A stretch of 64,000 nucleotides of DNA. It comes from Minisyncoccota bacterium (GTDB taxonomy: Bacteria > Patescibacteriota > Minisyncoccia > Phycocordibacterales > Phycocordibacteraceae). The translations under genes and the position numbers were made by a program. The notes below the pieces were generated by a model. It saw nothing but the letters and a program-made list of their open reading frames with translations. It was not told the DNA's origin and made no database searches. How positions within the stretch are numbered: position 1 is the first letter of the stretch; every line of letters starts with the position of its first letter. The stretch spans positions 25,030-89,029 of the forward strand of contig JALHOO010000002.1 in the NCBI GenBank assembly GCA_022842945.1. Reading direction: 5' to 3'. Below are positions 1 through 64,000 of the stretch, piece by piece.

Positions 1-337
1 TTCCTGTTGACGCACGGGTGTAGGTTAGGGTTGCGAGCGCCGCATTAAGCGCAGACACTGCACCACTCAGGCTTACTGACCCTGAACCGTTTCCACTCAT
101 CGTTACCCCATCAACACTAGAGAGACTCATCGTACCGGATGTAGTACGCAGCTTAACTGGGGTTGTAGACGCTGCTGGTCCCACAATCTGAAAACCACTA
201 ATAGAAGTAGCAACGTTTGGCGTTGTGGTGGCGTTGCTGCCCGCCGTAAGCGAGAGCGCAGCATGGACAGAATCGCCGAAAGAGAATGCGGCAACGCAGA
301 CCATGAATGTAAATGTGAGACCCCGGACCAACTTCAT
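1..337 (-). CDS. N-terminal part of a secreted Ser/Thr/Gly-rich repeat protein (signal peptide MKLVRGLTFTFMVCVAAFSFGDSVHA); ORF runs off the window edge
   Basis: Manual translation of the minus strand from ATG (complement 335-337). Hydrophobic signal peptide. No stop before coordinate 1. Confidence 0.4.
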   Translation of the reverse strand, partial: MKLVRGLTFTFMVCVAAFSFGDSVHAALSLTAGSNATTTPNVATSISGFQIVGPAASTTPVKLRTTSGTMSLSSVDGVTMSGNGSGSVSLSGAVSALNAALATLTYTRASTG

Positions 338-402
338 ACGTGAAGTATAGCAATGCCGTGAGCATTCGACATAGGGCACTTTGGGATAGAATCTTCTGCC
401 GA

Positions 403-431
403 ATAGTGAAAGCCCGGCATAAACCGGGCTT
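403..431 (-). terminator. GC-rich hairpin GTGAAAGCCCGG-CATAAA-CCGGGCTTTCAC downstream of the MBL/rhodanese/ArsR operon
   Basis: Perfect 12-bp stem seen in sequence. Weak U-tract. Confidence 0.4.
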
Positions 432-528
432 TCACGTACGTGTTGCTCTGGTAGGACAGGATTGGCACCAGGTTAGAGAATGGATTGGCCTGTTTTAGTG
501 CACTGACGTAACCAAGTTACGCGCAAGT

Positions 529-1449
529 CTACATTTTGCTCTTTGAAAAGACGCTATTGACCGGAATCTTGAGAAACTCCGCTCCGGTTTCCTGGTCCTT
601 AGGGATGTGTCCCGCTCGCATATTTACCTGAAGTGACGGGATGATGAGGCGAGGCATACCGAGTGTCTCATCGCGCTTCTTTCGAAGACTAGCGAAAGCT
701 TGTAAAGTTGTGTCTTTATTCAAGTGTACATTTGTACGCTTCTGCTCCCCAACAGTTGTCTCAAACAAGTAGTCTGTACGTCCTTCCGGTAGGTAGTCGT
801 GGCACATGAACATGCGCATAGATTCCGGTAGCGTGAACAACTTTTGTGCTGACGCGTGCATATCCTCTGCGCTCCCGCCCGGGAAATCAACCCGAGCAGT
901 GCCGTAGTCAGGCATGAAGAGAGTATCTCCTGCAAACACCGCATCCCCCACCACATACGTAATGTCTGCGGGTGTGTGACCCGGTGTCGCAATAACCAGG
1001 ACTGGAATATCGCCGATTGAAAACTCGTCCCCGTCCTTAAAGAGTCGGTCAAACTGACTACCGTCTCTCTCAAACTCTGTACCCTCGTTGAATACTTTGC
1101 CGAATGTTTCCTGCACATCGAGAATCTTCTCACTTATTGCAATCTTTCCCCCGAGCCGTTCTTGTATATACGGCGCAGCAGACAAATGGTCCGCATGTAC
1201 ATGTGTCTCAAGGATCCATTCAACATGATATGCGTTCTCTTCAATATGCTTTATTAACTGGTCTGCACTCTTACACGAGATAGTGGCGCTCTCTGGTTCG
1301 TAGTCGAGAACACTATCAATAACTGCGCACCTCTTTGATGCATCGTCCGCAACTACGTAGCTAATAGTGTTCGTTGCAGGGTCGAAGAACCCCTTAACGG
1401 AGGGGTGGTAGTTAAGCAGTGCTTCATAGTTAGACATGGCTCTATGCAA
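529..1449 (-). CDS. MBL-fold metallo-hydrolase, ETHE1/Blh-like persulfide dioxygenase candidate
   Basis: THVHADH metal-binding motif and glyoxalase-II-like fold. Operon context with rhodanese and an ArsR-type regulator. Confidence 0.7.
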   Translation of the reverse strand: MHRAMSNYEALLNYHPSVKGFFDPATNTISYVVADDASKRCAVIDSVLDYEPESATISCKSADQLIKHIEENAYHVEWILETHVHADHLSAAPYIQERLGGKIAISEKILDVQETFGKVFNEGTEFERDGSQFDRLFKDGDEFSIGDIPVLVIATPGHTPADITYVVGDAVFAGDTLFMPDYGTARVDFPGGSAEDMHASAQKLFTLPESMRMFMCHDYLPEGRTDYLFETTVGEQKRTNVHLNKDTTLQAFASLRKKRDETLGMPRLIIPSLQVNMRAGHIPKDQETGAEFLKIPVNSVFSKSKM

Positions 1450-1974
1450 TTACGCTCTATTCCATGGCATCTTAGCCAATAGCATGGTCATTCCGCACCA
1501 GCCAGTAAGTCCAGCTACAAGGAGTCCAACGCCCGCGACACCTGAAAGCACAAACCACAGAGGCGACACCATGAGTCCAAGAATATGTGCGATGACGATG
1601 AGTACACCGGCTGCAATAAACGTCTGCCGCATGAGCGATAGGCGCAACGAGATCTTGGCCGTGCCATACCCGGCTTCTTCCCAGGACAAGATTCCTCCTT
1701 CCACATTTACTAGCTCAGCCTTTATCCCAAGCGCAACTAGCTTCTCCATCGCCGCAACACCTCTACGACCGGAACGGCAATGCACGTAAATAGTTTTCTT
1801 GTCTTTAAACTCCTGCACATGGCGCTCGATATCATCAAGCGGAACGGAACGGACGCCACTGATGTGCTTTTCTTTATATTCAGCAGGCGTACAAACATTG
1901 ATGAAATCAACCGAGGAGTTACTCTTCTCTGCCTCTATTACTTCCTTGAACGACGAAACGGATATGTGCTTCAT
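1450..1974 (-). CDS. Membrane-anchored rhodanese (YgaP-like: rhodanese domain + C-terminal DUF2892 two-helix membrane anchor)
   Basis: Catalytic loop CRSGRRG. Hydrophobic C-terminal ~60 aa. 1-nt junction with the upstream MBL gene. Confidence 0.75.
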   Translation of the reverse strand: MKHISVSSFKEVIEAEKSNSSVDFINVCTPAEYKEKHISGVRSVPLDDIERHVQEFKDKKTIYVHCRSGRRGVAAMEKLVALGIKAELVNVEGGILSWEEAGYGTAKISLRLSLMRQTFIAAGVLIVIAHILGLMVSPLWFVLSGVAGVGLLVAGLTGWCGMTMLLAKMPWNRA

Positions 1975-2234
1975 TTTTGTTTGATTAGAACGAGTACCCT
2001 TCGCGCAAGGTCTGTATACTCTGGAGAAACGTTTTTATAATACACATGCCGGCCGCTTTCCCGCGTCTGCACGATGCCAGCATCCCGAAGCACCGCAAGA
2101 TGCTGAGACAACGCACTCTGGCTCAACGCACATTTTCGTAAGAGCTCACTTACCGTTACTTCCTTTGCAAGGCAAGCAATAAGCTGTACACGCTGAGAGT
2201 TGCCGAGCGCCCTGCATAGATCCTTGAGTTCCAT
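1971..2234 (-). CDS. ArsR/SmtB-family HTH repressor (BigR/YgaV-like sulfide-responsive type)
   Basis: 87 aa with a winged-HTH signature (SQSALSQHLAVLRDAGIV). Cys residues in alpha1/alpha2. 4-nt overlap with the rhodanese gene. Confidence 0.7.
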   Translation of the reverse strand: MELKDLCRALGNSQRVQLIACLAKEVTVSELLRKCALSQSALSQHLAVLRDAGIVQTRESGRHVYYKNVSPEYTDLARRVLVLIKQK

Positions 2235-2237
2235 ACC

Positions 2238-2263
2238 ATTATATTAGTATTTACTAATATAAT
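2238..2263. promoter_or_regulatory. Perfect 12-bp inverted repeat ATTATATTAGTA-TT-TACTAATATAAT, candidate ArsR-type operator overlapping the promoter/start of the regulator
   Basis: Seen directly, 4 nt upstream of the arsR-like start codon. Contains a TATAAT-like hexamer. Confidence 0.6.
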
Positions 2264-2353
2264 ATGCAAGCTTATCCCCGCTTGGTTCGTGCCCTACCAA
2301 CAGACCACTGATTTACCTACAAATCGTAACCAACCTAGTCTCGGCAGCAGTTT

Positions 2354-3085
2354 TCAGAGAACTCTACCTTCTTCTTCCCTTGAGCCCTCACCTCCTGCAG
2401 GACCAGTCTCTCTTGGCGAAGAGATTATAGTGTCGAACTCATCTTGTGTTATATATCGTGGCTTGTACACACTGCCGCGAGACTCAATCTGGGCAACAAA
2501 GGCTCTCAGGTGATTACGCGAGCCCTTTAAAAGATTTTGGTATACGAGTTTTATATCGTCATTGTCAGACTGAGCCAAGCGTTCTTGCAGATCTTTAATA
2601 TCGAGATCTTCGATGAGAGCACCAACCATAAGCGCATCCATTTCAGACCTTTGTCCTTTCGTAACAAGATCCGTATAGAGCTCTGCTAAATCTGAGTTAG
2701 CAAACTTCCCAGCAGTGTCGTCTAGAACAGGATCTGTAATGTTGTACTTAACAAGCACTGTTCTTACAGCCTCAGTATGGCTCTGTTCACTCTGTGAGAT
2801 GTTTTTAAAAATAGGAAATCCCCACTTTTCGTAAAGCATGGTGTACACATCGCGTGCAAGCTTCTCCTCCTCACGCATGAACAATAGACCCTCCTTCTCA
2901 TTTTCAGAAACACCTTGCACAGGCAGAGATGTAATCTGTGGACGTAAAGACAAGAAATCAGACGAGTCTGGCGTGTCGGAAACAAGTTCGCTTGTACCTC
3001 CTCGCAGCAGACTACCAACTACAACAGCACTCGTAAGACCTAGAGCGACTACTGCGACTGCAATGCCAACTGTTGTTTTTTTCAT
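2354..3085 (-). CDS. DUF2202 ferritin-like domain protein with N-terminal signal/TM anchor
   Basis: FMREEEKLARDVY-type DUF2202 motif. Hydrophobic N-terminus. Confidence 0.55.
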   Translation of the reverse strand: MKKTTVGIAVAVVALGLTSAVVVGSLLRGGTSELVSDTPDSSDFLSLRPQITSLPVQGVSENEKEGLLFMREEEKLARDVYTMLYEKWGFPIFKNISQSEQSHTEAVRTVLVKYNITDPVLDDTAGKFANSDLAELYTDLVTKGQRSEMDALMVGALIEDLDIKDLQERLAQSDNDDIKLVYQNLLKGSRNHLRAFVAQIESRGSVYKPRYITQDEFDTIISSPRETGPAGGEGSREEEGRVL

Positions 3086-3133
3086 ACTCTGCAGTATACC
3101 GGAGCAAAAAGTTACAAATTGATAATCCGCTAA

Positions 3134-3163
3134 TGGGAAACGGCGCCCTAAAGCGCCGTTTCC
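3134..3163. terminator. Perfect hairpin GGGAAACGGCGC-CCTAAA-GCGCCGTTTCCC between the DUF2202 gene start and the tRNA-like element
   Basis: 12-bp GC stem. T-rich run (TAAATTTGTT) on the plus side. Likely terminates the minus-strand RNA element at 3170-3200 and/or acts bidirectionally. Confidence 0.45.
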
Positions 3164-3169
3164 CTAAAT

Positions 3170-3200
3170 TTGTTGCGGGGGCCGGAATCGAACCGGCGTC
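3170..3200 (-). ncRNA. tRNA-like 3' module (T-stem GCCGG / loop TTCGATT / CCGGC, then acceptor strand CCCCGCA + A); no canonical 5' half within 100 nt; part of a ~400-bp ORF-free block
   Basis: Minus-strand read ...GACGCCGGTTCGATTCCGGCCCCCGCAACA. The only upstream match to the acceptor strand is GCGGGG near 3485 and TGCGGGA near 3582. Confidence 0.35.
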
Positions 3201-3571
3201 TGGAGGTTCTTTTACACTTACTGTTTCCAGCAAGAATGGACTATCCCATGATCCTGAACCAGGACCCTCCCATTATAGTCTCTGAACCTTTCCCGAATTA
3301 CTTCGAGACTTGGCTGCTGATTGCCGAATCTCCCTGTTTTTCGCGCATTCACGCTCATCCTTTCGGATCACGTTGTAGCACAAGGAGCTCTAACGGTATT
3401 CCAGCAATTTAGAGAGTTTTTCCACTACCCGTTACCGGATAGGGTCACGTTGTTCACATGAGCCTCCCGAGGTACCTCTCCTCTACCCCGCTATGCATTT
3501 CTTCACACAAGCGCACGAGCGCTATGTCCATAGAATACGCCACATCGCGTCTTTTGCAAGTCCTCTAGAAT

Positions 3572-4165
3572 CTAAATCTCCCCATGCTCCCGCATAACAA
3601 CTTCGTACATCGCAATAGTGCGGTGCGCCATATGTTCTGAAAGCTGGAACGCCTGTCCGCTATGCGCTATCTCGTTGCGCACTTTATGTGCGTCCCACGC
3701 ATGCTGGAGCGAACGGAACCTGCTGGGATCAACTGCCTTCAGTTTCTCCCCTACTGAGTTTCCTGGATAGCCCAACTGGCTCAACAAGTCGTCGAGCATG
3801 ATGTCGGCCTCGATAATAGCCTGGCGCCAATCACTCTCATGCGGACGCTCAACCAACTCTCGAATGTGTTCCCAGCGAGAATGGTCACGCTCCGTCTCTG
3901 CATGACTTGCGTGAATAGTTGCGTATAGCGGCTCCTCTTCCTTGCGTACCTGATGGAACCTAATGGTTGCGTGTATGAAAATAGCGAGCAGCGCTATAGA
4001 AGCGATAACTGCAAGGCCGGTAACCATAAGCCAAACACTTGAGGCAAGCTGAAGAAAGTTCGCCTGCAAAGAAAACCCTCCGGGGTTCGTGAGGAGCTCG
4101 TAGAGAAGCCTAAAGAAATACTCGACGTTTAGAAAGTGAACGGTTGGTTCTGACGTAGTACCCAT
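3572..4165 (-). CDS. Membrane-anchored protein with a C-terminal all-alpha domain carrying an R-x4-H (RNEIAH) HEPN-like motif
   Basis: One strong TM helix (residues ~40-65). C-terminal motif VRNEIAHSG. 9 nt downstream of gatA on the same strand. Confidence 0.35.
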   Translation of the reverse strand: MGTTSEPTVHFLNVEYFFRLLYELLTNPGGFSLQANFLQLASSVWLMVTGLAVIASIALLAIFIHATIRFHQVRKEEEPLYATIHASHAETERDHSRWEHIRELVERPHESDWRQAIIEADIMLDDLLSQLGYPGNSVGEKLKAVDPSRFRSLQHAWDAHKVRNEIAHSGQAFQLSEHMAHRTIAMYEVVMREHGEI

Positions 4166-4173
4166 CCCTCTGA

Positions 4174-5607
4174 TTATAGCGTCTCTCCCGTCACTTCTGC
4201 GCCCATAGTGAACAATAGGTCGTCAGCACCGTGCGCAGACGTGAAATGTATACCAACCGGAAGAGAAACGCCGTCTCTCTCAACCATTCCCATAGGTACC
4301 GAGATTGCGGGCATGCCGGTGAGGTTTGCGGTAACCGTAAACACGTCTTCAAGATACATAGAAACAGGGTCGCTCTTCTCGCCAAACCTGAATGCCGGAG
4401 ACGGTGTCGTTGGAAACGCAATCACGTCACAGGACCCAAACGCTGCATCATACTCAGCACGAAGTACATCACGCGCCTTATCTGCCTTGCGGTAGTACGC
4501 ATCAATATAGCCAGACGAAAGCACGAAGGTGCCCAAAAGAATACGGCGAATGGTCTCAGACCCGAAGCCTGAAGACTTGCTCTGTACATAGTCCTCAAGG
4601 AGAGACTCTCCGCGCTCTGCTAGCCCATACCGAATACCGTCATAGCGGGCAAGGTTCGCCGAGGCTTCGGCCGGCATAATCACGTAGTACGCAGATAGCG
4701 CATAGCCACTTGTTGGGAGAGATACATCAACGAGAGTGTGGCCCTTTTCGGTAAGAGCGGCAAGAGTGCGCTCAAAGCTCTCTAGCACATCCGCATCCAA
4801 GCCCTCAACGAGAAGATGCCTCGGCACCCCGATGCGAAGAGACTTCCCAACCTCTTTCACAGGATACGTATCGTCTGTAAGCGTAGTGGCATCAAGCGGA
4901 TCATGGCCCTTCATTACGTCATACAGGATCTTTGCGTCCGCAACAGACTTCGCGAGTGGACCAGCCTGATCTAGAGACGACCCAAGCGCAATAAGACCGC
5001 TTCGTGAAATGCGCCCGTAGGTAGGCTTCATACCTACGAGTCCAGTGTGTGCTGCTGGCTGGCGAATGGATCCTCCTGTATCTGTACCAAGAGCCGCGAG
5101 CGCCGTGTGCGCGGAAGCGGCCGCACTTGAACCTCCGGAAGAACCTCCCGGAACACGCGTGACATCTACAGGGTTCTTTGTCGGGCCGTATGCCGAGTGC
5201 TCGGTTGACGAACCCATAGCGAACTCGTCCATGTTGGTGCGTCCTACAAACAGCACTCCCGCTTCTTTCAGTTTCTTCGTAACCGTAGAGTCGTACGTTG
5301 CGGTGTAGTTCGCAAGCATCTTGCTGGCCGCGCTCGCCACATGTCCTTCTATAAGAATGTTGTCCTTCATCGCAAGCGGAATACCGCACAAGAGAGACGC
5401 ATTCTCCCCTTCCGCATCAATGCGTGCCTGAGCTCGCGCAATAGCATCAGCATCTGCAGGAAAGAGCTCAAGGTAAGCGTTCAGCTCAGGGTTTCGCCGT
5501 GCAGCTTCAGCACTACACGCGTCCCACAACTCCTGTACAGAAAAAGTCTTCGACCGCAGTCCTTTTGCGGCCTCAACAATAGTGAGCTCGTTGAGTGGTT
5601 TAGTCAT
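4174..5607 (-). CDS. gatA: Glu-tRNA(Gln)/Asp-tRNA(Asn) amidotransferase subunit A
   Basis: Amidase signature family, 477 aa from the internal Met (MTKPLNELTIVEAAKG). The 38-aa upstream extension in the ORF track is an Arg-rich overlap with gatC, so the start was moved to 5607. Confidence 0.85.
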   Translation of the reverse strand: MTKPLNELTIVEAAKGLRSKTFSVQELWDACSAEAARRNPELNAYLELFPADADAIARAQARIDAEGENASLLCGIPLAMKDNILIEGHVASAASKMLANYTATYDSTVTKKLKEAGVLFVGRTNMDEFAMGSSTEHSAYGPTKNPVDVTRVPGGSSGGSSAAASAHTALAALGTDTGGSIRQPAAHTGLVGMKPTYGRISRSGLIALGSSLDQAGPLAKSVADAKILYDVMKGHDPLDATTLTDDTYPVKEVGKSLRIGVPRHLLVEGLDADVLESFERTLAALTEKGHTLVDVSLPTSGYALSAYYVIMPAEASANLARYDGIRYGLAERGESLLEDYVQSKSSGFGSETIRRILLGTFVLSSGYIDAYYRKADKARDVLRAEYDAAFGSCDVIAFPTTPSPAFRFGEKSDPVSMYLEDVFTVTANLTGMPAISVPMGMVERDGVSLPVGIHFTSAHGADDLLFTMGAEVTGETL

Positions 5608-5902
5608 GGCTGATGATCTGCTTAACGGACAGCGAGTCTCCGCTCTTCTCTGGGAACTGCGCAACAATCTTCTCGGTCCAGGTACCCGATGCATACGGCT
5701 CCGTGTCTTCCCGCAATACATTACGCACTTCGCTCTGTACGCGTCCTGATTCAGGAAGCGTTAGCTCGTCGAGCTTGCCCACATACGCAAGAATGCTATC
5801 AAATTCAGTCGCAAAGCGTGCCAGGTCCGCTTCAGGGACCGTAACGCGAGCAAGACTCGCTAGGCGAGCAACATCTTCCGCTGAGGCTTTTGCAGTACTC
5901 AT
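5600..5902 (-). CDS. gatC: Glu-tRNA(Gln) amidotransferase subunit C
   Basis: 100 aa, GatC-like. 8-nt overlap with the gatA start. Confidence 0.75.
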   Translation of the reverse strand: MSTAKASAEDVARLASLARVTVPEADLARFATEFDSILAYVGKLDELTLPESGRVQSEVRNVLREDTEPYASGTWTEKIVAQFPEKSGDSLSVKQIISHD

Positions 5903-5914
5903 ACAGGCAATCTA

Positions 5915-7954
<2,040 letters not shown>

Positions 7955-7985
7955 CTACCCTATCGAACCCCTTGCCGCCCACTCC

Positions 7986-8447
7986 CTAATAGAAGACTTT
8001 GAGACCTCGCTCAACACGTCGGGGATCTGAAGAGGAGCACGAATTAAAACCGTTTGCGTAGATGTTTGTGACACCCGTCTGGTTCTTAAAGACCTGAACG
8101 GTGCCCTGTGTCCCTCCGGTTGCACACGGGATACTAAATTCAGACGTACGGACACCTCCAGACTGCGAGGTAGTAAATCCCGTAACAGGGGCACCAGCGC
8201 AGCGCACCTCGCCTGCCGCATTTCCCTGGTAGTCATAGCGAAACACGTTCATCTTCTGATCCCAGTAGAGCGCACATTCCATAGCAGAGTCTGCCGCATA
8301 GAACGCATACTGCGACTGCCGAGCTGTTGAGGAGAGGGTTACCTGCTTTAGCGCAATATCCAAAAGCGCGAGACCCACAGACAAAAGTACCGAGGTTAAA
8401 ATCATGGCAACAAGGAGCGTAAAGCCTCTGTGTGGAGTATGCATCAT
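7986..8447 (-). CDS. Pseudopilin/minor pilin-like protein (prepilin N-terminus RGFTLLVAM, lacks Glu5)
   Basis: Class-III signal-like N-terminus followed by a hydrophobic helix. Overlaps the upstream pseudopilin gene by 4 nt. Confidence 0.55.
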   Translation of the reverse strand: MMHTPHRGFTLLVAMILTSVLLSVGLALLDIALKQVTLSSTARQSQYAFYAADSAMECALYWDQKMNVFRYDYQGNAAGEVRCAGAPVTGFTTSQSGGVRTSEFSIPCATGGTQGTVQVFKNQTGVTNIYANGFNSCSSSDPRRVERGLKVFY

Positions 8448-8989
8448 AGCCAGTTGTAGAGACGCTCAGTAATAGTCACACTTCGTGCCTGCCCACGAGA
8501 CGTCCAGCTAACAACAACCGTGAGCATAATCTCAGTACTGGTACTTCCAAGTACCGGTGTGACACGAATGGTGCGTGTGTAGGGTGTCGCTGTTCCGCTA
8601 CCTGCCTGATTGTAGAGATTCCCTGAGCTTAGATAGAGCGGTGGATACGGAGTTGAGGTAACCCTACTAACCGTAAGCTGGGTTGGATCAACCACGCACG
8701 GAGCGGTGACACAGTTTGTAGAGCCTCCCGTGCCATCTACCCCAAACAACCATGAACGACCAGATTGTGTATTCATGAGTACATAGAGGTAGTTGCCGTC
8801 GCGAATACTGCGCACATACTCAACCCCCTCTTGCGCGAGCGAAGACGCGACAAGCTGCTCGCGTGCACTTCTGGACGCATTCAACGACTGCTGTACTGAG
8901 TACAGAGGACCAACCATTGCCGTTACCACCACCGTAACCGCAACGAGGGTCTCTATAAGCGTAAAGCCTTTGTGAGTGCGGTTGATCAT
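8444..8989 (-). CDS. Prepilin-type N-terminal cleavage/methylation domain pseudopilin
   Basis: KGFTLIETLVAV motif. Confidence 0.7.
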   Translation of the reverse strand: MINRTHKGFTLIETLVAVTVVVTAMVGPLYSVQQSLNASRSAREQLVASSLAQEGVEYVRSIRDGNYLYVLMNTQSGRSWLFGVDGTGGSTNCVTAPCVVDPTQLTVSRVTSTPYPPLYLSSGNLYNQAGSGTATPYTRTIRVTPVLGSTSTEIMLTVVVSWTSRGQARSVTITERLYNWL

Positions 8990-9594
8990 AGCTCTATGGC
9001 GCGCTGAGTGGCGCCTGTTTGTATCGAAAAGCTTGAGCTCTCACCTGCATCCGTAACCATAGTACCTGCCACAACAATAGTAACGCTTGGCTGAACAGTG
9101 TCGTTAGTAAGTGGATTACTGTCAGCATCAACACCGCGCACATAGAACCTAAGAGTAGTGATGTCTATTCTTGGATCGGTAAGCGGCACCGCGGTATCTT
9201 CTGTGCAGCTGAGTCCCGTACACTGCCCAATACTTCCATCGTTCTTCAGTATGTACGTGACACGATACTGCGAATCAGCGTCACCATCGCGGCACGTTAT
9301 ACCGTCAGGACAAAAGGATATGGAAGTCCCTCCGCCCACACAGTTCGGAGAACTTGCGTTTCCATTGCAGGCATACTCTCCTCCTGTGCGTATGGCACGT
9401 GCCATGCTCTCAAGAGCAAAGGATAGCGAGGAGGCGAGTTGGCCGTTCGCACGTGCCTGACGGTCAAGACTGATGAGCGTTACGTACGCACCCAGCACCA
9501 CAAGCATAACCATGCTGAATATGCCGAGCGATACAATGAGCTCGAGTAGGGTATATCCTCGTTTTACATTAGTGCGGTTCATTTTGTTGGACAT
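8986..9594 (-). CDS. Prepilin-type pseudopilin
   Basis: RGYTLLELIVSLGIF motif. Confidence 0.7.
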   Translation of the reverse strand: MSNKMNRTNVKRGYTLLELIVSLGIFSMVMLVVLGAYVTLISLDRQARANGQLASSLSFALESMARAIRTGGEYACNGNASSPNCVGGGTSISFCPDGITCRDGDADSQYRVTYILKNDGSIGQCTGLSCTEDTAVPLTDPRIDITTLRFYVRGVDADSNPLTNDTVQPSVTIVVAGTMVTDAGESSSFSIQTGATQRAIEL

Positions 9595-10307
9595 CCTGAT
9601 TCTCCCTCGGACAGTACGGACACCTGCCCTACCTTAGAGACCAGTACACACCGCTCTTCAACACCTCCTGGCGTTGAGACGCGGATAACGGCATTGGTAA
9701 GCACAACAACCGATCCGTTGGTGCGCGTACCGAGTATAACGGACTGCGTATTGGGTCGAAGATACGTTATGTCTATAGCCGAGAGGTAGTTTCCATTACA
9801 GCGTTCAACCCCAGCAGTGTCGTTCCCACAGAACCCACTTACTTTATAGTTGTTGTTCAGTGTATAGGTACGTACAATCTCTGACCCTTGCGTCTGCCTG
9901 CAGTCTCCTGGACGCGCCTCAGGCCCCGTACCCACCGTATGTCCAGGACACACGGATACGTTCTGTATGTTCCCTGTTCTTGTGGGATGCACATCTGCAA
10001 AGAGCACGTAGCTTCCTGCTGGAGCTGCGGCGAAGCGCACTCCGTATCCAGCATTCGTGGTTCCGTCAGTAAAGGCTCGACTTGAAATTCCTAGCGCCTG
10101 CGCTTCACGTATGGAGAACGCGACCGTGTACGCCGTGTCCGTAAGGATAAGACTGCGGTTAAACGAGGACTGCCCCACCAGAGTGATGACGGTAATGATA
10201 ACGATGATGGCGAGCACCACCATCATCTCTACGAGCGTAAACCCTCGAGAACCTTGTCGCACGAGGCGATTAAAGGTTTTTAGAATGTAAGCAGTAAGGG
10301 ATTCCAT
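9579..10307 (-). CDS. Prepilin-type pseudopilin
   Basis: RGFTLVEMMVVLAII motif. Confidence 0.7.
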   Translation of the reverse strand: MESLTAYILKTFNRLVRQGSRGFTLVEMMVVLAIIVIITVITLVGQSSFNRSLILTDTAYTVAFSIREAQALGISSRAFTDGTTNAGYGVRFAAAPAGSYVLFADVHPTRTGNIQNVSVCPGHTVGTGPEARPGDCRQTQGSEIVRTYTLNNNYKVSGFCGNDTAGVERCNGNYLSAIDITYLRPNTQSVILGTRTNGSVVVLTNAVIRVSTPGGVEERCVLVSKVGQVSVLSEGESGCPTK

Positions 10308-11035
10308 TGCGTAACGTAGGCGAGCAGATAGCCGGCCGCGAGAAAAGGCACGAACGGTACTTCAATACCTATTCTATGGCCTTTGGGCGCTCGCACCAAT
10401 ATACCAATGCCAACAACTGCACCTATCCAAAATGAGAACAAGAGTCCTGGAATCGCGAGCGTGCTGCCAACCAGTGTAGCGAGTGCAAACGCAACCGGCG
10501 CGTCCCCGAGCCCCATGGCACGCCCTCCAGAAAACGCATAGAGCAGAAAGAATCCAAGACCTATGAACCCTGCGATCATGAGTGTCGCACCGAGCAGTTG
10601 CACTGCACTTGAGGATAGAAGAGCGTAGAGCACTGCAAAGAGAATGAGAAGCAATGAACTTGCAGGTGGCACGATGGTATGACGCAGATCGTAGAGGACA
10701 ATGAACGTGAGCGTAGTAAGTGCAAGTAGAAATGGTATGAGAGCAAGAGTGAACCCTATCTTTACATAGGCAATCGCAAACAACGTACCGAGCACTGCTT
10801 CGCTTATGGTGTAGGACACGGGCACCTTTGCCTTACAGGTGCGACACCTCCCCCTTGATCCTATCCATGAGAACACCGGCACCAGGTCCAGCGCTGTTAG
10901 TTCCCTGCTACACGAGTTGCATTGAGATCTCCCTTTAATCCAAGACTGCCCCGTATACAAGCGCTCGGCAATAACTGCCATGAAGCTGGCGAGAATGGCA
11001 CCGAGAACAAAGAACGGTATGACGAAAAGATCCAT
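10280..11035 (-). CDS. pilD: Prepilin peptidase (A24 family)
   Basis: Polytopic membrane protein with a CNSC...CRTC zinc-binding tetracysteine, typical of PilD. Confidence 0.8.
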   Translation of the reverse strand: MDLFVIPFFVLGAILASFMAVIAERLYTGQSWIKGRSQCNSCSRELTALDLVPVFSWIGSRGRCRTCKAKVPVSYTISEAVLGTLFAIAYVKIGFTLALIPFLLALTTLTFIVLYDLRHTIVPPASSLLLILFAVLYALLSSSAVQLLGATLMIAGFIGLGFFLLYAFSGGRAMGLGDAPVAFALATLVGSTLAIPGLLFSFWIGAVVGIGILVRAPKGHRIGIEVPFVPFLAAGYLLAYVTQWNPLLLTF

Positions 11036-11074
11036 AATGCTTCTAGTATAACGTCCTTAATAGACATATACGCA

Positions 11075-11102
11075 AAAAGCTCCGACGTGCGGAGCTTTTT
11101 GC
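11075..11102 (-). terminator. Intrinsic terminator after the major pilin gene (GCTCCGCACGTCGGAGC + U-tract)
   Basis: Hairpin AAAAAGCTCCG-ACGTG-CGGAGCTTTTTGCG seen. The U-run is on the minus-strand RNA. Confidence 0.65.
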
Positions 11103-11117
11103 GCTTGTGTGTGCGAA

Positions 11118-11564
11118 CTAGTTCTGTGAAGTACACGTTCCACAGGCCCCTGCGCTCTGTGCGCCAGCCGTACCACACTTCTTGCCGGTTGAGTCAACGC
11201 ACCAGAAGGCTGTTGCCATACCTGAAGGGCGTGTTGAAGAAACAGCGTACGCGCCAGCTGCGCCAGTGCACGATACACCCGTTCCAGTACCGTTTGCATT
11301 CTCTGCAGAAGCAATAGCCTGTACAACAGACGCATCTGAACATACCGTTGCGTAGCTTGGAGACGCTGCACCGTCGTAGACGATCTCTGCCTGTGTTGCG
11401 ATAGAGGCAAGGTTCGACTTGATGGAAGCGTCGTTCCCTCGACTACGCGCCGTATTGAGGGATGCGAGTACGACGGAGGAGAGGATACCGATGATGGCAA
11501 TAACGACGAGGAGCTCGATGAGCGTAAAGCCGCGATCTGCCTTCTTAATGTGTCCGAGTGTCAT
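11118..11564 (-). CDS. pilA: Type IV major pilin (PilA-like) with C-terminal disulfide pairs
   Basis: RGFTLIELLVVIAIIGILSSVVLASLNTAR. Start moved to the internal Met (MTLGHIKKADRGFTL). Confidence 0.8.
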   Translation of the reverse strand: MTLGHIKKADRGFTLIELLVVIAIIGILSSVVLASLNTARSRGNDASIKSNLASIATQAEIVYDGAASPSYATVCSDASVVQAIASAENANGTGTGVSCTGAAGAYAVSSTRPSGMATAFWCVDSTGKKCGTAGAQSAGACGTCTSQN

Positions 11565-11668
11565 AGAGTCTATAAATGAATTAATGCGCATAATGGGTAA
11601 CTATCCGCTTCTCCACATTGTACGCCACCCTTCTCCCTGTCTCGGTGTCCATGGGGATAACGGGTGGT

Positions 11669-12877
11669 TTACGAAATCGAGCCGGCAAGGTTATAGATTG
11701 GAATAAGCACAGACGCAAGCAGGGTTCCCACACCAAGACCAAGGAGCACAATCATCATAGGCTCGATAAGGTCCACAAGGGTATCAACGGCCGTAGTAAC
11801 CTCGCGCTGGTAGAACTTGGCAAGGGTTGTAAGGATGTTCCCAAGCTCTCCGGTCTCCTCACCCACTCGCACCATTGCGGTCATAATGCCGGGAATTTCT
11901 GCATGCTGAGCTAAAGCATCAGAAATAGACGAACCTCCCTTCACCGCCTCCCCCACCTCAAGCAGAATAGTCTCGTAGGTAGCGCTCCCTACAACTGCAC
12001 CTGTTATCTCAACCGCCTCAACAACCGGCACACCCGACACAAGCATCGTTGCAAAGTTGTCCGCAATGCGCGAAAGGTAGAGCTTCTGATATAGATCGCC
12101 CACATAGGGCACCTCAAGCTTAAGCTTGTCGAAGAAGAGTTTTCCTGCCTCTGTCTGCAGAGAGCGATACACAAAGAATGCGCCAACGCCCATAGCAATG
12201 AGAAGAAGGAATCCGTAGTTAACTAAGAAATCAGATGCGGTAATAACTACCTGCGTATAGACCGGTATTGCCTGTCCTGAGTCCTTGAGGATGGAGGCGA
12301 TACGCGGGATAACCATCGTGAGCATGAGACCCATAACCACGAAGAACACACCGATAACGAACGCCGGGTAGATAAGCGCATTCTGCGCCTTCGACATAAC
12401 CTCGTACGTGCGATCGAGGTAATCAGCAAGATATCCAAAGGTCTCTGAAAGACGTCCCGACTCCTCGCCGGATCGCACCATGTTTACATAGAAGCTTGAG
12501 AATACTTTAGGGTGCCTTGAAAGCGCTTTTGAAATAGGACTTCCTCCCTGCAGATCGTCTGCAACCTGCGTCATAACCTCTGCAAGCGTCTTGTTATCAA
12601 CTTCGCTCGCAAGGAGACGGAAGATGCGAAGCGCTGATACTTGGGCCTCGAACAAAGTCGCTATCTGCCGAGAGAGGATAACCACTTCTTTATTCGACAC
12701 ATGCTTAAGGAAACTCAGCTCAACATTGAGAAGCGACTTCTTCTCAATAGGCTCAATGGAAGAAACGATAAGACCACGGCGCTGGAGCGTAGAGACTGCA
12801 ACATCTACCGACAGGGCTTCAACGGTACCTGCCCGTTCATGTCCATCCTTGTCGAGTGCGTGATAGGAAAAAAGCAT
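11669..12877 (-). CDS. pilC: Type IV pilus assembly platform protein (GspF/PilC family)
   Basis: 402 aa, duplicated T2SF domains, 3 TM segments. Confidence 0.85.
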   Translation of the reverse strand: MLFSYHALDKDGHERAGTVEALSVDVAVSTLQRRGLIVSSIEPIEKKSLLNVELSFLKHVSNKEVVILSRQIATLFEAQVSALRIFRLLASEVDNKTLAEVMTQVADDLQGGSPISKALSRHPKVFSSFYVNMVRSGEESGRLSETFGYLADYLDRTYEVMSKAQNALIYPAFVIGVFFVVMGLMLTMVIPRIASILKDSGQAIPVYTQVVITASDFLVNYGFLLLIAMGVGAFFVYRSLQTEAGKLFFDKLKLEVPYVGDLYQKLYLSRIADNFATMLVSGVPVVEAVEITGAVVGSATYETILLEVGEAVKGGSSISDALAQHAEIPGIMTAMVRVGEETGELGNILTTLAKFYQREVTTAVDTLVDLIEPMMIVLLGLGVGTLLASVLIPIYNLAGSIS

Positions 12878-12883
12878 AGGGCG

Positions 12884-13951
12884 TTATAGATACCGCTCGA
12901 AGGTCTTTGGATCGTTCGCACGCTCATACGCGTGCTCGATAGTAACTTCGCCTCGGCGAACAAGCTCCGCGAGAGAGCGGTCCATATCAATCATGCCCTC
13001 CTGGGAACTCGTCTGAATAACCGTTGTTATCTCGTGTGTACGTCCTTCACGAATAAGGTTTGAGACCGCACTGTTGTTTATGAGAAGCTCATACGCAGGC
13101 AACTGGCCTCCTGAGATGCGCGGAATAAGACGCTGGCTGAAGATACCCGCAAGAGACCCTGCAAGCTGCACACGTACCTGGTCCTGCTGGTTTGGCGGGA
13201 ACATGTCGATAATACGATCAATAGTCTGCGCGGCATTGTTGGTGTGAAGTGTAGAAAGCACCAAGTGTCCGGTCTCCGCTGCCGTAACCGCGCTTGAGAT
13301 AGTCTCCTGGTTACGCATCTCCCCCACCATGATTACGTTCACGTCCTCACGGAATGCTGAGTTAAGTGCTGAATGGAAGTCAGGCGTATCAATGTGCACT
13401 TCACGCTGATGAATAAGAGACTTCTTCTGCTCGAAGATGTACTCAACCGGATCCTCGATCGTCACAATATGCTCCGCACGCGTCTCATTAATGCGATCAA
13501 TGATGGTCGCAAGTGTCGTGGACTTTCCCTGCCCCACCGGACCCACAACCAAGAAGAATCCCTGGGACCTCTGACTGAACACTTCGAGGATGGGTGGAAG
13601 GTTCAAGCTCTCAAAGGAACGGATCTGATGCGGAATGAGACGCATGGCGATAGTAACCGCTCCCTGCACCATGTATCCGTTGATACGAAAGCGTGCCTTG
13701 GAAGTATGTGCGTATGAAAAGTCTATAGACTGCTCAGCAGCAAAACGCTCGAATCTACTGGCTGGCGCAATGCTCTTAAGGTACCCAAGAGTGACCTCTG
13801 GAGTGAGTACCGGATGCTGAAGAAGCGGTACGAGTGAACCGGAGATGCGCACAATTGGATTATTCCCTGCTGAAAGATGCAGGTCAGAGCCGCCTTCAGA
13901 CACTACGGTATCAAGCAGTGCTTTAAGTGTTGCATCTATCTGTTCATTCAT
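12884..13951 (-). CDS. pilT: Twitching-motility/retraction ATPase
   Basis: 355 aa. Walker A GPVGQGKSTT. PilT-length secretion ATPase. Confidence 0.8.
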   Translation of the reverse strand: MNEQIDATLKALLDTVVSEGGSDLHLSAGNNPIVRISGSLVPLLQHPVLTPEVTLGYLKSIAPASRFERFAAEQSIDFSYAHTSKARFRINGYMVQGAVTIAMRLIPHQIRSFESLNLPPILEVFSQRSQGFFLVVGPVGQGKSTTLATIIDRINETRAEHIVTIEDPVEYIFEQKKSLIHQREVHIDTPDFHSALNSAFREDVNVIMVGEMRNQETISSAVTAAETGHLVLSTLHTNNAAQTIDRIIDMFPPNQQDQVRVQLAGSLAGIFSQRLIPRISGGQLPAYELLINNSAVSNLIREGRTHEITTVIQTSSQEGMIDMDRSLAELVRRGEVTIEHAYERANDPKTFERYL

Positions 13952-13953
13952 GC

Positions 13954-14337
13954 TTAAGCCTCAATTATCTTTATGGTCTCTGCAAATACTTCGGACGGGA
14001 TAGCGGAAGCCTTGATGATGTAGCCGTGAGCGCCCAGTGCCTTCGCCTGTGCAATATCTGACTCCTGTCCCTGGTTTGAGAGAACAATCTTTTTCATCGC
14101 TCCTCCAAGATTCTCTTTCTTAATCGCTTCGAGAATTTCAAACCCGGTCATTTCGGGCATAACAATGTCTACAAGAAGCGCGTCCGGTGCAGAGTGCTCA
14201 CGGAGTGCTACGAGGAGATCGACGCCACCTGCAAATGCCGTTACCTCGTGCCCTGCCGCCTTGAACTTAACGGCATACATGTCCAACAGGAATCGGTCGT
14301 CATCAACAAGGTAGAGGCGGTAGGGTGCAGTAGGCAT
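13954..14337 (-). CDS. Single-domain CheY-like response regulator embedded between pilB and pilT (PilH/PilG-like)
   Basis: REC domain with DDD...D...K residues. Start moved to the internal Met (MPTAPYRLYLVDDD). Confidence 0.7.
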   Translation of the reverse strand: MPTAPYRLYLVDDDRFLLDMYAVKFKAAGHEVTAFAGGVDLLVALREHSAPDALLVDIVMPEMTGFEILEAIKKENLGGAMKKIVLSNQGQESDIAQAKALGAHGYIIKASAIPSEVFAETIKIIEA

Positions 14338-14344
14338 ACGTGAT

Positions 14345-16099
14345 CTATTTAGGTGCAGTCTCCCCTTCTTCGTCGAGAATGGTCTGGCCACCCAGCGCAT
14401 TCACCTCTTCGAAAGGAATCTGTCCTGCTAACGCTTTAATGATAGCATCCTCGCGCATGGTAAACATGCCCTTGGCGCGAGCGGCCGCATACACCGATTC
14501 CTCTGTAGGAGTGGTGAGCACTACGTGTTCTAGTTCCTTATCCATACGTAGGAACTCAAAGACTGCGAGGCGTCCACGGGTTCCGTTCGGACAGTCAGGG
14601 GTAGCCTGGGCGCTGTAGAACGTATCAAATGCCGGGAGGTTTTGACGATACTCCTCAGGAAGGTCGTTGAACTCACGCGTGAGAAGACCCTTCATACTCT
14701 CTGAAAGAGGCATGGGCTTCCCCGCCCCCGGACAGAGCTTGCGGACCAGTCGCTGACTAATAGCCGCAATGAGGGTTGGTGCAATGAGGTAGGGGTCGAC
14801 ACCCATATCAACCAAGCGAGGAATAACACCCGCGGCGGTGTTGGTGTGGATGGTTGAGAACACGAGGTGCCCGGTAAGCGCAGCCTGGATAGCAAGCTGT
14901 GCGGTCTCTTTGTCGCGAATCTCTCCCACCATAATAATGTCCGGGTCCTGGCGAAGAATAGAGCGGAGGCCCGATGCGAAGGTGTAGCCAATCTCCGGAC
15001 GCACCTGTGATTGCGACACGCCAGCAATCTCATACTCAACCGGATCCTCAACCGACACTACGTTTGCAGATTCCCGATCAAGCTCGGTAAGCATCGAAAA
15101 GAGCGTGGTCGACTTTCCAGAACCTGTAGGTCCCGCAATGAGAATAATGCCGTACGGCTTCTTGATAATCTCTCGCACCTGCGCAAGGTCCGTAGCAGAC
15201 AGACCGATGGTCTCAAGGGTTGCGACTGACTTTGCGCTATCAAGAATACGCATCACCACCTTCTCCCCTCCTTGGGTTGGGAACGTCGATACACGGAAAT
15301 CAATACGGCGCCCCTCAACCGTTGCTGAGAAGCGTCCGTCCTGTGGTTTTCGTTTCTCATCAAGGCGCATCTGCGAAAGAATCTTGATACGCGCCACAAC
15401 CGCAGGGTGCACCTTTGCCGGAAGCTCAAGAGACGTATGGAGCTCTCCATCCATGCGGAAGCGCACGCGTGTTTTCTCAGGCGTTGGCTCTACATGAATA
15501 TCTGAAGCCCCGCCTTCTACCGCGTAGCGTAGTATGGTTGCCACAATCTTTGTAACCGGCGCATCCGCCTTGATGTTGGTCTCCTGCACACCTTCGGCTG
15601 GAGCCGCTTCCTTACCCTCATCAAGATCTACCGGCGCGCCCTCGATTTCAGAGAGTGCCTCACCCACTTCTCCGGAGAGATTCTCGTATTCCTTAAGTAC
15701 ACGATCAAAGTCTGTCTGCGAGATTATGAAAAGCTTGTACGGCATACTCACCCGGCTCGATATGAACTGGAGTGCGTCGAGTGCCTCAATGTTGTCCGGG
15801 TCAAGAATACCTACGGACAGCGCACCGTCTGTTGCCTCTATAGGTACGAAGCCGTAATGCCGCGCGGACTCTTCTGGAATAAAGGAGAGGGTGTGCGTGT
15901 CTGAGAGCTCGGACGGCAGCTTACGATACGGAATCTGGTACTTCTGCGACACCGCCTCGTACGCAGTATCAAGTGCAATCTTGCGCTTCTCGAGCGCCAT
16001 ATCAACCGTTACCCCCTTTGAACGTACCTCTTCCTCAACGCTTGCAGCGTCTTCAGGTGTGAGGATTCCTTTTTCTGTTAGAAGAGCAACGAGATTCAT
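14345..16099 (-). CDS. pilB: Type IV pilus extension ATPase (GspE/PilB family)
   Basis: 584 aa. N-terminal T2SSE_N domain. Walker A GPTGSGKSTT. Confidence 0.85.
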   Translation of the reverse strand: MNLVALLTEKGILTPEDAASVEEEVRSKGVTVDMALEKRKIALDTAYEAVSQKYQIPYRKLPSELSDTHTLSFIPEESARHYGFVPIEATDGALSVGILDPDNIEALDALQFISSRVSMPYKLFIISQTDFDRVLKEYENLSGEVGEALSEIEGAPVDLDEGKEAAPAEGVQETNIKADAPVTKIVATILRYAVEGGASDIHVEPTPEKTRVRFRMDGELHTSLELPAKVHPAVVARIKILSQMRLDEKRKPQDGRFSATVEGRRIDFRVSTFPTQGGEKVVMRILDSAKSVATLETIGLSATDLAQVREIIKKPYGIILIAGPTGSGKSTTLFSMLTELDRESANVVSVEDPVEYEIAGVSQSQVRPEIGYTFASGLRSILRQDPDIIMVGEIRDKETAQLAIQAALTGHLVFSTIHTNTAAGVIPRLVDMGVDPYLIAPTLIAAISQRLVRKLCPGAGKPMPLSESMKGLLTREFNDLPEEYRQNLPAFDTFYSAQATPDCPNGTRGRLAVFEFLRMDKELEHVVLTTPTEESVYAAARAKGMFTMREDAIIKALAGQIPFEEVNALGGQTILDEEGETAPK

Positions 16100-16222
16100 C
16101 TAATGGGAGCCGAAGTTCAAGACCTCGAGATTATAAAACGGTCGATAATATACTGCCCTGCGACCCTGACTTCCCTAAGTGTACTACGTGCACGAACACT
16201 ACACGCAGTGCATGCGGGGAAA

Positions 16223-16528
16223 TCACTCTGCAGCCACACCGGGAAGTGGCGAAAACGGATCCGTACGTCCTTCTACTTCCGGCTGGATAACGGTCTTGAT
16301 GTCTACCAATGCCTCAAAGCGAGGATCGCGGAGTACCGTTACATCGAATGAGATCGAACCAAGCTGTGCGGCAAGCGTGAGGAAGGTAGCTTGTGCCGCG
16401 CTTGAGGCACCCACACTAGTGGTAATAGTGTCTTCAGCATTCGGACGCATCCAAAGGAAGTACGCAATAACACCGAGCACCACAATAGCGGCCGCAATAG
16501 TTATGGAAGTGTTCTTTGAAAGTGCCAT
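16223..16528 (-). CDS. Small single-pass membrane protein in the pilus cluster (possible PilP-analog)
   Basis: 101 aa, one TM helix. Located between pilO and pilB. Confidence 0.35.
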   Translation of the reverse strand: MALSKNTSITIAAAIVVLGVIAYFLWMRPNAEDTITTSVGASSAAQATFLTLAAQLGSISFDVTVLRDPRFEALVDIKTVIQPEVEGRTDPFSPLPGVAAE

Positions 16529-16532
16529 AGAG

Positions 16533-17117
16533 TTATTTGAGCCAGTAAAGACGGAACGTAATGTCGTAGGTGTAAATACCGGTCTGAGAGTCAGTAACGG
16601 AAATCTCTACCACGTCGATATGACGAAGACTGTTCTCAACACCCAGAAGGAATGTCTGGAACGCCGCATAACTACCGGTTGCTGCTACAGAAAGGTCGAG
16701 AGACTCGGTGGGTTCTCCAGCACTCAGCGCAAGCGCACCACTACCCCCTCCTCCAAGTGGCGCCGTGCCCTGGGTGCTAGAGGCCTCAGTGTTGCTTTCA
16801 ATACTAAACTCGGACAGCTGTACTCCTGAGCGCGCCGCAAGCGAGTTCAGGTCAACAATGAGTCTAACGTTGTCTACGTTATCTGGAAGAAACGACTCGA
16901 GACGTATGATCTGTTCGTCCGTAATAGCAGCGCGATCACGTGTAAGCTGAATCTCTTTCTCCTTGAAGTCTGTGGCGGCCGCAAGCGCCGTATCAAGGTC
17001 TCGTATCTCTGTCGTGAGATCAACAATAGAACCGCTATACGTAGGCTGCACATACCCAATAAAGAGGCCGGCAGCGCCGATAATCATGAGGAGCGGGATG
17101 ATGCGAGTGAATATCAT
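16533..17117 (-). CDS. pilO: Type IV pilus biogenesis protein PilO-like
   Basis: N-terminal TM plus coiled coil and PilO-like periplasmic domain. 4-nt overlap with pilN. Confidence 0.6.
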   Translation of the reverse strand: MIFTRIIPLLMIIGAAGLFIGYVQPTYSGSIVDLTTEIRDLDTALAAATDFKEKEIQLTRDRAAITDEQIIRLESFLPDNVDNVRLIVDLNSLAARSGVQLSEFSIESNTEASSTQGTAPLGGGGSGALALSAGEPTESLDLSVAATGSYAAFQTFLLGVENSLRHIDVVEISVTDSQTGIYTYDITFRLYWLK

Positions 17118-17836
17118 GGTTGTGGAGTGCTAGTGGCACGCGTACTTGAGGCAGTGGTTGTGCCGGGTGTCGTTGCTGGCTGCAGATTTGGAGCCACGGG
17201 CTCGTTCACAACAGGAGGGGGTACTGTACCTGAAGACGGCTCAGAAATACCAGGGAACGCTTCTGCTGAGGTAATGAGTCTCGGGTCCAGAGTTGCCGTC
17301 ACCGAGAATCCAACGGTGCCATTTGTGTTTACTGAAATGTCAGAAAAGATTGCACTCTTGATGCGCTTCTCACTTGCTATAGCGGTGGTCTGCGCCGCAA
17401 GCGCATTAAAGCTACGGGCAACACCCTCCATAGTCACTTCTGCGGAACGGTCTTCGTTTACCGAAAGCGAAAGCGTATTGAAACGAACGGTCTGCAAAGT
17501 CTTTGCTTCAAGGACCGTAAAGAACTTTGTAAGCTCGATGTGATCGTTCAGCATTCGCTCCACCTCAACTAGGCGGTTCTTAAGTCGAATGAAACCTTCC
17601 ACCACATCAAGGTTAACTGATCGCTGTGCCTGAAGGAGTTCTGCAGACTTCGCATCGCGTGCACTCTTCAGGTAGAGTTCGTACCCAAAGACTCCAGCCG
17701 CAACAAGTGCACTAATACCCGCAACGGCAATAGCAATCAAAAGAAGCACGCTACGTCCGCTCTTTTGAGAACGTGCGTGCGTTGATACCGGTTGTTTTGG
17801 TACGAACGAGGTTGGAATGGTCGGAGGTAATGCCAC
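17114..17836 (-). CDS. pilN: Type IV pilus biogenesis protein PilN-like
   Basis: Single TM then coiled-coil region. Operon position between pilM and pilO. Confidence 0.6.
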   Translation of the reverse strand: MALPPTIPTSFVPKQPVSTHARSQKSGRSVLLLIAIAVAGISALVAAGVFGYELYLKSARDAKSAELLQAQRSVNLDVVEGFIRLKNRLVEVERMLNDHIELTKFFTVLEAKTLQTVRFNTLSLSVNEDRSAEVTMEGVARSFNALAAQTTAIASEKRIKSAIFSDISVNTNGTVGFSVTATLDPRLITSAEAFPGISEPSSGTVPPPVVNEPVAPNLQPATTPGTTTASSTRATSTPQP

Positions 17837-17904
17837 AGTGGTGTTAAGTATACGGGAGAATGTGCGCTATAGAGGCTTCTTATGCACAGAGACCATGAAG
17901 ATGC

Positions 17905-18993
17905 CTACTCCTCTTCTTCAAGCTTGCGCAGTGCAAGACCTACCGCAACCGCGAACTCTGGACCAATAGCCTGCAGTACCGGACGCATGAACTCAGGAGC
18001 CTGTGTCTTGCTGAAAGGATCGGCGACACGCACATCTACAGAGAAGAATCCCTTTGCGTACGCCTCGAGCTCTTTGGTTACGCCCCCTCCCCCCGTAAGA
18101 ACCAAGCAGGAGACTTTCGCATTCTTCGCCATTTCATACTGCGTAAGCGCACGCTTCGCCTCTTCAAAGATGCGCGAGAACACGAGCTCAATAGAACGAT
18201 GGTCGTAGGTCCCTGCTTCCTGCGTAAAGCCATGCGCTTTCTTAAGGGTCTCAGCATCTCCCACCGTAATACCTTGTGAGGTGGCGATGGTGCGTGTCAC
18301 GTCCTGCCCGCCACTTGGAATGTTGTGCGAGAACGCAACCACGCCGTGCTCAACCACATACACCTTCGTAGCACTTGCACCAATATCAAGGACAAGCACT
18401 GGCTTAACCGGCTCATCAACTACAGAACGAATGGTGCTGAATATCTCAATCTCATAGAAGGTTGCCGAAAGCTCGGACCCTCGTACCACACCCTCAAGCA
18501 AAGAGAGCTCGTCGTTATGCACGGCCACAAGCAGCACCTGCACCTTAGGAGGAGGTGCTGCTCCTTCAGGAATAGCTTCCGGAAGAATAAACCAGTCGAG
18601 CTGCACCTCCGTTACGGGTACGGGAATATACTTTCTCGCCTCGAGCTCAATTACCGTCTTTTGCTCCTCCGGACTATCTCTCCGAGGAAGCTCAACGAGT
18701 GTAAGTAGAGTACGAGAGAACGGGATAGAAATCCCCGCGTCTTTCGTAGTTACATTAGCTTCACGTAGGAGGTCGTTGAGTGTCTCTGCAATCTTTGCCG
18801 CAGGAAGATTGGTTGCCTGTCCCACCTCAACGCCCGCGTACGGACCCAGGGCGAGCTCGCCATAGGTCTCAAGCACCGCAGTGCCTCCCTGGCGACGCAG
18901 CTGCACCACTTTCAAAGACGAGGAGCCTATGTCCACGCCGATTACGCTCTTCGACTTCTTTGTGTCACCGAAAAGTTTTGTGAGGAACCCCAT
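17905..18993 (-). CDS. pilM: Type IV pilus assembly ATPase-like actin-fold protein
   Basis: VIGVDIGSSSLKVVQL actin-like N-terminus. 362 aa. Confidence 0.8.
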   Translation of the reverse strand: MGFLTKLFGDTKKSKSVIGVDIGSSSLKVVQLRRQGGTAVLETYGELALGPYAGVEVGQATNLPAAKIAETLNDLLREANVTTKDAGISIPFSRTLLTLVELPRRDSPEEQKTVIELEARKYIPVPVTEVQLDWFILPEAIPEGAAPPPKVQVLLVAVHNDELSLLEGVVRGSELSATFYEIEIFSTIRSVVDEPVKPVLVLDIGASATKVYVVEHGVVAFSHNIPSGGQDVTRTIATSQGITVGDAETLKKAHGFTQEAGTYDHRSIELVFSRIFEEAKRALTQYEMAKNAKVSCLVLTGGGGVTKELEAYAKGFFSVDVRVADPFSKTQAPEFMRPVLQAIGPEFAVAVGLALRKLEEEE

Positions 18994-19015
18994 AACGGGA
19001 TTGTATCATGCAGGC

Positions 19016-19642
19016 ATGAAGCTCCTCCGTGCATTGTTTACGCTATTGTTCCCAGAGCGCCCCTCGGAAACTATCGTTGCGGATCTCACCCCTGAATCCC
19101 TAGGCACCCTCGCAGAACCTACGCAAGGAGAAAGGAACATCGTCTCCCTTCTCCCCTATCGCGCACCTCTCGTGAGAGCGTGCATACGCGAAGCTAAGTT
19201 CCATGCAAACCCAAAGGCATGGACGCTCCTAGGGAGCATACTTGCGGACTATGTACGGGAACTAGAGTCTGATTGGAATACGTTCGAAGACCACCAGATT
19301 ATTCTTGTTCCTATACCTCTTTCTAGAAGGCGTATGAAAGATCGAGGATATAACCAGGTGGAGCGGATTGCAGAGAGTGCTCGCACCTCATACGCACACC
19401 TTCGCATTAAGAATACTCTTCTGGTGCGCGTGCGAGATACCCTTCCCCAGACCGGCCTTAGGGGTCATGCAAGGAGACACAATCTTAAGGGTGCTTTTGA
19501 GGTGCACGGTGCACTCAACTCTACACATACCTATATAGTGTTAGACGACGTAACCACCACCGGCACAACCCTCGCCACTGCCTGTAGGACCCTTGTTTCA
19601 TCTGGCGCCATCCGTGTTTTAGGCCTTTCATTGGCGCATTAG
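19016..19642 (+). CDS. comFC: ComF family phosphoribosyltransferase-domain competence protein
   Basis: YIVLDDVTTTGTTL PRTase motif. Divergent from pilM. Confidence 0.7.
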   Translation: MKLLRALFTLLFPERPSETIVADLTPESLGTLAEPTQGERNIVSLLPYRAPLVRACIREAKFHANPKAWTLLGSILADYVRELESDWNTFEDHQIILVPIPLSRRRMKDRGYNQVERIAESARTSYAHLRIKNTLLVRVRDTLPQTGLRGHARRHNLKGAFEVHGALNSTHTYIVLDDVTTTGTTLATACRTLVSSGAIRVLGLSLAH

Positions 19643-19668
19643 GCCGGAAGTGTTATTTTTGGAATACT

Positions 19669-19758
19669 GGAGACGTGGCTGAGTGGTCGAAAGTACCTCA
19701 CTGCTAACGAGGCGAGCTGTAAAAGGCTCCGAGGGTTCGAATCCCTCCGTCTCCGCCA
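19669..19758 (+). tRNA. tRNA-Ser (anticodon GCU), long variable arm, encoded CCA
   Basis: Hand-folded: acceptor GGAGACG/CGTCTCC, anticodon loop CTGCTAA, T-arm GGGTTCGAATCCC. Confidence 0.8.
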
Positions 19759-19822
19759 AACACTATTTCTCACCACGGTTCTCTATGCGCCGGACGGAGT
19801 AATAGCTGGTATACACACAAGA

Positions 19823-20686
19823 ATGCACAAGAATCTCAAGATAGCTCTTTTAAGCATACTCGTTATCTTTGCGGGTATAGGTCTCCTGTTTACAGGCGTG
19901 TTTGTGGCCATGCAGTTCGGGCTTTTGAACGTGCGCGGTTCCATACTCGAGCGCAACAGTTTCTTTACGGAAACTACTTCAGCTGAAGCGGGTGTTGCTT
20001 CCGCGTCCTGCGTGGATCAAGGCAGCACAACCTGTACCTGGAGCGAGACACCAGAATGGCTCGTTGTTGCTGGAGGCCTTGAGAAGGATGCGCAGGTTAT
20101 CGCACGCGTCGCACAGGAGACCGGCGTTGATGCGCGTCTTATAGCAGCGGTAGTAGTGCCGGAGCAGATTCGTTTCTTTACCGCAGAGCGCGAGGTCTTT
20201 AAGCGATACTTTGAACCGCTCAAGATTCTTGGATCTCTTTCCAAGTTCTCTCTTGGTGTGTCAGGTATCAAGCAGGACACCGCACGTCTAGTTGAGATCT
20301 ATGCAAACGACCCCGCTTCCCCGTTCTACCCAGGACCCGGAGCGAGCGAACTGCTCGCATACTCTCCCGATGTCCGTGACCAGGACGCGGAGCTCTTCCT
20401 TCGCCTTACCAATGAGAAGGATCACTACTACTCCTATCTCTATACTGCGCTTTATCTCAAAGAGGTTATGGCGCAATGGGAGCGCGCAGGGTTTCCGTTA
20501 GATACGGAAACTGATACAGATGTACTTGTGACGCTCTTTAATATTGGATTTACTAACTCCGTTCCTAAAGAGAACCCAGGTCCGGGCGGCGCAAGTATCA
20601 CTGTCGGCGACACGTCCTATCTATTCGGTACCCTTGGTGCTGCGTTCTACCACTCAGACGAACTCGTATCAGTATTTGCACGCTAA
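19823..20686 (+). CDS. Hypothetical N-terminally membrane-anchored exported protein
   Basis: TM helix at residues 7-30. No recognisable motif. Confidence 0.4.
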   Translation: MHKNLKIALLSILVIFAGIGLLFTGVFVAMQFGLLNVRGSILERNSFFTETTSAEAGVASASCVDQGSTTCTWSETPEWLVVAGGLEKDAQVIARVAQETGVDARLIAAVVVPEQIRFFTAEREVFKRYFEPLKILGSLSKFSLGVSGIKQDTARLVEIYANDPASPFYPGPGASELLAYSPDVRDQDAELFLRLTNEKDHYYSYLYTALYLKEVMAQWERAGFPLDTETDTDVLVTLFNIGFTNSVPKENPGPGGASITVGDTSYLFGTLGAAFYHSDELVSVFAR

Positions 20687-20961
20687 CCTTCACACACCTC
20701 TCATGCGTGGGTTTGTATAGTGCACGCATATGCACACACCGAGCATAGAATCCATTTTCATCCGCAAGCAGGAAGAGCGCTCCTACCCCATAGCAAAGCA
20801 CCTCTACGAGATGCCCTTTGTAGGCTCTCTTGCACGTGCATGGGTACATGCAACGCGCTCCACAGGACCCCAGACACTGTGGGCTACCCTTCCACCTCTT
20901 TCTGCCTAACGTAGGCGGTGTAGAATGGACGCACTCAGGTCCGTGATACACACCACAAAAC

Positions 20962-21405
20962 ATGGCACAGCATAACGCGCGATGTGCGGGCGGCATTGTC
21001 CTTGGAGACAGCGGTACCGTGGTACTCGTACAAAGAACCGGCGGAGATGGCGCATGGCTCTTTCCTAAAGGGCATATAGACGAAGGCGAGGATGACGAAG
21101 CGGCTGCACGCCGTGAGATAGAAGAAGAGACGGGCCTTACGAACCTAGAACTCATCGATGACCTTGGCACGTACACGAGACACGGCATACACAAAGACGG
21201 CACCCCGAACCTTGAGAACGTTAAAGAGATTCATATGTTCCTCTTTGCTGCAGAGCCGCATTCTAGTCTCAATCCTTCTCACGAAATAGAAGAAGCACAA
21301 TGGGTATCGCTCTCTCGCCTTATCCACGAGATTGGGAACGCGAAAGACAAAGCATGGTTTACCACCGTCTTTGAGCGTGTGCGTCACGCCATTCAACGAG
21401 ACTAG
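20962..21405 (+). CDS. NUDIX hydrolase
   Basis: NUDIX box GHIDEGEDDEAAARREIEEETGL. Confidence 0.8.
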   Translation: MAQHNARCAGGIVLGDSGTVVLVQRTGGDGAWLFPKGHIDEGEDDEAAARREIEEETGLTNLELIDDLGTYTRHGIHKDGTPNLENVKEIHMFLFAAEPHSSLNPSHEIEEAQWVSLSRLIHEIGNAKDKAWFTTVFERVRHAIQRD

Positions 21406-22559
21406 CGAATAGCGCGCGCAATCGCAGGCACTACCCGCGCATCAAGCACATCAGGGATTATCTTGGTTGCCGTAGGGATGGGCACAAGCGCCGCAAGCGC
21501 GTGTGCCGCACGGAGCTTTGATGCTTCGGTTATCTCTGTAACCTGCTTATCAAGCGCTCCGCGGAATACACCTGGAAACACCAGTGCGTTGTTAATCTGA
21601 TTCGGGAAATCAGATCGTCCCGTTGCAATAACCATAGCCCCACCCTTCTTCGCTTGCTCGGGCATAATCTCAGGCACAGGGTTTGAAAGCGCAAAGACAA
21701 TAGCGCGTGGAGCCATACACGTAATATCTTCAGCGGTAAGTAGATTTGGACCCGAGACACCAATAAAGGCGTCGCTTCCGTGAAGTGCGTCTCGCATGCT
21801 TCCTGAAACCTGGCGAGGATTCGTGAGACTCGCTATCTCTTGTTTGCTCGCATTCAAGTCCTTGCGCCCCTTGTGTATAGCTCCTCCGCGATCAATAAGT
21901 ATGAGGTCATCTATGCCTGATGCTTTAAGGAGCTTCGCGATGGCGACACCCGCAGCTCCTGCGCCACTAATAACAACGTTCAGCTTCTTGAATGGTTTCT
22001 TCACCACCTTCGCGGCATTCATGAGCCCAGCCAGCACCACCATAGCGGTACCATGCTGGTCGTCATGCATAACGGGAATATCGAGTGCCTCGATAAGCCG
22101 CCGCTCGATTTCAAAACACTCCGGAGCTTTAATGTCCTCGAGGTTAATACCTCCCCACCCCGGTGCAATAGCAATAATGGTACGCACTATTTCGTCAGGG
22201 TCCTGTGTGTTTAGAACAATAGGCCACGCGTCTATACCTGCAAACTCTCGAAAGATAAGTGCTTTCCCTTCCATAACAGGAAGCGCGCCATAGGGGCCAA
22301 TGTTCCCAAGTCCAAGCACGGCCGAGCCGTCGCTAATAACCGCAACACTATTCTTCTTAACGGAAAACTTCCGTGCGTCCTCAGGATACTTCGCAAGATG
22401 GAGAGACGCGGTCCCGACGCCAGGAGTGTAATAGAGCGCGAGCGCTTCCTTCTTCTTTAGGGGGACTCTTCCCTTGGTTTCAATACGAGCGCCCGTCTTC
22501 TTAAATGCCGATAACACCTGGGCAGGCGTAGGCGGGAGAGATTTCTTGCGTAGAGACAT
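21402..22559 (-). CDS. NAD(P)-dependent malic enzyme (short form)
   Basis: Malic-enzyme N-terminal and NAD-binding domains (YTPGVG..., VISGAGAAGVAIA). Convergent 4-nt overlap with the NUDIX gene. Confidence 0.8.
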   Translation of the reverse strand: MSLRKKSLPPTPAQVLSAFKKTGARIETKGRVPLKKKEALALYYTPGVGTASLHLAKYPEDARKFSVKKNSVAVISDGSAVLGLGNIGPYGALPVMEGKALIFREFAGIDAWPIVLNTQDPDEIVRTIIAIAPGWGGINLEDIKAPECFEIERRLIEALDIPVMHDDQHGTAMVVLAGLMNAAKVVKKPFKKLNVVISGAGAAGVAIAKLLKASGIDDLILIDRGGAIHKGRKDLNASKQEIASLTNPRQVSGSMRDALHGSDAFIGVSGPNLLTAEDITCMAPRAIVFALSNPVPEIMPEQAKKGGAMVIATGRSDFPNQINNALVFPGVFRGALDKQVTEITEASKLRAAHALAALVPIPTATKIIPDVLDARVVPAIARAIR

Positions 22560-22598
22560 GTAGATACTAGTGAACGATTGCTCGCAGAGTATCGCAGT

Positions 22599-24170
22599 CT
22601 AGCTCGCGGTTGTCGAACACGTCTTTAGAAGTGCTGCGCGCGTTGCCGGTCCCACAATGCCGTACGCCGTGGAACTCGGTGAGACAATCTTTTCCTGTAC
22701 TTGGAACCGCTTCACGGCTGCAAGCGTAGCGGGTCCAAAATACCCCGTTACCTTCCCTTCTGGAAACATCGTAGGATTCTTTGCAAGGAGCGTCTGCAGT
22801 CGCGTAACCTCTCCCTTGGTTGAGGCGTCGTCTGCACTAGGTATCAGCTCACTCGTGAACGCAGCGCAGACAGTACCGGGGGTTGGTGTCGGGGCTTGCA
22901 GTACTGGCGCCTGAAGTACTTCTGCAAGAACCGGAGTTGAGAGACCAAACGCAGTATTAAGGGCTTGCCGTGTTGAAGGCCCAAGGAGTCCCGTTTGCTC
23001 AATACCCTTCTGTGCCTGGAATGCCTTGAGTGCAAGTGTGGTGCACTCGTTTAGAATGCCCGATACCGGACACTCAGCCAAAGAGGCCTCGGTTCCTGGA
23101 TACAAGCCGAGACTTCGAAGAGATGCCTGGAGCGCGTAGATTGCGCGAGGGTTTGCAGCGGTTGTAGTCGCGAGCACGTCACTTCCAAACTGGAACGGAA
23201 GCGCACGTGAGGCGTACGGTGCGCGTTCGGTTGAGCCAAAGAAGTCCTTCACGCCGAGTGCGGTTTGATACGCAAAGTCCATAAAGACTTCGTTGCGTGC
23301 ACCGTCTCCCGTTATGCGCGGCTCATAGATATATCCGTACTCAATAAGGAGGCTCGGTGGCTTGGCGGTGTTGTACGCACCAATGGCGATGAGCTCTCGG
23401 GACTCGAGAATACCTGTTACCTCCTGTCCAAACGTAGAGGTTGCTGTGGTGGTATTGAGCCGGTCGAATATAGGCTCTGCAATAGCTCGGGAAGTCTTTC
23501 CGTTTCCGTACAAACGCTCAGGGATGTAAATAGAGGCTCCTGAGTGTATGCCACGAACGTTCTCTTCGTGTCCCGTCTCGTCATTCAAATGGAGATGGAG
23601 GACAAGATCCACATCGTTCTCGTTGGACCATTTGTTTATGCCATACAGACGAAGTGCCACATCGCTTCTGGCAGCGTTGTGTGCTGCATGTGCATACGTC
23701 TCTTCGAGTCGTCCACGTTTCTCGAGTTTCTTCATAGCCTCCTTCTGCTTCTCGACAAAGCGCTCAATCTTTTTTCCCTGCCTGTCAAAGTAGTACTCAA
23801 AATCATCGTTCCATCCCTGGGTTCCGCGCGCGACAAATACTTCAAAGTTTGGGTCAGTTCTAAGCTCCTGTGCCAGCTGCTCGGCAATAGCAACCACGAA
23901 CTCACGCTCGTAATACCCCATGAACTCGGTGCCTCCATAGTTGTGCTCATGCCCCGGCATGATGAGAATACGGACCTTCTCTCCACCCGCACTCGCTTCA
24001 GCATATGCCTCACTCAAATCATCAACACTCATCGCCTCTTCAAAGGAGACCGTACGTTTCTTTGAAGCTGCCTCAAGATGCGGGGCGCCACTTATGAACA
24101 CAACCGCAAGAATCAGGGTGAAAGAGAGGGAGGTTGGAAAGAATGTACGCATATGTATGTACCCTAGCAT
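22599..24170 (-). CDS. Secreted N-acetylmuramoyl-L-alanine amidase-like cell-wall hydrolase with two C-terminal PG_binding_1 domains
   Basis: Signal peptide. Amidase_3-like core. Two LxxxQxxxGL...G..T peptidoglycan-binding repeats. Confidence 0.6.
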   Translation of the reverse strand: MLGYIHMRTFFPTSLSFTLILAVVFISGAPHLEAASKKRTVSFEEAMSVDDLSEAYAEASAGGEKVRILIMPGHEHNYGGTEFMGYYEREFVVAIAEQLAQELRTDPNFEVFVARGTQGWNDDFEYYFDRQGKKIERFVEKQKEAMKKLEKRGRLEETYAHAAHNAARSDVALRLYGINKWSNENDVDLVLHLHLNDETGHEENVRGIHSGASIYIPERLYGNGKTSRAIAEPIFDRLNTTTATSTFGQEVTGILESRELIAIGAYNTAKPPSLLIEYGYIYEPRITGDGARNEVFMDFAYQTALGVKDFFGSTERAPYASRALPFQFGSDVLATTTAANPRAIYALQASLRSLGLYPGTEASLAECPVSGILNECTTLALKAFQAQKGIEQTGLLGPSTRQALNTAFGLSTPVLAEVLQAPVLQAPTPTPGTVCAAFTSELIPSADDASTKGEVTRLQTLLAKNPTMFPEGKVTGYFGPATLAAVKRFQVQEKIVSPSSTAYGIVGPATRAALLKTCSTTAS

Positions 24171-24225
24171 GAGGACTATATCCCCATACTGGCGTACTAC
24201 CTATGACGTAGGCGTGAAGCCTGTC

Positions 24226-24597
24226 TTACTTCTTTGCGTGCACAAATACCTTGGCCGTACAGGTCGAGGTCGCGCCACTCTTTGACGTAAACGTCATCGG
24301 GAACTCATGCTTGCCGAGAACTGCTATAGAAATACGCTGCCTGCCCTTTGTTGCCCACTCTTTATCTCCTTTCACCATTCCCGTAACAGTCTCTGCATTT
24401 CGACTCTTCCACACAATATCAACCGATCCTCCTGAACGGATGACACGCTTGGTTGCACGCACCTCACAGGTTGGCGGGAGCGGAACCATAGTTATGTTCG
24501 CGACACGCAGTTCAAGGTCTGCGGCACGTGCGGGCATCGGTACGAACGCACCAAGGAGAACAGGAATAACAAGGAATGCGGCAAGTCGGTAGGTCAT
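24226..24597 (-). CDS. Small secreted protein, unknown function
   Basis: Signal peptide MTYRLAAFLVIPVLLGAFVPMPARA then ~100 aa. Confidence 0.4.
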   Translation of the reverse strand: MTYRLAAFLVIPVLLGAFVPMPARAADLELRVANITMVPLPPTCEVRATKRVIRSGGSVDIVWKSRNAETVTGMVKGDKEWATKGRQRISIAVLGKHEFPMTFTSKSGATSTCTAKVFVHAKK

Positions 24598-24633
24598 ACC
24601 TCTATGAGAACATGGTCGAGGAGATTGCACCAG

Positions 24634-26850
24634 ATGTCCCCTTTGATACAGGGACGTATACTGAGAGACATGAAGCCTACGGACGTGGTATCACAGCACT
24701 TCACCCGATTGAAGCCCGACCAGAAGAAAGCACTCGAGAAACTGGGTATTCGCACCATTCTCGACCTTCTCTACCACTTCCCTGCGCGATACGAAGCAGG
24801 AGGTCCCACCGGCACCATAGGAAGTGCCACGGCCGGGAGCGAGGTAACGCTGTACGGCACCATACGTAAGCCTGAGGCGAAGAAGGCATGGAAGTCGAAG
24901 CGTCCTATGGGAGAAGCGTGGCTTGAGGACGCGTCAGGACGCATGAAACTGCGGTGGTTCTCTCAGCCCTATATTGCAAAGTCTCTAACCGACGGCATGG
25001 TGGTGAAAGCAAGCGGAAAGATTGCTGGAACAGGAGACAAAATATATCTCGCAAACCCTGAGATAGATCGTTCAGTCGTGAACCCAGAAGACATACACGA
25101 CAGCCTCTTCTCGGCCGTGGACGAGCTTGGCACCACAATTCTCGAGGACACGCTCTACGCCATATACCCCGAATCTAAGGGTGTCTCGTCACTCTGGTTC
25201 CTGCACGCACTGAAGCGTGTGTTTGAAGCCGGCGTACACGAACACCTTGTAGACCCTTTACCTAAAGACATGCTCGAGCGGTACAACCTCCCCACCCTCG
25301 GCACCGCACTCATATGGATGCATGCGCCAAGAAAGCTTCCGGACGCTCAATCTGCAAAGAAGCGTTTCGCCTTCCAAGAAGTGCTCGCTATTCAGCTCAC
25401 CACACAGCGTCGCCGACTTGAAGCAACGAAAGAACGTGCGCTGCCGGTACACGCAGACCGCACATCGCTTCAAGCATTCATGGACTCCTTTCCGTTTCCA
25501 CCAACCGAGGCCCAAGCCCGCTCTATTGAGAGCATCGTAGCGGACTTCGAGAAGCCACATCCTATGAGAAGACTTCTTGAAGGAGACGTGGGTAGCGGAA
25601 AGACGGCGGTAGCGGCAGCAACGGCGTACATGGTTGCGACATCGCGTCCTCCGGGAAGAGTGGCGGGTACCCTCCAGGTTGCGTACATGTGCCCTACCGA
25701 GATTCTTGCGAAGCAACACTTCTCAACCTTCGTCTCGTACTTCAAGGAACACCCCATTCCCATTGGCCTCATAACGGGCAACGAATGCAGGAAGTTCCCC
25801 TCTAAAGTTTCGTACGAGGAGTCTGCGAAGGTGTCTCGTGCGCAGTTTGCGAAGTGGGTAGCCAATGGCGAGATTCCTATTGTTATAGGTACGCACGCGC
25901 TCGTATACAAGTCGCTGAAGTTTCAGAACCTCGCATACGCCATTATCGACGAGCAGCACCGCTTCGGGAAAGCGCACCGCCAAAAGCTCACGAAGAAGGA
26001 TGGTTCTCTGTCTCCGCACCTTCTTTCTATGACAGCGACACCTATTCCCCGCACGCTCGCCCTCTCTATATATGGAGACCTTGATTTATCTCTGCTCGAT
26101 CAGATGCCTCTTGGAAGAAAGCCCATTATTTCTGAAGTGCTCGGCCCCGAGAAGCGAGAAAAGGCCTATGAGCGCGTACGCTCGGAACTCGCACTCGGAC
26201 ACCAGGCGTATGTTATCTGTCCCCGCATAGACGAGCCGGACCCGCAGAAGGAGTTCGCAGTGCAAGCGAAGTCTGTTAAGGCTGAGGCAGAGAGACTCAA
26301 ATTGAACGTGTTCCCGGACGCTGAGATAGACATCCTACACAGCAAAATGACGCCGAAGGATAAGGAAGCGGTTATGAAACGATTCGAGAACGGCGAGGTA
26401 CAGATTCTCGTAGCGACGTCCGTTGTTGAGGTTGGTGTGAACGTGCCCAACGCTACTGTTATCCTCATTGAAGGCGCAGAGCGCTTTGGTCTCGCCCAGC
26501 TACATCAGTTACGCGGACGCGTTATTCGCTCAAGCAACCAAGCGTACTGCTTCGCACTTCCAAACTCCTACGGACCCGCCACCAAAGAACGGTTGAAAGC
26601 ACTCATAACCGCGAAGAACGGCTTTGAGCTCGCTGAGTACGATCTCGCGCTTCGAGGAGCCGGAGAGCTCTATGGCGCACGCCAGTGGGGCGTGTCGGAC
26701 ATGGCTATGGAGGCACTCAAGAACATCAAGATGGTTGAGGCAGCGAGAACTGAAGCACAGGACCTTATTAAGAAAGACCCGGAATTGAAGAAGCACCCCC
26801 TTCTTGCAGAGCTCGCCAAGGAAGCAGACGAAGAGGTGCATCCTGAATAA
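24634..26850 (+). CDS. recG: ATP-dependent DNA helicase RecG
   Basis: Wedge domain plus DEQH helicase core (DVGSGKTAVAA, DEQHRFG). ~738 aa. The exact start is uncertain (alternatives at 24604 or 24670). Confidence 0.85.
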   Translation: MSPLIQGRILRDMKPTDVVSQHFTRLKPDQKKALEKLGIRTILDLLYHFPARYEAGGPTGTIGSATAGSEVTLYGTIRKPEAKKAWKSKRPMGEAWLEDASGRMKLRWFSQPYIAKSLTDGMVVKASGKIAGTGDKIYLANPEIDRSVVNPEDIHDSLFSAVDELGTTILEDTLYAIYPESKGVSSLWFLHALKRVFEAGVHEHLVDPLPKDMLERYNLPTLGTALIWMHAPRKLPDAQSAKKRFAFQEVLAIQLTTQRRRLEATKERALPVHADRTSLQAFMDSFPFPPTEAQARSIESIVADFEKPHPMRRLLEGDVGSGKTAVAAATAYMVATSRPPGRVAGTLQVAYMCPTEILAKQHFSTFVSYFKEHPIPIGLITGNECRKFPSKVSYEESAKVSRAQFAKWVANGEIPIVIGTHALVYKSLKFQNLAYAIIDEQHRFGKAHRQKLTKKDGSLSPHLLSMTATPIPRTLALSIYGDLDLSLLDQMPLGRKPIISEVLGPEKREKAYERVRSELALGHQAYVICPRIDEPDPQKEFAVQAKSVKAEAERLKLNVFPDAEIDILHSKMTPKDKEAVMKRFENGEVQILVATSVVEVGVNVPNATVILIEGAERFGLAQLHQLRGRVIRSSNQAYCFALPNSYGPATKERLKALITAKNGFELAEYDLALRGAGELYGARQWGVSDMAMEALKNIKMVEAARTEAQDLIKKDPELKKHPLLAELAKEADEEVHPE

Positions 26851-26897
26851 AACTGCTGACACGTGCGCCAATAAACCAGATACGCTACAGTATGTGG

Positions 26898-26974
26898 GCA
26901 CCCTTAGCTCAGTTGGTTAGAGCACCTAGCTTATACCTAGGCGGTCCTTGGTTCGAGTCCAAGAGGGTGCACCA
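26898..26974 (+). tRNA. tRNA with anticodon loop CTTATAC (anticodon UAU), a candidate tRNA-Ile2(UAU) reading AUA
   Basis: Hand-folded cloverleaf: acceptor GCACCCT/AGGGTGC (7/7 Watson-Crick), D-stem GCTC/GAGC, anticodon stem CCTAG/CTAGG, T-arm CTTGG-TTCGAGT-CCAAG, encoded CCA. Confidence 0.7.
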
Positions 26975-27037
26975 GACGTGCGCGGAGAACGAGATTTTGA
27001 TATGGTGCATTTTAGAACGCCTGAAAGGAGGTCAGCT

Positions 27038-27319
27038 ATGCTGATGAACGCGTTGCTCATTTTCGTCATATGGGGACCATGGGCCATCTGGGATTGGCGT
27101 CGGTGTGGAATATTTCCCTACCTCACCTGCATCTATATAGCGGCAATGGCATTCGGGGTTTGGAGCGCACTGAACGGTACTCCGGGCTTCGGCATCCCGT
27201 TTGCAGGAGGCGCCTACGGCCTCTATGCCGTCACTGGTGGCTTCTTCTGGTTCAGACACCAGGGAAACCCTGCCATCTCTCACATCACCCTCGACGAGGT
27301 GCTGGGCAAGTCCCACTGA
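27038..27319 (+). CDS. Small hydrophobic membrane protein (Trp/Gly-rich), unknown function
   Basis: Perfect SD AAAGGAGG 8 nt upstream of ATG at 27038. 2-3 TM helices. The ORF-track start at 26948 overlaps the tRNA and was rejected. Confidence 0.5.
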   Translation: MLMNALLIFVIWGPWAIWDWRRCGIFPYLTCIYIAAMAFGVWSALNGTPGFGIPFAGGAYGLYAVTGGFFWFRHQGNPAISHITLDEVLGKSH

Positions 27320-27324
27320 ACGAA

Positions 27325-27352
27325 GAACGGCGACTCCTCTCGGAGTCGCCGT
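27325..27352. terminator. Bidirectional hairpin AACGGCGACTCC-TCTC-GGAGTCGCCGTT between the small gene and the ftsH 3' end
   Basis: 12-bp stem. TTCCTTTTG follows on the plus strand. Confidence 0.6.
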
Positions 27353-27368
27353 TTTCCTTTTGCGTGCC

Positions 27369-29300
27369 CTAGATCGACACGTCTTCCTCTTCCTTCTTCT
27401 TTGGTGTAATGCCGTTTGCAATAAGGATAGTTTCAAACTCCTCACGCTCAAGCGTCTCCACCTCAGTAAGACGGTCTGCAATCGCGTCCAGTGCCTTGCG
27501 GTTCTCTTCGAGCACCTGGCGTGCGCGAGTCTTGCCTTCGTCTATGATGCGGGCAACTTCTGCATCAATCTTTGCCGCTATATCCTGCGAGTATGTAGCG
27601 TCGCCATATGCACGGTCTCCCGCGTACGCAACAGGCCCGAGTACGTCACTCATGCCGTAACGAGACACCATGTCGCGCGCGAGGGCTGCGATAACCGCAA
27701 GATCGTTTGAGGGGCCCGTTGTAAGGTCGCCGTAAATCATCTCCTCTGCTACGTATCCGCCAAGCGTAGTAGCGATGTCGTCGAGGAAGGTCTTCCGGGA
27801 GTGCATGCGCTTGTCGTCAAACGGAAGCTTGAGGGTGTAGCCTGCAGCGCGTCCGCGACTGATAATCGAGATCTTGTGAATCGGGTCTGAGTGCTCAAGT
27901 ACGGAGCCCACGAGTGCGTGTCCTGCCTCGTGATACGCGGTAAGGCGCTTCTCCTTCTTTCCAAGCAGATGGCTCTTTCGTTCCGGACCGAGCATAACCT
28001 TCTCAATAGAGCGCACGAGATCGTACTGCGTAATCTCCTTGCGGTTCTCGCGGGCAGCCAAGATTGCTCCCTCGTTCATGAGCGAATAGAGCTCGGCTCC
28101 AGAGAAGCCTGGAGTGCGCTCCGCGATAACCTCAAGGTTAACGTCAGGACCAAACGGCTTCTTGCGTGCGTGCACCGTAAGAATCTCAAGACGATCTTTT
28201 CGGTCTGGGAGGTCGATAGTTACACGACGGTCGAAGCGTCCTGGGCGAAGAAGTGCCGGGTCAAGGACGTCAGGACGGTTGGTTGCCGCCATAACGATAA
28301 CCTTCTCAGTCGGATCAAATCCGTCCATCTCAACGAGGATCTGGTTAAGCGTCTGCTCGCGTTCGTCGTTCCCTCCTCCCACACCCGTACCACGCACGCG
28401 CCCAACGGCATCAATCTCGTCGATGAAGATGATGGACGGCGATGTCTTCTTCGCAAGAAGGAAGAGATCGCGTACACGTGACGCTCCCACACCCACAAAC
28501 ATCTCAACGAACTCAGAGCCTGAGATGGAGAAGAATGGTACGCCCGCTTCTCCCGCAACGGCGCGCGCAAGAAGAGTCTTTCCCGTTCCTGGTGCACCCA
28601 TAAGAAGGATTCCCTTTGGAATACGTGCACCGATATCAAGAAACTTCTTCGGGTTCTTCAAGAAGTCCACAATCTCAAGAAGCTCTTCCTTGGCTTCCTT
28701 GGCACCAGCAACGTCAGAGAAGAGTACACGCTGGGAGGTGTCCGCAGGATCAATCATGCGGGCCTTGGACTGGCCGAATGAGAATGCCTGCATGCCGGAC
28801 CCGCGCACCTGGCGCGTAAGGAACCAGAAGAGTACGCCCAGGAAGAGTATCGGGAGAAGAATAGGTGCAAGGCTCAAGAACCAATACTTGAATCCAGACT
28901 CGCTCTCAACCGTTACGTTAACGGCAGTGAGCTGTTCAGGGGTAACACCATATGCAGCGAGCGTCTCTGGAAGCGATGCCTCTGGATCTTTCATTGCCTC
29001 GCGCTCGGTGCCGTCCGCGTACGCGAGCACGAGACCGTTGCCCTCGATATGGATAGACGAGATAACTCCTGCCCTCACGTCAGCAGCAACCTGGGAAAGA
29101 GACACAGGCTCTTCCTTGTCTCCTTGGTTGGTTATAAGCGAGTAGCCACTCGTGAGGATAATAAGGATAAGGACAGTTGAGATGAGATTCGCCATGAATC
29201 CGCCACCTCCCGGGAGAAAGCCTCCCTTCCCTACCTGCTTCTTGTCTGTCTTCTTTGGGCCGGACTTCTCTGACCCGGCTGGTTTCTTTTTTGGTGCCAT
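27369..29300 (-). CDS. ftsH: ATP-dependent zinc metalloprotease FtsH
   Basis: AAA Walker [12 protein letters not shown] region, zinc motif HEAGHA. 643 aa. Confidence 0.95.
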
Positions 29301-29383
29301 AATCTCTCGATTATACGTCAGAGCAAGACGAAGTGCGACGGTAGAGGCGTTTTAGGTAAAAGCCTGGTACCCTTTATATATCC

Positions 29384-29830
29384 ATGACGACACTTATAGA
29401 GAACAAAAAAGCACGCCTTAGGTTTGAGGTGCTTGAGACCTTCCAAGCAGGTCTTGAGCTCCACGGATACGAGGTTAAATCTATCCGCGCGAAGCTCGGC
29501 AGTTTTGAAGGTTCCCGCGTTATTGTGCGCGGCGGCGAAGCCTTTATTGTTGGCATGACGATACCTCCCTTCCAGATTGCGAACGCACCGAAGACCTATG
29601 ATCCGGAGCGTCCGCGCAGACTGCTTCTGAAGCGCTCCGAGATAGTCGAACTCCTCGAAGCAGAAGCGAAGAAAGGATTGACACTAGTACCATTAGAGAT
29701 GTATAATGCGGGGAGATACCTGAAGGTGCGAGTAGCTATTGTCCGCGGAAAAGGCAAAGCGGATAAGCGCGAAGATATGAAGCGCTTAGAAGCCAAGAAA
29801 GAAGCGGATAGAGCCATGCGCCAGAAATAG
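29384..29830 (+). CDS. smpB: SsrA-binding protein
   Basis: 148 aa, typical SmpB sequence (KARLRFEVLETFQAGLELHGYEVKSIR...). Confidence 0.85.
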   Translation: MTTLIENKKARLRFEVLETFQAGLELHGYEVKSIRAKLGSFEGSRVIVRGGEAFIVGMTIPPFQIANAPKTYDPERPRRLLLKRSEIVELLEAEAKKGLTLVPLEMYNAGRYLKVRVAIVRGKGKADKREDMKRLEAKKEADRAMRQK

Positions 29831-29872
29831 TCGATCGGTCCCGTTCTCTATTCCTCTTGAGGAATAGAGAAC

Positions 29873-30280
29873 GGGGGTGACCGGCTTTGACGGTCCAGTA
29901 CTTTGAGAGACGTGCGACGCGGTGGAAGGATACTGACCACCTAAAAACGTATTCAACCAAACTTGCCAAGAACACTCTTGCAAGCGTAAAGTCGCCTTAC
30001 TTCGGTAAGTCCGATTTTGCGTTCGCTTACGCGTAAAAGCTTCGCGCTTTCGCCTAAGCGACGTTCATACCTCTAGGGTCTCGTAGCTAGGAGTATGGGC
30101 GGAATTCTCTACGAGATCGGTGCCCGCATGCCCAGGCGATGTACTTAAACAACGGGCGTAGGCAGGAACGTTTTCGCTAGCGTTCATACGCTTCTGCTGA
30201 AATCTAAACGTTAGCTACGCGTCGTAGACTCGCTCTTAAAGCTGGATTCGGACGGGAGTTCAACTCTCCCCACCTCCACC
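29873..30280 (+). ncRNA. ssrA: tmRNA (ssrA), one-piece, ~408 nt
   Basis: 5' GGGGGUGACCGGCUUUGACGG. 3' GGACGGGAGUUCAACUCUCCC-CACCUCC-A-CC. G3:U70 wobble in the acceptor. Candidate tag ORF ends ...GKSDFAFAYA* with TAA at 30033-30035. Immediately follows smpB. Confidence 0.85.
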
Positions 30281-30358
30281 GATATAGAACTATGTAGAAA
30301 TACATGGAACAGTAGAAAACCGCCCTGAGGCGGTTTTCTACTCGATACACAGTACTGA

Positions 30359-31018
30359 TTAGCTCTTACTCATTCTTGAGGCTCGCAAAGTCTCCATTCT
30401 AGCAACGAGTTTCTTTTCGTTGAAAGCACGCAAGCCATCGACTTGCATGAAGAACGGTGTGTCGAAAACACCGTCGTGGAGATACGTGAGTGGGTTATCT
30501 TCTGACATCGTATCCCCTAGGATAGTTTTGTAGCGCTCTAGAGAAGAAGAATCCAGGTTGAAGCAAAGATGTTTCGAATCAAAGTGTACGCCCATAACTT
30601 CAACTGGCTGTGTAATTTTTTTCAACTCTATCGAACTAACTCCAGACCAAGGAAGGAATATCAAACGATCCTTTACATAAGAAGTGGGGCGGAAATAGAA
30701 GCCTGATTCAAACGCCACGAACGCTGGATATGTTCTACGTGCTGATCTTAAGGCAGACTTGCAGGAAAATACTCCGGCTACAACAAAAAGTACCCCTAAA
30801 AGACCGAGGAACAAAAGGACGGGCGAGAACGTGTCTGTTGTAAGAATTAGGTAAAGAAGAAATCCACCTATTCCAAGCATAAGGACTCCAAAAATTGCCT
30901 TGGGCAATGCAGAGTACCGCAAGACATACAATGCTTCTTTGGTACTAAAGTCTGCGTGTGTTCCGTACAAGACCGGCAACTGCTCATTCCGTAAGTGTGG
31001 AGGGATTGTGGTTTCCAT
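30359..31018 (-). CDS. Two-TM membrane protein with C-terminal bacterial PH-like (YdbT/DUF304-like) domain
   Basis: Two adjacent hydrophobic helices then a ~120-aa soluble domain. Family assignment tentative. Confidence 0.35.
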   Translation of the reverse strand: METTIPPHLRNEQLPVLYGTHADFSTKEALYVLRYSALPKAIFGVLMLGIGGFLLYLILTTDTFSPVLLFLGLLGVLFVVAGVFSCKSALRSARRTYPAFVAFESGFYFRPTSYVKDRLIFLPWSGVSSIELKKITQPVEVMGVHFDSKHLCFNLDSSSLERYKTILGDTMSEDNPLTYLHDGVFDTPFFMQVDGLRAFNEKKLVARMETLRASRMSKS

Positions 31019-31128
31019 AATGAAATCATATCACTTTTGACTGTCCCATGAATCTACTACCCGAAGGAGAAGTGAGGAGCTCGTTTGTATCAAAGAGGTT
31101 CTAACTCGGGTAAGTCACTTCCACCTAA

Positions 31129-31155
31129 TTTCAAAAGGACCCGAAAGGGTCCTTT
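31129..31155. terminator. Hairpin AAAAGGACCC-GAAA-GGGTCCTTTT after the second pilin gene
   Basis: 10-bp stem with U-tracts on both strands. Confidence 0.65.
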
Positions 31156-31178
31156 TGTGTTGGTGAGATGTCTAACAC

Positions 31179-31622
31179 CTATCTACATGTCGACTGGCTT
31201 CCTCCACGAAGGTACACTCCCCACCCACAGGGCGATCCTGAGCCTTTCCCACACCACCCTGCAACCGTTTCCGTGTACGCAAGCGTGATCTGTCCCGATG
31301 CGTCACTGCAGTATCGATATTCAGTGTCTGAAGGACTCCTTGGACTCTGCGGATCCCTCGGAAGCGCACTTATGTAGGTTGGGACAAGTGCTGTGAGATT
31401 GGTTGCAACAAACGAAGTGGTATACGCCGGGTATGCATTGTTTGCATTGTGGTAGAGCTCAAGCGCAAGCTGCAGTTGATTCATGTCAGCTATTCGCTTT
31501 GTATCACGTGCCTTGATGCGTGCTGTGTTGAGTGACGCGAGCACAACGGAAGAGAGAACGCCGATAATGGCAATAACCACCAAGAGCTCTATGAGAGTGA
31601 ATCCTCGAGTGTTACGGAACAT
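31179..31622 (-). CDS. Second type IV pilin paralog (N-terminus near-identical to pilA, divergent Cys-containing C-terminus)
   Basis: MFRNTRGFTLIELLVVIAIIGVLSSVVLASLNTAR. Start moved to the internal Met. Confidence 0.75.
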   Translation of the reverse strand: MFRNTRGFTLIELLVVIAIIGVLSSVVLASLNTARIKARDTKRIADMNQLQLALELYHNANNAYPAYTTSFVATNLTALVPTYISALPRDPQSPRSPSDTEYRYCSDASGQITLAYTETVAGWCGKGSGSPCGWGVYLRGGSQSTCR

Positions 31623-31869
31623 ACACTTGTGTTGATGGCGGAACCGGGGGTAACTCAACCGGTTCGTCACTGCCGCCGAATGACGCCCACACAACACCAA
31701 TGGCTACGAGCACGGCGATGCCTATTATCCACACAAGAACTATCTCTGCCTCCTTGGTAGTCTTTGCGAGACCCGCCTTCTTTACGTAGGTAATGAATGC
31801 ACTGTCACCCGCAACATTCCCCGGTGTTGTGCCGTAGCTTTTTTCTTCTTCGAACAGTACGTTTCCCAT
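31612..31869 (-). CDS. Small single-TM protein upstream of the pilin paralog
   Basis: ~85 aa from the internal Met. One TM helix. Pro-rich C-terminal tail. Confidence 0.3.
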   Translation of the reverse strand: MGNVLFEEEKSYGTTPGNVAGDSAFITYVKKAGLAKTTKEAEIVLVWIIGIAVLVAIGVVWASFGGSDEPVELPPVPPSTQVYVP

Positions 31870-32064
31870 GGAATTAAGTATACCAGCCTCTGAAGTACGG
31901 ACGAGGCATGAATACCGCGCGCCCACGAGGTGTCGCCACGATAGAACGGCTCGAATATGTGGATCGAGTAGCGTAGGTTAGTCATAGACGGTGGAACTTA
32001 CGAAATAGTTTCCTAAGGCTGGCACAAGCAAAAGGCCCTTTTCGGGGCCTTTTGCTTGTTATGT

Positions 32065-32316
32065 CTACGCCCTGCGTACCATCTTCACGATCGCAAGGAG
32101 CACTACGGCTCCAAGAATCGCAACGAGGAAACTGTAGAGGTTGAATCCCTCGACTCCCTGAGCCCCAAGCATGTTCATAATCCAGCCGCCGAGTACCGCA
32201 CCAACGATACCAACAACGATATCAAGGAGAAGTCCCTGCTGACCGTTGGTTTTCATAATCATAGAGGCAATCCATCCTGCGAGAGCACCGAATACAATCC
32301 AAATGAGAAATTCCAT
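32065..32316 (-). CDS. GlsB/YeaQ/YmgE family (transglycosylase-associated) stress membrane protein
   Basis: 83 aa with a characteristic Gly-rich 3-TM pattern (GALAGWIAS..., GIVGAVLGGWI). Confidence 0.7.
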   Translation of the reverse strand: MEFLIWIVFGALAGWIASMIMKTNGQQGLLLDIVVGIVGAVLGGWIMNMLGAQGVEGFNLYSFLVAILGAVVLLAIVKMVRRA

Positions 32317-32525
32317 ACGTGTTTGTTTAGTTAGTTAGATAGGCAGGCCATTTCCTACTGAGAATGTGCGCTATACACAACAGTTGCCATGTATCTAGTT
32401 GTTTACGGGTACCCAGCTAACTATACGCACGCAGCATGAAGTGTTCATTAACAGACCTTCTTCATGAAAGCCTTAGATACTCCTGTGTATGGTTCTCGGT
32501 ACTAGTAACTAACGAACCTGACACT

Positions 32526-32972
32526 ATGAGTAGAGCAACGACACTGTGGGTGCTATTAGGAATAGTAGTACTCGCCATCTTGGCCCTCATGGCCTTTGGT
32601 GCAAACCGTACTGCCGTTGAAGACATGGACAACAATCCGCCAGGCACCATGACGGCAACCGATAACTCTGCTATGGAGCGTGGTGCGGTCCGTACACAAG
32701 CAGCTATTGAGCTCTCTGCTCTTAAGGCACGTGCGCAGGCTGGCGAGACATATGATGCGCTTGCTGCAGACTTCGCAGATATCCGTGCACGTCTAGCCGC
32801 CTCATATGAGAACACAGAGAGTGCTGCAGCTGAGGAATGGGCACGACTTGCTGCAGACTTTGACGCTCTTGAAGCGGATGCGCGCGCAGGCACGAGCACC
32901 TTCCTCGATTCCCTCTCAAGCCTCCTCAGCCGATTCTCAGCTGACGTACGTGTTGAGACAACGAACGAATAG
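32526..32972 (+). CDS. Membrane-anchored Ala-rich alpha-helical protein, unknown function
   Basis: TM helix then an Ala/Asp/Glu-rich repeat-like region. Start moved to the internal Met (MSRATTLWVLLG). Confidence 0.35.
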   Translation: MSRATTLWVLLGIVVLAILALMAFGANRTAVEDMDNNPPGTMTATDNSAMERGAVRTQAAIELSALKARAQAGETYDALAADFADIRARLAASYENTESAAAEEWARLAADFDALEADARAGTSTFLDSLSSLLSRFSADVRVETTNE

Positions 32973-33935
32973 CTAGTCTCCCGCGAAGTGCGCGACAGCA
33001 ACCAGTTGCGCAACAACGAACAGAACGTAGAACCCAAGAAGCACAATGCCCTCTCCTCTGGAGACGCGGCATTTTGTGCGTGCAAAGAAGTACAAGCAGA
33101 CAAGGCCCGTACTCATAAGAATGGCTGTGGCGATAAACTGTGCAGGCTCAATAAAGAAGGTACCGCCCCAGAGCGCGAGACCTGCAAAGATAAGCGTGTT
33201 CATGGCCGCAGAGCCGAGATAGTTTCCAAAGGCTACCTCCGTCTGCTTCTTAGCGATACTGCGAAGCGCGATAACTAGTTCAGGTAGGTTCGTACCAACC
33301 GAAAGAAGGATAAGTCCTATAAGGGACGGCGGCACACTCAATGCATCCGCAAAGTATGACGCCTGCTCAACGAGAAAGCGGGCGGCAAGGAATATTGCAG
33401 CTCCTGCAACAAGAATGCGCCACACATCCGCACGAGGTTTCTCTTCCTCTTCGGGGCGTTTCTCAATAGCGAATGTGGTCTTTGCACGATCGCGGTAGAG
33501 CGAGTACACCACCGTCCCGTACGCAAGAAGCGCGAGACCGCCCTCAGTCTTCGTTACATCTCCATCAAGTACCAAAAGCACCGGCAGGAGCGTTAAGAGA
33601 AGCATGAACAACAGGTTCTTGTCTGAAAGCGCTCCCTTAAGCGCCACACCCCTTCCAGCAACCGCAAGTAGCGGAACAATAAAGAGAAGGAGTACGAAGG
33701 ATGCACCAATAAGGTTTCCAACAGAGACTCCCGGAACGTTTGTCAGTCCCGAGTTTATGGCAACCGATATCTCGCCAATGGAGGTGAGGAGTCCGAGCAC
33801 AAAGAAGGCGGTGATGAATCCCGTCTTCTGATACCGGCGTGCAAGGCGCACAACCGCATCAACCAGCACCCCTGCAAAGAACCAAACGATAGCAATCGAC
33901 AGTATAAATATAACGATGTGGACGAAGGCATTCAT
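32973..33935 (-). CDS. CaCA-family cation/H+ (Na+/Ca2+) exchanger (YrbG-like)
   Basis: ~10 TM segments with two alpha-repeats (GNYLGSAAMNTLIF-like). Confidence 0.65.
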   Translation of the reverse strand: MNAFVHIVIFILSIAIVWFFAGVLVDAVVRLARRYQKTGFITAFFVLGLLTSIGEISVAINSGLTNVPGVSVGNLIGASFVLLLFIVPLLAVAGRGVALKGALSDKNLLFMLLLTLLPVLLVLDGDVTKTEGGLALLAYGTVVYSLYRDRAKTTFAIEKRPEEEEKPRADVWRILVAGAAIFLAARFLVEQASYFADALSVPPSLIGLILLSVGTNLPELVIALRSIAKKQTEVAFGNYLGSAAMNTLIFAGLALWGGTFFIEPAQFIATAILMSTGLVCLYFFARTKCRVSRGEGIVLLGFYVLFVVAQLVAVAHFAGD

Positions 33936-33951
33936 GGTTGTATTCTAGCGC

Positions 33952-34500
33952 CTACCCAGTAAGCAACACCTTAAACGCAAGCAGGATAATAATAGCGGCG
34001 CCAACCAGCTCTACCCGGTTCCCAAGAAGGTGCTTCCCCTTCTTGCCTATATAGACTCCAAGAAGCGCCATAAGGAACGTAACCACACCAATGGTGGTAA
34101 GCGCGAGAAGAAGATCTATATCTATGAAGTTGAAGGTAACGCCAACAACAAAAGCATCGATGCTCGTAGCGAACGCAAGAAAGAGAAGAGTCTTGGTGTG
34201 CGCAATATCCTTCTCATGCTCCGTGTCCTCCTTCTCAAAGGCCTCAAGCACCATCTTCCCGCCAACCAGCATAAGGAGCACAAACCCAATAATGTGGCCG
34301 TAGGCTAGAAGAGGCTCCCGGAACCCAGTACCGAGCAAAAAGCCCGCGAACGGCATAAGCACCTGGAACCCTCCAAAGAACCCCGCAATCTTTAGCGTAC
34401 GCATCCACCCCACCCGAGCAAGCACCCCTGCCCCAACCGCCACTATGGCAGCATCGAGCGCGACACTGATGGCCACAAGGAGAATCTCGGGGAACGACAT
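33952..34500 (-). CDS. mntP: Manganese efflux pump MntP family
   Basis: 182 aa, six TM helices, duplicated DUF204 halves. Confidence 0.6.
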   Translation of the reverse strand: MSFPEILLVAISVALDAAIVAVGAGVLARVGWMRTLKIAGFFGGFQVLMPFAGFLLGTGFREPLLAYGHIIGFVLLMLVGGKMVLEAFEKEDTEHEKDIAHTKTLLFLAFATSIDAFVVGVTFNFIDIDLLLALTTIGVVTFLMALLGVYIGKKGKHLLGNRVELVGAAIIILLAFKVLLTG

Positions 34501-34536
34501 TACCGTGCCAGCATACCATTTAGACCCTCCGCTACC

Positions 34537-34565
34537 TTGTTTATGGCCTATTTACGTGCTAGAAT
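34537..34565 (+). promoter_or_regulatory. Sigma-70-type promoter for infC: -35 TTGTTT, 17-nt spacer, -10 TAGAAT
   Basis: Hexamers and spacing read directly. ~17 nt upstream of the infC AUU start. Confidence 0.55.
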
Positions 34566-34582
34566 GCAGATACGCACGAGAC

Positions 34583-35164
34583 ATTTTGAGTACCAACACT
34601 GATCGAATCCGCATAAACCGCGAAATCCGGGCACCCAAGCTTCGGGTTATAGGCGCTGAGGGAGAAAACCTCGGCGTTCTCGACACGGACGATGCCCTCG
34701 GAAGGGCGCAAACACTAGGTCTAGACCTCATTGAGATCTCGCCGAACGCTGCCCCTCCCGTTGCGAAAATCATGGATTATGGTAAATTCGAGTACGAGCG
34801 GAGCAAGAAAGAAAGTGCGGCACGATCGAAGGTAAAGGTCTCAGAAACCAAGGAAGTCCAAATCAAAGTAGGGACCGGAGACAATGACATGCGCCTCAAG
34901 GCCAAGAAGGCAGCCGAATGGCTCGCCGACGGGCACCGAGTGCGCATGGAGCTGTTTTTGAAGGGTCGCTACAAGGGTATGGACGAAGCCTTCCTGAAGA
35001 CCCGCCTCGAAAAGTTCATGCTCATGATCCCGTACGCCTACAAGATAGCTGAGCCCGTGACCCGCGCACCGAAAGGATTCGCCGCGATAATCGAGCGAGA
35101 CGCTAAGGCAGCCGTTCCAACGAAGAAGCCCGAGAGTCCTGAAACAGAAACAACCCCAGCATGA
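34583..35164 (+). CDS. infC: Translation initiation factor IF-3, non-canonical ATT (or adjacent TTG) start
   Basis: IF-3 N- and C-domains (RINREIRAPKLRVIGAEGENLGV...). No in-frame ATG near the conserved N-terminus. In-frame ATT at 34583. Upstream ORF-track residues overlap mntP and are not IF-3. Confidence 0.8.
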   Translation: MLSTNTDRIRINREIRAPKLRVIGAEGENLGVLDTDDALGRAQTLGLDLIEISPNAAPPVAKIMDYGKFEYERSKKESAARSKVKVSETKEVQIKVGTGDNDMRLKAKKAAEWLADGHRVRMELFLKGRYKGMDEAFLKTRLEKFMLMIPYAYKIAEPVTRAPKGFAAIIERDAKAAVPTKKPESPETETTPA

Positions 35165-35352
35165 AAACAAACAAGTCATACACCAAGCGCATAAAAGTGA
35201 CCCGTAACGGGACGCTTATTGCTCGCAAGCCGGGTCAGGACCACTTCAACGCAAAGGAGCGTGGCCGCACCAAGGGCGTAAAGCGTCGCTCGAACCTCCT
35301 TACGGTTCCAAAGCGCATCGTCCGCCAGTTCCTCAGCAAGACAACCGCATAA
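35161..35352 (+). CDS. rpmI: 50S ribosomal protein L35
   Basis: 63 aa, Lys/Arg-rich. 4-nt overlap with infC. Confidence 0.85.
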   Translation: MKTNKSYTKRIKVTRNGTLIARKPGQDHFNAKERGRTKGVKRRSNLLTVPKRIVRQFLSKTTA

Positions 35353-35372
35353 TTTCAGTAATTACTTAACGT

Positions 35373-35723
35373 ATGGCACGAGTAAAAGGAGGAGTCGCAT
35401 CGGCAAAGCGCCGCCGAAACATATTGGTACGCGCCAAGGGCTATCGCCATGGCCGTTCTACGAAGGTGCGTCTCGCGAAGGAGTCCCTCGTACACGCAGG
35501 CAAGAACGCCTTCAACCACCGCCGCGACAAGAAGACGGACTTCCGCCAGCTTTGGATCGTACGCTTGAACGCTGCTATCCGCGACCTCGGCTACAAGTCA
35601 TACAGCACCTTCATTGCTGCTAAGGCAAAGGCTGGTATTGAGCTCGACCGCAAGGTGCTCGCAACCCTCGCTGCACAGGAGCCAGAAGTGTTCGCACGCG
35701 TTGCCGCAAAGATTCAGGGCTAA
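35373..35723 (+). CDS. rplT: 50S ribosomal protein L20
   Basis: MARVKGGVASAKRRRNILVRAKGYRHGRS. Confidence 0.9.
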   Translation: MARVKGGVASAKRRRNILVRAKGYRHGRSTKVRLAKESLVHAGKNAFNHRRDKKTDFRQLWIVRLNAAIRDLGYKSYSTFIAAKAKAGIELDRKVLATLAAQEPEVFARVAAKIQG

Positions 35724-35739
35724 TACCCTCCCCTATTTC

Positions 35740-35780
35740 GCAAAGCAAAAGCCCCGCACATGCGGGGCTTTTGCTTTGCA
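35740..35780. terminator. Strong bidirectional intrinsic terminator GCAAAGCAAAAGCCCCGCA-CA-TGCGGGGCTTTTGCTTTGC
   Basis: 19-bp perfect stem with flanking A/T runs. Follows rplT and the convergent EamA gene. Confidence 0.8.
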
Positions 35781-35815
35781 TTGCACTGCCCGTGAGTATG
35801 AATGCGTTCTCTGTA

Positions 35816-36229
35816 CTAGATAAGCAAGATGGCGCCGAGCGCTATGAGGAGTGCACCAAGCAGGGCCTTCCAGGTGAACTGAGTACCGAGGAATAGTATC
35901 GAGAACACCAGTACGAATAGGACACTAGTGCGATCAATCGCGGACACACTCGGCGCGGGACCGAGCTTCAAAGCAGCGAACATACAGAGCCAGGAGAGTG
36001 CTCCGGCGATACCCGAGAGTGCGATAAAGAGAAGTGCTTTATTCGGCGGAAGGTTCCCTAAATCAAACTTCCCCACCGATAGTGCGACAACAATTAAGAA
36101 TGCCGCCATGATAATGGCACGCAGTGTCGTAGCGAACGTTGTATCCACGTCCTGCAAGCCAATCTTTGCAAAGATAGTTACCAGACCAGCAAAGGCAGCG
36201 CCAGCGAGCGCGAAGAGTATCCAGGGCAT
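35816..36229 (-). CDS. EamA/DMT-family small membrane transporter
   Basis: ~137 aa, 4 TM helices. Start moved to the internal Met to avoid a 40-nt overlap. Confidence 0.55.
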   Translation of the reverse strand: MPWILFALAGAAFAGLVTIFAKIGLQDVDTTFATTLRAIIMAAFLIVVALSVGKFDLGNLPPNKALLFIALSGIAGALSWLCMFAALKLGPAPSVSAIDRTSVLFVLVFSILFLGTQFTWKALLGALLIALGAILLI

Positions 36230-36258
36230 AGGTGAGGAGATGATGGTTGTTCTAAAAA

Positions 36259-37647
36259 CTATGATAGCTTCGTAGCTCCCTCCTTCGTTATCTCCCATAC
36301 CTCATCCTTGCTCGGTACGATTGCCTTGGCACCAAGGAAATCATGGATCCTCTGTGCAAGGAATCTCTGTGCAGACGGTTCGCCGATAGAAACAAAGATA
36401 GCTTTAGCGCGCGGAAGCGTCCCTTCTGCGAACTTGAGGAGTCCTTCCCTGTCCGCATGCGCAGACCAGCTTGTAAGGCTCTCAACCGTTGCCTTGACCT
36501 TAACTTCCCTGCCGTCGAGCTTAACCTTCGGAGAGCCGTCCTGCAGAAGTCTTCCGGGGCTCCCTGGAGCCTGGTATCCAACAATGAAGAGGGTTGTCTT
36601 AGGGTCTGGAAGATACTTCGCTTCCCATTTGCCGATGCGTCCCCCATGACTCATGCCTGCTCCTGCAATAATGAGTTTTGGATTGGGCTCTCCGGCAATA
36701 GTCTCCGAATCTTCTCGCGAAGGCGTCATGGTGAGGAACGGGAACCTAAAGATACTTCCCTCCTTCCGGGTCTCTGCCTTCGCCTCGTCATTAAAATACT
36801 CTCCCGCATGCTTCTCATAGATATCCGTCACACCAATAGCAAGCGGTGAGTCGAGGAACACCGGGAACTTCGGAATCTCCCCTGCCTCCATGAGGTTCGA
36901 GATCTCGTAGAGCATGAGCTGGGTGCGCTCCATGGAGAACGCGGGCATGAGAATCGTTCCGCCACGAGCAAGCGCTCTTTTTAGCGCATCGCGTAGCTGG
37001 GGAACCCTTTGGTCCACATGCTCATGCAAGCGATCTCCATAAACCGCCTCCATGATTACGGCATCCGCATCAGGCACCATCTCCGTCTCGCGTAGGTACG
37101 GATTCGGAGAATTCCCAAGATCTCCCGTAAAGGCAACGGTGGTGCCGTCTGCGTCCTTGATGCGTACACTTGCGGCACCAAGGATGTGTCCCGTATCGCG
37201 AAGATAAATAGAGAGTCCTGGAGCAACGGTACGTTCTTCGTGGTACGGAATAGTCTCTACGAGCTCTAATAGACGCTCAACGTCAGCCTCCTGGTACAGA
37301 GGGTCCCTGCCATAGCGCTTCGCTTCTTGCGCGAGCAGGCTCACGCTATCTGAGAGCATAAGCGCCATAAGGTCGCGCGTCGCTTCCGTCATGTACACCT
37401 TACCCCCAAAGCCTTCGCGCACGAGCTTTGGGGCACGACCTATATGGTCGAGGTGCGCATGCGTAATAACAAGGGCGTCTATAGAACTCGCATCGAACGG
37501 GAACGGCGCATACATGCACTCCACACAAAAGTCCCTTCCCTGCTCAAGCCCGGCATCAACAAGGAGAATCCCCTCAGACCCCTCTACAAGGAAATTCGAG
37601 CCCGTAACGGAGCCTGCACCCCCATGGAACGTTATGCGGAATGCCAT
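36259..37647 (-). CDS. MBL-fold metallo-hydrolase of the beta-CASP RNA-metabolising family (RNase J/CPSF-like)
   Basis: HAHLDH motif (VITHAHLDHIG). 462 aa with a beta-CASP/RMMBL-like C-terminal half. Confidence 0.7.
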   Translation of the reverse strand: MAFRITFHGGAGSVTGSNFLVEGSEGILLVDAGLEQGRDFCVECMYAPFPFDASSIDALVITHAHLDHIGRAPKLVREGFGGKVYMTEATRDLMALMLSDSVSLLAQEAKRYGRDPLYQEADVERLLELVETIPYHEERTVAPGLSIYLRDTGHILGAASVRIKDADGTTVAFTGDLGNSPNPYLRETEMVPDADAVIMEAVYGDRLHEHVDQRVPQLRDALKRALARGGTILMPAFSMERTQLMLYEISNLMEAGEIPKFPVFLDSPLAIGVTDIYEKHAGEYFNDEAKAETRKEGSIFRFPFLTMTPSREDSETIAGEPNPKLIIAGAGMSHGGRIGKWEAKYLPDPKTTLFIVGYQAPGSPGRLLQDGSPKVKLDGREVKVKATVESLTSWSAHADREGLLKFAEGTLPRAKAIFVSIGEPSAQRFLAQRIHDFLGAKAIVPSKDEVWEITKEGATKLS

Positions 37648-37991
37648 ATGGTAAAGCGAGCTAGGACGTACGCACTGCTCATGCCAAGCGCATCCATGAG
37701 TAAATCAAGCGAGGTATCGAAGACAAAGTTCAATTCCCTCTGTGCGTTAATAGAGAGTTCAAACAACTCCCATCCAACCGCAATAGCGAGCATGCCTCCA
37801 AGGAACACCAGGGCACGCTTCTTCTTAAGAAGCGCGATGCCAAACACCCCAACCGTAAGACCGCCAACAAAATGCATCAAGGTATCGAACCAAGGGTAAT
37901 ACCAGTACCACAGATTCGCCAGCGCATTGTGCTGGAGGTAGGTGAGGAGCGAAGCTAAGACAAGAGCGGCAAGGAGCCAGTACAAACGCAT
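37632..37991 (-). CDS. Hypothetical Trp/Tyr-rich membrane protein
   Basis: 119 aa, 3-4 TM helices. Confidence 0.4.
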   Translation of the reverse strand: MRLYWLLAALVLASLLTYLQHNALANLWYWYYPWFDTLMHFVGGLTVGVFGIALLKKKRALVFLGGMLAIAVGWELFELSINAQRELNFVFDTSLDLLMDALGMSSAYVLARFTIWHSA

Positions 37992-38232
37992 AGTCCCTAA
38001 ACTGTAGCATGGCCTCTAAAGAGAAATCCCCTAGCGTAGTGCTAGAGGATTTCTATAGAACCGCCCCTGTGTGGCAACTTTTTGAAGCCACGTGGGTGCC
38101 CGCATCGCGCGACGTCGAGCGTCCGAAGACGCGTACCGGAAACGCGGGATATAAGGCTCCCGAGATTGATTCAAGTTGCGTTTTAGGAGCGGCTCCACAA
38201 GAAGTATATCGCTCCTAGAATGGAGAGGCAAA

Positions 38233-38264
38233 AACAAAGGCCCGAGAGTCTCGGGCCTTTGTTT
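38233..38264. terminator. Hairpin AAACAAAGGCCCGAGA-GTC-TCGGGCCTTTGTTT downstream of ndk
   Basis: Perfect stem with U-runs on both strands. Confidence 0.65.
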
Positions 38265-38277
38265 AAGCAAGAATGGA

Positions 38278-38886
38278 TTATTCCATTATCCCGTCGAGGT
38301 TCACGTCGTAGAGAATCTGGTCATCTACAAGGCGGTAGGAGATGAGTTCTTCCGGAGTGAACCAGAGGTTGATTTCAGCCTCAGCGTTCTCAGGTGTATC
38401 TGAGCAGTGGATGAGGTTGCGCACCGCACGGTCATCAACCGCAGCAATGTTGTACGAGTCGATGGTGTAATCGCCACGGATCGTACCCACGTCAGACGTT
38501 GCTGGCTCAGTACCACCCACAAGCTTTGTAACAACCGCCACCGCTGAGTTTCCTTCCCACGCCATCATAACAACCGGACCGCTCGTCATGAATTTCTCAA
38601 GCGCGCGAATAATGTCCTTTCCGTACTCGATAGGCTCCTTCTCAGCAGAAAGACCCGCTGCCGCACGGTCCTCGGCAATCTTGGTACCCTTCTTTATGAA
38701 CCACGCATCATCCTTACTGTAGTGCTTCCAGATGCGGTCGCTATCAAGAACGGTAAGCTTCATACCTACAAGCTTGAGTCCTGTACGTTCAAAGCGCTTA
38801 ATAATCTCTCCGATGAGGGAGCGCTGTACGCCATCAGGCTTCACAATAACGAAGGTGCGCTCGAGCTTTGGGTGTGGAATTGGCAT
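38278..38886 (-). CDS. ndk: Nucleoside diphosphate kinase (long form with insertion)
   Basis: ERTFVIVKPDGVQR and catalytic-His region NLIHCSD. Confidence 0.75.
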   Translation of the reverse strand: MPIPHPKLERTFVIVKPDGVQRSLIGEIIKRFERTGLKLVGMKLTVLDSDRIWKHYSKDDAWFIKKGTKIAEDRAAAGLSAEKEPIEYGKDIIRALEKFMTSGPVVMMAWEGNSAVAVVTKLVGGTEPATSDVGTIRGDYTIDSYNIAAVDDRAVRNLIHCSDTPENAEAEINLWFTPEELISYRLVDDQILYDVNLDGIME

Positions 38887-38962
38887 AAGAATAATTGAAA
38901 GTGCGCCTCTGGCGCTTGATATACGGGCACTATACTACAGCGACAAAAGCCTGTCAGCTTGG

Positions 38963-39265
38963 CTATTTCTCTCCCTTGAGAATTACCCTGCTCTCAAACC
39001 CTCCGCGTTCTTCGCGCTTAGCAAGGCGTACTGCCTCAACATCTGCGTACTCAGGCAGCAGTTTAAGAGCTGCAATAACCTCAAGCACATCACCTAGTTC
39101 TTCAACAGACGTTACTTCGGAAAACTCTCCTGCTTCCTCAACGAGCTTCTTAACAAGCTCGATCTTATACTCGTCAGGGTCAGCGATACGTTTTTCGTAC
39201 GCAACACCTTTTGCGTCCAGCAGCTCAGGAATCCCGTCCCGAACCAGCTTCTCGTAATGAGTCAT
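38963..39265 (-). CDS. MazG-like nucleotide pyrophosphohydrolase (small all-alpha NTP-PPase)
   Basis: Internal-Met product MTHYEKLVRDGIPELL... with EExxE-type metal-binding helices. ORF-track N-terminus overlaps map and was rejected. Confidence 0.55.
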   Translation of the reverse strand: MTHYEKLVRDGIPELLDAKGVAYEKRIADPDEYKIELVKKLVEEAGEFSEVTSVEELGDVLEVIAALKLLPEYADVEAVRLAKREERGGFESRVILKGEK

Positions 39266-39269
39266 GAGT

Positions 39270-40055
39270 CTATCGTACCACCTCGCTCGGACGCCTCGTA
39301 ACAACAATAGTCTCCTTGTCCTCAATAAGGATAGTGTGCTCTGAATGCGAGGAGATGGATCCGTCACGGGTGCGGTAGGTATGTCCGTCCGGAGAGAGGA
39401 TAATAGAACCCTTCCCTGCGTTCGCAATAGGCTCTAGTGCAAGCACCATGCCAGCCACAATTTCCTCGCCGGTACCTGCGTGCCCGAAGTTGGAGATGTA
39501 TGGCTCCTCATGCACTTTGCGTCCAACCGCGTGTCCCCCAAGCACCTTAACTATAGAAAAGCCGGTACCTTTAAAGGCGCGCTCTATGGCGTTTGAAATG
39601 TCGCCCGTGCGAGCACCTGGACGCGCAGCTTTCATGCCTTCTTCGAGTGCAAATTCCGTAGCAGCTATAAGTGCCTGGGCTTGCTTGCTTATCTTTCCAA
39701 CCGGCACCGTAACGGCAGAGTCTGTATAGAGGCCCTTATGGATAATGCCGAAGTCGAGCGATACGATATCTCCTTCCTTTAGAGTTCGAGGGTTCTCGTT
39801 GGGTATCCCATGCACAACCTCCTCGTTAACCGATACACAGAGTGCCGCCGGAAACGGACGACGTGCACCTTCAGGCGTATAGCCCTTAAACGCCGGGAGG
39901 TCTCCCCCTTCGAGGATGAGGCGGAGTGCCTCGTTCTCCAGATCGTTCGTAGACACGCCGGGAGCAACCATGCCCTCGAGCTTCTCGAGAATAACGCCCA
40001 GGCGTCTGCCTGACTCTATGATGCCTTCGCGCTCTTCTGGGGTGCGTACAATCAT
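39270..40055 (-). CDS. map: Methionine aminopeptidase type I
   Basis: 261 aa, pita-bread fold metal ligands (D, D, H, E, E). Confidence 0.9.
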   Translation of the reverse strand: MIVRTPEEREGIIESGRRLGVILEKLEGMVAPGVSTNDLENEALRLILEGGDLPAFKGYTPEGARRPFPAALCVSVNEEVVHGIPNENPRTLKEGDIVSLDFGIIHKGLYTDSAVTVPVGKISKQAQALIAATEFALEEGMKAARPGARTGDISNAIERAFKGTGFSIVKVLGGHAVGRKVHEEPYISNFGHAGTGEEIVAGMVLALEPIANAGKGSIILSPDGHTYRTRDGSISSHSEHTILIEDKETIVVTRRPSEVVR

Positions 40056-40057
40056 AA

Positions 40058-40636
40058 TTATGAAAGGATGCTAGCAATTGCCGCCTCAACCTCCTCTGGC
40101 GTCTTGGAGCCGTCGATAACACGCAGAGCGCCCTTTTCCTCAAGATAGGAAAGCACGGGCTGCGTGTGCTCGTCATAGACCCTAAGGCGTGCCTGTATCT
40201 GCTCAACGGTTCCGCTATCCGGACGGTGCTCAATCTCCGCACGAGAAAGCATGCGCTTGGTTACCTCTTCGTCTGAGACCGCGAGGTCTATAGCGACATA
40301 CGGACGCCCAAGCCAGCTCATCACGCTATCAAACACCTCTGCCTGTGCACGAGAGCGGGGGTATCCGTCAAACACGACACCTCTCTCAGGAGAGAGGGAA
40401 AGCATCTCATGCTCAAAGAGATAGCTTGCGAACCAGTCAGGAAGCAGACGTCCTGCATCAAACTCGGTGCGCACGCGCTCCGCGAGCTCTCCCTCGCCTT
40501 CGCGAAGATTCTTGAACAGTTCTCCGGTTGAGAAATGCGTCCACCCGTACTTCTCTGAGAGAAGCTTTGCTTGGGTTCCCTTTCCAGAACCGGGGCGTCC
40601 TGTTAGGAGGACACTGCGAATAGCGGGTTGTTCCAT
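40058..40636 (-). CDS. adk: Adenylate kinase
   Basis: P-loop GRPGSGKGTQA with LID and NMP-binding regions. Confidence 0.9.
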   Translation of the reverse strand: MEQPAIRSVLLTGRPGSGKGTQAKLLSEKYGWTHFSTGELFKNLREGEGELAERVRTEFDAGRLLPDWFASYLFEHEMLSLSPERGVVFDGYPRSRAQAEVFDSVMSWLGRPYVAIDLAVSDEEVTKRMLSRAEIEHRPDSGTVEQIQARLRVYDEHTQPVLSYLEEKGALRVIDGSKTPEEVEAAIASILS

Positions 40637-40668
40637 GTATGAATCGTATCAGGTAATAAAACGTCGTC

Positions 40669-41241
40669 CTACTCTCCAATCTTTCGCACAACGGCAATGA
40701 ACTCCTGTATCGCTTCGTCGAGCTTGCCGTCATGATTCTCTACAACATAATCAGCCTCGGCCATAAAGCTCGCCTCATCCAGATAGCGCTGGTGTCGCTT
40801 CTCAAGATCTTCGGCGCTCATGTGTCCACGTGCAAGGATGCGCGGTACCAAATTCTCCCAGGAACCCGCATCGACATAGACAACCGCATACTCCTCTCTT
40901 GGGAGTTTCTCACGGATGAGGCGCACGCCCTGCACCTCTATGTCTGAAAGGATGAGGTTTCCCTTGCTGAGTGCTGTTTCAATTTCAGAACGTAGCGTGC
41001 CGTAGCAATTACCTCCGTACTCAGCCCACTCCAGAAACTCGTCCGCCTCAACGCGCCGCATAAACTCCTCGCGAGTGATGTAGTGGTAGTTCACCCCATC
41101 CACCTCTCCCTCACGCATGGGACGCGTTGTCGCTGAAACGGCAAACGCGAGACCCGGGACGGCCTCGCGTGCGGCGTTTATGAGCGTGTTCTTTCCGCTG
41201 CCCGTAGGACCAACAACGAGGATGTAGGTGCCTCGCTTCAT
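40669..41241 (-). CDS. gmk: Guanylate kinase
   Basis: GPTGSGKNTL P-loop. Internal Met start 5 nt after the secY stop. The upstream extension in the ORF track was rejected. Confidence 0.8.
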   Translation of the reverse strand: MKRGTYILVVGPTGSGKNTLINAAREAVPGLAFAVSATTRPMREGEVDGVNYHYITREEFMRRVEADEFLEWAEYGGNCYGTLRSEIETALSKGNLILSDIEVQGVRLIREKLPREEYAVVYVDAGSWENLVPRILARGHMSAEDLEKRHQRYLDEASFMAEADYVVENHDGKLDEAIQEFIAVVRKIGE

Positions 41242-41245
41242 CGGT

Positions 41246-42514
41246 CTAATACTCGCGAAGAGATGCCTGCGCGTCAATCTTGCGAATGAGGTCGAGCACC
41301 ACGTTAACCACGATGAGGAGTGCGGTTCCTCCAATGAGGACGGCGGTGATACCCGTGAGGCCCTGGATGATGAACGGGATAACCGCCACAAGTCCGAGGA
41401 AGAGTGCGCCCGGGAGCGTTACGCGCGTAACTACGCTTCCAATGAAGTTCTCGGTCTCGCGTCCTGGACGAACACCTGGAACAAAGGCTCCGGACTTCTG
41501 GAGATTGTCTGCAACGCGCTTTGGCTCAAACGTAATCGAGGTGTAGAAGTACGTGAACATAACCACGAGCACGAAGTAGAAGGCGCCGTATGCAAACGGA
41601 TTCGCTGAGAATGCCGTATACCCCGCAAGAAGTCCTGCAGACCCCGCAACCCCAACCGCTGCGAGTCCCGTAAGGACCATCTGCGGAAGGAGAAGAAGGG
41701 AGAGAGCGAAGATAATCGGCATAACACCCGCCTGAAGAAGACGAATCGGAAGGTAGGTAGGTGCAACTCCTCCCCCGCCACGTGTGGCACGTGCGTAATG
41801 AATCGGGATAGAGCGCTCAGCCTCAGACACGAGCACAACTGCGAAGATAACGGCGAGGCCAATAGCAACGAAGCCTAGGTATGCCGGAATGTTTGCGGCG
41901 GTAGCCGTAAAGAGAAGCTGGGAAAGACCGGCAGGAAGTGCTGCTACGATACCTGCAAAGATAATGAGAGAGACACCGTTGCCAATACCGAACTCCGTGA
42001 TAAGCTCGCCAATCCACATAAGGAGCATAGAGCCCGCTGCAATGAGGAAGACGTTAACCGCGAAATCGAATGGGGTGATGGTACGAACAATACCCTGGCT
42101 CTCAAGGAGCGAGAGGAACGCCACACCCTGAAGTACCGCGAGCGGGATAGTAAGCGCTCGAGCGATAGACGTGAACTTGGTGCGTCCAGCCTCCCCTTCC
42201 TCGCTGTACATAGCCTTAACCTTAGGCACAAGCACGGTAGCGAGCTGCATGATAATAGAGGCCGTGATGTACGGACCCACACCGAGCATAACTATGGAAA
42301 GGTTCGAGAGACCGCCTCCCGAGAAGATATTCAAGAGTCCGAGGAACTGGTTGTTCGTGAAGAACTGCTCGAGTGCAATACGATCAACGCCTGGAATCGG
42401 AACAGCTGCGAGGAAGCGGAATACAACAAAGGCACCCAGGATGAAGAGTATCCGGTTTCGTATAACCCGATCCGAGAAGATTGTCTTTACCTTGTGAATC
42501 GCCTTGCCGAACAT
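41246..42514 (-). CDS. secY: Preprotein translocase subunit SecY
   Basis: 422 aa, 10 TM segments. Confidence 0.95.
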   Translation of the reverse strand: MFGKAIHKVKTIFSDRVIRNRILFILGAFVVFRFLAAVPIPGVDRIALEQFFTNNQFLGLLNIFSGGGLSNLSIVMLGVGPYITASIIMQLATVLVPKVKAMYSEEGEAGRTKFTSIARALTIPLAVLQGVAFLSLLESQGIVRTITPFDFAVNVFLIAAGSMLLMWIGELITEFGIGNGVSLIIFAGIVAALPAGLSQLLFTATAANIPAYLGFVAIGLAVIFAVVLVSEAERSIPIHYARATRGGGGVAPTYLPIRLLQAGVMPIIFALSLLLLPQMVLTGLAAVGVAGSAGLLAGYTAFSANPFAYGAFYFVLVVMFTYFYTSITFEPKRVADNLQKSGAFVPGVRPGRETENFIGSVVTRVTLPGALFLGLVAVIPFIIQGLTGITAVLIGGTALLIVVNVVLDLIRKIDAQASLREY

Positions 42515-42517
42515 AGG

Positions 42518-42970
42518 CTAGACGATTATCGAACCTCCTGCCTTTTCAATGGCCGCCTTTGCGACATCCGAAGCAGTGCAGTTCGAGATCTTAAGGGCCT
42601 TAGTAAGGGAGCCGGTTCCGAGGATCTTTACGTAGGAAAGCTTTCCTCCGCGAGCGCGGACGAGTCCCTTCACGTAGAGAGTCTCTGGTGTTACGGTCTC
42701 CCCTGCCTCAAACGCAGCCTCAAGGGTTGCGAGGTTCACTGGCTCGTACTCGTGGCGCTTAGCGCGAACAGTACGCGCACGGTTCTTTCCGTGTCCGCGA
42801 AGCTTCGGGAGCTTCTTAAGGATGTCACGCATCTCAGGACGCTTCTTGTGTCCTGCACGTGCGTTCTGTCCCTTGGTACCACGGCCCGAGGTCTTACCAC
42901 GCTTGCCGCCACGACCAACACGAGGTGTTGTGATGCGAGGGGTCTTTGGAGCGAGAGTGTTGGACTGCAT
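42518..42970 (-). CDS. rplO: 50S ribosomal protein L15
   Basis: Gly/Arg-rich N-terminus. 150 aa. Confidence 0.9.
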   Translation of the reverse strand: MQSNTLAPKTPRITTPRVGRGGKRGKTSGRGTKGQNARAGHKKRPEMRDILKKLPKLRGHGKNRARTVRAKRHEYEPVNLATLEAAFEAGETVTPETLYVKGLVRARGGKLSYVKILGTGSLTKALKISNCTASDVAKAAIEKAGGSIIV

Positions 42971-42981
42971 ATATATAAAGG

Positions 42982-43608
42982 TTAGCGGGAACCAGCGGCA
43001 GCGAGTGCTGCAACCGTTGCGCGAGCGATAGTGAGCTTGTTCTTGGTGCGCGTAAGGATCTTCGCGATCACGTTGGTGACGCCAGCGTGCTCAAGCACGG
43101 TGCGCATAGCGCTTCCGGCAACCACACCGCGACCCGGGCTAGGGATGATAGTAACAATAGACGATGAGTTCTTGATGGACACGTCGTGCGCGATAGATCC
43201 CTCAGGCGTGCGCTTCACGGTGATGAGGTGCTTCTTTGCGTCACGTACCGCCTTATCGATAGCGAGTGCGGTGTCCGCTCCCTTTCCAAGACCTACACCA
43301 ACGCGTCCCTTCTTGTCGCCGATAACAACAGTAACCGAGAAGGAGAAGCGACGTCCTCCCGCCATAACGCGGGCTACGCGGCGAACCTCAAGGGTAGCCT
43401 GCTCGAACTCAGAGCGCTCGCGTGGAGCACGTGGGCGGCCACGACCTCCGTCACGTCCACCTGGACGTCCTCCGCGACCAGCAGGACCGCGAGAGTTCCT
43501 GTAGTCAGGGCGCGCTGGAGCAGCTTCCGTTGCCGGAGCCTCAACAACAGCCTCTGTTGGAGCAACAGGAGCGTCGGTATTGGTTTCGAGGGTAGTAGTG
43601 TCAGTCAT
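42982..43608 (-). CDS. rpsE: 30S ribosomal protein S5 (N-terminally extended)
   Basis: S5 dsRBD and C-domain. No rpmD between rpsE and rplO. Confidence 0.9.
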   Translation of the reverse strand: MTDTTTLETNTDAPVAPTEAVVEAPATEAAPARPDYRNSRGPAGRGGRPGGRDGGRGRPRAPRERSEFEQATLEVRRVARVMAGGRRFSFSVTVVIGDKKGRVGVGLGKGADTALAIDKAVRDAKKHLITVKRTPEGSIAHDVSIKNSSSIVTIIPSPGRGVVAGSAMRTVLEHAGVTNVIAKILTRTKNKLTIARATVAALAAAGSR

Positions 43609-43611
43609 GTA

Positions 43612-43956
43612 TTAGAAAGTGAGGCCGTTCTCGCGAGCGGTGTCAGCAACTGCCTTGATCTGGCCGCCGTACTCAAAGCCGCCGCGATCAAAGACAACAG
43701 TGGTAACACCTGCCTTCTTGCCCGCCTCTGCGATTGCCTTGCCTACGCCAACTGCCTGAACCGTAAGAGAACCAGGAGTCTTGCTTCCGTGCGCGGCTGC
43801 AACGGTCTTCTGTGCCTCGTCGTCGATGAGCTGAGCTGAGATGAACTTGTTCGATTTGTAGACTGCAAGGCGAGGACGCTCTGCAGTGCCAGAGATCTTT
43901 GCGCGGACACGGTTGTGGCGTCGGTCGCGGAGTTCTTTTTTGTTGAGTGTAGCCAT
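43612..43956 (-). CDS. rplR: 50S ribosomal protein L18
   Basis: 114 aa. Confidence 0.9.
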   Translation of the reverse strand: MATLNKKELRDRRHNRVRAKISGTAERPRLAVYKSNKFISAQLIDDEAQKTVAAAHGSKTPGSLTVQAVGVGKAIAEAGKKAGVTTVVFDRGGFEYGGQIKAVADTARENGLTF

Positions 43957-43965
43957 ACGTAAATA

Positions 43966-44499
43966 TTACACAGCCTTCTTACCCTGCTTGCGGCGAATAA
44001 CCTCGTTATCGTACGCGATACCCTTTCCAAGGTATGGCTCCGGTGGCTTGATTGCACGAACCTCAGCTGCGAACTGTCCAACCTTCTGCTTGTCAGCACC
44101 TTCAATAGTGATGGTGAGCTTCTCAACTTTAGCCTCAAGTCCCTCAGGAACCGTAAGCGTAACCTGGTGTGAGAAGCCGACGTTGAAAACGAGGTCACGT
44201 CCCTTAAGCTCTGCCTTGTATCCCACACCCTTCATGATGAGGACCTTCTTGAACGGTGTCTCAACGCCAGACATCATTGCGCGAGCGTGTGCGGCGAAGG
44301 TTCCGGTGAGGGCGCGGGCAAGCTTAGAAGAGTTTGCCGGAGCAATCTGGATACCCTCTGACGTCACGTCCATGGTGATTGCAGAGTGGATAGGCATTGC
44401 GAGTGTTGCAACGGGTCCCTTTACAGAAAACACGCCTCCGTCTGTAGAGACAGTTACCTTTGAAGGGATAGCGATAGGCTTTTTAGCAAGACGGGACAT
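43966..44499 (-). CDS. rplF: 50S ribosomal protein L6
   Basis: 177 aa. Confidence 0.9.
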   Translation of the reverse strand: MSRLAKKPIAIPSKVTVSTDGGVFSVKGPVATLAMPIHSAITMDVTSEGIQIAPANSSKLARALTGTFAAHARAMMSGVETPFKKVLIMKGVGYKAELKGRDLVFNVGFSHQVTLTVPEGLEAKVEKLTITIEGADKQKVGQFAAEVRAIKPPEPYLGKGIAYDNEVIRRKQGKKAV

Positions 44500-44511
44500 A
44501 TACGTAAATGA

Positions 44512-44901
44512 TTACCAGATCTCAAAGAGATTCTCTCCTCCTACACGAACCTTGCGAGCTTCAGCGTCAGTGAGCACACCCTTCGGTGTTGAGATAAGGC
44601 GGCTACCCATGCCGTTCTTAACGCTGTGTGCCTCCGCAGACGGAGTGTAGAGACGACGTCCAGGCTTTGATACACGCTTTACGCCGTGGATCTTGTGGTT
44701 GCCGCGCTCGTCGTAGGCAAGAGATACCTCGAACTCGTACGGGCCCTTCCCCTTCGAAACCTCCTTCACGTAGCCTAGAGACTTAAGCTTGTACGCGATT
44801 TCCTCTACGTGCTTCGAAAAAGGCACAGACACCGTCTGCTTGTTGATTGCGCCTGCATTCTTGAGGCGGATGATGAAATCTCCTACGCGGTCAGATACCA
44901 T
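44512..44901 (-). CDS. rpsH: 30S ribosomal protein S8
   Basis: Internal Met start avoids overlap with rpsN. Confidence 0.85.
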   Translation of the reverse strand: MVSDRVGDFIIRLKNAGAINKQTVSVPFSKHVEEIAYKLKSLGYVKEVSKGKGPYEFEVSLAYDERGNHKIHGVKRVSKPGRRLYTPSAEAHSVKNGMGSRLISTPKGVLTDAEARKVRVGGENLFEIW

Positions 44902-44908
44902 ACGAAAA

Positions 44909-45178
44909 TTACCAGGAAGCTTTTTTAACACCCGGAACCTTACCCTCGCGGGCTAGTTCACGGAACACAATGCGAGAGAGGCCGAATGGGCGCATGTAGC
45001 CGCGTCCGCGACCAGATACCGCGCAGCGGTTCTTCACACGGGTAGGGCTTGAGTTCTTTGGGAGCTTCTGAAGGCCTTCCCAATCGCCAGCAGCTTTAAG
45101 AGCCGCACGCTTTTCAGCGAAACGAGCAACGAGCTTAATGCGCTTTTCGTTGCGGGCGAGTTGGGATGCTTTAGCCAT
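44909..45178 (-). CDS. rpsN: 30S ribosomal protein S14
   Basis: 89 aa, C-terminal [17 protein letters not shown]. Confidence 0.9.
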
Positions 45179-45318
45179 AAGAAAAAATAGCTCCGGGGAG
45201 CCGTAAAGACAATCTATCAGCTAGGAAGTAGGCTGTCAAATTGACGAGGGCGGTTCTATGAAGCGTCGCTTAAATCTCTCCAGACCTAGTACCAGCCCTC
45301 TATATTTTATACAGCGAT

Positions 45319-45344
45319 CGGCCAGAAACCTTGGTTTCTGGCCG
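45319..45344 (-). terminator. Hairpin GGCCAGAAACC-TT-GGTTTCTGGCC after the inserted MIF-like gene
   Basis: 11-bp stem with an A/T-rich flank. Confidence 0.55.
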
Positions 45345-45352
45345 ATTAATGC

Positions 45353-45715
45353 TCAAATCTTCGCGAAGACGGTGTCGACGGGCAAAACCCACACGAAACC
45401 CTTGGCTCCCTTCCCGTTCTCTTGGTGGTGATTGTCGAGGAAAGTCCTCACACCCTGACGGATCTTTTCGACGCGATCTGGCAGATTTTCCATACGATCT
45501 GGGAATGCGTGGAGAACGATGTAGATTTCGAACTCCTTCCCATTCAGGGTTCGATCATGCGGCGGGTAGTGTTTGGCAGTTGAGACGATGATGTCTTTAT
45601 CCCTGACACCAAGAGCTGGCGCGATGATTCCAGGTAAGGCCGCGATGAGATCGTCCCTGAACCAGCCGACCCTGTTGGAACTGTCGTGTTCAGAACGAAA
45701 GATGACCAATGGCAT
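45353..45715 (-). CDS. Putative tautomerase-superfamily (MIF/D-dopachrome-tautomerase-like) protein inserted between rplE and rpsN
   Basis: Pro at position 2 (MPLVIFRSEH...), ~120 aa. The beta-alpha-beta pattern resembles MIF. Assignment tentative. Confidence 0.3.
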   Translation of the reverse strand: MPLVIFRSEHDSSNRVGWFRDDLIAALPGIIAPALGVRDKDIIVSTAKHYPPHDRTLNGKEFEIYIVLHAFPDRMENLPDRVEKIRQGVRTFLDNHHQENGKGAKGFVWVLPVDTVFAKI

Positions 45716-45771
45716 TTCTGCCTCCTTTTCTAATCCGTTCTGACCCTATCATAAGCGTATGTAATAAGAAA

Positions 45772-45794
45772 ACAGCCCGCGCTCTGCGGGCTGT
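45772..45794 (-). terminator. Intrinsic terminator after rplE (ACAGCCCGC-GCTCT-GCGGGCTGT + U-tract)
   Basis: 9-bp stem seen. UUUUCUUAUU on the minus RNA. Confidence 0.7.
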
Positions 45795-45812
45795 TTTCTC
45801 TCCTAAACCTGA

Positions 45813-46355
45813 TTATTCAGCGTCCTTCTTGAACGGAATCCCGAGGTGGCGGAAGAATGCATCTGCCTCCTCCTTGGTCTTCGCGGTGGTAACAAGCGTA
45901 ATAGCGAGTCCGAACACGTCCTTAAGGTCCTCGTCTGCGGTCTCAGGGAAGATAGTGTGGTCCTTGATGCCGATAGTGAGGTTACCCATCTCGTCGATAG
46001 CGGTGGCGTTAAGGCCGCGGAAGTCACGAGTACGAGGAAGGGTGATGTGGATGAGCTTCTCGAGGAACTCGTTCATACGAGCGCCGCGAAGCGTAACCTG
46101 GTATCCCACGATGTCGCCTTCGCGCATCTTGAACTGTGCGATGGACTGCTTTGCCGCGCGAGGAGATGCCTTCTGACCCGTGATGCGAGCAAGACGAGTC
46201 TCGACGAAGGCCTTCTTTGCCTTGTCTGCCTTTCCAACGCCGGAAGATACGGTGATCTTCATGAGGCGAGGAGACGCGTTAACGTTGGTGTAGCCGAACG
46301 CTCCCTTAAGGGTCTCAAATGCGCTAGCCTGCTTTTCTTTAGTGATCATATACAA
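45813..46355 (-). CDS. rplE: 50S ribosomal protein L5
   Basis: 180 aa. Confidence 0.9.
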   Translation of the reverse strand: MYMITKEKQASAFETLKGAFGYTNVNASPRLMKITVSSGVGKADKAKKAFVETRLARITGQKASPRAAKQSIAQFKMREGDIVGYQVTLRGARMNEFLEKLIHITLPRTRDFRGLNATAIDEMGNLTIGIKDHTIFPETADEDLKDVFGLAITLVTTAKTKEEADAFFRHLGIPFKKDAE

Positions 46356-46360
46356 AGAGG

Positions 46361-46705
46361 TTATGCGAGGGTGGTGCCACTCTTAACCGTAACGCGGACA
46401 TTCTTGCCGTCCTTGTTCGTCTCGCGCTTTACACGAGTTCCCCTCTTGTCCTTAGGGTCCTGGAGCATGACGTTTGAGATAGCGATAGCCGCTGGCTTCT
46501 CAACGATGCGTCCGGTCTGACCACGAAGTCCGCGGTTGTGGCGCTTCACGAGAGCGATGCCTTCAACGACGATCTTCGCGTCTTCGCGGAGGATCTTCTC
46601 AACGACACCGGTCTTGCCCTTGTCCTTGCCTGAGATAACGACAACAGTGTCGCCCTTCTTGAGCTTGAACTTAGCGGTCTGCTTTCCTTGGGTTGCCTTG
46701 GACAT
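46361..46705 (-). CDS. rplX: 50S ribosomal protein L24
   Basis: KOW domain. Confidence 0.9.
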   Translation of the reverse strand: MSKATQGKQTAKFKLKKGDTVVVISGKDKGKTGVVEKILREDAKIVVEGIALVKRHNRGLRGQTGRIVEKPAAIAISNVMLQDPKDKRGTRVKRETNKDGKNVRVTVKSGTTLA

Positions 46706-46734
46706 ATGCGAAAGGGTTAATAATTAAATAGAGG

Positions 46735-47112
46735 TTATACGACTTCAGGTGCGATAGACGCAATGTTCTGCCATCCGCGCTCAACAAGGTCGCGAGGAAC
46801 GGGTCCGAATACACGGTTACCCTTTGGTCCCATCTCCTTACCCTGCTTCTCGATGAGAACAACTGCGTTGTCATCAAAACGTACGTAGATACCTGACGCG
46901 CGGCGGAATGCCTTACGCTGGCGAACCACAACGGCCTTGAAGATATCCTTCTTCTTAACGGCCTTGCGGGGCTCCGCAGACTGGATGGATACGATAACCA
47001 CGTCCCCAATCTCTGCATAGCGGCGCTTTGATCCTCCGAGCACCTTGAACACACGGGCGATCCTTCCGCCTGAGTTGTCTGTGACCGTTACGATTGACTG
47101 GGGCTGTACCAT
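46735..47112 (-). CDS. rplN: 50S ribosomal protein L14
   Basis: 125 aa. Confidence 0.9.
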   Translation of the reverse strand: MVQPQSIVTVTDNSGGRIARVFKVLGGSKRRYAEIGDVVIVSIQSAEPRKAVKKKDIFKAVVVRQRKAFRRASGIYVRFDDNAVVLIEKQGKEMGPKGNRVFGPVPRDLVERGWQNIASIAPEVV

Positions 47113-47122
47113 AAATAAGAGA

Positions 47123-47371
47123 TTACTTTACGAGCGTGAATGACTTACGCTTCGACATCGGCGCGCATCCAACAATCGTTACCTGGTCCCCCACCTTAGC
47201 AGTGTTGCCCTCGTCGTGTACGAGGAACTTCTTGGTGCGGGTCTGGTACTTCTTGTACTTTGGGTGCTTCACGTACCGAGAGACGGCAACGGTGATTGTG
47301 TCCGTCATGGCCGTCTTAACGACGGTTCCCTTGAAGGACTGGGGCTTAGTTGTTGGTGTAGGTGTTTCCAT
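47123..47371 (-). CDS. rpsQ: 30S ribosomal protein S17
   Basis: 82 aa. Confidence 0.9.
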   Translation of the reverse strand: METPTPTTKPQSFKGTVVKTAMTDTITVAVSRYVKHPKYKKYQTRTKKFLVHDEGNTAKVGDQVTIVGCAPMSKRKSFTLVK

Positions 47372-47376
47372 AATAC

Positions 47377-47580
47377 TTATGCGGTTGGGGCGTTCTTGCG
47401 TGCGGTCTGTTCGGTAAGAATGCGAGCGATGTCCTTGCGGGCCTTTCCAGCTAGGCTTGCGTCCTTAACGCGTCCTCCCGCTGCAGAGAAACGTAGGGTG
47501 CGAAGCTCTTCGCGCTTCTCTCCGAGCATCTTTACGAGGTCCTCGCTCTTTGCGTCCTTGAATGAAGTTTTCTTAGCCAT
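47377..47580 (-). CDS. rpmC: 50S ribosomal protein L29
   Basis: 67 aa. Confidence 0.85.
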   Translation of the reverse strand: MAKKTSFKDAKSEDLVKMLGEKREELRTLRFSAAGGRVKDASLAGKARKDIARILTEQTARKNAPTA

Positions 47581-47583
47581 ACA

Positions 47584-48003
47584 TTAACGGGTTATGACCG
47601 TAGTCTTAAGCGGAAGCTTCGATCCTGCGCGGCGCATAGCGTCGCGAGCCTTCGCATCATCAATACCATCGAGCTCGAAGAGGATGCGTCCTGGACGAAC
47701 CTCGAACACAAAGTGCTTCGGATCTCCCTTACCCTTACCCATGCCCACCTCAGCTGGCTTGTTCGTGATAGGACGATCCGGGAAGATGCGGATCCAGAGC
47801 TTACCTCCCTTTCCCGTTGCGCGGGAGAGTACCTTACGAGCGGCCTCAATCTGGTTTGAGGTTACGCGAGACGGCGTAGTAGCACGAAGGCCGTACGAAC
47901 CGAACGACACGGTGATACCGCGAGTATCAGGACGTGCAAGACGCTCCGGGGACTTACGTCCGGTCTGCCACTTGCGGTGCTTAACTTTCTTAGGGAATAG
48001 CAT
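47584..48003 (-). CDS. rplP: 50S ribosomal protein L16
   Basis: 139 aa. Confidence 0.9.
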   Translation of the reverse strand: MLFPKKVKHRKWQTGRKSPERLARPDTRGITVSFGSYGLRATTPSRVTSNQIEAARKVLSRATGKGGKLWIRIFPDRPITNKPAEVGMGKGKGDPKHFVFEVRPGRILFELDGIDDAKARDAMRRAGSKLPLKTTVITR

Positions 48004-48014
48004 AGTACTAAATG

Positions 48015-48734
48015 TTAGCGGCGAGGACCGTTAGACGACGTAGACGGGCGCTCAGACGCTGGACGAGTTCCGCTCTCAGCGTTGAAGGTCTCGCCGAGGT
48101 AGATCCAAACCTTGATACCAAGGAGACCGTACGGAAGAAGAGCCTCTACGTGTGCGTAATCAATGTTTGCACGGAAAGTCTGAAGCGGGATACGGCCACG
48201 CTTGATCTGCTCAGTGCGGCTCATGTCAGCACCGCCAAGACGTCCAGAAAGGACGATGCGAACACCCACAACCTCGCGAACTGACATAACCTTCTCAACG
48301 GTCTGCTTAAGGACACGGCGGAACGGCATGCGCTTCTCGAGTCCCTCAGCAACCATGTACCCAACAACAGAGGCCGAAGTCTCAGGCTGGCGGATCTCCA
48401 TGATGTCGAGCTTAACGGCGCGCTTGGCACCTGTTGCCTTCGAGTTAATGAGGGTGGTTATCTCGTTGCGGAGTTTGGTTGCGTTCTCTCCAGAGCGACC
48501 GATAACAATACCGGGACGTGCCGTGTGGAGGATAACGCGCACCTCGCCCTGTGAGCGCTCAATCTCAAGGTCTGCGATGTGCATGCTCTTTGCACGCTTC
48601 TTGAAGTAGCCACGGATGGCCGCGTCCACCGCGATGTTCTCGCGGTACGACTTCTTGTCGCCAGCAAACCAGCGACTCTTCCAGTCACGGATGATGCCAA
48701 GGCGATGTGCGTACGGATGGACGGTGTGAGTCAT
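48015..48734 (-). CDS. rpsC: 30S ribosomal protein S3
   Basis: KH domain plus C-terminal Arg/Pro-rich tail. Confidence 0.9.
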   Translation of the reverse strand: MTHTVHPYAHRLGIIRDWKSRWFAGDKKSYRENIAVDAAIRGYFKKRAKSMHIADLEIERSQGEVRVILHTARPGIVIGRSGENATKLRNEITTLINSKATGAKRAVKLDIMEIRQPETSASVVGYMVAEGLEKRMPFRRVLKQTVEKVMSVREVVGVRIVLSGRLGGADMSRTEQIKRGRIPLQTFRANIDYAHVEALLPYGLLGIKVWIYLGETFNAESGTRPASERPSTSSNGPRR

Positions 48735-48739
48735 GGTAA

Positions 48740-49132
48740 TTACTTAGTGTCAGATGAAAGACGTACGAAAACCTGTGAACGGCGGCGGCGAATAGGTGCT
48801 GAACGACCCATAGCACGTGGCATAGCGCGCACAATCATGCCTGCTGAGTCTACGCGGATCTCAGCAACCTTAAGAGTAGCCATGTCCTCGCCGCGAGCCT
48901 TTGCCGTAGCTGCCGCTGACTCAATGAGCTTCTTGATAGGAAGAGCTGCGCGCTTTGGGAGGAATGAGAGTGCTGCAACGGCCTCGGACACCTTCTTGCC
49001 CTTGATCATCTCCGTAACGAGACGCACCTTGCGGGGCGACTGGTTGTACGTGTCGATAGACGCGCGGATAGCCTTCTTTGCTTCCTCCTTGCGAAGTGCA
49101 GCTGGCTGCTTGTGTGTTCCGGTAGAGGCCAT
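48740..49132 (-). CDS. rplV: 50S ribosomal protein L22
   Basis: 130 aa. Confidence 0.9.
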   Translation of the reverse strand: MASTGTHKQPAALRKEEAKKAIRASIDTYNQSPRKVRLVTEMIKGKKVSEAVAALSFLPKRAALPIKKLIESAAATAKARGEDMATLKVAEIRVDSAGMIVRAMPRAMGRSAPIRRRRSQVFVRLSSDTK

Positions 49133-49134
49133 GA

Positions 49135-49482
49135 TTATTTCTTCTTAGGTGCTGCAGGGGCAGCCTTAGCAGCCTTAGCCGCTGCAATCTCAGCCTGCTG
49201 CTTCTTCTGCTCAAGCTGCTTCTGCATCTTTCCTCCGTGACGGATGAACTTCTTCGTTGGGGAGAACTCTCCAAGGCGGTGACCTACCATTTCCTCAGTA
49301 ACGAGGACGTCTACGTGTGTCTTCCCGTTATGGACACCGAATGTGAATCCGATGAACTCAGGGGAGATCTGGCTGTTGCGTGCCCACGTCTTAATAGCCG
49401 GCGTAGAAGACGGCTTCTTATCCTGAACCTTCTTCAGGAGATTTACATCAACGTATGGGCCTTTTTTAAGGGAGCGGGACAT
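49135..49482 (-). CDS. rpsS: 30S ribosomal protein S19 with Lys/Ala-rich C-terminal extension
   Basis: 115 aa, tail [23 protein letters not shown]. Confidence 0.9.
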
Positions 49483-49562
49483 AGATAGACAATGGAAAGC
49501 CCGCCAGGCGGGATAGATAGAATCTATAGGAAACGAGGGGAAGTGTCAAATTAAGGGCTCGC

Positions 49563-50042
49563 GTGCTAGGGTTCTGCCAGACGTTCAACACAAACCAGGA
49601 GGCTCCCGTGGAACGTGCAGTAGTTGCCGTATGGTTCAACCACAGTACTCCCGGGAGATTTCCGGGTGAAAGGGGCGTATACAACACCTATGTCCTTAGG
49701 ATCGAAGATCCTGCAGGTGAACTTCAAAACCTGACAGAGAAATACCTGAAATCTTGGGACCGGTTACATGAAAGACCCGAAAGCTGGTGGCGCAGGGTCA
49801 GATGCAAGGGTCTGAAGCAGAAGGCGCTGAAGCGTGCTCTTGCCTGTCTCAAGGCGAGACCACGGCCGAATGTCACTGTCAGCGTTTCTAGCAGCGATGA
49901 ACACGTTCCTTCTTCCCCTTGGCCCTACATTGGCAAGCTTCGGGAAATGATTCTTTTTGGAGGAACGTCTCAATTCTGGATCCTAAAGGATCAGCAACTC
50001 AAGGACTTCAGAGAGGCCGTTAAGGCCGACAAACAGGACTGA
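49563..50042 (+). CDS. Hypothetical protein (159 aa) on the opposite strand inside the S10 cluster
   Basis: Divergent from rpsS. Followed by a strong terminator. No motif recognised. Confidence 0.4.
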   Translation: MLGFCQTFNTNQEAPVERAVVAVWFNHSTPGRFPGERGVYNTYVLRIEDPAGELQNLTEKYLKSWDRLHERPESWWRRVRCKGLKQKALKRALACLKARPRPNVTVSVSSSDEHVPSSPWPYIGKLREMILFGGTSQFWILKDQQLKDFREAVKADKQD

Positions 50043-50051
50043 AAGAGTTCA

Positions 50052-50084
50052 GGGGCTCCGCAACCGCGGAGCCCTTTCTTTTTG
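50052..50084 (+). terminator. Intrinsic terminator GGGGCTCCGC-AACC-GCGGAGCCC + TTTCTTTTTG
   Basis: 10-bp GC stem and T-tract. Confidence 0.75.
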
Positions 50085-50101
50085 CGCGCTATACTATTCC
50101 C

Positions 50102-50920
50102 ATGATTGACCTCACCACCCCGAACGCTCGCCGCATGGAGATCCTGGGCGTTGTTATCCTCGTTAGCATCGTTCTCATCTTTACCCTCTGGTACATGGCC
50201 ACACACGAGGCTCCACGGCCCTACACAGGCGCCCCTGAGGTTGCTACAACGACGCCTGAGGCACTTCCCCCGCAAATAGTTGAGGAACACGGCCAGTACT
50301 ACGATATAGAGGCCTCGTACCCAGGAGAAACCCTCATTAAAGCCTCTGCAGGCGCTGAGGCTGACATTGAAGCTGTAGCACTCATGGAGGACTTCGTAGA
50401 GGACACTATCAAGGATTTCAAGACCCAAGGACGTTTCGATACCCTCACCCCTGAGGACATCCAAATAATGGGTCTCTCAGACACCCGCAAGGAGAGCATC
50501 CAGATAACGTACGAAGAGAAAGAAGGACCCAAGACGGTGTCGTACGTATATACCCTCTTCGTTGATACCCTTGGCGCGCACCCCAACGCCTTCTACCGCA
50601 CCTTCACCTTCGATCGCACAACCGGCGAAGAGCTCAAGATAGAAGATCTCTTCATTCCCCGTGCCGCGTACCTTACGCGCCTTTCCGCTATCGCTGAGTT
50701 CGAGCTCTCAAAGTCCCTCGGAGATTTCGTTGATGTAGACTATATCCAACAAGGCACTGCTCCTGAGTCTCAGAACTTCCAGAGCTACAGTATCGAAGGC
50801 AACAACCTCGTACTTATATTCCCACCGTACCAGGTGGCACCCTATGCAGCAGGCACGCAGACAGTGTCCATTCCGCTCTCGCAGCTATCAGAGATTCTGA
50901 AGCCTGAGTACCAGCCATAG
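50102..50920 (+). CDS. Membrane-anchored DUF4163/DUF3298 (RsiV/PdaC C-terminal-like) domain protein
   Basis: N-terminal TM. YYDIEASYP and later motifs reminiscent of DUF4163+DUF3298. Tentative. Confidence 0.4.
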   Translation: MIDLTTPNARRMEILGVVILVSIVLIFTLWYMATHEAPRPYTGAPEVATTTPEALPPQIVEEHGQYYDIEASYPGETLIKASAGAEADIEAVALMEDFVEDTIKDFKTQGRFDTLTPEDIQIMGLSDTRKESIQITYEEKEGPKTVSYVYTLFVDTLGAHPNAFYRTFTFDRTTGEELKIEDLFIPRAAYLTRLSAIAEFELSKSLGDFVDVDYIQQGTAPESQNFQSYSIEGNNLVLIFPPYQVAPYAAGTQTVSIPLSQLSEILKPEYQP

Positions 50921-50948
50921 AACAGAGGTCTTTTCGAAGACCTCTTTC

Positions 50949-51242
50949 TTACGCCTTCTCTTCAAGCTCTGCTATGCGCCGTTCATGACCGAGCACCGTA
51001 ACCGAGTCCGTATCAATCGCGGCAAGCGCTGAAGTAAGATCGTCCTGTACGTCAGCAATGGAAGCTTTAATCTTCTCTGTATTGCGTTCAAGGGTGCTCA
51101 GGCGAACCTCCACAGAATCGACCCGCTGGTTAACCGTTAAGACCGCATCTTTCACACCGTCTATCTTCTGATTGGTTAGCGCCAGCACCTCAAGCACATC
51201 GTGAAGCGTTGGTTCGAGCTCTGAAGAAGCATCCTTAGACAT
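50949..51242 (-). CDS. Small coiled-coil protein
   Basis: 97 aa, heptad-like Leu/Val spacing. Lies right after the rplB terminator. Confidence 0.35.
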   Translation of the reverse strand: MSKDASSELEPTLHDVLEVLALTNQKIDGVKDAVLTVNQRVDSVEVRLSTLERNTEKIKASIADVQDDLTSALAAIDTDSVTVLGHERRIAELEEKA

Positions 51243-51276
51243 GGACTAATAATACACCCATCCGGAGGACAAGAAG

Positions 51277-51300
51277 AAAACCCCGCTTTCGCGGGGCTTT
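51277..51300 (-). terminator. Intrinsic terminator directly after rplB (GCCCCGC-GAAA-GCGGGGC + UUUUCUUCUUG)
   Basis: Seen in sequence. Also T-rich on the plus side. Confidence 0.7.
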
Positions 51301-51309
51301 CTCTTGTCT

Positions 51310-52155
51310 TTAGCGCTTCTTTCCAACCTTTCGGCGAGAAACAATAAACTTGTTGGAGTACTTCTTCGGTGTACGGGTCTTCTGTCCCTTTCCGGTTGGC
51401 TTACCCCACATGCTCTTCGCACGACGGAGACCACGTCCCTGCTTACCCTCACCACCTCCATGAGGATGGTCTACCGGGTTCATAGCCGTACCACGAACAG
51501 TTGGGCGGATACCCTTCCATCGGCTCTTTCCAGCCTTTCCGTAGTTCTGGAGGCGCTGCTCCTCGTTACCTACAGCACCAATAGATGCCCATGCAGACTC
51601 GATAACCTTACGGATCTCAGATGATGGCATCTTGATCTGTGCGTATCCAGCGTCATGCGCCACAATCTCAGCGTAGTTTCCAGCAGAGCGTGCAATGCGT
51701 GCACCTGCTCCTGGACGAAGCTCAACGTTGTAGATGAAGGTTCCAGAAGGAATCTTTCCAAGAGGAAGACGGTTACCAGTCTTAATTGGTGCCTTCTCAG
51801 AGACGATGAATGTGTCCCCTACCTTCATGTCCTTAGGAACCGTTACGTAGCGACGCTCTCCGTCTGCGAACACCACGAGTGCGATGAACGCGGTGCGGTA
51901 TGGGTCGTACTCGATAGTCTCAACACGTGCTGGGATGTCGTGCTTGTTGTACTTAAAGTCGACATCACGAAGACGCTTCTTGTGACCTCCACCCTGATGA
52001 CGCGTAGTGATACGTCCCGCATTGTTGCGACCTGCCTGGTTCTTCTTTGAAGAAAGAAGCGCCTTGTGCGGCTTAACGCCCGGAGTCAGTACGCCACGGT
52101 ACGTGACGACGGTCATGCTGCGACGAGATGCGGATGTTGGCTTGAATGACTTCAT
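51310..52155 (-). CDS. rplB: 50S ribosomal protein L2
   Basis: Start moved to MKSFKPTSASRR. Conserved C-terminal His. Confidence 0.9.
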   Translation of the reverse strand: MKSFKPTSASRRSMTVVTYRGVLTPGVKPHKALLSSKKNQAGRNNAGRITTRHQGGGHKKRLRDVDFKYNKHDIPARVETIEYDPYRTAFIALVVFADGERRYVTVPKDMKVGDTFIVSEKAPIKTGNRLPLGKIPSGTFIYNVELRPGAGARIARSAGNYAEIVAHDAGYAQIKMPSSEIRKVIESAWASIGAVGNEEQRLQNYGKAGKSRWKGIRPTVRGTAMNPVDHPHGGGEGKQGRGLRRAKSMWGKPTGKGQKTRTPKKYSNKFIVSRRKVGKKR

Positions 52156-52165
52156 ACTAATCAGG

Positions 52166-52543
52166 TTATGCGAAGGTGATGGTATCACCTGCCTTTAGGT
52201 ACACGTATGCCTTGTGGCGACGTGCGCGAGTTCCTACACCGCGGCGAGTGCGGAGCGCCACCTTCTTTGCCGGAAGGTTAACCATACGGACCTTCATAGG
52301 TGTCACCTTGTACGCGTTGATGATCGCGTTCGCCACATCAATCTTGGTTGCTGAAGGAGATACCTCGAAGACGTATACGCCGTTCTCAGAAGAGATAAGT
52401 GCCTTCTCAGAGAACCATGGGCGCTTCAAGACGTTCGCAAGACGCGCGTCGTCAGCTGGAAGAATCCCGCGACCCCAGTTACGGGTCTCAGACTTAGCCT
52501 TCTTGGCCTTAGTTGTCTTCTTGTCGTTAGAGAAAAGTGCCAT
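52166..52543 (-). CDS. rplW: 50S ribosomal protein L23
   Basis: 125 aa. Confidence 0.85.
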   Translation of the reverse strand: MALFSNDKKTTKAKKAKSETRNWGRGILPADDARLANVLKRPWFSEKALISSENGVYVFEVSPSATKIDVANAIINAYKVTPMKVRMVNLPAKKVALRTRRGVGTRARRHKAYVYLKAGDTITFA

Positions 52544-52553
52544 ACAAGTAGTG

Positions 52554-53321
52554 TTATGCCTTCTTTGTTAGGCGGCTAGAGAGGATCGGAAGCGCCTCAG
52601 CAGGATTCTCGATAACAAGGAACTTCTTGTTTACGAGATCAACTGGGTTCAAGTTGCGCACCTCCTCAAGCGTAAGGCTTCCGATGTTGCGGAAGGACTT
52701 CTCGCTCGTTGAGTCCTTCTTTGCGAAGGCAAAGACAGCTGCGTTCTTGCGCTTGGTTGCGAGCTCAGACACGTTAGCGCCCTTTGCAACAGCAACGAGC
52801 ATCGCCTTAGCGTCTGCAGTCTTTGGCGTTGCGAATGCGAAGGAATCTACAAAGAGAACCTGTCCGTCACGATGCTTGCGCGAGAGCACCACAGCGAGCG
52901 CTGCAGCACGCATCTTGCGGTTGATCTTAACGGAGTAGTCCTTCTCAGCGCGTGGACCATGAGTCACACCTCCACCCTTCCAAATAGGAGAGCGGGTCGA
53001 TCCGTGACGAGCGCGTCCCGTTCCCTTCTGCTTCCACGGCTTCTTGCCTCCTCCGGATACTTCTCCACGGAACTTGGTGTGTGCCGTTGTTGGGCGAGCG
53101 TTTGCCTGCATACCAACCACCACCTGGTGTACGAGGTCTGAGTTCCACGCGACGTTGAAGAGCTCTGCAGGAAGCGTTACCGATCCAGCGTTCTCTCCCT
53201 TGGCGTTCCAAATAGTTGCCTCTAGAGACACTTCCTTCTTAGCGCTCTTAGGCACGATTACAGCCGCCTCCTTCTTTACAGGAGCCTTCTTTGCGACAGT
53301 GTTCTTTGCAGGGGTAGCCAT
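52554..53321 (-). CDS. rplD: 50S ribosomal protein L4
   Basis: 255 aa. Confidence 0.9.
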   Translation of the reverse strand: MATPAKNTVAKKAPVKKEAAVIVPKSAKKEVSLEATIWNAKGENAGSVTLPAELFNVAWNSDLVHQVVVGMQANARPTTAHTKFRGEVSGGGKKPWKQKGTGRARHGSTRSPIWKGGGVTHGPRAEKDYSVKINRKMRAAALAVVLSRKHRDGQVLFVDSFAFATPKTADAKAMLVAVAKGANVSELATKRKNAAVFAFAKKDSTSEKSFRNIGSLTLEEVRNLNPVDLVNKKFLVIENPAEALPILSSRLTKKA

Positions 53322-53332
53322 AGTACTAAAAA

Positions 53333-53947
53333 TTACATCGAACGAATCTCGACGAGTGCACCAGGAGCTCCTGGAATAGCACCCGAGATGATCATCTCGC
53401 CGGTAGCAGCGTTTACCTTAAGCACCTTAAGGTTCTGTACGGTTACGCGGTCTGAACCCATGCGGCCGGCCATCTTCATGCCCTTAGCCACGCGACCTCC
53501 AGCGCGACCTCCACCACCAATCGAACCCGCCTCACGCTCAGAGTGCTTCTGACCGTGCGAGCGGCGGCCTCCATGGAACCCATGGCGCTTCACCACTCCT
53601 GCGAAGCCCTTACCCTTAGAGGTTGAGGCAACTACAACCACGTCGCCCTCTGCGAAGATGTCCGCAGAAATCTCAGCACCAACCGTAAGGTCAGTTGAGT
53701 CAACGCGGAACTCCTTCATGGCCTTGTATGCCTTGCCCTTGGTGTGGCCGAGCTGAGCCTTATTTACGCGAGCTTCCTTCTGATCCTGGAACGCGACCTG
53801 TACGGCCGAGTACTTATCAGCCCCGTCCGCTGTCTTTACCTGGGTAACGACAACCGGTCCCGCGTTAACCACGGTACCGGCGAACACCTCACCCTTGTCA
53901 TTGAAGACCTGGGTCATGCGTCCTTTGCGGGCGAGAATGAATTTCAT
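53333..53947 (-). CDS. rplC: 50S ribosomal protein L3
   Basis: Start moved to MKFILARKGRMTQVF. Confidence 0.9.
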   Translation of the reverse strand: MKFILARKGRMTQVFNDKGEVFAGTVVNAGPVVVTQVKTADGADKYSAVQVAFQDQKEARVNKAQLGHTKGKAYKAMKEFRVDSTDLTVGAEISADIFAEGDVVVVASTSKGKGFAGVVKRHGFHGGRRSHGQKHSEREAGSIGGGGRAGGRVAKGMKMAGRMGSDRVTVQNLKVLKVNAATGEMIISGAIPGAPGALVEIRSM

Positions 53948-54282
53948 AGACAAAAGAAAATCGCGCTTCAACAGCGCGTCGGCCCACAAAGGGGCTTTCG
54001 GCTGGAGGTCCGGGGTCCGAAGACGCCGTACATAGCAACTCAGGGACTATACCTGATTCTATTCCGGGATGCAAATCCTGTGCTAAAGTGCCCTCACCAT
54101 AGCTTCGTATGGAAGGGAGATCTTTTATGAGTGTCCAGGAAACTCAACACCAAGCCGAAACAACGGAAAGCCCTGAGCCGCCCGGATTCAACGAAACCGG
54201 ACCGGCGAGCTACTACGCTCCGGAAGGATTCGGCGACCCTGCCGAGCATTCCTCCGGGTATGCAGACGGCCGCATCTAGGAA

Positions 54283-54350
54283 GCCGGGCCCGGCGCAAAT
54301 GCGTGCCGGGCCCTTTCGATACAGAAAAGCGCCCCGCAAGGCGGGACGCT
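54283..54350 (-). terminator. Two tandem hairpins (GGCCCGGC-GCAAATGCGT-GCCGGGCC and AGCGCCCCGC-AAG-GCGGGACGCT + U-tract) after the 91-aa ORF
   Basis: Seen in sequence. Minus-RNA UUUUCUGUAUCG follows the proximal hairpin. Confidence 0.55.
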
Positions 54351-54625
54351 CATTTCTTCCTCCGCTTCCGATCTGCGGGAGCATCATCAGGAGCGGTCGT
54401 GAATCTTCCTCCGACCTTTTCTCCGGCGATAACAATCCCCTTCTCGTAGCGATATCTCCTCGCCTTCTTGTTCCAGAGCTTGTCCTTGAGCGGAGCCAGC
54501 CTGGTGACTCCCGTTTCCGGAGGTCGTGCGTCATGCATAGCCTTCAGGACTACTCCGACTGCGGCATTGCGTCTGTAGACGCGGAGAGTGCTCTCAAGAG
54601 GCTTGGTCTTAATCCCGTCGACCAT
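54350..54625 (-). CDS. Small basic hypothetical protein (91 aa) between rpsJ and rplC
   Basis: Own terminators on both sides. KGIVIAGEKVGGRFT motif. Lys/Arg-rich tail. Confidence 0.4.
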   Translation of the reverse strand: MVDGIKTKPLESTLRVYRRNAAVGVVLKAMHDARPPETGVTRLAPLKDKLWNKKARRYRYEKGIVIAGEKVGGRFTTAPDDAPADRKRRKK

Positions 54626-54684
54626 GATTCGAACCTTTCAAACAACGAACAGAAGAAGAGCATACACCCGTATACACAAAAGCA

Positions 54685-54708
54685 AAACCGCCCTCTCGGG
54701 CGGTTTTG
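54685..54708 (-). terminator. Intrinsic terminator after rpsJ (AAAACCGCCC-TCTC-GGGCGGTTTT)
   Basis: 10-bp stem. UUUUGCUUUUGUGU on the minus RNA. Confidence 0.75.
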
Positions 54709-54723
54709 CTTCTCCCTTTCGGG

Positions 54724-55080
54724 TTAGACCATCTTCACATCAATCGTCACGCCTGAAGGCAGGGTGAGGTTCGTGAGAGCCTCGATAACCTTAGGGTTTG
54801 GACTGAGGATGTCGATCAAACGCTTGTGGATGCGCATTTCGAACTGCTCACGTGCGTCCTTGTGGACGAAGGTTGAGCGGTTCACGGTCCAGCGCTTGAT
54901 TTCGGTTGGAAGAGGCACAGGTCCTACGGTCTTCGCATCAAAGCGAGACGCGGTGTCCATGATCTGCTTCACCGAGAGGTCCAGGATCTTGTGCTCGTAG
55001 GCACGAACGCGGATCCGGAGCTTCGGCTCGCTTGGTGCCTCGGCAACCTTCTTGACGGTCTTCTTCGCGGTTGTAGCCAT
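54724..55080 (-). CDS. rpsJ: 30S ribosomal protein S10
   Basis: 118 aa. Confidence 0.9.
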   Translation of the reverse strand: MATTAKKTVKKVAEAPSEPKLRIRVRAYEHKILDLSVKQIMDTASRFDAKTVGPVPLPTEIKRWTVNRSTFVHKDAREQFEMRIHKRLIDILSPNPKVIEALTNLTLPSGVTIDVKMV

Positions 55081-55102
55081 ACGAGTAAGAAGTTAAAGCG
55101 GA

Positions 55103-56308
55103 TTAGGCGACGATCTTTGTGACCACACCAGCACCCACCGTCTTGCCACCCTCGCGAACCGAGAAGCGGAAGTTGTCCTCAAGCGCGATTGGCGCTGTGA
55201 GCTTTACCTTGAAGGTAACGGTGTCGCCTGGCATAACCATCTCCTTTCCTTCTGGAAGCGTAACCTCGCCCGTAACGTCCGTTGTACGAACGTAGAACTG
55301 TGGCTTGTAACCAGAGAAGAATGGGGTGTGGCGGCCTCCCTCGTCCTTGGAGAGGATGTACACCTCAGCCTCGAACTCAGTGTGTGGCTTTACGGAGCCG
55401 AGCTTCGCAAGCACCTGTCCGCGATGGACGTCCTCCTTCTTCGTACCGCGAAGAAGGATACCAGCGTTGTCGCCAGCCTGTCCCTCCTGGAGCTGCTTGT
55501 TGAACATCTCGATACCGGTGACGGTTGTCTTGACCGTGTCCTTAAGACCAACGATCTCGATTTCCTCGCCCACCTTGATAACACCGCGCTCGATGCGTCC
55601 GGTGATAACGGTACCGCGTCCTTCAATCGAGAAGATGTCCTCGATAGGCATGAGGAACGGCTTGTCGAGCTCGCGCTCAGGCTGTGGGAAGTACGTGTCC
55701 ATAGTGTCCACGAGCTCCTTAACCTTAAGTGCCCACTCGTCGTTCGCGTCAGTTGCGTTAAGCGCGCGAAGTCCAGAACCGCGAATGATCGGGGTAGCTG
55801 CACCGTCGTAGCCCTGCTTGGTAAGAAGCTCGCGCATCTCTTCCTCAACGAGGTCGAGCATGTCTACGTCCTCCACCATGTCCGTCTTGTTGAGGAACAC
55901 GATGAGACGTGGAACACCCACCTGCTTTGCAAGGAGAATGTGCTCACGAGTCTGTGGCATCGCACCGTCTGTTGCCGCAACCACGAGTACTGCGCCGTCC
56001 ATCTGGGCAGCTCCCGTAATCATGTTCTTGATGTAGTCGGCGTGGCCTGGAGCGTCGATGTGCGCGTAGTGGCGGTTCGGGCTCTCGTACTCAGAGTGGT
56101 GAAGGGCGATGGTAATACCACGAGCCTTCTCCTCAGGAGCGTTGTCGATGTTGTCGACGTTCTCCGCGCGGGCCTTGTAGCCTGCAGCGGTGTTGAGGTT
56201 GAGCACATTGAGAATACCGGCGGTGAGCGTGGTCTTTCCGTGGTCCACGTGACCGATGGTACCCACGTTCATGTGCGGCTTGCTTCGGTCGAATGCTTCT
56301 GCTGCCAT
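55103..56308 (-). CDS. tuf: Elongation factor Tu
   Basis: [15 protein letters not shown], NKxD. 401 aa. Confidence 0.97.
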
Positions 56309-56944
56309 ACGATTGGTAGGTTATTGGTAGCTAAAAATAAATTTTTGCCGCCGCGCCTGCCTGTTTGAAGACAGGCGACCAAGGCGAAGGTCGGACTAAC
56401 CCGCGCAACGCCTTTCAGCCATCCCGACCTCCGTAAGGAGAGGAACATTGAAAAGAGCGCCGTATTTCGCGTTACTTCTTAAACTACCGGAGCTGGGGCC
56501 CTCGGTCAAGCGCAAAAGATAGAGGCGACCCTAAGGCCGCCTCCTTTTCCTCCCCCAGAGCCGCTTCAAGGGAGAGCCCACCAGGTCCCTGTTCTCATAG
56601 AGGAGAGCACTAACGACCAGTATGGCCACCACGGTGCGTAGGGGCCATGTGGCGAGTGTCGAACCGAGTGACACGGATTTGCCCGTATTCTGAGCGTTCT
56701 TGGTCATATTCCCCTCCCAGGGTTACCCGTTCATGATAGTCAAAACCGTTCGGATACAAAGACATGAGCCCTGCATCCACGGCGCCGTACCAGGATTCTT
56801 CAGTAGCTACCGCAGGCAGCATATCCAAAGACAGCATAGTGCTCCCAAGAAGGAGATTCTTTCTGGATGTTCTCATTACAATGCCCTTCGTGTGCGTCTA
56901 CTTGCACGATACGTGACTAACAAAAAACAGCAAACCAGTAGGAG

Positions 56945-57601
56945 CTACTGGAACTTAAAGGACGAAACGATGCGATCGTATACCGCTTCCTGGCCCATGG
57001 CGACGGCAATAGTGTAGACCTGCATATCATGCAGGAATACGCTTGCGCGGGTCTCATTCTCCGCACCTGCCGGATAGTTAGCGACGCGAATCTGTGTCGC
57101 CTTCTCCCCTCCTATCGTGCGGGAAGATTCAGTGATGCGACCTGCTCGATACTCAGTACGAAGCGCATCGAGTGTCTTATCAAGGCTCACATTCACATTC
57201 TCCTTCTCGAAGACTACGGTTGCCAAACAGTCCCCCGTTGAATCCTTAAGCTTCATGCAGATGGTTGTCTGTGGGTCTACAGACGTTGCTGAGGCAATCC
57301 AGTTGTCTGGATACGAGAAGCTAAAGCCGAACTCTGAGTTCTCATAAGTCTGATATGTCTGCGACGCAGGTACTTCCTCTCCAGGAGCGGCCGGGGCTCC
57401 AGGCTCAACTGGCTGGGGACGAATAACCGCGTCAGACGCGCTCTGAGACGCATCACGAAGCGCCGGTACTGAGTCGAGGTACCCATGGTCTGGTGTGCGA
57501 CTCCACCAGTACAAATACGCATATGCGCCCAGGGCAACTACCACGAGCACAGCGAGCATTATCTTCGTTCTTTTGGTGATCATATATACGAACCGTAGCA
57601 C
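56945..57601 (-). CDS. Secreted/membrane-anchored hypothetical protein between fusA and tuf
   Basis: N-terminal TM/signal. Pro/Ala-rich linker. ~120-aa C-terminal beta-rich domain. Confidence 0.45.
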   Translation of the reverse strand: MLRFVYMITKRTKIMLAVLVVVALGAYAYLYWWSRTPDHGYLDSVPALRDASQSASDAVIRPQPVEPGAPAAPGEEVPASQTYQTYENSEFGFSFSYPDNWIASATSVDPQTTICMKLKDSTGDCLATVVFEKENVNVSLDKTLDALRTEYRAGRITESSRTIGGEKATQIRVANYPAGAENETRASVFLHDMQVYTIAVAMGQEAVYDRIVSSFKFQ

Positions 57602-57649
57602 AAGAGCCGCCCCAGACGGGACGGCTCTGTGTACAGCACAGCGAATGAA

Positions 57650-59797
<2,148 letters not shown>

Positions 59798-59871
59798 TTT
59801 GTAAGAGATATAAAGTAAAAAGCCGCCTGGGCGTTACCTACAAGATACGTTTTAGAGACCCAAAAGGCAAG

Positions 59872-59900
59872 AAAAGGGGTCGCGAGCATGCGACCCCTTT
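59872..59900 (-). terminator. Intrinsic terminator after the KGG gene and before the fusA promoter region (GGGGTCGC-GAGCAT-GCGACCCC + UUUUCUUGCC)
   Basis: Seen in sequence. Confidence 0.7.
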
Positions 59901-59917
59901 CACATAGTTCCCGAGAC

Positions 59918-60178
59918 CTACTTCATCGGATGGATGCCGAAGTCGTCCTGGGGCCGAACTGGCTCCGCAGCCGGCTTCTTCCTCCTGGACCCGTGGCTGT
60001 TTTCGCCGCCCTTCCTGCCGGCCTTAGCCGCAAGGGCTCGATCCTGGCTGAACGACCGCTTGTCGCCTGGAACCGATGCGCCGCCCTTGCGAGCGAGCTC
60101 GCGCTGGCGCTCAGGGTCCATCGACGCGAACCCGCGCCGGCTTGTTCCAGGAATCTTCTCTTCAGGCGCGTTGGCCAT
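59918..60178 (-). CDS. KGG-repeat stress-induced protein (YciG-like)
   Basis: ARKGGASVPG and AGRKGGENSHG repeats. 86 aa. Confidence 0.6.
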   Translation of the reverse strand: MANAPEEKIPGTSRRGFASMDPERQRELARKGGASVPGDKRSFSQDRALAAKAGRKGGENSHGSRRKKPAAEPVRPQDDFGIHPMK

Positions 60179-60272
60179 GACCTTCTCCTCCTCTATCCAG
60201 CTTGAGTGCTGGTCTGTGGCCGAGTATACGCCTCAAAGATTAGAGGTAAAGAATAGGGTGCGTCTCTTATGT

Positions 60273-60905
60273 CTACACTTTCTCAAAGTGCTGATAATCC
60301 TTGTAGTTCTCCCTATCACCCAACCATGTCCACCCTCGCTCCTTGAAGAGGGTGACGTTATCGCTATCCGCAAAGAGCGTACCGGGTACTGAAGAATCAT
60401 GTACAGCATGTGGCGGATAAGTATTCCCATTCCGTGCGTGATACGGGTTCTGCAGTGGATTTATATCTATTGCTCTGCCTAACGAATGGTTAGATAGGAC
60501 ATCAGAGTCAACAATGCACCGGTAGTTAAAGGCGGAGGTGTTGTTGTGAGCCATAGAAGCTTCGTCATCCCAGTTATACGCTGCCACGGGAACCATCTTA
60601 TGTATCGGGAACTTCCGTATATAGAGCTCCTCGAACAAAAGACCTACTTCTTTAGCAAGATTGGTATGGATAACGAGCTGTCCCATGCACTTCTCTCCGT
60701 CAAAAGAAACATAGGGCACATCAATAAGCGCGAGCATACCGCGTATCTCAGACGGGATACTGAGTCCGCTAAGCGCTTCATCAAGGGAGGAGAATACCGT
60801 TTCCATATAGATGCTCAATAGATCGAGATAACTATACAGACAAGAAACCAATTTCCTATAAAAAGTTTGGACCCGGTCGCTCATGGCGATCGGGTCCAAA
60901 GTCAT
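60273..60905 (-). CDS. Peptidase M15 family (LAS metallopeptidase; VanX/CwlK-like D-Ala-D-Ala or L-Ala-D-Glu peptidase), no signal peptide
   Basis: Motifs SNHSLGRAIDI and DYQHFE. Confidence 0.65.
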   Translation of the reverse strand: MTLDPIAMSDRVQTFYRKLVSCLYSYLDLLSIYMETVFSSLDEALSGLSIPSEIRGMLALIDVPYVSFDGEKCMGQLVIHTNLAKEVGLLFEELYIRKFPIHKMVPVAAYNWDDEASMAHNNTSAFNYRCIVDSDVLSNHSLGRAIDINPLQNPYHARNGNTYPPHAVHDSSVPGTLFADSDNVTLFKERGWTWLGDRENYKDYQHFEKV

Positions 60906-61762
60906 GTAGGGCGATAGTCGTGCAATCGTCGTACGATGGTTATCTGGCCGTTTCCGTTTCTCTGCTGGTCGAAGATAACCTGCGCCAACGGCTGAACGAT
61001 AGCCCTGCCGTAAGGTTCAGCGACGGTAACGTTGAAGCAGTTCTTACTGTCCACCATAACCACCACGTGGCGTCCTTTGAGTTCCGTCCAGAACAGCAGG
61101 TCGCCTCGGCGAAGGTCCGAGTAGTCAACGGCAACCGTTACCGGTTTCCCCAACATCTTCGACTGCGGCATGGAATCGCGCGGACACGGGATACCTGCGG
61201 CGATACAGGCAGATTGAACAGCTGAAGAACAGTCGAACAGACTGCTTCTCCATCCCCAGCCGTACTCGACGCCCTGTTCTGCATCTCCAAGCTTTAGAAG
61301 TTCAGATACGAAGTCAGGAGCCTTGTATCCGATCGGCACGAGCCGGCGCGCAAACACCCACCCCAAACCATGTACTTCGCACATGGGTCCTTCAGGGGTT
61401 TTAACCGTCCGAACTACCGTTACAAGAGAGTTGAGGTAGAGCGTACCGGTGATGCGCTTCTTGAAGTCCGATTGATTGTAGATCCCCGCGGTACGTTCAC
61501 TGACTCGATGTGTCGCGGCTTCTGACAGGCCTTGTATAACATCGCTCGTCTTCATGTACCCGCTGTACTCATCGAGATCCGTAACGACCTGTAGCCAATC
61601 TTGACTGGTCTTCACGATGGCAAGGGACTCTCCGAAGAGCGCCTGCGTCTCAAGCGCCGAATCGATTGAAGGGTCGCGGTAGATGCCAGTGAAGCTGACA
61701 CCGACCCGACCTCTTATCTGTGTAGGTGTCTTGAACATGGCGTGTTCCTTCTTTGTGACCAC
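60902..61762 (-). CDS. NlpC/P60 cysteine peptidase with N-terminal SH3b-like domain (YkfC-like gamma-D-Glu-L-diamino-acid endopeptidase), cytoplasmic
   Basis: YGWGWRSSLFDCSSAVQ catalytic Cys and GDLLFW...GRHVVVMVD His region. No signal peptide. 4-nt overlap with the M15 gene. Confidence 0.7.
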   Translation of the reverse strand: MVTKKEHAMFKTPTQIRGRVGVSFTGIYRDPSIDSALETQALFGESLAIVKTSQDWLQVVTDLDEYSGYMKTSDVIQGLSEAATHRVSERTAGIYNQSDFKKRITGTLYLNSLVTVVRTVKTPEGPMCEVHGLGWVFARRLVPIGYKAPDFVSELLKLGDAEQGVEYGWGWRSSLFDCSSAVQSACIAAGIPCPRDSMPQSKMLGKPVTVAVDYSDLRRGDLLFWTELKGRHVVVMVDSKNCFNVTVAEPYGRAIVQPLAQVIFDQQRNGNGQITIVRRLHDYRPT

Positions 61763-61816
61763 AATACGACATTACGTCGTTCCGCTATTGAGCCTACACC
61801 TCTACCTAAAAGAAGA

Positions 61817-61839
61817 AAAGCCCGCATCTGCGGGCTTTC
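61817..61839 (-). terminator. Intrinsic terminator after rpsG (AAAGCCCGC-ATCT-GCGGGCTTT + UUUUCUUCUUUU)
   Basis: Seen in sequence. Confidence 0.75.
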
Positions 61840-61855
61840 TCTCTACAAAACGTGC

Positions 61856-62320
61856 TTACCAAGCGAAGTGTGCGAAGGCCTTGTTCGCGTCTGCCATGCG
61901 GTGCATGTCGTCCTTCTTCTTGATAGCCGAACCTTCGTTCTTTGCGGCCATGAGGATCTCGGATGCGAGACGCTCTGCCATTGGCTTGCCCTTCTGAGCG
62001 CGCGCAGCATTGATGAGCCAGCGGTACGCGAGTGCGATGCGGCGCTGCTGCGGAACCTCGCGAGGAACCTGGTAGTTAGCACCTCCCACACGGCGAGAGC
62101 GGACCTCCATGAGTGGAGCCACGTTGCGGATAGCAGTCTCGAAGGTCTCGAGCGGGTCGAGTTCCTGTGCCTTGATCAAATCAAGTGCGCCGTATACGAG
62201 CTTGCGGGCGGTGTCCTTCTTTCCGTCCCACATAACAGTGTTAATGAAACGAGAGATAGCCTCCGAGTTGTATACGAGGTCAGGGCGGCGAGGGTACTTG
62301 TTCTTTAGGGGATGTCGCAT
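61856..62320 (-). CDS. rpsG: 30S ribosomal protein S7
   Basis: 154 aa. Confidence 0.9.
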   Translation of the reverse strand: MRHPLKNKYPRRPDLVYNSEAISRFINTVMWDGKKDTARKLVYGALDLIKAQELDPLETFETAIRNVAPLMEVRSRRVGGANYQVPREVPQQRRIALAYRWLINAARAQKGKPMAERLASEILMAAKNEGSAIKKKDDMHRMADANKAFAHFAW

Positions 62321-62337
62321 GGTATCTGTACGTAAAA

Positions 62338-62748
62338 CTACGCCTTAGGCTTCTTAGCACCGTACTTCGAGCGTCCACGGCGGCGCTTATCAAGGCCAGC
62401 GGTGTCGAGGCGTCCACGAACGATGGTGTACTGCACACCGATGTCCTTCACGCGTCCACCACGGAGCATAACCACGGAGTGCTCCTGGAGGTTGTGTCCC
62501 TCTCCTGGGATGTAGGCGGTTACCTCCATCTGGTTGGTGAGCTTCACACGAGCGATCTTACGAATAGCCGAGTTCGGCTTGCGGGGAGTCTTAGTTGTTA
62601 CTTTCACACACACGCCACGCTTGAACGGCGCCGGGTAGAACGTAGGGCGGTTCTTAAGCGTGTTGAACCCACGTCCAAGAGCCACGACCTTGGTCTTGCG
62701 ACTGGTGGTCTTGCGGGCCTTCTTTGTGAGCTGGTTGATAGTCGACAT
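62338..62748 (-). CDS. rpsL: 30S ribosomal protein S12
   Basis: PNSAIRK motif region. 136 aa. Confidence 0.9.
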
Positions 62749-62762
62749 GTGTGAAGTAAAAA

Positions 62763-62783
62763 CTCCCCGGGGGAGTCAAAAGC
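62763..62783 (-). promoter_or_regulatory. Terminator-like hairpin ACTCCCC-G-GGGGAGT + UUUUU located 15 nt upstream of the rpsL start codon (leader attenuator candidate)
   Basis: Palindrome and U-run seen on the minus-strand RNA. No upstream minus-strand gene in the window for it to terminate. Confidence 0.35.
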
Positions 62784-62887
62784 ACTATATAAGAGAGCCC
62801 TTATAAATGCAAACCAGCAGGCAGACTTTATCGTTCTCCTTCCTTTTCTAGAGGTTTTTCCTATCCTTTGGTGCGTATGGTACGAGC

Positions 62888-64000
62888 ATGCCAAAAACCA
62901 TAGCCTTTCTTTTGTCTTTTACGCTCGCAGGCCTGCTTCCAGTCCCCCTACAGGCCGATTTCGTCCCTGAAGCGCCTATATACGCCACATTTGAGAATCA
63001 GCAGAACCTGCTCCTATATATAGGTACAGATGCAGGACCGCTCGCCACCTCAAGCATTGCCAGCAGGACCCCATTACATCTTTCCTACACGCTCGAATAC
63101 GGACCTAATCTGTTCACGCATCCAGATTACACAGAGACAATGAAAGAAGCGTATTTTCTCGCCATGCTCGAGGACTACGAAACCTACCTTGAGATCTGGA
63201 GCGGCGAACCTTTTACGTCTAGCGCGTCTGTTCTACAGACTATTCCTCTCCCCTCCACTCCCTCAGGTTCTACTACCCTAGACCCACTTAGTCCCGGAAC
63301 ATACTTCCTTGTGCTGTACCAGACAAATAACCTAAGGAATAAGACGCTGTACTGCGAACGAAATGACATATCTCCTGAGGGATGCGCCGAGGAGGATCGT
63401 TTCCCTGAATATCCTCTTTCTGAGACACGGGCATACTTTGCACGCTCCCTAGACTCTGAGGAGCCGTTCTCAAACGCGTTCCCCAGCACCTACGCAGGCA
63501 CCCGACTTACCGTACCGGCGCCCCAAGGGGCTTCTAATGTTCTTTTTCTACCAGGCATCAAGGGGAGCCGACTATACGACAGCGAGGGAAAGAAAGTATG
63601 GGAGCCCTTTGGCAATCACGATATCGAGTCGCTCATGCTTTCGCCGCTTGGAAAGAGTGTTTCTGACGGCATACATACAACTCCTAATGGCATTATCGAC
63701 ACCGTTGCGCTATTCACGGACATCTACGGGTCCTTTAGTCGAGTAATGGACGAATTGGTTACGGACGACATTATCTCCGCCTGGCGCGCGCTTCCCTATG
63801 ACTGGCGCCTTTCTCTTCCGGATATCGTACAGGGAGGCACCTATGTAGACGAACGTCTTTCCTATATAGGTGCGTCTACTCTGCCGGCAATACGCACAAA
63901 TCTCGAGGAGCTCGCTCGCTCCTCAAAAAGCGGAAAGGTCACTATCGTCGCACACAGCAATGGCGGACTCGTTGCGAAGGAACTCATGCGCACACTCGGA
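62888..64000 (+). CDS. Secreted alpha/beta-hydrolase, lipase/esterase (PGAP1/LCAT-like lipase class 2) with N-terminal domain; ORF continues past the window end
   Basis: Manual translation with no stop through 64000. Signal peptide MPKTIAFLLSFTLAGLLPVPLQA. Motifs LFLPGIKGSRLY and nucleophile elbow VAHSNGG. Confidence 0.55.
   Translation, partial: MPKTIAFLLSFTLAGLLPVPLQADFVPEAPIYATFENQQNLLLYIGTDAGPLATSSIASRTPLHLSYTLEYGPNLFTHPDYTETMKEAYFLAMLEDYETYLEIWSGEPFTSSASVLQTIPLPSTPSGSTTLDPLSPGTYFLVLYQTNNLRNKTLYCERNDISPEGCAEEDRFPEYPLSETRAYFARSLDSEEPFSNAFPSTYAGTRLTVPAPQGASNVLFLPGIKGSRLYDSEGKKVWEPFGNHDIESLMLSPLGKSVSDGIHTTPNGIIDTVALFTDIYGSFSRVMDELVTDDIISAWRALPYDWRLSLPDIVQGGTYVDERLSYIGASTLPAIRTNLEELARSSKSGKVTIVAHSNGGLVAKELMRTLG

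Follow-up and report, generated by a model that had tools for sequence, protein, structure and literature searches.

How might a bacterium of the Patescibacteria (CPR) sense and remove persulfide and other sulfane sulfur? The question is raised by three genes on the minus strand of the stretch of DNA analysed here (64,000 nt, hereafter the window): a repressor, a membrane sulfurtransferase and a persulfide dioxygenase (PDO) that lie behind a palindromic operator, an arrangement that is a known type of sulfur-detoxification module. A preliminary description of this DNA listed four elements, namely an ArsR protein, a rhodanese, an MBL-fold protein and a palindrome, and every one of them was found; the comparisons below support its reading of the locus as a putative ArsR-regulated rhodanese/persulfide-dioxygenase operon. 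On the other hand, calling the locus a complete sulfide-sensing module was an overstatement, as the genes act on persulfide/sulfane sulfur rather than on H2S, and a scan of 13 window ORFs, each 300 aa or longer, revealed no SQR-like or other sulfur genes. The explanation that we regard as fairly probable is a self-repressed arsR-ygaP-pdo operon that removes persulfide/sulfane sulfur.

The first gene (1971..2234, minus strand; 87 aa, ATG start) encodes an ArsR/SmtB-family repressor, the second (1450..1974, minus strand; 174 aa) a YgaP-like membrane rhodanese with the loop HCRSGRRG, and the third (529..1437, minus strand; 302 aa counted from ATG) a predicted stand-alone type II PDO of the MBL fold. 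The MBL ORF has a second possible start, TTG at 1449; the ATG is favoured because the orthologues are 300–302 aa long. The arsR and ygaP genes overlap by 4 nt (ATGA), and the close packing of the trio was thus confirmed, whereas the 1–4-nt junctions described earlier were not, as the YgaP/MBL spacer is 12 nt. HMM searches gave matches to each of the four Pfam models named in the preliminary description, with E-values of 6e-10 (PF01022), 5e-12 (PF00581), 7e-6 (PF11127) and 2e-20 (PF00753). Furthermore, the order arsR-rhodanese-MBL is kept, next to differing upstream neighbours, in eight orthologous loci beyond the window that were retrieved through exact-protein look-up (L083–L086 and L207–L210), and arsR is predicted to be co-transcribed with the rhodanese and PDO genes in the window and in all eight. 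The same three genes were found by tblastn at GTDB locus L001.

Is the MBL-fold protein a persulfide dioxygenase? Its residues 11–294 align with residues 3–286 of the biochemically characterised PaPDO (9g8t) at 53% identity over 284 ungapped residues (E = 4e-104), and it matches 4efz at 1e-97 and PpPDO2 (4ysk) at 2e-94, while ETHE1 is reached at only 2e-18. The active-site residues are conserved: the MBL motif H79xH81xD83H84 reads H79-V-H81-A-D83-H84, the 2-His-1-Asp Fe triad H79/H154/D171 aligns with H71/H146/D163 of PaPDO, and R182/R252/R255 align with the GSH-binding Arg174/244/247 of PpPDO. Both triads are identical to those of PaPDO (9G8T) and PpPDO2 (4YSK). Judged by these alignments, the protein is a stand-alone type II PDO (PDO2/SdoA type), and its best relatives are PDOs, as had been proposed, and not β-lactamases or glyoxalase II. 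The more specific label Blh did not hold. A Blh-type sulfurtransferase/dioxygenase fusion was rejected, as this 302-aa protein covers only positions 139–422 of 423 in the Blh model NF040641, that is, the PDO domain, where it scores 373 bits (cut-off 625), and the N-terminal sulfurtransferase domain is absent. Type II PDOs have been described as predominantly proteobacterial, whereas the window PDO belongs to a large CPR clade. A PDO requires O2, and CPR bacteria are usually considered anaerobic fermenters; this need counts against our main explanation.

The rhodanese has the two-part architecture of E. coli YgaP, as described earlier. Its rhodanese domain scores 46.7 bits with PF00581, carries the catalytic loop H-C66-RSGRRG and matches the YgaP rhodanese domain (2moi). 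The C-terminal two-TM YgaP/DUF2892 domain scores 26.5 bits with PF11127 against a cut-off of 25.3, and the YgaP TM domain (2mpn) matches residues 111–173 with an E-value of 4e-15.

The 87-aa protein is a member of the ArsR/SmtB winged-helix repressor family, which bears out its earlier assignment. It scores 39 bits with PF01022 (cut-off 22) and 76 bits with the NCBIfam model HTH_metalloreg (cut-off 55). Its AF2 model, a monomer from which only secondary structure was read, has a pLDDT of 88.9 and shows the family's α1–α5 (residues 3–10, 13–21, 28–35, 39–51 and 71–85) plus a wing at 55–68. Foldseek gave TM scores of 0.75–0.85 to HlyU, BigR, SqrR and SmtB; the top Foldseek/PDB matches were HlyU, BigR, SqrR and NolR, and HlyU and NolR carry recognition helices almost identical to its own (LSQSALSQHLAVLR).

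Upstream of the repressor gene lies a perfect 12-2-12 palindrome, ATTATATTAGTA-TT-TACTAATATAAT (2238..2263), the arms of which (2238–2249 and 2252–2263) are 100% complementary. The perfect 12-bp inverted repeat reported earlier is therefore present, although the gap to the ATG at 2234 is 3 nt instead of 4. Since a TAA stands in frame upstream of this ATG, at 2240–2238, the N-terminus of the ArsR protein cannot extend further. The window contains 13 perfect inverted repeats that are 12 nt or longer, against 0.09 expected per block-shuffled window; 12 of these are GC-rich, terminator-type hairpins, and the operator alone is AT-only in character (GC 0.08). Its conserved core, ATATTAG-N6-CTAATAT (2241–2260, 20 nt), is found once in the window (0.00 expected in 100 shuffles), and no extra copy was seen there with up to three mismatches allowed.

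The core is identical across nine orthologous loci with unrelated flanks, so that the conservation on which the preliminary description had staked its operator was indeed observed. This comparative invariance is the strongest argument against a chance palindrome. In the metagenome, 120 loci contain the 20-mer core, and 30 of these have it directly upstream of an ArsR-family gene, giving 32 gene placements; in these, 6 nt is the commonest distance from core to ATG, and either TTGACA or TTGCAT stands 16–17 nt ahead of TAATAT. The other 90 matches have no adjacent ArsR gene; at least one of them, L158, lies in an AT-rich repeat region and was set aside as a chance match. The core also fits the experimentally defined NolR consensus (A/T)TTAG-N9-A(T/A), while a literature search for the BigR box returned nothing usable. 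As for the claim of a classic autoregulated ArsR operator, its overlap with the promoter and its conservation with the regulator stood, and the repressor is predicted to bind and repress at the palindrome.

How would such binding affect transcription? A TTGCnn box lies 2–4 nt upstream of the operator core in nine of nine orthologous loci, and thus 16–18 nt before a TAATAT hexamer; in the window these correspond to a −35-like box TTGCAT (2264..2269, minus strand), put forward on comparative evidence, and a −10-like hexamer TAATAT (2241..2246, minus strand) within the promoter-proximal arm of the palindrome, 6 nt before the ATG. The spacing from the end of the core to the ATG is 6–7 nt in all nine loci, and the sequence farther upstream is unrelated. 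A simple sigma-70 consensus scan did not list this promoter, because the −35-like box matches TTGACA at only three of six positions, and the promoter claim therefore stands on comparison. No Shine–Dalgarno motif fits before the arsR ATG. SD-like tetramers precede only 3 of 26 genes in this genome, and a TAnnnT hexamer ends 5–8 nt before the start of 7 of the 26, compared with a 4% background. These patterns suggest that the arsR promoter is leaderless and self-repressed, and the layout TTGCnn-operator-TAATAT-6 nt-ATG, together with the rare SD-like motifs, makes leaderless transcription a testable prediction for a CPR lineage.

Could this repressor sense persulfide in the manner of its relatives? 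All characterised persulfide-sensing ArsRs are defined by α2 and α5 cysteines (PMC10509353). Among 39 repressor orthologues aligned at 60–100% identity, none has a Cys beyond residue 35, so the α5 partner (the position of BigR C108) is missing throughout, and the chain ends at residue 85–87 in 37 of the 39. HMMER alignments place Ala20 in the column of BigR C42 and HlyU C30, with a Cys one residue later (C21); counted from the conserved Arg15, the Cys sits at R+6, compared with R+5 in BigR and HlyU. Of the curated families, BigR matches best, but the BigR equivalog model NF040642 reaches 49.1 bits against a cut-off of 155, over model positions 9–76 of 95. With this score and without the α2/α5 cysteines, identity with the BigR equivalog was rejected, and the BigR/YgaV-like sensing site of the preliminary description had to be given up. 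The conserved Cys pair anticipated there fared better in part: the canonical α2/α5 pair is absent, but C7 (in α1), C21 (at the end of α2) and C35 (at the end of α3, beside the recognition helix) are invariant in all 39 orthologues. C21 and C35 occur together in 32 of 150 cluster representatives against ~11 expected under independence, and the wider short-ArsR family retains these two without C7, which is specific to the CPR clade. Lying at opposite ends of α3, C21 and C35 may be too distant for a direct bridge. Because both sensor cysteines are absent, it is the gene context alone that points to RSS specificity; the association with sulfurtransferase/sulfur-oxidation genes that marks persulfide-sensing ArsRs (SSN cluster 4) is present.

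In the mechanism that we propose, a dimer of the 87-aa repressor would bind ATATTAG-N6-CTAATAT, with the TTAG/CTAA half-sites about one helical turn apart. The palindrome would occupy the promoter spacer and the −10 hexamer, so that a bound repressor would exclude RNA polymerase; the transcript would probably begin at the A of the ATG. Thiol modification of C21 and C35, plus the clade-specific C7, would lower the affinity for DNA and derepress the operon. We infer that the likeliest inducer is sulfane sulfur (persulfide/polysulfide) and that its removal would be the physiological role. The Fe(II) type II PDO would then oxidise low-molecular-weight persulfide with O2 to sulfite, while the membrane-anchored rhodanese might shuttle sulfane sulfur, either loading a thiol carrier or converting persulfide and sulfite into thiosulfate.

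The same operon and operator could also serve a general sensor of thiol oxidation or disulfide stress (O2, H2O2, disulfides), with C21/C35 (and C7) being oxidised to disulfides or sulfenates. The repressor lacks the canonical persulfide-sensing pair, and C21/C35-type ArsRs with the same operator precede not only DUF2892, rhodanese and PDO genes but also glutaredoxin and DUF302-glutaredoxin genes, which such a sensor would fit equally well. The ArsR family also includes H2O2 sensors with other Cys pairs, e.g., RexT (PMC10509353). We nevertheless consider this unlikely: the regulated rhodanese and PDO act on sulfane sulfur, BigR heads the curated family matches, HlyU, BigR and SqrR are structurally the closest, and the nearest homologues from outside CPR, which share the gene context, are persulfide-type sensors of the canonical kind.

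These relatives belong to proteobacterial pdo<->arsR-ygaP modules such as those of Caulobacter vibrioides DSM 9893 (L049), Hyphomonas (L007/L012) and Phenylobacterium (L002), which share all three families with the window (ArsR at 45–55% identity, YgaP-like rhodanese at 34–40%, type II PDO at ~49%). Their recognition helix, LSQSALSQHLAVLRD, is identical to that of the window repressor, and TTAG-N6-CTAA boxes lie beside arsR there too. However, their pdo gene is divergent rather than collinear and their boxes are tandem and overlapping. Their regulators are also longer (105–123 aa, with an N-terminal extension, against 87 aa) and carry the α2 (LMILC) and α5 (I[F/Y]CP) Cys pair, whereas the window repressor has C7/C21/C35.

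Might the module instead be catabolic or assimilatory, with the rhodanese and PDO turning thiosulfate or persulfide into sulfite to supply energy or sulfur? For adjacent CPR PDO and rhodanese genes, a role in thiosulfate oxidation and energy generation has been suggested, in connection with sulfidic springs (PMC10811913), and the operon's wide, vertical inheritance in the lineage would suit such a role. We hold it to be improbable, as the PDO reaction is uncoupled from electron transport and the operon encodes no such component, genes for sulfite oxidase, Sox, Apr or Sat are missing next to it in the window and in the eight orthologous loci, and being repressed by a thiol-based sensor is typical of detoxification operons. 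That C7/C21/C35 form an S3 metal(loid) site (e.g., for As(III), Cd/Pb or Cu(I)) and that the operon answers a thiophilic metal is very improbable, even though the three invariant cysteines lie on α1, α2 and α3, three-cysteine As(III) sites from N-terminal and α3-region residues are known in the ArsR family, the generic NCBIfam match reads "metalloregulator ArsR/SmtB" and CmtR is the third-best specific match (40 bits): every specific metal-sensor model is far below its cut-off, the wider family has C21/C35 without C7, and no metal/arsenic transporter or reductase is encoded in any of the orthologous operons L083–L086 and L207–L210.

Returning to the self-repressed persulfide-removal operon, how does it compare with characterised systems? 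In Xylella fastidiosa and Agrobacterium tumefaciens, the ArsR-family repressor BigR controls Blh, a sulfurtransferase plus persulfide dioxygenase, for sulfide/persulfide detoxification (PMC5823870). The control logic is the same, and BigR is both the best curated and a top structural match of the window repressor; Blh, however, is a sulfurtransferase–PDO fusion whereas the window PDO stands alone, and BigR has a Cys42/Cys108 pair that the window repressor lacks and a different recognition helix (IGQPTLSQQL). E. coli YgaV-YgaP likewise pairs an ArsR-family gene with a following rhodanese that has a C-terminal two-helix membrane domain, but ygaVP has no PDO gene, and YgaV (3cuo) is more distant from the window repressor than HlyU, NolR and BigR. 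Among solved structures, HlyU (Vibrio) and NolR (Sinorhizobium) come closest to the window repressor, with a recognition helix (LSQSALSQHL) nearly identical to its own, yet neither is encoded in a rhodanese–PDO operon. To our knowledge, no inducer of NolR is known. HlyU is a virulence-gene activator, the α2/α5 cysteine pair of which forms a tetrasulfide (PMC10509353).

The pairing of PDO and rhodanese genes in CPR is itself already known. Adjacent genes with a "conserved genomic architecture" were published in 2024 for Doudna-, Kaiser-, Pace-, Moran- and Gracilibacteria (PMC10811913). Neither a regulator nor an operator nor the YgaP membrane domain is mentioned there, the terms "ArsR" and "transcriptional regulator" being found 0 times in the text. 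Its enzymes were modelled on the type I PDO–rhodanese fusion 5VE3, whereas the window PDO is type II-like. What sets the window's operon apart from this known kind of system is its variant regulator, the cysteines of which occupy positions not seen in any studied relative.

Was the operon acquired recently? The preliminary description suggested horizontal acquisition, and this was contradicted. More than 100 homologues at 64–100% identity were found, the named ones all CPR, and the identity series runs unbroken from 100% to 64% inside CPR. LigA and PDO have diverged equally on the same related contig (79% each). The operon is syntenic with ligA-gatA, and the gatA-197aa synteny holds in L085 and L207; in the window, LigA was recognised by precomputed Pfam domains and GatA through its homology to a gene of L085 annotated as Amidase, both being ORFs of at least 300 aa. 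The GC content of the three operon genes (0.49–0.50) is near that of the neighbouring genes (0.50–0.54), and GC3 is also close, a near-native composition. The operon is thus widespread in CPR, and its inheritance in the lineage is vertical. Other lineages of CPR have a regulator of the CsoR family in place of ArsR before the same YgaP-PDO genes; that of L212 has one cysteine only and cannot, for this reason, be called CstR-like.

Upstream of the operator lies a gene (2354..3085, minus strand) whose product is a DUF2202 protein of the MJ0754-like, ferritin-like kind (PF09968, 222 bits; MJ0754 3q4n, E = 5e-65) and bears a TM/signal segment at its N-terminus; it is possibly an accessory component with its own promoter. 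A functional link is suggested by other loci: a DUF2202 gene sits inside a YgaP-DUF2202-PDO operon in L212, L097 has a DUF2202–rhodanese fusion behind the same operator, and a DUF2202 gene of L123 has a near-identical palindrome ~170 nt upstream. Taking this together with the cysteine pattern, we tentatively raise a joint reading, possible though short of probable, in which the 85–90-aa CPR repressors are an uncharacterised ArsR sensing-site class and the secreted ferritin-like DUF2202/MJ0754 protein is an unrecognised partner of the rhodanese–PDO module. The core of this class would be a Cys pair at the C-terminal ends of α2 and α3, flanking the HTH, to which CPR adds the α1 Cys; this class would have replaced the α2/α5 persulfide switch, whereas the HlyU/NolR-type helix and the TTAG-N6-CTAA operator would have been retained.

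Persulfide-sensing ArsR repressors have so far been defined by one α2/α5 Cys pair, and the short, widespread family seen here reads DNA with the same head and has targets of the same kind, but its cysteines lie elsewhere. If this family responds to sulfane sulfur, persulfide sensing would have arisen at more than one site on the ArsR scaffold, and the 87-residue protein would be a minimal model for it. For CPR, the analysis points to an O2-dependent sulfur-detoxification operon that is under regulation, passes on vertically and is common among Paceibacteria-type lineages, which bears on their habitat (oxic–sulfidic interfaces) and on the thiol cofactor that they use.

At the downstream end of the operon, a perfect 12-bp-stem hairpin (406..435), one of the 12 GC-rich perfect hairpins of the window, lies 94 nt past the PDO stop codon. 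It has no T-run tail, which is why a terminator scan did not call it; it probably marks the end of the operon.

We observed that the three minus-strand reading frames of the preliminary description are present as described and encode an ArsR-family protein of 87 aa (1971..2234), a rhodanese of 174 aa (1450..1974) and an MBL-fold protein of 302 aa (529..1437). Between arsR and the rhodanese gene there is a 4-nt overlap (ATGA), and a 12-nt spacer separates the rhodanese gene from the MBL gene. An alternative TTG start is possible for the latter at 1449, but the ATG at 1437 is favoured because the orthologues are 300–302 aa long. A longer ArsR N-terminus is excluded by an in-frame TAA at 2240–2238, 5' of the ATG. 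A GC-rich hairpin (406–435), placed 94 nt past the MBL stop codon, is probably the end of the operon.

The system is also of the kind first proposed, an autoregulated ArsR–rhodanese–persulfide dioxygenase (PDO) operon with a conserved operator. Systems of this kind are known, and the enzymes have been noted before in CPR genomes: adjacent PDO and rhodanese genes were reported by Valentin-Alvarado et al. 2024, who make no mention of a regulator (PMC10811913). New here are the regulator's variant cysteines, the conserved and apparently leaderless promoter–operator layout, the exchange of ArsR for a CsoR-like regulator and the association of DUF2202 with the module.

The MBL-fold protein and PaPDO of Pseudomonas aeruginosa (PDB 9g8t) form an ungapped alignment of 284 residues (53% identity, E 4e-104). 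The window protein further matches 4efz and PpPDO2 (4ysk), whereas type I ETHE1 and glyoxalase II are far weaker matches and beta-lactamases are weaker still. PaPDO has been characterised as a GSSH dioxygenase, and its metal ligands are His71, His146 and Asp163; in PpPDO, glutathione is bound by three arginines (174, 244 and 247) (PMC12856154). H79, H154 and D171 of the window protein fall in exactly these metal-ligand columns, and R182, R252 and R255 in exactly the glutathione-arginine columns. By its sequence, the protein is thus best described as a type II persulfide dioxygenase. Of the NCBIfam Blh model, only the PDO domain is matched (positions 139–422/423; 373 bits vs. a 625-bit cut-off), so the protein is a stand-alone PDO with no Blh fusion; the Blh identity proposed earlier does not hold, and the H2S completeness claimed for the sulfide-sensing module was overstated. 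The rhodanese combines PF00581 with the YgaP-like transmembrane domain PF11127, as does E. coli YgaP, and matches both the membrane domain (2mpn, E 4e-15) and the rhodanese domain of YgaP in the PDB; its architecture is that of the E. coli protein.

The perfect inverted repeat noted next to the arsR start is likewise present, with 12-nt arms (2238–2249 and 2252–2263) lying 3 nt from the ATG. Its 20-nt core occurs once in the window (0.00 expected). Among perfect inverted repeats of 12 nt or more, the window has 13: the operator palindrome, which is the only AT-only one, and 12 GC-rich, terminator-type hairpins whose stems measure at least 12 bp (406–435, 3135–3164, 11071–11103, 27326–27353, 29841–29874, 30311–30342, 32025–32058, 35743–35776, 38232–38264, 45317–45346, 45767–45799 and 54680–54711). 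Many of these 12 have the form AAAAG–GC-core–CTTTT, which resembles a bidirectional intrinsic terminator, and similar GC-rich hairpins precede the arsR promoter in the orthologous loci L085, L086 and L207–L209.

Nine orthologous loci (the window, L083, L085, L086, L001 and L207–L210), whose ArsR proteins are 63–100% identical, were compared. Their upstream neighbours differ (DUF2202, a FAD-binding protein, Fic and unknown proteins), and the core ATATTAG-N6-CTAATAT is invariant in all nine. Each also has a TTGCnn box 2–4 nt 5' of the core and 16–18 nt before the TAATAT of the proximal arm, and a distance of 6–7 nt from the core end to the ATG; farther upstream than the TTGCnn box, no conservation was found among the nine. 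In the window, the elements read TTGCAT (2264–2269), a 17-nt spacer, TAATAT (2241–2246), AATGGT and ATG, leaving too little space between TAATAT and ATG for a Shine–Dalgarno sequence. Across 26 well-supported window genes (starts across 529–59797), only three have Shine–Dalgarno-like tetramers upstream. In seven, most of which open a transcription unit, a TAnnnT hexamer ends 5–8 nt before the start codon, compared with a background of 4%; these seven include the genes for ArsR, DUF2202, a 197-aa protein, LigA, PilM and a Na/Ca exchanger. This pattern suggests that leaderless initiation is common in this CPR genome. Given the TAATAT–ATG spacing, the rarity of Shine–Dalgarno motifs and the hexamer enrichment, we read the arsR promoter as leaderless, with an operator that would span the spacer and the −10 element, so that a bound repressor would block RNA polymerase. 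A simple sigma-70 scan of the window did not call this promoter, and the reading therefore rests on comparison and not on consensus strength.

Which signal could the regulator sense? [quoted passage not shown] By sequence and structure, the closest matches of the window ArsR are HlyU, NolR, BigR and SqrR. The BigR equivalog model, which has a cut-off of 155 bits, gives it only 49 bits. Alanine occupies its alpha2 cysteine column and no cysteine occurs past residue 35, so both positions of the pair lack cysteine and the BigR-type sensing first proposed is rejected. The protein has C7, C21 and C35, which are invariant in 39 orthologues of 85–90 aa (plus a 47-aa N-terminal extension in one cluster representative), and a score drop from 103 to 60 bits sets this clade sharply apart from all other ArsRs. 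In the AF2 model (pLDDT 88.9), C7 lies within alpha1, C21 is the final residue of alpha2 and C35 is the final residue of alpha3, immediately before the recognition helix. Of the 150 best cluster representatives, 32 have the C21/C35 pair, compared with ~11 expected from the separate frequency of each cysteine, and the pair is not confined to the CPR clade. Metagenome ArsRs that share the operator carry it as well, and these precede genes for glutaredoxin, DUF302-glutaredoxin, DUF2892 (YgaP transmembrane domain only), rhodanese and PDO. Taken together, the sequences point to a thiol-based switch whose site is as yet uncharacterised. The gene context favours sulfane sulfur as the probable signal; less probably, the regulator may be a general thiol-oxidation sensor, or its cysteines may form a metal(loid) S3 site.

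A wider group of ArsRs shares this operator. Scanning metagenome contigs for ATATTAGYAWATRCTAATAT gave 120 loci, in 30 of which (32 gene placements) an ArsR-family gene begins right after the motif, most commonly at a gap of 6 nt, with TTGACA or TTGCAT 5' of the motif. At least one of the 120 matches, in the metagenome locus L158, lies in an AT-rich repeat and is due to chance. The motif-linked ArsRs are 27–52% identical to the window protein; among them are short proteins carrying C21 and C35, canonical BigR/HlyU-type members with the alpha2 and alpha5 cysteines, and a 104-aa type with a CKPGVC motif. ArsRs of 104–110 aa with CKPGVC...LCVNAL use the same ATATTAGCATATACTAATAT operator in the metagenome loci L104, L105, L115, L117, L146 and L157, and a small cysteine-rich protein (MCCxT...CxCGC) with no Pfam match is encoded 3' of them. 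The recognition helices of HlyU and NolR are nearly identical to that of the window ArsR (LSQSALSQHLAVLR), and the operator core fits the NolR consensus (A/T)TTAG-N9-A(T/A) (PMC12445080); the TTAG and CTAA half-sites of the core have a centre-to-centre distance of 10 bp. Proteobacterial pdo<->arsR-ygaP loci have tandem TTAG-N6-CTAA boxes.

DUF2202 (PF09968), a ferritin-like homologue of M. jannaschii MJ0754 with an N-terminal transmembrane or signal segment, is found repeatedly with the rhodanese/PDO module. Its gene lies directly upstream of the operon in the window (2354–3085, minus strand), with its own TATACT–7 nt–ATG start, and between ygaP and pdo inside a Nomurabacteria operon (L212, 2257–2988). 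In L097, the same ArsR operator is followed by a fusion of DUF2202 with a secreted rhodanese (~10210–11220), and in L123 a palindrome one mismatch from that of the window (8373–8398) lies ~170 nt 5' of a DUF2202 gene (8569–9576).

In two other CPR loci, a small, single-cysteine CsoR/RcnR-family regulator, and not an ArsR, precedes the homologous YgaP–PDO pair: in L212 at 1330–1662 (PF02583 at 31 bits) and in L211 of Paceibacterota at 2150–2446, where the reading frame is broken at a short A-run near its 5' end. The promoter elements follow a comparable order: TTGACA, then the GC-rich palindrome TATAGGGTACCCCCTATA, TATACT, ~6 nt and ATG. The enzyme pair is therefore under at least two unrelated small repressors.

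The CPR origin of the window is confirmed by its LigA, ~80% identical to proteins named Patescibacteria group, Candidatus Paceibacterota or Parcubacteria, and by its gene content, which includes a type IV pilus cluster, ribosomal proteins, SecY, EF-Tu and EF-G. Recent horizontal acquisition of the operon had been suggested. For the PDO, there are more than 100 homologues (64–100% identity), and every named one is from CPR (Minisyncoccia, Paceibacterota or Nomurabacteria). On one related 502-kb contig (L085), identity to the window protein is 79% for the PDO, 81% for the YgaP-like protein and 70% for ArsR, and it is 79% for LigA, 80% for the 197-aa neighbour and 84% for GatA. The gene order gatA–197aa–...–operon is kept in L085 and L207, and the GC content of the three operon genes (0.49–0.50) is near that of their neighbours (0.50–0.54). 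These identity levels, synteny and GC pattern indicate vertical inheritance within the lineage and argue against a recent acquisition. The closest non-CPR relatives are proteobacterial, with the layout pdo<->arsR-ygaP, and an older transfer between Proteobacteria and CPR would be plausible.

In L001 (Patescibacteria MAG H41-bin080; 4620–5486), the ArsR (63%) and rhodanese (79%) are orthologous, the rhodanese match being short (103 aa) and lacking the transmembrane domain; the MBL protein downstream is only 44% identical to the window PDO, which suggests that the enzyme genes of the module were exchanged or diverged. A Na/Ca-exchanger-family gene (PF01699) lies directly 3' of pdo in L085 (4613–5581) and L209 (1883–2851), and in the window a gene of this family is ~31 kb away (32973–33935). 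The pilus cluster (7986–18993) encodes PilM, PilB, PilT, PilC, the prepilin peptidase PilD and three pilins with the N-methyl motif. In most bacteria, AUA is read with a modified CAU anticodon; at 26898–26974 (plus strand), ARAGORN calls a tRNA-Ile with the anticodon TAT (UAU).

Follow-up and report, generated by a model that had tools for sequence, protein, structure and literature searches.

We analysed a window of 64,000 nucleotides, that is, the whole stretch of DNA under study, which comes from a Patescibacteria/CPR bacterium (Paceibacterota). On the minus strand, the window encodes a 197-aa membrane (TM) protein (3572-4165) with about 1,000 homologues; the few homologues with a named source belong to Paceibacterota, Parcubacteria or Patescibacteria. 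This gene is followed by a stretch of ~480 nt, located between the coding sequences ending at 3085 and 3572, in which no credible ORF was found, in agreement with the first-pass annotation of this DNA.

Within this stretch, the first-pass annotation had noticed a T-arm and the 3' strand of an acceptor stem, and both are real. The minus-strand string ...GACGCCGG-TTCGATT-CCGGC-CCCCGCA-A-CA occurs at 3171-3200 (3201-3171 reads ...AGAC-GCCGG-TTCGATT-CCGGC-CCCCGCA-A-CA) and forms the end of a tRNA 3' exon (AA-CCTCC-AGAC-GCCGG-TTCGATT-CCGGC-CCCCGCA-A, 3208-3173), in which CCA is not encoded and which is followed by the bases CA. However, this module had been described as lacking a 5' half, and a canonical 5' half (AGCGGGG-TA-GAGG-AGAGGTA-CCTC-G-GGAGG-CTCAT) was found further upstream, at 3492-3458, with 249 nt between it and the 3' exon. 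A complement to the acceptor strand that had been seen 320-410 nt upstream indeed exists, but it is part of this 5' exon of the same tRNA. A genuine tmRNA is located elsewhere in the window, as had been proposed (Rfam, 29873-30281).

In default mode, ARAGORN called no tRNA at 3173-3492 and only tRNA-Ser and tRNA-Ile(UAU) in the whole window. With introns allowed (-i), a check which the first-pass annotation had suggested, the program called a tRNA-Met(cat) gene whose anticodon is followed, after U36, by an intron of 249 nt. The Rfam scan detected a group I intron (RF00028) between the two halves, at 3448-3217 on the minus strand (67.4 bits against a gathering score of 50, E=6.4e-15, model positions 1-253, i.e., full length). 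The 75 nt upstream of the T-arm are not tRNA-like because they are the 3' part of this intron. When joined in silico, the exons folded into a cloverleaf. Features of the locus are listed in Table 1.

Table 1. Predicted features of the tRNA locus (window positions)
Feature	Position	Strand	Evidence
12-bp G+C-rich hairpin, terminator-like, 8 nt after the tRNA	3135..3164		Homologous/analogous hairpins behind orthologues
tRNA-fMet 3' exon, positions 37-73	3173..3208	-	ARAGORN intron mode; empty-site alleles
Group I intron, 249 nt, without ORF	3209..3457	-	Rfam RF00028; empty-site alleles; covariation
P9 hairpin, GAAA loop, then tail UGUAAAAG to omega-G (3209)	3217..3234	-	7 pairs, 5 covarying
Catalytic core (P7, P3 3' strand, P8)	3238..3282	-	Matches Rfam consensus AGAGACUA...AUAGUCC
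P7, with bulged A	3282-3276 with 3243-3238	-	Invariant, fully complementary in 18/18
P8	3266-3261/3255-3250	-	2 covarying pairs
P3, forming the P3/P7 pseudoknot	3' strand 3271-3267 with 3416-3412	-	Invariant, fully complementary in 18/18
P4-P6 domain	3286..3406	-	Double changes mostly in P5a, P5b, P6a
P6/P6a	3314-3286	-	
P4	3406-3401/3320-3315	-	Invariant
P5	3396-3394/3326-3324	-	
Extended P5a/P5b arm, GAAA loop, conserved A-rich bulge	3387-3330	-	
P2 hairpin, GUAA loop	3422..3444	-	9 pairs, 100% paired, 1 covarying
P1: exon U33-C34-A35-U36 and intron G1-U2 with guide ACGUGA (3450-3445)	3445..3461	-	RNAalifold, pair counts
tRNA-fMet(CAU) 5' exon, positions 1-36, 35 nt	3458..3492	-	ARAGORN intron mode; matches uninterrupted tRNA of L001, L003, L007
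5' leader/spacer	3493..3571	-	Spacer comparison with intronless relatives

Exon boundaries and identity of the tRNA

Relatives share the gene order ligA-gatC-gatA-TM protein-tRNA. Three related loci, L001, L003 and L007, whose TM proteins are 83%, 80% and 72% identical to that of the window, contain an uninterrupted 72-nt tRNA at the same syntenic site, with the continuous junction CTCAT/AACCTCC. These empty sites define the exact boundaries, with the intron at 3457-3209, U36 at 3458 and A37 at 3208. The spliced window tRNA is identical to the intronless tRNA of all three loci (72/72), and the uninterrupted sequence scores 58.9 bits on Rfam tRNA. Another relative, L005 (73% TM protein identity), carries at this position an intron of 246 nt that is about 90% identical to that of the window. 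Exons of intron-bearing and intronless alleles are identical although the flanking proteins are merely 45-80% identical, suggesting that the gene is under selection and is therefore spliced. We conclude with high confidence that 3492-3173 (minus strand) is a tRNA-fMet(CAU) gene of Paceibacterota into which a group I intron of 249 nt without an ORF is inserted between U36 and A37.

An intron-containing tRNA was one of the options raised by the first-pass annotation, and the RF00028 match between the halves, the ARAGORN call and the empty-site alleles show it to be correct. A tRNA-like-domain ncRNA or a permuted tRNA, also raised, is not needed to explain an intact intron-containing gene. A further option was that the 3' module is an att-site remnant at the edge of an island, i.e., a duplicated tRNA 3' end left behind by the integration of an element, which might then be the source of the sulfide/rhodanese genes downstream. 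The region next to the tRNA is indeed variable, and downstream genes differ between relatives (M23 peptidase/Zip/FUR in L001, ArsR-rhodanese-MBL in L003, the latter as in the window). However, the 3' end belongs to one gene together with the adjoining complete intron and the 5' exon, the tRNA is located at this position in about 70 related species, and the 22-nt T-arm/acceptor string has a single copy in the 64 kb when up to 3 mismatches are allowed (0 in 100 shuffles). In addition, no integrase was noticed among the partly profile-scanned ORFs in 1-8000. We consider an att-site origin extremely improbable.

The tRNA is flanked by features that it shares with intronless orthologues. The perfect 12-bp hairpin reported behind it is present, but the coordinates given for it, 3134-3163, were off by one. 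Since such a hairpin is found behind orthologues both with and without an intron, it is independent of the intron and is a terminator-like feature of the tRNA gene. In the leader, a weak promoter-like arrangement (TTGCAA at 3559-3554, a 16-nt gap and TATTCT at 3537-3532) was observed as in intronless relatives; a promoter scan found no site above its own threshold. After TATTCT, the leader reads ATGGACAT-AGCG exactly at the point where the tRNA of intronless relatives starts. The motif CATAGCG occurs twice, at 3526-3520 (tRNA start in intronless relatives) and at 3495-3489 (real start), with 24 extra bases between the copies. This duplication and the extra bases may represent a recombination or deletion scar.

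Several marks of an initiator are present in the window tRNA: an A1xA72 mismatch, G2-C71/C3-G70, a CUCAUAA loop and an A11:U24 pair in the D stem (GAGG/CCUC), where elongator tRNAs have a pyrimidine at 11 and a purine at 24. Its acceptor stem and 3' end are also fMet-like, and we take them to be identical to those of E. coli tRNA-fMet. At 1:72, relatives L054, L055 and L067 have C1xA72 and L063 has U1-A72. The anticodon stem GGAGG/CCUCC (A29-U41, G30-C40, G31-C39) provides two of the three G-C pairs typical of initiators (29-31:39-41). This incomplete set might point to an elongator tRNA-Met or a lysidine-dependent tRNA-Ile2 instead, as the CAU anticodon is common to all three tRNA classes, and two Microgenomatia cases of intron-bearing tRNAs were called just 'Met' by Nakagawa et al. 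(PMC13011429). A29-U41 is common to all intronless orthologues and is thus a lineage trait rather than damage. However, the 1x72 mismatch, A11:U24 and the acceptor stem and 3' end argue against an elongator or Ile2 identity. Relatives also contain a second, distinct tRNA(CAU) with an elongator pattern (G1-C72 and C11:G24), and L054 has both tRNAs. Moreover, the window encodes a tRNA-Ile(UAU), which is an alternative to the CAU-type lysidine-dependent tRNA-Ile2 (PMC8450103). It is therefore very unlikely that the interrupted tRNA is anything other than an initiator.

Fold of the intron and proposed splicing

The intron starts with GUGAAC and its last base is an omega-G (3209). We aligned 18 introns (those of the window, L005 and 16 species representatives; mean column identity 82%). 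The other 17 introns are all inserted after U36 and all end in G, and each of the 18 ends in ...AAG. Five of the homologues were scanned with RF00028 and scored 61-84 bits. Variation among the 18 introns was concentrated in stems, and RNAalifold recovered the anticodon stem, P1, P2, P3, P4, P5, a long P5a/P5b arm, P6/P6a, P8 and P9. One spurious helix in the RNAalifold output was replaced by hand with P7, which gave the P3/P7 pseudoknot.

The resulting fold, with 14 helices and 81 pairs, is backed by covariation. In the 18 homologues, 98.3% of cells were paired, compared to 39-42% when partners were slid, and double changes were seen in 26 pairs, mostly in P5a, P5b and P6a. The observed pairing and covariation values were reached by none of 500 shuffles, and the intron of the window forms standard pairs at all 81 positions. 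P3, P4 and P7 never vary in the 18 sequences, and their assignment is based on complementarity and the Rfam alignment rather than covariation. At the 5' splice site, a U36.G wobble (3458/3448) was found in the window, and U.G was present in 17/17 scorable sequences; the G1-C9 pair of P1 is swapped to C-G in L027 and L028. No complementarity that could form P10 was found between the guide region and the 3' exon, and no P7.1/P7.2 helices were present in this fold.

This structure suggests a splicing pathway whose steps would be those of standard group I chemistry. A precursor would be transcribed from the leader and stop at the hairpin at 3135-3164, and P1-P9 would form in the intron. [quoted passage not shown] The terminal G (3209) would subsequently enter the G site, and the 3'-OH of the freed U36 would attack the 3' splice site. 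During these steps, the exons would presumably be held by the tRNA's own anticodon stem (GGAGG/CCUCC), in the way that exons are held in the Anabaena tRNA-Leu intron according to the account of Zaug et al. 1993 given in PMC3984707. Ligation would yield a 72-nt tRNA identical to the intronless tRNA of relatives.

Intron states and companion genes in related genomes

The tRNA was detected at the conserved position in about 70-80 related species, and 80 species-representative loci were collected via the TM protein. No intron was present in 40 of these loci. An intron of the window's type (hereafter type A; 244-271 nt, after U36) occurred in 16, and 13 had a different intron (type B; 210-252 nt), located between U33 and C34 so that CAU is left in the 3' exon; the rest were cut by contig ends or had divergent exons. 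For each type, introns of several loci scored at or above the Rfam gathering score. ARAGORN mislabels some of these genes, type B as tRNA-Ser(tga) or tRNA-Glu and type A in L027 and L028 as tRNA-Leu, because the junction is misplaced. In a neighbour-joining tree of GatA and the TM protein, a quick distance tree from which changes can only be counted approximately, the three states were interleaved, with at least 23 changes over 70 taxa. For example, the window (type A) and L001 (no intron) are sisters of different state, and so are L008 (type A) and L009 (no intron). A 21-nt invariant core of type A was found in at least 120 metagenome contigs, and hosts with readable flanks always had a tRNA of the form ...GCGGGG...CAU, intron, AAC...CCCCGCAA. 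This core had no match in viral contigs, and a viral origin of type A was rejected.

We further compared the spacers between the TM gene and the tRNA, measured from a tblastn table. In intronless loci, the median was ~54 nt (mostly 37-71 nt). Only 3 of 38 intronless loci had a spacer of at least 300 nt, whereas type A introns were accompanied by such a spacer in 12 of 16 loci and type B introns in 9 of 13 (p=5e-8). The type A insert encodes, on the opposite strand, a protein of ~122 aa with the motif CxDCG...DFDH...N...CANCH. This protein matched HNH endonuclease families in PHROGs (E=1e-22) and, by hhalign, an HNH gene located within a tRNA-Asn intron of Paceibacteria (PMC13011429; probability 96.9%, E=1.6e-10). 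It scored 17.3 bits on Pfam HNH, below the cut-off of 21.4, and a PDB profile search gave no match. Both the PHROGs and hhalign results point to a putative HNH endonuclease. Of the 16 type A representatives, 9 had an intact copy of its gene and 2 a decayed one, whereas none of the 51 other loci had the gene (p=3e-9). In 12 of 34 matching metagenome contigs, the gene was located 82-178 nt upstream of the tRNA, and one further contig had it on the same side at a distance of 1,520 nt.

A different companion was found with type B. A protein of 224-241 aa that contains an HTH at its N-terminus is encoded by the insert in 7 of 13 type B loci and in no other loci, and three independent look-ups placed this protein beside a type B tRNA. 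Its C-terminal domain matched no Pfam family, PDB sequence or known fold, and a LAGLIDADG assignment of this domain was rejected on the same grounds.

Collaborative homing, in which an ORF-less intron depends on a free-standing endonuclease, has been described in two phage systems (reviewed in PMC3984707; T4 mobE, PMC2790892). The relatives examined here similarly combine an ORF-less intron with an adjoining free-standing HNH gene, in strict association (11/16 vs 0/51). In contrast, the known examples concern phage protein-coding genes, whereas the proposed one concerns a bacterial chromosomal tRNA. Several stages were observed among relatives: empty site, intron with gene, intron with decayed gene, and intron alone. 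Such a series fits a homing cycle and also collaborative homing, and the HNH gene probably spreads the type A intron in this way in relatives. Identities of the intron and of HNH tracked the identity of the host only moderately (rho about 0.4), with discordance in some pairs.

In the window, no HNH gene was detected by tblastn in the 64 kb, and the intron itself contains no ORF and has no similarity to the HNH gene of relatives. The window copy has lost this gene or never received it. In the homing-cycle model, absence of the partner gene corresponds to a late stage before intron loss, and the window tRNA might accordingly be a decaying pseudogene whose intron no longer splices, with a functional tRNA-fMet elsewhere in the genome. 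However, its exons are identical to functional-looking intronless orthologues at 72/72 positions, all 81 intron pairs are intact, the core matches the family consensus and the Rfam score is above the gathering threshold. CPR genomes also usually have single tRNA copies, which counts against a second tRNA-fMet. Decay of the window gene is thus highly improbable. The window copy may instead be what is left, at the end of the cycle and without an endonuclease, of an element that moves among Paceibacterota by collaborative homing. The enzyme of this element would cut the uninterrupted anticodon-loop DNA, and a second, unrelated pair (the 33/34 intron and the HTH protein) would compete with it for the same tRNA 3 bases away. 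On the sequence evidence, we regard the chances for and against this scenario as evenly balanced.

Comparison with known introns

A recent survey of 95 complete Patescibacteria genomes identified 22 intron-bearing tRNAs (Nakagawa et al. 2026, mSystems; PMC13011429). These included introns in Asn, Asp and Tyr tRNAs at 35/36, Thr at 36/37, Phe at 33/34 and the two Microgenomatia Met(CAU) cases at 33/34, a position named as the usual site in tRNA-fMet; no Patescibacteria tRNA intron was put in subgroup IC (PMC13011429). Among the entries of its Table S5 covered here, the fMet introns are all at 33/34 and labelled IC3 (PMC13011429). Endonuclease genes were sought inside introns only, and transfer was concluded to be limited (PMC13011429). 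The window intron resembles these introns in occurring in the same phylum and in being a short, ORF-less group I intron of the anticodon loop that is missed by annotation, and the detection logic was the same as ours. However, none of the surveyed cases is a CAU tRNA with an intron at 36/37 (PMC13011429).

Profiles of both intron types were scored against a panel of introns copied from the tables of PMC13011429. The type B profile scored 86-99 bits on cyanobacterial and Bacteroidota fMet 33/34 introns, suggesting that type B is the classical fMet 33/34 lineage, present here in Paceibacterota. In contrast, the type A profile scored no more than 27 bits on any member, the best being Patescibacteria and cyanobacterial Asn 35/36 introns. 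Its nearest panel members were IA-labelled Asn 35/36 introns, at only 23-27 bits, and a long P5 extension is found only in the window intron when it is compared with the Asn introns of the survey. Scores were ~14 bits on the sole fMet 33/34 intron reported, at most 19 bits on any IC3-labelled intron and 7-10 bits on IC3-labelled Arg 36/37 introns. Such low scores indicate that type A is a separate intron lineage, which is specific for the 36/37 site of CPR tRNA-fMet. An IC3 (Azoarcus-like) assignment of type A was supported neither by the panel scores nor by the P5 extension.

Group I introns of tRNA-fMet were reportedly described in 1994 by Biniszkiewicz and colleagues and in 1997 by Paquin and colleagues, for example in Synechocystis and Gloeobacter. 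Like the window intron, the cyanobacterial fMet introns are sporadic among related species and mostly ORF-less. However, they carry the label IC3 and lie on the 5' side of the anticodon, at 33/34, whereas the window intron is at 36/37 and has weak sequence similarity to them; the site and scores of only ~14-19 bits led us to reject the window intron as a cyanobacterial fMet intron. The homologue of the cyanobacterial type is type B, which occurs in other Paceibacterota but is absent from the window.

Insertion at 36/37 is shared with introns in tRNA-Arg(CCU) of Proteobacteria and Cyanobacteria and in tRNA-Ile(CAU) of Azoarcus, as are the GNRA loops of P2 and P9. The Azoarcus ribozyme presumably also has its guide, GUG(A), directly before P2, as the window intron does. 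On the other hand, the host tRNA of these introns is different, and the extra P5a/P5b arm is present only in the window intron. The type A profile gave no reported match to the Azoarcus intron.

A literature search, whose coverage was incomplete, found no report of a 36/37 intron in the initiator tRNA of these bacteria. The tRNA-fMet 36/37 lineage thus appears to be unreported yet common in public data. Elements of this kind are already known, and what seems to be new is the combination of tRNA-fMet, site 36/37 and this intron lineage. Because standard tRNA finders miss or mislabel such genes, genomes that carry them appear to be without an initiator tRNA.

The more interesting result comes from the relatives, in which two introns occupy neighbouring sites of one tRNA, each with a free-standing companion gene. 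One essential tRNA has three states (no intron, 36/37 and 33/34) in about 70 close species, and each intron type is tied to its own adjoining gene, which provides a densely sampled natural series in which the homing cycle and the collaborative route to mobile introns can be tested. These observations qualify two statements of the recent survey, namely that IC-type introns are absent and that mobility is limited (PMC13011429). If the proposed scenario is true, collaborative homing would be taking place at a tRNA gene on a cellular chromosome, would explain the persistence of introns in minimal genomes, and would argue against the recent inference that transfer is limited as the introns lack internal endonuclease genes.

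Genes adjoining the two tRNA-fMet introns

We identified a free-standing HNH endonuclease gene (~122 aa product) that was located between the gene for the 197-aa membrane protein (TM protein) and tRNA-fMet genes interrupted after U36 by the type A group I intron. This gene was present in 11 of 16 species representatives with type A introns, decayed copies included, versus 0 of 51 other loci, and it was missing from the window. By analogy with two phage systems in which an ORF-less intron is spread by a separate endonuclease, the type A intron and the adjoining putative HNH endonuclease look like a case of collaborative homing.

The same tRNA-fMet is split between U33 and C34 by another intron, type B, of 210-295 nt. 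Type B shares homology with the IC3 intron in tRNA-fMet of cyanobacteria (86-99 bits). Its occurrence in these loci contrasts with one published statement (PMC13011429) that none of the tRNA introns of Patescibacteria belong to subgroup IC. Among the fetched loci, a different protein of 224-261 aa, which belongs to a family of ~1,350 members, adjoined type B introns only. An HTH lies at its N terminus. Its C-terminal domain is well predicted and has invariant GLYWGEGYK and TSLRRR motifs, and no match to this domain was found in Pfam, PDB or known folds. This companion may represent a novel family of homing endonucleases, or it may serve as an accessory factor.

Features of the window and of related loci (L-numbers)
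Feature	Position or locus	Strand	Remark
HNH gene	L008:4594-4959	(-)
HNH gene	L005:5600-5959	(-)
HNH gene	L010, L018, L045, L050, L054, L057, L085, L086
HNH gene	L035, L055		decayed
Type B companion gene	L023:4579-5250	(-)
Type B companion gene	L208:2501-3286
Type B companion gene	L044, L049, L063, L067, L075, L084
Type B intron	L023, L044, L047, L049, L056, L059, L061, L063, L067, L075, L076, L081, L084, L208-L210
GCTTC...GAAGC hairpin	L008:5050-5090; L010:5050-5088; L079:4630-4657
Doubled CATAGCG	window 3489-3526
TM-protein gene	window 3572-4165	(-)
380-aa ORF in spacer	L056:4622-5764; L061:4623-5765		two type B loci
PemK/MazF toxin gene in spacer	L060:4638-5045		one type A locus
NYN-domain protein gene in spacer	L024:4621-5148		one intronless locus
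tRNA-fMet mislabelled by ARAGORN	L027:4608-4922; L028, L023, L044, L067		among others
tRNA-Ile (anticodon UAU)	window 26898-26974

The TM-protein gene and the tRNA-fMet leader

The TM protein of the window contains an RNEIAH (HEPN-like) motif, matches no Pfam family and has ~1,000 homologues. Across ~90 loci fetched via the TM protein or the type B companion, its gene adjoined gatA, and tRNA-fMet lay beside it in nearly all readable loci. In one species representative (L032, 8,591 nt), the TM-protein gene was present and no recognisable tRNA-fMet exon was detected within 4 kb downstream; this tRNA may have been relocated or may have strongly diverged.

The spacer between the two genes seems to be an insertion hotspot. 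Its occupants include toxin and NYN-domain genes and the 380-aa ORF of two type B loci, whose product, judged by eye, looks similar to the PheRS alpha subunit. In the window, two copies of CATAGCG (the 3 final leader bases plus the 4 initial tRNA bases) lie at a distance of 31 nt, and the first corresponds in position to the tRNA start of intronless relatives. The duplication may be a scar of intron arrival or of HNH gene removal. Several type A alleles also had a short hairpin just 5' of the tRNA, which was absent from intronless alleles and may be part of a co-transferred tract.

tRNA annotation and assembly

A tRNA-Ile with the anticodon UAU is a rare bacterial route to AUA decoding without lysidine. 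Its presence in the window suggests that this lineage may lack the CAU-type tRNA-Ile2 and TilS.

In intron mode, ARAGORN misplaced the junction of the interrupted tRNA-fMet genes listed in the table and consequently called them tRNA-Leu(cag), tRNA-Ser(tga) or tRNA-Glu(ttc). Such mislabelling is an annotation pitfall. Contig ends often fell within or directly beside the intron, as in L022, L033, L058 and L078 and in numerous short contigs from metagenomes, L093, L101 and L203 among them. Polymorphism in intron presence may break assemblies at this site, hiding the initiator tRNA in MAGs.

Follow-up and report, generated by a model that had tools for sequence, protein, structure and literature searches.

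A single-domain receiver protein encoded between pilB and pilT in the secretin-less type IV pilus cluster of Parcubacteria

The open reading frames of a 64-kb stretch of contig JALHOO010000002.1 (the window, i.e. the whole stretch of DNA that was analysed) were assigned by means of Pfam and NCBIfam profile searches. The source organism is an ultra-small, Parcubacteria-type bacterium. Between positions 7986 and 18993 of the minus strand the window encodes the components of a type IV pilus, namely, four minor pilins, PilD, PilA, PilC, PilT, a receiver protein (REC), PilB, a small membrane protein, and PilO, PilN and PilM. These genes and the adjoining features are the following:

4174-5721: gatA, downstream of ligA and gatC
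5600-5902: gatC, downstream of ligA
5915..7945, minus strand: NAD-dependent DNA ligase LigA (Pfam), context and not part of the pilus
7986..8447, minus strand: minor pilin 4, PilX-like (PilX_N E 7.5e-5, just under its cut-off)
8444..8989, minus strand: minor pilin 3 (N_methyl E 6e-5)
8986..9594, minus strand: minor pilin 2 (N_methyl E 9e-7)
9579..10307, minus strand: minor pilin 1 (N_methyl E 1.4e-7)
10280..11035, minus strand: prepilin peptidase PilD (A24_N_bact E 9e-25 and Peptidase_A24 E 1e-7)
11071..11103, no strand assigned: hairpin with a perfect 14-bp stem followed by a T-run, terminator- or attenuator-like
11118..11591, minus strand: major pilin PilA (N_methyl E 6e-10; TIGR02532 E 5e-10)
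11669..12877, minus strand: platform protein PilC (T2SSF E 2.7e-55, two repeats)
12884..13951, minus strand: retraction ATPase PilT (423 bits against TIGR01420, whose cut-off is 319)
13954..14337, minus strand: single-domain receiver REC, 127 aa (Response_reg E 1.6e-17)
14345..16099, minus strand: extension ATPase PilB (T2SSE E 8e-119 and N-terminal MshEN E 1.4e-14)
16223..16528, minus strand: small membrane protein of no family (N-terminal TM helix, C-terminal GRxDPF)
16533..17117, minus strand: PilO-like alignment protein (PilO E 1.4e-4, borderline at 22.5 bits versus a cut-off of 22)
17114..17836, minus strand: PilN-like alignment protein, weak (PilN E 0.0075, 16.7 bits, below the cut-off of 22.8)
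17905..18993, minus strand: PilM, actin-like ATPase fold (PilM_2 E 3.6e-42)
19016..19642, plus strand: ComF/ComFC-like protein with putative phosphoribosyltransferase fold (TIGR00201 E 5e-21, GntX E 6e-23, both below the curated cut-offs)

All genes that an earlier, sequence-only reading of this DNA had listed for the pilus array and for its continuation into ligA-gatCA were recovered in place by ORF calling, Pfam and NCBIfam, and LigA is a conserved downstream neighbour that takes the identical position in the related loci L004 and L005. PilT has the Walker A sequence GPVGQGKST and the AVSNLIRE motif, and PilB scores E 1.5e-145 against TIGR02538, which is under the equivalog cut-off. The N_methyl domain that marks class III signal peptides was found in PilA (G/FTLIELL) and in three minor pilins; minor pilin 4 has the processing site GFTLL, lacks the Glu at +5, and has a syntenic homologue in L004. 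Gene order and topology of PilM, PilN and PilO fit an alignment complex, in which PilM is clear, PilO borderline and PilN under the cut-off, so that the latter was assigned mainly because of its position, the place after pilM being conserved. The small membrane protein has no match in Pfam, NCBIfam or PDB; it was found in 74 related loci, where detected always between pilO and pilB, and its C-terminal GRxDPF motif is invariant. In the AlphaFold2 model (pTM 0.26) a TM helix is accompanied by short helices, and the tail is disordered. Although the gene content of the ~11-kb array stands, the array may not form one single transcript, since the strong hairpin and T-run lie just past the pilA stop.

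The ORF of the divergent ComF-like gene is open from 18881 and its likeliest start is 19016 (208 aa), judged against the 196-aa homologue in L004. The score of the protein against TIGR00201 corresponds to 75 bits versus a cut-off of 234, and Pfam returned nothing at E <= 0.01; among the homologues, Pribosyltran is 'weak' in L004 and unmarked in L086. The defining feature of the ComFC family is an N-terminal four-cysteine zinc finger, and inspection of the 208-aa sequence showed two isolated Cys, no CxxC pair and thus no such finger. The gene lies divergently next to pilM in 60 of the 61 related loci with enough flank, and as a conserved neighbour of pilM it fits a role in DNA uptake; the proposal of a divergent comFC and a DNA-uptake pilus thus holds for the neighbourhood and is compatible with the function, whereas the family scores remain far below the curated cut-offs. 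The proposed lack of a secretin (pilQ) was borne out among the window ORFs of at least 240 aa, in which Pfam detected no Secretin domain, and none is listed in the gene tables for L004, L086 and L091. The Candidate Phyla Radiation (CPR) has indeed been reported to lack PilQ (Meheust 2019, PMC6744442).

Taken together, these data support a type IVa-like pilus cluster that is complete, lacks a secretin and belongs to a CPR lineage (Parcubacteria/Paceibacteria); it corresponds to the standard type IV pilus machine, likewise secretin-less, of Parcubacteria (GTDB class Paceibacteria), with a ComF-like, putative DNA-uptake factor at its side. Comparison with published CPR loci confirmed the secretin-less pilus/competence cluster and showed that it had been described before (PMC6744442): in that cluster PilB, PilT, PilC, PilM, PilN, PilO and PilD are co-localised as in the window, PilQ is likewise absent, and there is a similar tie to DNA-uptake genes. 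The description includes neither a receiver nor a GRxDPF protein, whereas both are conserved in the Parcubacteria version. Locus one of the Saccharibacteria TM7x (PMC11623550 / PMC12206443), which experiments have shown to produce pili, is a secretin-less CPR locus as well (PilB1, PilT, PilC1, PilM1N1O1, PilD and five pilins), but unlike the window it has no response regulator listed.

The receiver starts at the ATG at 14337 rather than at 14400, and comprises 127 aa that are identical to database protein P0001. The receiver domain spans practically the whole protein, i.e. there is no output domain. AlphaFold2 predicted a (beta-alpha)5 fold of five strand-helix units (pLDDT 88.5), and Foldseek matched it to RR468 with TM-scores of 0.87/0.91. 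Its best structural matches are two stand-alone receivers of about 30% identity, CheY4 and RR468, the latter from Thermotoga maritima (PDB 3DGE and others). The likeness is one of fold only; the kinase HK853 is the adjacent partner of RR468, whereas the window has no such kinase. The phospho-site is formed by D12/D13/D14, D57, S87, Y106 and K109. The 79 REC sequences compared all share D12, D13, D14, D57, Y106 and K109 and have retained S/T87; these residues are also invariant or nearly so in a set of 21 sequences and in one of 27, and are retained at 39-56% identity. Helix alpha1 (RFLLDMY.VKF) is almost invariant too. In receivers of two-component systems alpha1 is the kinase-docking helix.

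Small size is all that would speak for REC having arisen as an ORF by chance, being the remnant of a decaying gene or owing its existence to annotation, and we assign that reading a negligible probability. It is refuted by the Pfam match (E 1.6e-17), by over 2,600 clusters of homologues that share its length, by the confident AlphaFold2 fold and by the substitution pattern, pN being 0.18 versus a saturated pS of 0.80 (dN/dS about 0.08). The labels in this family are of Parcubacteria type only (Kaiser-, Nomura-, Taylor- and Campbellbacteria, Paceibacterota). The check for a pseudogene among relatives, which the earlier reading had called for, came out in favour of a genuine gene: REC is intact there and its catalytic residues do not vary.

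The same reading had qualified the placement of REC as unusual, but within the lineage it is near-universal. From the 294 species-level genomes that carry REC, 80 (Paceibacteria/Parcubacteria) were fetched, and wherever the contig allows these show the order pilB-REC-pilT (80/80), as do all seven of seven distant single-domain relatives (45-51% identity, GC 34-48%). The position between pilB and pilT is the ancestral, near-universal arrangement of the lineage. Of the spacers given for the window, that between pilB and REC (7 nt) was correct and that between REC and pilT is 2 rather than 3 nt. Across related loci the pilB-REC gap lies mostly between -4 and +32 nt, and REC, with its stop codon, runs 4 nt into the start of pilT in 64 of 78 loci; such tight or overlapping junctions suggest that the translation of the three genes may be coupled.

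One could suppose that REC is an ordinary two-component element, i.e. a phosphate sink or a branch with some other target, that resides in the pilus operon for the sake of co-expression. Single-domain receivers such as PilH have been proposed as phosphate sinks, and by PDB and NCBIfam similarity REC is a generic receiver without a specific family model. Nevertheless, we consider this quite improbable. The slot is fixed, with insertions of more than 300 nt in 0/80 pilB-REC and 0/77 REC-pilT junctions, whereas pilT-pilC is interrupted in 8/70 loci and pilC-pilA in 12/63 (by unrelated cargo where examined); moreover, each locus holds a single REC, with no partner regulator near it. The residual distances of REC also covary with those of PilB (r 0.27, p 0.001) and PilT (r 0.27, p 0.002) and not with those of PilM (0.07) or PilC (-0.14), a result that is suggestive only, the test being weak in that a smaller 7-gene run gave inconsistent values for known partners.

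The conservation of REC is, judged by median sequence identity, on a par with that of the motor proteins: REC is at 73%, against 72, 75, 79 and 81% for the cytoplasmic components PilB, PilM, PilC and PilT, and the envelope components are far less conserved (PilN 48, PilO 46, PilA 48%). Resembling a machine subunit in this respect, and being produced in step with PilT via the overlapping stop and start codons, REC could also be a constitutive part of the motor, structural or adaptor-like, that acts independently of phosphorylation, has kept the receiver fold for its shape only and, for instance, tethers PilB and PilT to PilM/PilC or aids hexamer assembly. The outcome of the search for a cognate kinase or chemosensory genes, as recommended by the sequence-only reading, points in this direction. 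Searches with CheA-core phmmer and an HK HMM revealed no histidine kinase or CheA in the window and in the ~790 kb of 89 related loci, and the same holds for Hpt; likewise, 10 kb of a contig from another sample that shares the window's exact S7 protein (and has a downstream gene order unlike that of the window) yielded no kinase, CheA or Hpt, and the Pfam-scanned larger ORFs of the window no chemosensory domains. Since none of the roughly 90 loci has a linked kinase, the adaptor reading gains support; it further agrees with the report that CPR genomes have very few kinases, about 19% of the metagenome-assembled ones having none (PMC10805038), and with the FimX REC domains, which lack the acceptor Asp and still serve pilus localisation (review PMC11656802). 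However, the whole phospho-acceptor pocket (D12, D13, D57, S/T87, K109) and Y106, the switch residue, have been retained over deep divergence while pseudo-receivers usually lose these, and the kinase-docking helix is nearly invariant, so that we regard a phosphorylation-independent subunit as unlikely.

On balance we find it somewhat probable, from sequence and from analogous systems, that REC is a phosphorylation-gated, output-less receiver that binds PilB and/or PilT and thereby sets extension versus retraction. Beyond the gene content, synteny, conservation, intact phospho-site and fold established here, we infer that REC is phosphorylated, which proteins it binds and in which direction it acts. 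A dedicated CheY-like REC would be co-produced with PilB and PilT; its Asp57 would be phosphorylated by a small-molecule phosphodonor or by a kinase whose gene lies elsewhere, and this phosphorylation would flip the alpha4-beta5-alpha5 face; in one of its states REC would then bind PilB and/or PilT and alter ATPase activity or the access to the PilM/PilC platform, and the resulting balance of extension and retraction would decide on attachment, DNA uptake or twitching. That the ATPase pair is under direct phospho-control is an unproven proposal, for which gene order, tight or overlapping junctions, conservation and weak rate covariation may argue. Against it stand the kinases missing from the sequences searched and from some CPR genomes; gene adjacency by itself does not pin down the target of REC, and among ten multi-domain relatives tested there was no REC-PilB or REC-PilT fusion.

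Output-less receivers that act on pilus motors are known from other bacteria. In functional terms the proposed mechanism comes closest to that of DrdR of Xanthomonas campestris, a REC-REC protein that binds both PilB and PilT, whose ATPase activities it stimulates (PMC13507683); both it and REC are output-less, but DrdR has two REC domains (one degenerate) and is encoded by an orphan gene in a diderm with Pil-Chp. EmvR of Xanthomonas oryzae binds PilB and represses its ATPase (PMC11973254), and it is, like REC, a single-domain, output-less protein with a phosphorylatable Asp; of the two, only EmvR is known to bind PilB, the emvR gene is an orphan away from pilB/pilT with the known kinase ColS, and the two proteins are likened by architecture and proposed function. 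PilG and PilH of the Pseudomonas Pil-Chp system are CheY-like single-domain regulators of PilB polar recruitment and of the extension/retraction balance, for which no direct PilB binding was reported; their genes belong to a chemosensory cluster (the MCP PilJ, the CheW PilI and the CheA ChpA), whereas REC lacks such neighbours in the scanned ORFs. The PATAN-REC regulators of Synechocystis (PixG, PixE and others) are described as response regulators that interact with the pilus motor and so steer motility (bioRxiv 10.1101/2021.06.11.447907; PMC11181946), but these have a PATAN domain in addition and form part of chemotaxis-like Tax systems, whereas REC is a bare receiver.

We found no mention in the literature of a REC embedded in a CPR pilus cluster. 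The pilB-REC-pilT arrangement hints at what may be a direct signal-to-motor switch, and as such its lineage-wide occurrence seems undescribed so far. More tentatively, and with considerable doubt, REC might be a stoichiometric, phosphorylation-gated 'clutch' that alternately engages PilB and PilT at a single PilM/PilC platform; of the one or two two-component systems that these tiny genomes retain, one would then have REC as its chief output. If this were true, contact with a host or with DNA would be converted directly into extension or retraction through the most compact link between signal and pilus motor that is known, and there would be a handle on the control of attachment by CPR episymbionts.

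Searches of the open reading frames with Pfam and NCBIfam identified most of the 14 closely packed genes that occupy the minus strand between positions 7986 and 18993, and confirmed the pilus array proposed in the sequence-only reading, including the gene for a single-domain CheY-like receiver (hereafter REC) between pilB and pilT:

7986-8447, minus strand, minor pilin, PilX_N-like (Pfam)
8444-8989, minus strand, minor pilin with N-methylation motif (Pfam)
8986-9594, minus strand, minor pilin with N-methylation motif (Pfam)
9579-10307, minus strand, minor pilin with N-methylation motif (Pfam)
10280-11035, minus strand, PilD (A24_N_bact, Peptidase_A24)
11118-11591, minus strand, PilA (N_methyl)
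11669-12877, minus strand, PilC (T2SSF)
12884-13951, minus strand, PilT (TIGR01420, 423 bits, over the cut-off)
13954-14337, minus strand, REC (Response_reg)
14345-16099, minus strand, PilB (MshEN and T2SSE)
16223-16528, minus strand, small membrane protein of 101 aa, no family matched
16533-17117, minus strand, PilO-like (borderline score)
17114-17836, minus strand, PilN-like (weak score, assigned mainly by position)
17905-18993, minus strand, PilM (PilM_2)

The 7-nt spacer between pilB and REC was found as described; REC and pilT are indeed adjacent, at a distance of 2 nt and not the 3 nt given earlier. With the ATG at position 14337 as its start, REC comprises 127 aa and is identical to the database protein P0001. 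Directly after the pilA stop codon, 35 nt before pilD, a perfect palindromic hairpin of 14 bp with a T-run after it occupies 11071-11103; it looks like a terminator or attenuator and implies that the array may consist of at least two transcription units. Such a role would permit expression of the major pilin above that of PilD and the minor pilins. The last pilin gene is followed after 40 nt by ligA and then by gatC and gatA; ligA is a housekeeping neighbour of the pilus cluster, and its position does not warrant over-reading. The Pfam-scanned ORFs beyond the cluster likewise encode housekeeping functions (ribosomal proteins, SecY, EF-Tu, EF-G, FtsH, RecG and others), and no secretin was found among the scanned window ORFs of at least 240 aa.

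Elsewhere in the window, the GC content of which is about 53%, two tRNA genes are noteworthy. A tRNA-Ile with anticodon UAU (TAT in the gene) lies at 26898-26974 on the plus strand; such a tRNA is uncommon in bacteria, AUA usually being decoded by a lysidine-modified CAU tRNA. In a tRNA-Met/fMet(CAU) gene at 3173-3491 on the minus strand, with exons GCGGGGTAGAGGAGAGGTACCTCGGGAGGCTCAT ... CCTCCAGACGCCGGTTCGATTCCGGCCCCCGCA, a group I intron (3217-3448; Rfam RF00028, 67 bits) apparently interrupts the anticodon loop; ARAGORN missed this gene.

The placement of REC had been called unusual, but it proved to be a lineage-wide rule. When one genome per species was scanned, REC was recovered in 294 genomes, and in the best 80 of these 294, which were retrieved for gene order, the order is that of the window wherever the contig is long enough, i.e. 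comF (in divergent orientation), pilM, pilN, pilO, the small protein gene, pilB, REC, pilT, pilC, pilA, pilD and the minor pilin genes. A 608-kb metagenomic contig is syntenic with the window right through ligA-gatCA. The MAGs with close homologs of REC and of the entire locus carry the labels Patescibacteria, Paceibacterota, Parcubacteria, Kaiserbacteria, Nomurabacteria, Taylorbacteria and Campbellbacteria, which assigns the window to a CPR bacterium of Parcubacteria/Paceibacteria type. A profile search over 1.84 billion cluster representatives returned many single-domain relatives of 132-140 aa that keep the family signature (DDDxFLLDMY..KF, D-x-VMP, SNQGQ and GYIxKAxxIPSEV), and all seven of these relatives that were checked (45-51% identity, contig GC 34-48%) are located between PilB-type and PilT-type genes as far as the contig permits. 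In a second profile search, 2,752 clusters or more reached E <= 1e-20, all of them annotated solely as 'response regulator', 'CheY-like' or 'hypothetical'. The conservation of REC extends over at least 294 Parcubacteria genomes at species level and over thousands of protein clusters from metagenomes. Many tandem two-REC proteins of 250-290 aa (P0126-P0135 and other database proteins) were also seen, with the same CPR-type signature (LSN.xQ, GYLxKA..TP); in the representative search they score near the single-domain family. In L086, a Campbellbacteria-type related locus, a PF05635 gene ('23S rRNA intervening sequence protein', 2323-2706) lies between pilM and pilN.

Within this conserved order the association of REC with the two motor genes is particularly tight. 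In 64 of 78 loci there is a 4-nt overlap between the stop codon of REC and the start codon of pilT, and the gap between pilB and REC ranges from -4 to +32 nt for most loci. Insertions of more than 300 nt are found at neither junction (pilB-REC, 0/80 loci; REC-pilT, 0/77), whereas 8 of 70 loci have an insert between pilT and pilC, and 12 of 63 have one between pilC and pilA. The pilT-pilC inserts measure 0.5-3 kb (L048, 6393-8044; L068, 6443-8305; also L059, L060, L066, L070, L077 and L082), and the pilB-REC-pilT block is intact in all eight genomes of the 70 that bear one. Judged by eye from the sequence, the cargo of two of these inserts is unrelated and comprises a multi-pass membrane protein and an ATPase that has two nucleotide-binding motifs. 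In terms of median identity to the window, REC is conserved on a par with the cytoplasmic parts of the machine:

Median identity of the encoded proteins to those of the window
PilT, 81%
PilC, 79%
PilM, 75%
REC, 73%
PilB, 72%
PilN, 48%
PilA, 48%
PilO, 46%
ComF-like, 43%

The possibility that REC is a truncated pseudogene in relatives is not borne out: the full active site is kept and dN/dS, where computable, lies near 0.08, like that of PilB and PilT (pN of REC 0.18, against saturated synonymous sites with pS of about 0.8). In a partial Mantel analysis of five genes and 52 taxa, the residual distances of REC covary with those of PilB (r 0.27, p 0.001) and PilT (r 0.27, p 0.002) and not with those of PilM or PilC. 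This rate covariation is a weak test and suggestive only; a smaller run (seven genes, 21 taxa) gave erratic values for known partners. No fusion of REC to PilB or PilT was found among ten multi-domain relatives taken from the search of cluster representatives, which combine only REC, Hpt and similar domains. From the genomic comparison we infer that REC probably belongs functionally to the PilB/PilT motor pair.

Sequence comparison places REC among generic receivers (CheY and Spo0A-N, E about 1e-15). A more specific family was sought, and only generic NCBIfam and PDB receivers matched (Spo0A-N, PhoB, CheY, RR468), with no dedicated NCBIfam model among them. The AlphaFold model shows a confident (beta-alpha)5 fold (pLDDT 88.5), the nearest solved structures being the stand-alone receivers RR468 and CheY4 (TM 0.87/0.91, about 30% identity). 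In three increasingly divergent sets of 21, 79 and 27 sequences, the residues of the acidic pocket (D12, D13, D14) do not vary, nor do the acceptor D57, the switch residue Y106 and K109; position 87 (S87) is Ser or Thr. Almost no variation is seen in helix alpha1 (RFLLDMY.VKF) or in the regions of beta4-alpha4 and beta5-alpha5 (SNQGQESD, GYIIKASAIPSEV), which in two-component proteins generally form the kinase-docking and output faces. The conservation of both pocket and faces suggests that REC is a functional switch that can be phosphorylated and whose partners are conserved. The main rival explanation, in which REC is a structural subunit that acts independently of phosphorylation, is disfavoured because the active site is fully preserved.

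The cognate kinase or chemosensory genes that the sequence-only reading proposed to look for did not turn up in the sequence that was searched. Neither a histidine kinase nor CheA nor other chemosensory domains were found in the Pfam-scanned window ORFs of at least 240 aa, and 20 further window ORFs (201-748 aa) gave housekeeping genes only. An HMM for HisKA+HATPase_c built from five hybrid kinases, together with the CheA core, matched none of the ORFs of at least 80 aa in the window and 89 related loci (857 kb), and no kinase was found in 10 kb of a contig from another sample, reached via the exact S7 protein of the window so as to extend it at one end; downstream, the gene order of that contig differs from the window's. 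Each locus has a single REC. For CPR MAGs a mean of 0.29 kinases per 100 genes is reported, with 19% lacking kinases altogether (PMC10805038); given such low numbers, a cognate kinase encoded far from the locus is plausible, not certain.

In the mechanism that we propose, PilB, PilT and REC would be co-produced, D57 would be phosphorylated, either by a kinase encoded away from the locus or by a small phosphodonor, and REC in one of its states would bind PilB and/or PilT and alter their activity or platform access, thereby setting extension versus retraction. What is observed is the anatomy; the phosphorylation of REC and its motor binding we infer. In Xanthomonas, EmvR binds and represses PilB (PMC11973254), and DrdR binds and stimulates both PilB and PilT (PMC13507683); in the Pil-Chp system of Pseudomonas, PilB localisation is biased by PilG and PilH (PMC11656802). 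EmvR and DrdR provide experimental precedent for output-less receivers that act directly on the motors. The PilG/PilH system comes with chemosensory genes; none were found among the scanned ORFs of the window, and REC is for that reason not part of such a system.

In PilB itself (14345-16099), just two cysteines occupy the region that holds a four-Cys zinc site in many PilB/GspE ATPases. Its extreme N-terminus, NLVALLTEKGILTPEDAASVEEEV, is like, without matching, what we take to be the c-di-GMP-binding MshEN motif, and control of PilB by c-di-GMP could have been replaced by REC.

The small membrane protein encoded between pilO and pilB (16223-16528, minus strand) combines a TM helix at its N-terminus with two or three short helices and a C-terminal tail that is disordered. 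Homologs occur in 74 related loci, and a GRxDPF motif in the tail is invariant. No Pfam, NCBIfam or PDB family was recovered (Pfam on 16 members; PDB by profile search), and the AlphaFold model is of low confidence (pTM 0.26). Our guess, by comparison with PilP (PMC5805733), is that it may be a PilP stand-in, i.e. a membrane-anchored, disordered PilN/O binder that lacks the secretin-binding domain.

The proposed tie of the pilus to DNA uptake is supported by the gene divergent from pilM. This ComF/GntX-like gene is open from 18881, with a probable start, to judge from its homologs, at 19016; its product matches TIGR00201 far under the curated cut-off (E 5e-21) and lacks the N-terminal Cys pairs. 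In 60 of the 61 loci whose flank is long enough, and in the distant locus L086 as well, it lies divergently next to pilM, an adjacency that supports a functional tie to transformation. A start at 19016 would put the two divergent start codons only about 22 nt apart, so that both promoters would lie inside the adjoining coding regions. Attachment and twitching, for which Saccharibacteria use their pili (TM7x work, PMC11623550), may be further roles.

The secretin-less pilus/competence cluster of the CPR has been published (Meheust 2019, PMC6744442), and the loci of TM7x, a member of the Saccharibacteria, have been studied experimentally (PMC11623550); a receiver gene is mentioned in neither, and no description of a REC within a CPR pilus operon was found in the literature searched. 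The cluster as such is already known; the REC embedded in it throughout the lineage adds a new twist to the known theme that single-domain receivers control T4P motors. The Xanthomonas findings would thereby be extended to a link that is ancestral and fixed in the operon, not made via an orphan gene. The REC motifs DDDxFLLDMY, SNQGQ and GYIxKAxxIPSEV, combined with the order pilB-REC-pilT, offer a simple marker for this type of pilus. A central part in host attachment, movement and DNA uptake is generally ascribed to type IV pili in CPR/Patescibacteria, and a receiver encoded between the extension and retraction motors is a concrete, testable candidate for their control. The proposed mechanism offers a sharp, testable hypothesis of how a very large and uncultured lineage may control its pili.

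Follow-up and report, generated by a model that had tools for sequence, protein, structure and literature searches.

Reading AUA as isoleucine without also reading AUG as isoleucine is a classic problem of the genetic code, for which TilS and lysidine are the textbook bacterial solution.

A smaller number of bacteria carry a tRNA-Ile with an encoded UAU anticodon. This tRNA has been reported in nine species that lack tilS, belonging to three clades, and also in some species that possess the gene, none of them Patescibacteria; Lactobacillus casei, Cyanothece and Ferrimonas have both together (PMC3575796). In Mycoplasma mobile, where tilS has been lost, U34 was found to be unmodified by mass spectrometry, IleRS carries Arg865 and the ribosome excludes AUG (Taniguchi et al. 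2013, PMC3575796). U34 was also unmodified by mass spectrometry in a Bacillus subtilis suppressor, whose binding to AUA greatly exceeds that to AUG (AUA >>> AUG; PMC3919564). Surveys of tRNA genes list tRNA-Ile(UAU) in 19 species of tRNADB-CE, none of them Patescibacteria (PMC4013482), and tRNA-Ile3(UAU) in 17 bacterial genomes analyzed with tRNAscan-SE 2.0, again none of Patescibacteria (PMC8450103), and as late as 2026 a preprint describes UAU tRNAs as "rare cases". Our full-text search, which covered few subscription journals, found no literature linking lysidine, TilS (including TIGR02432) or isoleucine anticodons to Patescibacteria, CPR or Saccharibacteria; the single paper retrieved for lysidine and Saccharibacteria was irrelevant.

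The stretch of 64 kb analyzed here (the window) contains a tRNA-Ile(UAU) gene that belongs to a family present in more than a hundred ultra-small Patescibacteria species. It resembles the M. mobile case, as a bacterial tRNA with an encoded UAU, a reduced genome and a tRNA-Ile2-type body, by which AUA is expected to be read without lysidine. However, M. mobile is a species-level case in a tilS-positive phylum, with traits established by experiment, whereas the family described here is radiation-wide and known from sequence; in addition, the family has a C32/C38 anticodon loop and often a C1-G72 pair. The clade-level swap of tRNA-Ile2(CAU) for a UAU tRNA that we propose has its likeness in Bifidobacterium and Neorickettsia, but those clades have a eukaryote-type IleRS (PMC3575796). 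The B. subtilis suppressor is comparable in that an unmodified UAU anticodon sustains normal growth, although it arose in the laboratory by mutation of the major tRNA-Ile1 body and is not a natural conserved gene. Finally, the canonical tRNA-Ile2(CAU)/TilS system has the AUA codon and a similar tRNA body in common with our case, as the window tRNA shares with E. coli ileX the CCCUUAGCUCAG 5' region, C4-G69, C5-G68 and A73, but has U34 for C34 and C38 for A38. With U34 in place of C34, editing by TilS is neither needed nor possible in the window tRNA.

A tRNA-Ile(UAU) gene between recG and ftsH

ARAGORN called two tRNAs in the window, one of which is a tRNA-Ile with anticodon TAT (Table 1). Its coordinates match exactly those at which the initial annotation had folded by hand a cloverleaf with a 7/7 acceptor stem, a C-U-U-A-U-A-C loop and a UAU anticodon. 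Every detail of that fold proved right by ARAGORN, Rfam and the sequence, including the placement of the anticodon, where ARAGORN gives Ile/TAT at the same position. For nucleotides 26898-26971, the Rfam model RF00005 gave 70.9 bits (E = 1.8e-13), the gathering score being 29; the posterior probability is 1.00 throughout and the cloverleaf is fully paired. The acceptor stem GCACCCU/AGGGUGC is Watson-Crick paired at 7 of 7 positions, and the other stems are GCUC/GAGC (D), CCUAG/CUAGG (anticodon) and CUUGG/CCAAG (T), followed by a discriminator A and an encoded CCA. The tertiary nucleotides U8, A14, G18-G19, U33, G53-U54-U55-C56 and A58 are kept, both in the window sequence and as invariant columns of the family alignment. 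Features of tRNA-Ile isoacceptors are also found, namely A35 with U36, an A37 open to t6A, and A73.

Table 1. Positions of the features discussed in the text, numbered from the first letter of the window
Feature	Position	Strand	Remarks
Predicted initiator tRNA-fMet(CAU)	3173-3492	-	exon 1 3492-3458, ending ...CUCAU; exon 2 3208-3173
Predicted group I intron	3457-3209	-	249 nt, ends in G, directly after the anticodon; splice sites predicted
recG, upstream anchor	24604-26850	+	NCBIfam RecG models, E = 1e-208; stop 47 nt before the tRNA
tRNA-Ile(UAU) gene	26898-26974	+	74-nt body to discriminator A73 (26898-26971); encoded CCA 26972-26974
Anticodon loop C32-U33-U34-A35-U36-A37-C38	26930-26936	+	anticodon UAU = 26932-26934, from the sequence
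Terminator-like hairpin	27324-27355	+	14 pairs, then a T-run; consensus scan; between a small ORF after the tRNA and the ftsH 3' end
ftsH, downstream anchor	27369-29300	-	TIGR01241, 758 bits; tRNA on the other strand, 395 nt past its 3' end
smpB	29384-29830	+	upstream of ftsH

The gene lies between two core genes. The true start of recG is probably about 22 codons downstream of position 24604, as its homologues are 721-726 aa long. A consensus scan found no sigma-70-like promoter between recG and the tRNA, so that the two may be co-transcribed, and the terminator-like hairpin would then possibly close a transcription unit comprising recG and the tRNA. Between the tRNA and ftsH lies a small membrane ORF that has no annotation. 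The rest of the window, whose GC content is 49-56%, contains type IV pilus genes, gatA, ligA, a ribosomal-protein cluster and the genes for EF-G and EF-Tu. We also noticed a tmRNA directly after smpB (29873-30281, plus strand; Rfam 106.6 bits), on which ARAGORN is silent in the window while it calls the orthologues in two related loci (L006 and L009).

RecG homologues at 75-100% identity are assigned to the Patescibacteria group, Candidatus Paceibacterota and Parcubacteria group bacterium, which assigns the window to a CPR (Candidate Phyla Radiation) bacterium of Parcubacteria type. Close relatives include GCA_040384045.1, GCA_028286605.1, GCA_001189215.1 (C7867-008), LFCN01 (C7867-004) and CALFMK01, whose FtsH is 87% identical to that of the window. 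We fetched the syntenic loci for homologues of 93, 85, 78, 78 and 76% identity, and in every locus that spans both genes (RecG identity 93, 85, 78 and 78%) a tRNA-Ile(TAT) lies within the recG-ftsH interval. The tRNA is inverted in L006 and L009 relative to the window arrangement, and the content between recG and the tRNA differs among relatives. In the five syntenic orthologues, which were found without any pattern, the anticodon loop does not vary, and three of the stems show compensatory changes.

The family in Patescibacteria and its viral counterparts

GTDB species-representative genomes were then scanned with a pattern made from the invariant columns, in which the wobble base was set to Y. 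Results showed the tRNA family in at least 120 loci, from at least about 119 species-representative genomes of Patescibacteria, and among the matches listed the anticodon was TAT in 120 of 120 and CAT in 0 of 120. The matches listed are nearly all Patescibacteria MAGs (Nomura-, Uhr-, Kaiser-, Adler-, Taylor- and Vogelbacteria) and also include Parcubacteria C7867-004, UBA926, BroJett034 and many generic "Saccharibacteria" records; three are labelled Gammaproteobacteria and one an archaeon, which are probably mis-assigned bins. Therefore, the statement of the initial annotation that an encoded UAU is known only from a few lineages does not hold, considering the spread of this family and the fact that UAU tRNAs are common in viral contigs.

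We analyzed the stems in 62 distinct family sequences (21 pairs, 1302 stem cells). Standard pairs were present in 1302 of 1302 cells, and compensatory changes on both sides of a pair occurred at 13 of the 21 pairs, in 257 cells. The covariation score reached 0.539, compared with 0.137 after shuffling (0 of 500 shuffled sets reached 0.539) and with at most 0.094 when the partners were slid. As a pseudogene or a chance cloverleaf, the window sequence would be hard to reconcile with these results: the Rfam E value, the complete pairing, the 257 doubly changed cells and the anticodon loop, invariant in the relatives, all speak against both. In view of the covariation we regard the probability of either as negligible, and conclude that the window tRNA is a genuine gene whose structure is under selection.

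Several positions vary and others do not among the 122 family members aligned. TAT is the anticodon in the window copy and in 122 of 122 family members, which also have A73 in every case, and CCA is encoded in 30 of the 122, as it is in the window copy. The first pair of the acceptor stem is C1-G72 in 65 of 122 members and G-C in 52, the window copy having G1-C72; a C1-G72 start is unusual for a bacterial elongator tRNA. As for the anticodon loop, C32 and C38 occurred together in 0 of 45 other tRNAs of the CPR loci. The GTDB pattern had C38 fixed; therefore, independent support for a universal coupling of UAU with C38 comes from the five syntenic orthologues only.

The genomic context was counted in the 116 of the matches listed where ARAGORN calls the tRNA. 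An ftsH gene is present in 72 of these 116 loci, and in 72 of 72 the tRNA lies 3' of it, with a median distance of 128 nt to the stop codon; in 50 loci the two genes run in the same direction, and in 22 the tRNA is inverted, which is also the arrangement of the window. recG is beside the tRNA in 65 of the 116. The FtsH proteins range from 97% down to 54% identity to that of the window among the matches listed, indicating that the linkage between the tRNA and ftsH is old. In addition, 26 of the loci listed (Uhrbacteria, BroJett034, UBA926 and others) have acceptor stems starting with GGG and a different context. In three of the loci from GTDB Patescibacteria (L149, L213 and L230), a tRNA-Ser(GCT) is adjoined by a tRNA-Ser whose anticodon, ACT (loop TTACTAA), begins with A, which is very rare.

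Viruses carry comparable genes. A broad pattern combining an Ile-type D-arm with CTTATA gave at least 120 matches in viral contigs, in which 65 viral tRNA-Ile(TAT) were called; position 38 is A in 43, C in 13 and U in 9 of those among the matches listed. Phage and giant-virus tRNA(UAU) genes, abundant as they are, have the same anticodon and an Ile-type D-arm in common with the window family, but differ in their anticodon stems, have mostly A38, and lie in phage contexts or tRNA arrays. We asked, on this basis, whether the window tRNA could be a phage-derived or mobile gene, horizontally acquired and outside the core translation set, a possibility to which the abundance of the viral copies, the variable content of the recG-tRNA interval and the inversion of the tRNA in some relatives lend some weight. 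By the pattern test, however, a sequence of the CPR family was present in only 1 of 120 viral loci among the matches listed. Moreover, the core genes recG and ftsH flank the tRNA in most sampled species, no integrase or phage gene was found adjoining it in the window, and its stems covary gradually along with the host proteins. A phage origin is therefore very unlikely in our view. As to the single viral match of the CPR family that was listed (L018, IMGVR_UViG_3300020047_008110, 5172 bp), it is either a CPR fragment labelled viral or a CPR phage with a host-type tRNA.

On the contrary, vertical descent belongs to the explanation that we favor and judge, as a whole, to be probable: the tRNA family is old, vertically inherited and linked to the 3' end of ftsH in Parcubacteria/Paceibacteria, Uhrbacteria and others.

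Isoleucine identity and the meaning of AUA

We compared the window tRNA with E. coli references, of which ileX and the fMet sequence were verified against annotated E. coli genomes. The body has 55 of 74 positions identical to the tRNA-Ile2 ileX, against 50 for the elongator tRNA-Met and 48 for tRNA-Ile1, the last two relative to what we take to be the E. coli sequences. Judged by these alignments, with the tRNA-Met and tRNA-Ile1 references presumed, the window body appears closest to ileX. The identity set that Nureki and colleagues reportedly defined in 1994 for E. coli IleRS consists of C4-G69, U12-A23, C29-G41 and A38. The window tRNA keeps C4-G69 and U12-A23 and carries U29-A41 for C29-G41 and C38 for A38; pair 29-41, which is U-A here, is G-C in most family members among the matches listed. 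As C38 and U29-A41 depart from the E. coli set, we infer charging by IleRS from codon evidence and not from identity rules. No ileS was found in the examined CPR loci, which gave two class-I synthetase matches only; these were considered as ileS candidates and rejected, as their motifs, by motif reading only, look ValRS-type. In systems of the M. mobile and Bifidobacterium type, an IleRS adapted to U34 would be marked by Arg or Lys at the position of Trp905 in E. coli, or would be a eukaryote-type enzyme.

Codon usage was determined on a set of 25 curated window genes with family assignments. ATA accounts for 9.7 per 1000 codons in this set and for 15% of isoleucine codons, falling to 3.2 per 1000 in the highly expressed gene set and to 0 of the 70 isoleucine codons of EF-Tu and EF-G. 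For comparison, the frequency of ATA per 1000 codons is 4.9 in E. coli (51.8% GC) and 2.9 in G. kaustophilus (52.8% GC) (PMC12514573).

We also aligned the curated window genes to the orthologues of five relatives and recorded the residues facing each codon. Window ATA codons were aligned with Ile in 67% of cases, with Val in 16%, with Leu in 10% and with Met in 4%. The values for ATT were 78% Ile, 12% Val, 5.5% Leu and 1.5% Met, and those for ATG were 11% Ile, 2.3% Val, 9.1% Leu and 71% Met. A frequent exchange between ATA and ATG in the initial substitution run was an artefact of antisense ORFs and disappeared with the curated genes. As ATA aligns mostly with isoleucine codons and rarely with Met, AUA is, on this indirect, codon-level evidence, an ordinary but minor isoleucine codon, avoided in highly expressed genes. 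The codon-usage check suggested in the initial annotation came out in agreement with its reading.

The departures from the E. coli identity set could mean that this is not an isoleucine tRNA in practice, either because AUA has taken another meaning (Met, for instance, which it has in many mitochondria) or because another synthetase charges it, and charging by IleRS is in our case a prediction. However, window ATA codons meet ATC, ATT or ATA in 67% of aligned positions and ATG in 4%, a behavior like that of ATT and ATC and the opposite of that of ATG, and the tRNA keeps A73, C4-G69 and U12-A23. We consider a non-isoleucine reading very unlikely, indeed close to refuted, and keep to an isoleucine tRNA in what follows.

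tilS, CAU tRNAs and the reading of AUA

TilS was searched with the E. coli protein by tblastn and phmmer and with a scan for the SGGxDS PP-loop motif; neither the 64-kb window nor the CPR loci (1.05 Mb together, a sample of about 1% of each genome) gave a match. This negative result carries little weight, because only about one match would be expected by chance even with tilS in every genome. In bacteria, tilS often sits upstream of ftsH, an order of which the Omnitrophota locus L276 (see below) is an example; in the window and in most relatives this place is taken by smpB, not by tilS. That the tRNA lies 3' of ftsH here and tilS 5' of ftsH in many other bacteria may be a coincidence or have a functional meaning.

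The only CAU tRNA of the window is split by an intron and is predicted to be an initiator. A group I intron (Rfam match 3217-3448, minus strand, 67 bits) interrupts a tRNA that ARAGORN missed. Spliced as predicted, the exons fold into a clean cloverleaf of 72 nt whose anticodon is CAU and in which A1 faces A72 as a mismatch and A11 pairs with U24; it is identical to E. coli tRNA-fMet at 56 of 72 positions and to ileX at 43. By these features it would be the initiator tRNA and not tRNA-Ile2. A naive search for CAU tRNAs would consequently miss or miscount the initiator. Cyanobacteria are known to have group I introns in tRNA-fMet, and we found no report in the literature of one in a CPR tRNA-fMet. 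In the related loci, three CAU tRNAs were found, which are Met or initiator-like. One locus (L165) has the UAU tRNA about 3 kb from two CAU tRNAs, one initiator-like and the other elongator-Met-like, where the third CAU tRNA would otherwise be expected.

Metagenomes were scanned for the same tRNA body with CAT, which gave 76 loci. An archaeal-type body was present in 56 of the 76, many of them from brine samples, and 19 were bacterial-type with A38, mostly in tRNA arrays that comprise 13-24 genes and lie on large contigs of low GC; the dense arrays on such contigs suggest huge phages. The CAT version was found in the CPR recG/ftsH context in 0 of the 76 loci. As a route to a CPR TilS or a tRNA-Ile2 ancestor, the scan was abandoned, as the tilS-bearing locus that it yielded belongs to Omnitrophota and not to CPR.

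Several of these metagenome loci are of interest in themselves. The one from Candidatus Omnitrophota (L276; Ga0315294_10002472, 1-5656) has the order mnmA - larE - tRNA(CAT) - tilS (type I) - ftsH, and the anticodon arm of its tRNA(CAT), which is either a tRNA-Met or a tRNA-Ile2, is that of the CPR UAU family except for C34, with C38 included. In the arrays L279, L291, L293, L300, L303, L312 and L313, the body of the tRNA(CAT) is close to that of the CPR tRNA-Ile(UAU), but with A38. Together with L318, these are the dense array loci (13-24 tRNA genes, contigs up to 476 kb), probably of huge phages; the CAT tRNA of L318 (56% GC, 5.3-kb contig) is more divergent. Finally, the anticodon of one tRNA in L268 is CUA and would read amber, and in L303 one tRNA was called with a four-base anticodon (taaa).

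Two situations could underlie the conserved UAU tRNA. In the first, which we consider likely, it has replaced TilS and the lysidine-bearing tRNA-Ile2 in this lineage, and tilS would have been lost, a plausible loss that the initial annotation had also proposed. The replacement is suggested by the clade-wide conservation of the tRNA in very small genomes, together with the fact that a CAU counterpart was not found among the GTDB matches listed or in a CPR context in metagenomes. The loss of tilS is suggested by the known clades with conserved UAU, all of which are without tilS while coexistence is sporadic, and by the consideration that redundancy is unlikely to last across a clade that is so deep and whose genomes measure about 0.5-0.7 Mb.

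In the second situation, tilS and a tRNA-Ile2(CAU) would be encoded outside the window, and the UAU tRNA would be an auxiliary reader of AUA, as proposed for L. casei. Coexistence of tilS with UAU tRNAs is documented in some bacteria (PMC3575796), and about 98% of annotated bacterial genomes have tilS (PMC12514573), both of which favor redundancy. On the other hand, the tRNA is conserved and syntenic across a deep clade of small genomes (about 0.5-0.7 Mb) with FtsH identity down to 54%, whereas known coexistence is sporadic at the species level and the conserved-UAU clades Bifidobacterium, Neorickettsia and haemoplasmas are without tilS. A CAT sister was absent from the 120 GTDB matches listed and from the CPR context in metagenomes, and in L165 the UAU tRNA takes the expected place of a third CAU tRNA. 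Redundancy is therefore unlikely, if clearly less so than a phage origin or a non-isoleucine reading, and replacement remains our preferred interpretation.

An encoded UAU anticodon on an Ile-type body makes AUA readable without lysidine. The initial annotation had proposed lysidine-independent decoding of AUA by this tRNA, and this is borne out, in that the gene is real, UAU is encoded, the body is Ile-type and ATA is used as an isoleucine codon. According to the explanation that we judge probable, the gene encodes a minor tRNA-Ile whose unedited UAU anticodon would read AUA by a U34-A pair. The tRNA would be charged by IleRS and carry t6A at A37. By analogy with the two characterized bacterial cases, U34 is most likely unmodified. 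The present data offer no support for the modified U34 that had been proposed as a means to avoid misreading of AUG; U34 is unmodified both in M. mobile (PMC3575796) and in the suppressor of B. subtilis (PMC3919564). Misreading of AUG would be held down by the weak U-G wobble of unmodified U34 and by competition from tRNA-Met, and probably also limited by the context of the C32/C38 loop and by the ribosome. As the combination of C32 and C38 is restricted to tRNA-Ile(UAU) among the tRNAs of the CPR loci, we hypothesize that this invariant loop is part of the context that excludes AUG.

On a larger scale, the results raise the possibility, to which we give an even chance, that a large part of Patescibacteria (at least Parcubacteria/Paceibacteria and Uhrbacteria) has dispensed with TilS and lysidine, using instead an ftsH-linked tRNA-Ile(UAU) whose C32/C38 loop is co-adapted against AUG. 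The type of gene is already known; the scale of its distribution and its linkage to ftsH may be new. UAU decoding, so far regarded as exceptional and rare, may be routine in a large bacterial branch. If so, lysidine-independent decoding of AUA would be the usual state in a substantial part of bacterial diversity, and hundreds of natural sequences would be available to work out how U34 discriminates A from G.

TIGR02432 is one of the GTDB bac120 marker families. If the UAU tRNA is the sole decoder of AUA, a very large radiation would lack an essential bacteria-specific enzyme, which is a proposed antibiotic target and serves as a phylogenetic marker. Pipelines that expect a tRNA-Ile2(CAU) will flag an "incomplete" tRNA set in genomes with the UAU tRNA. 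The distribution of a sole decoder would also be relevant to the proposed ancestral status of UAU decoding (PMC3575796), and its invariant C32/C38 loop would provide a testable hypothesis for the share that the tRNA itself has in discriminating AUA from AUG.
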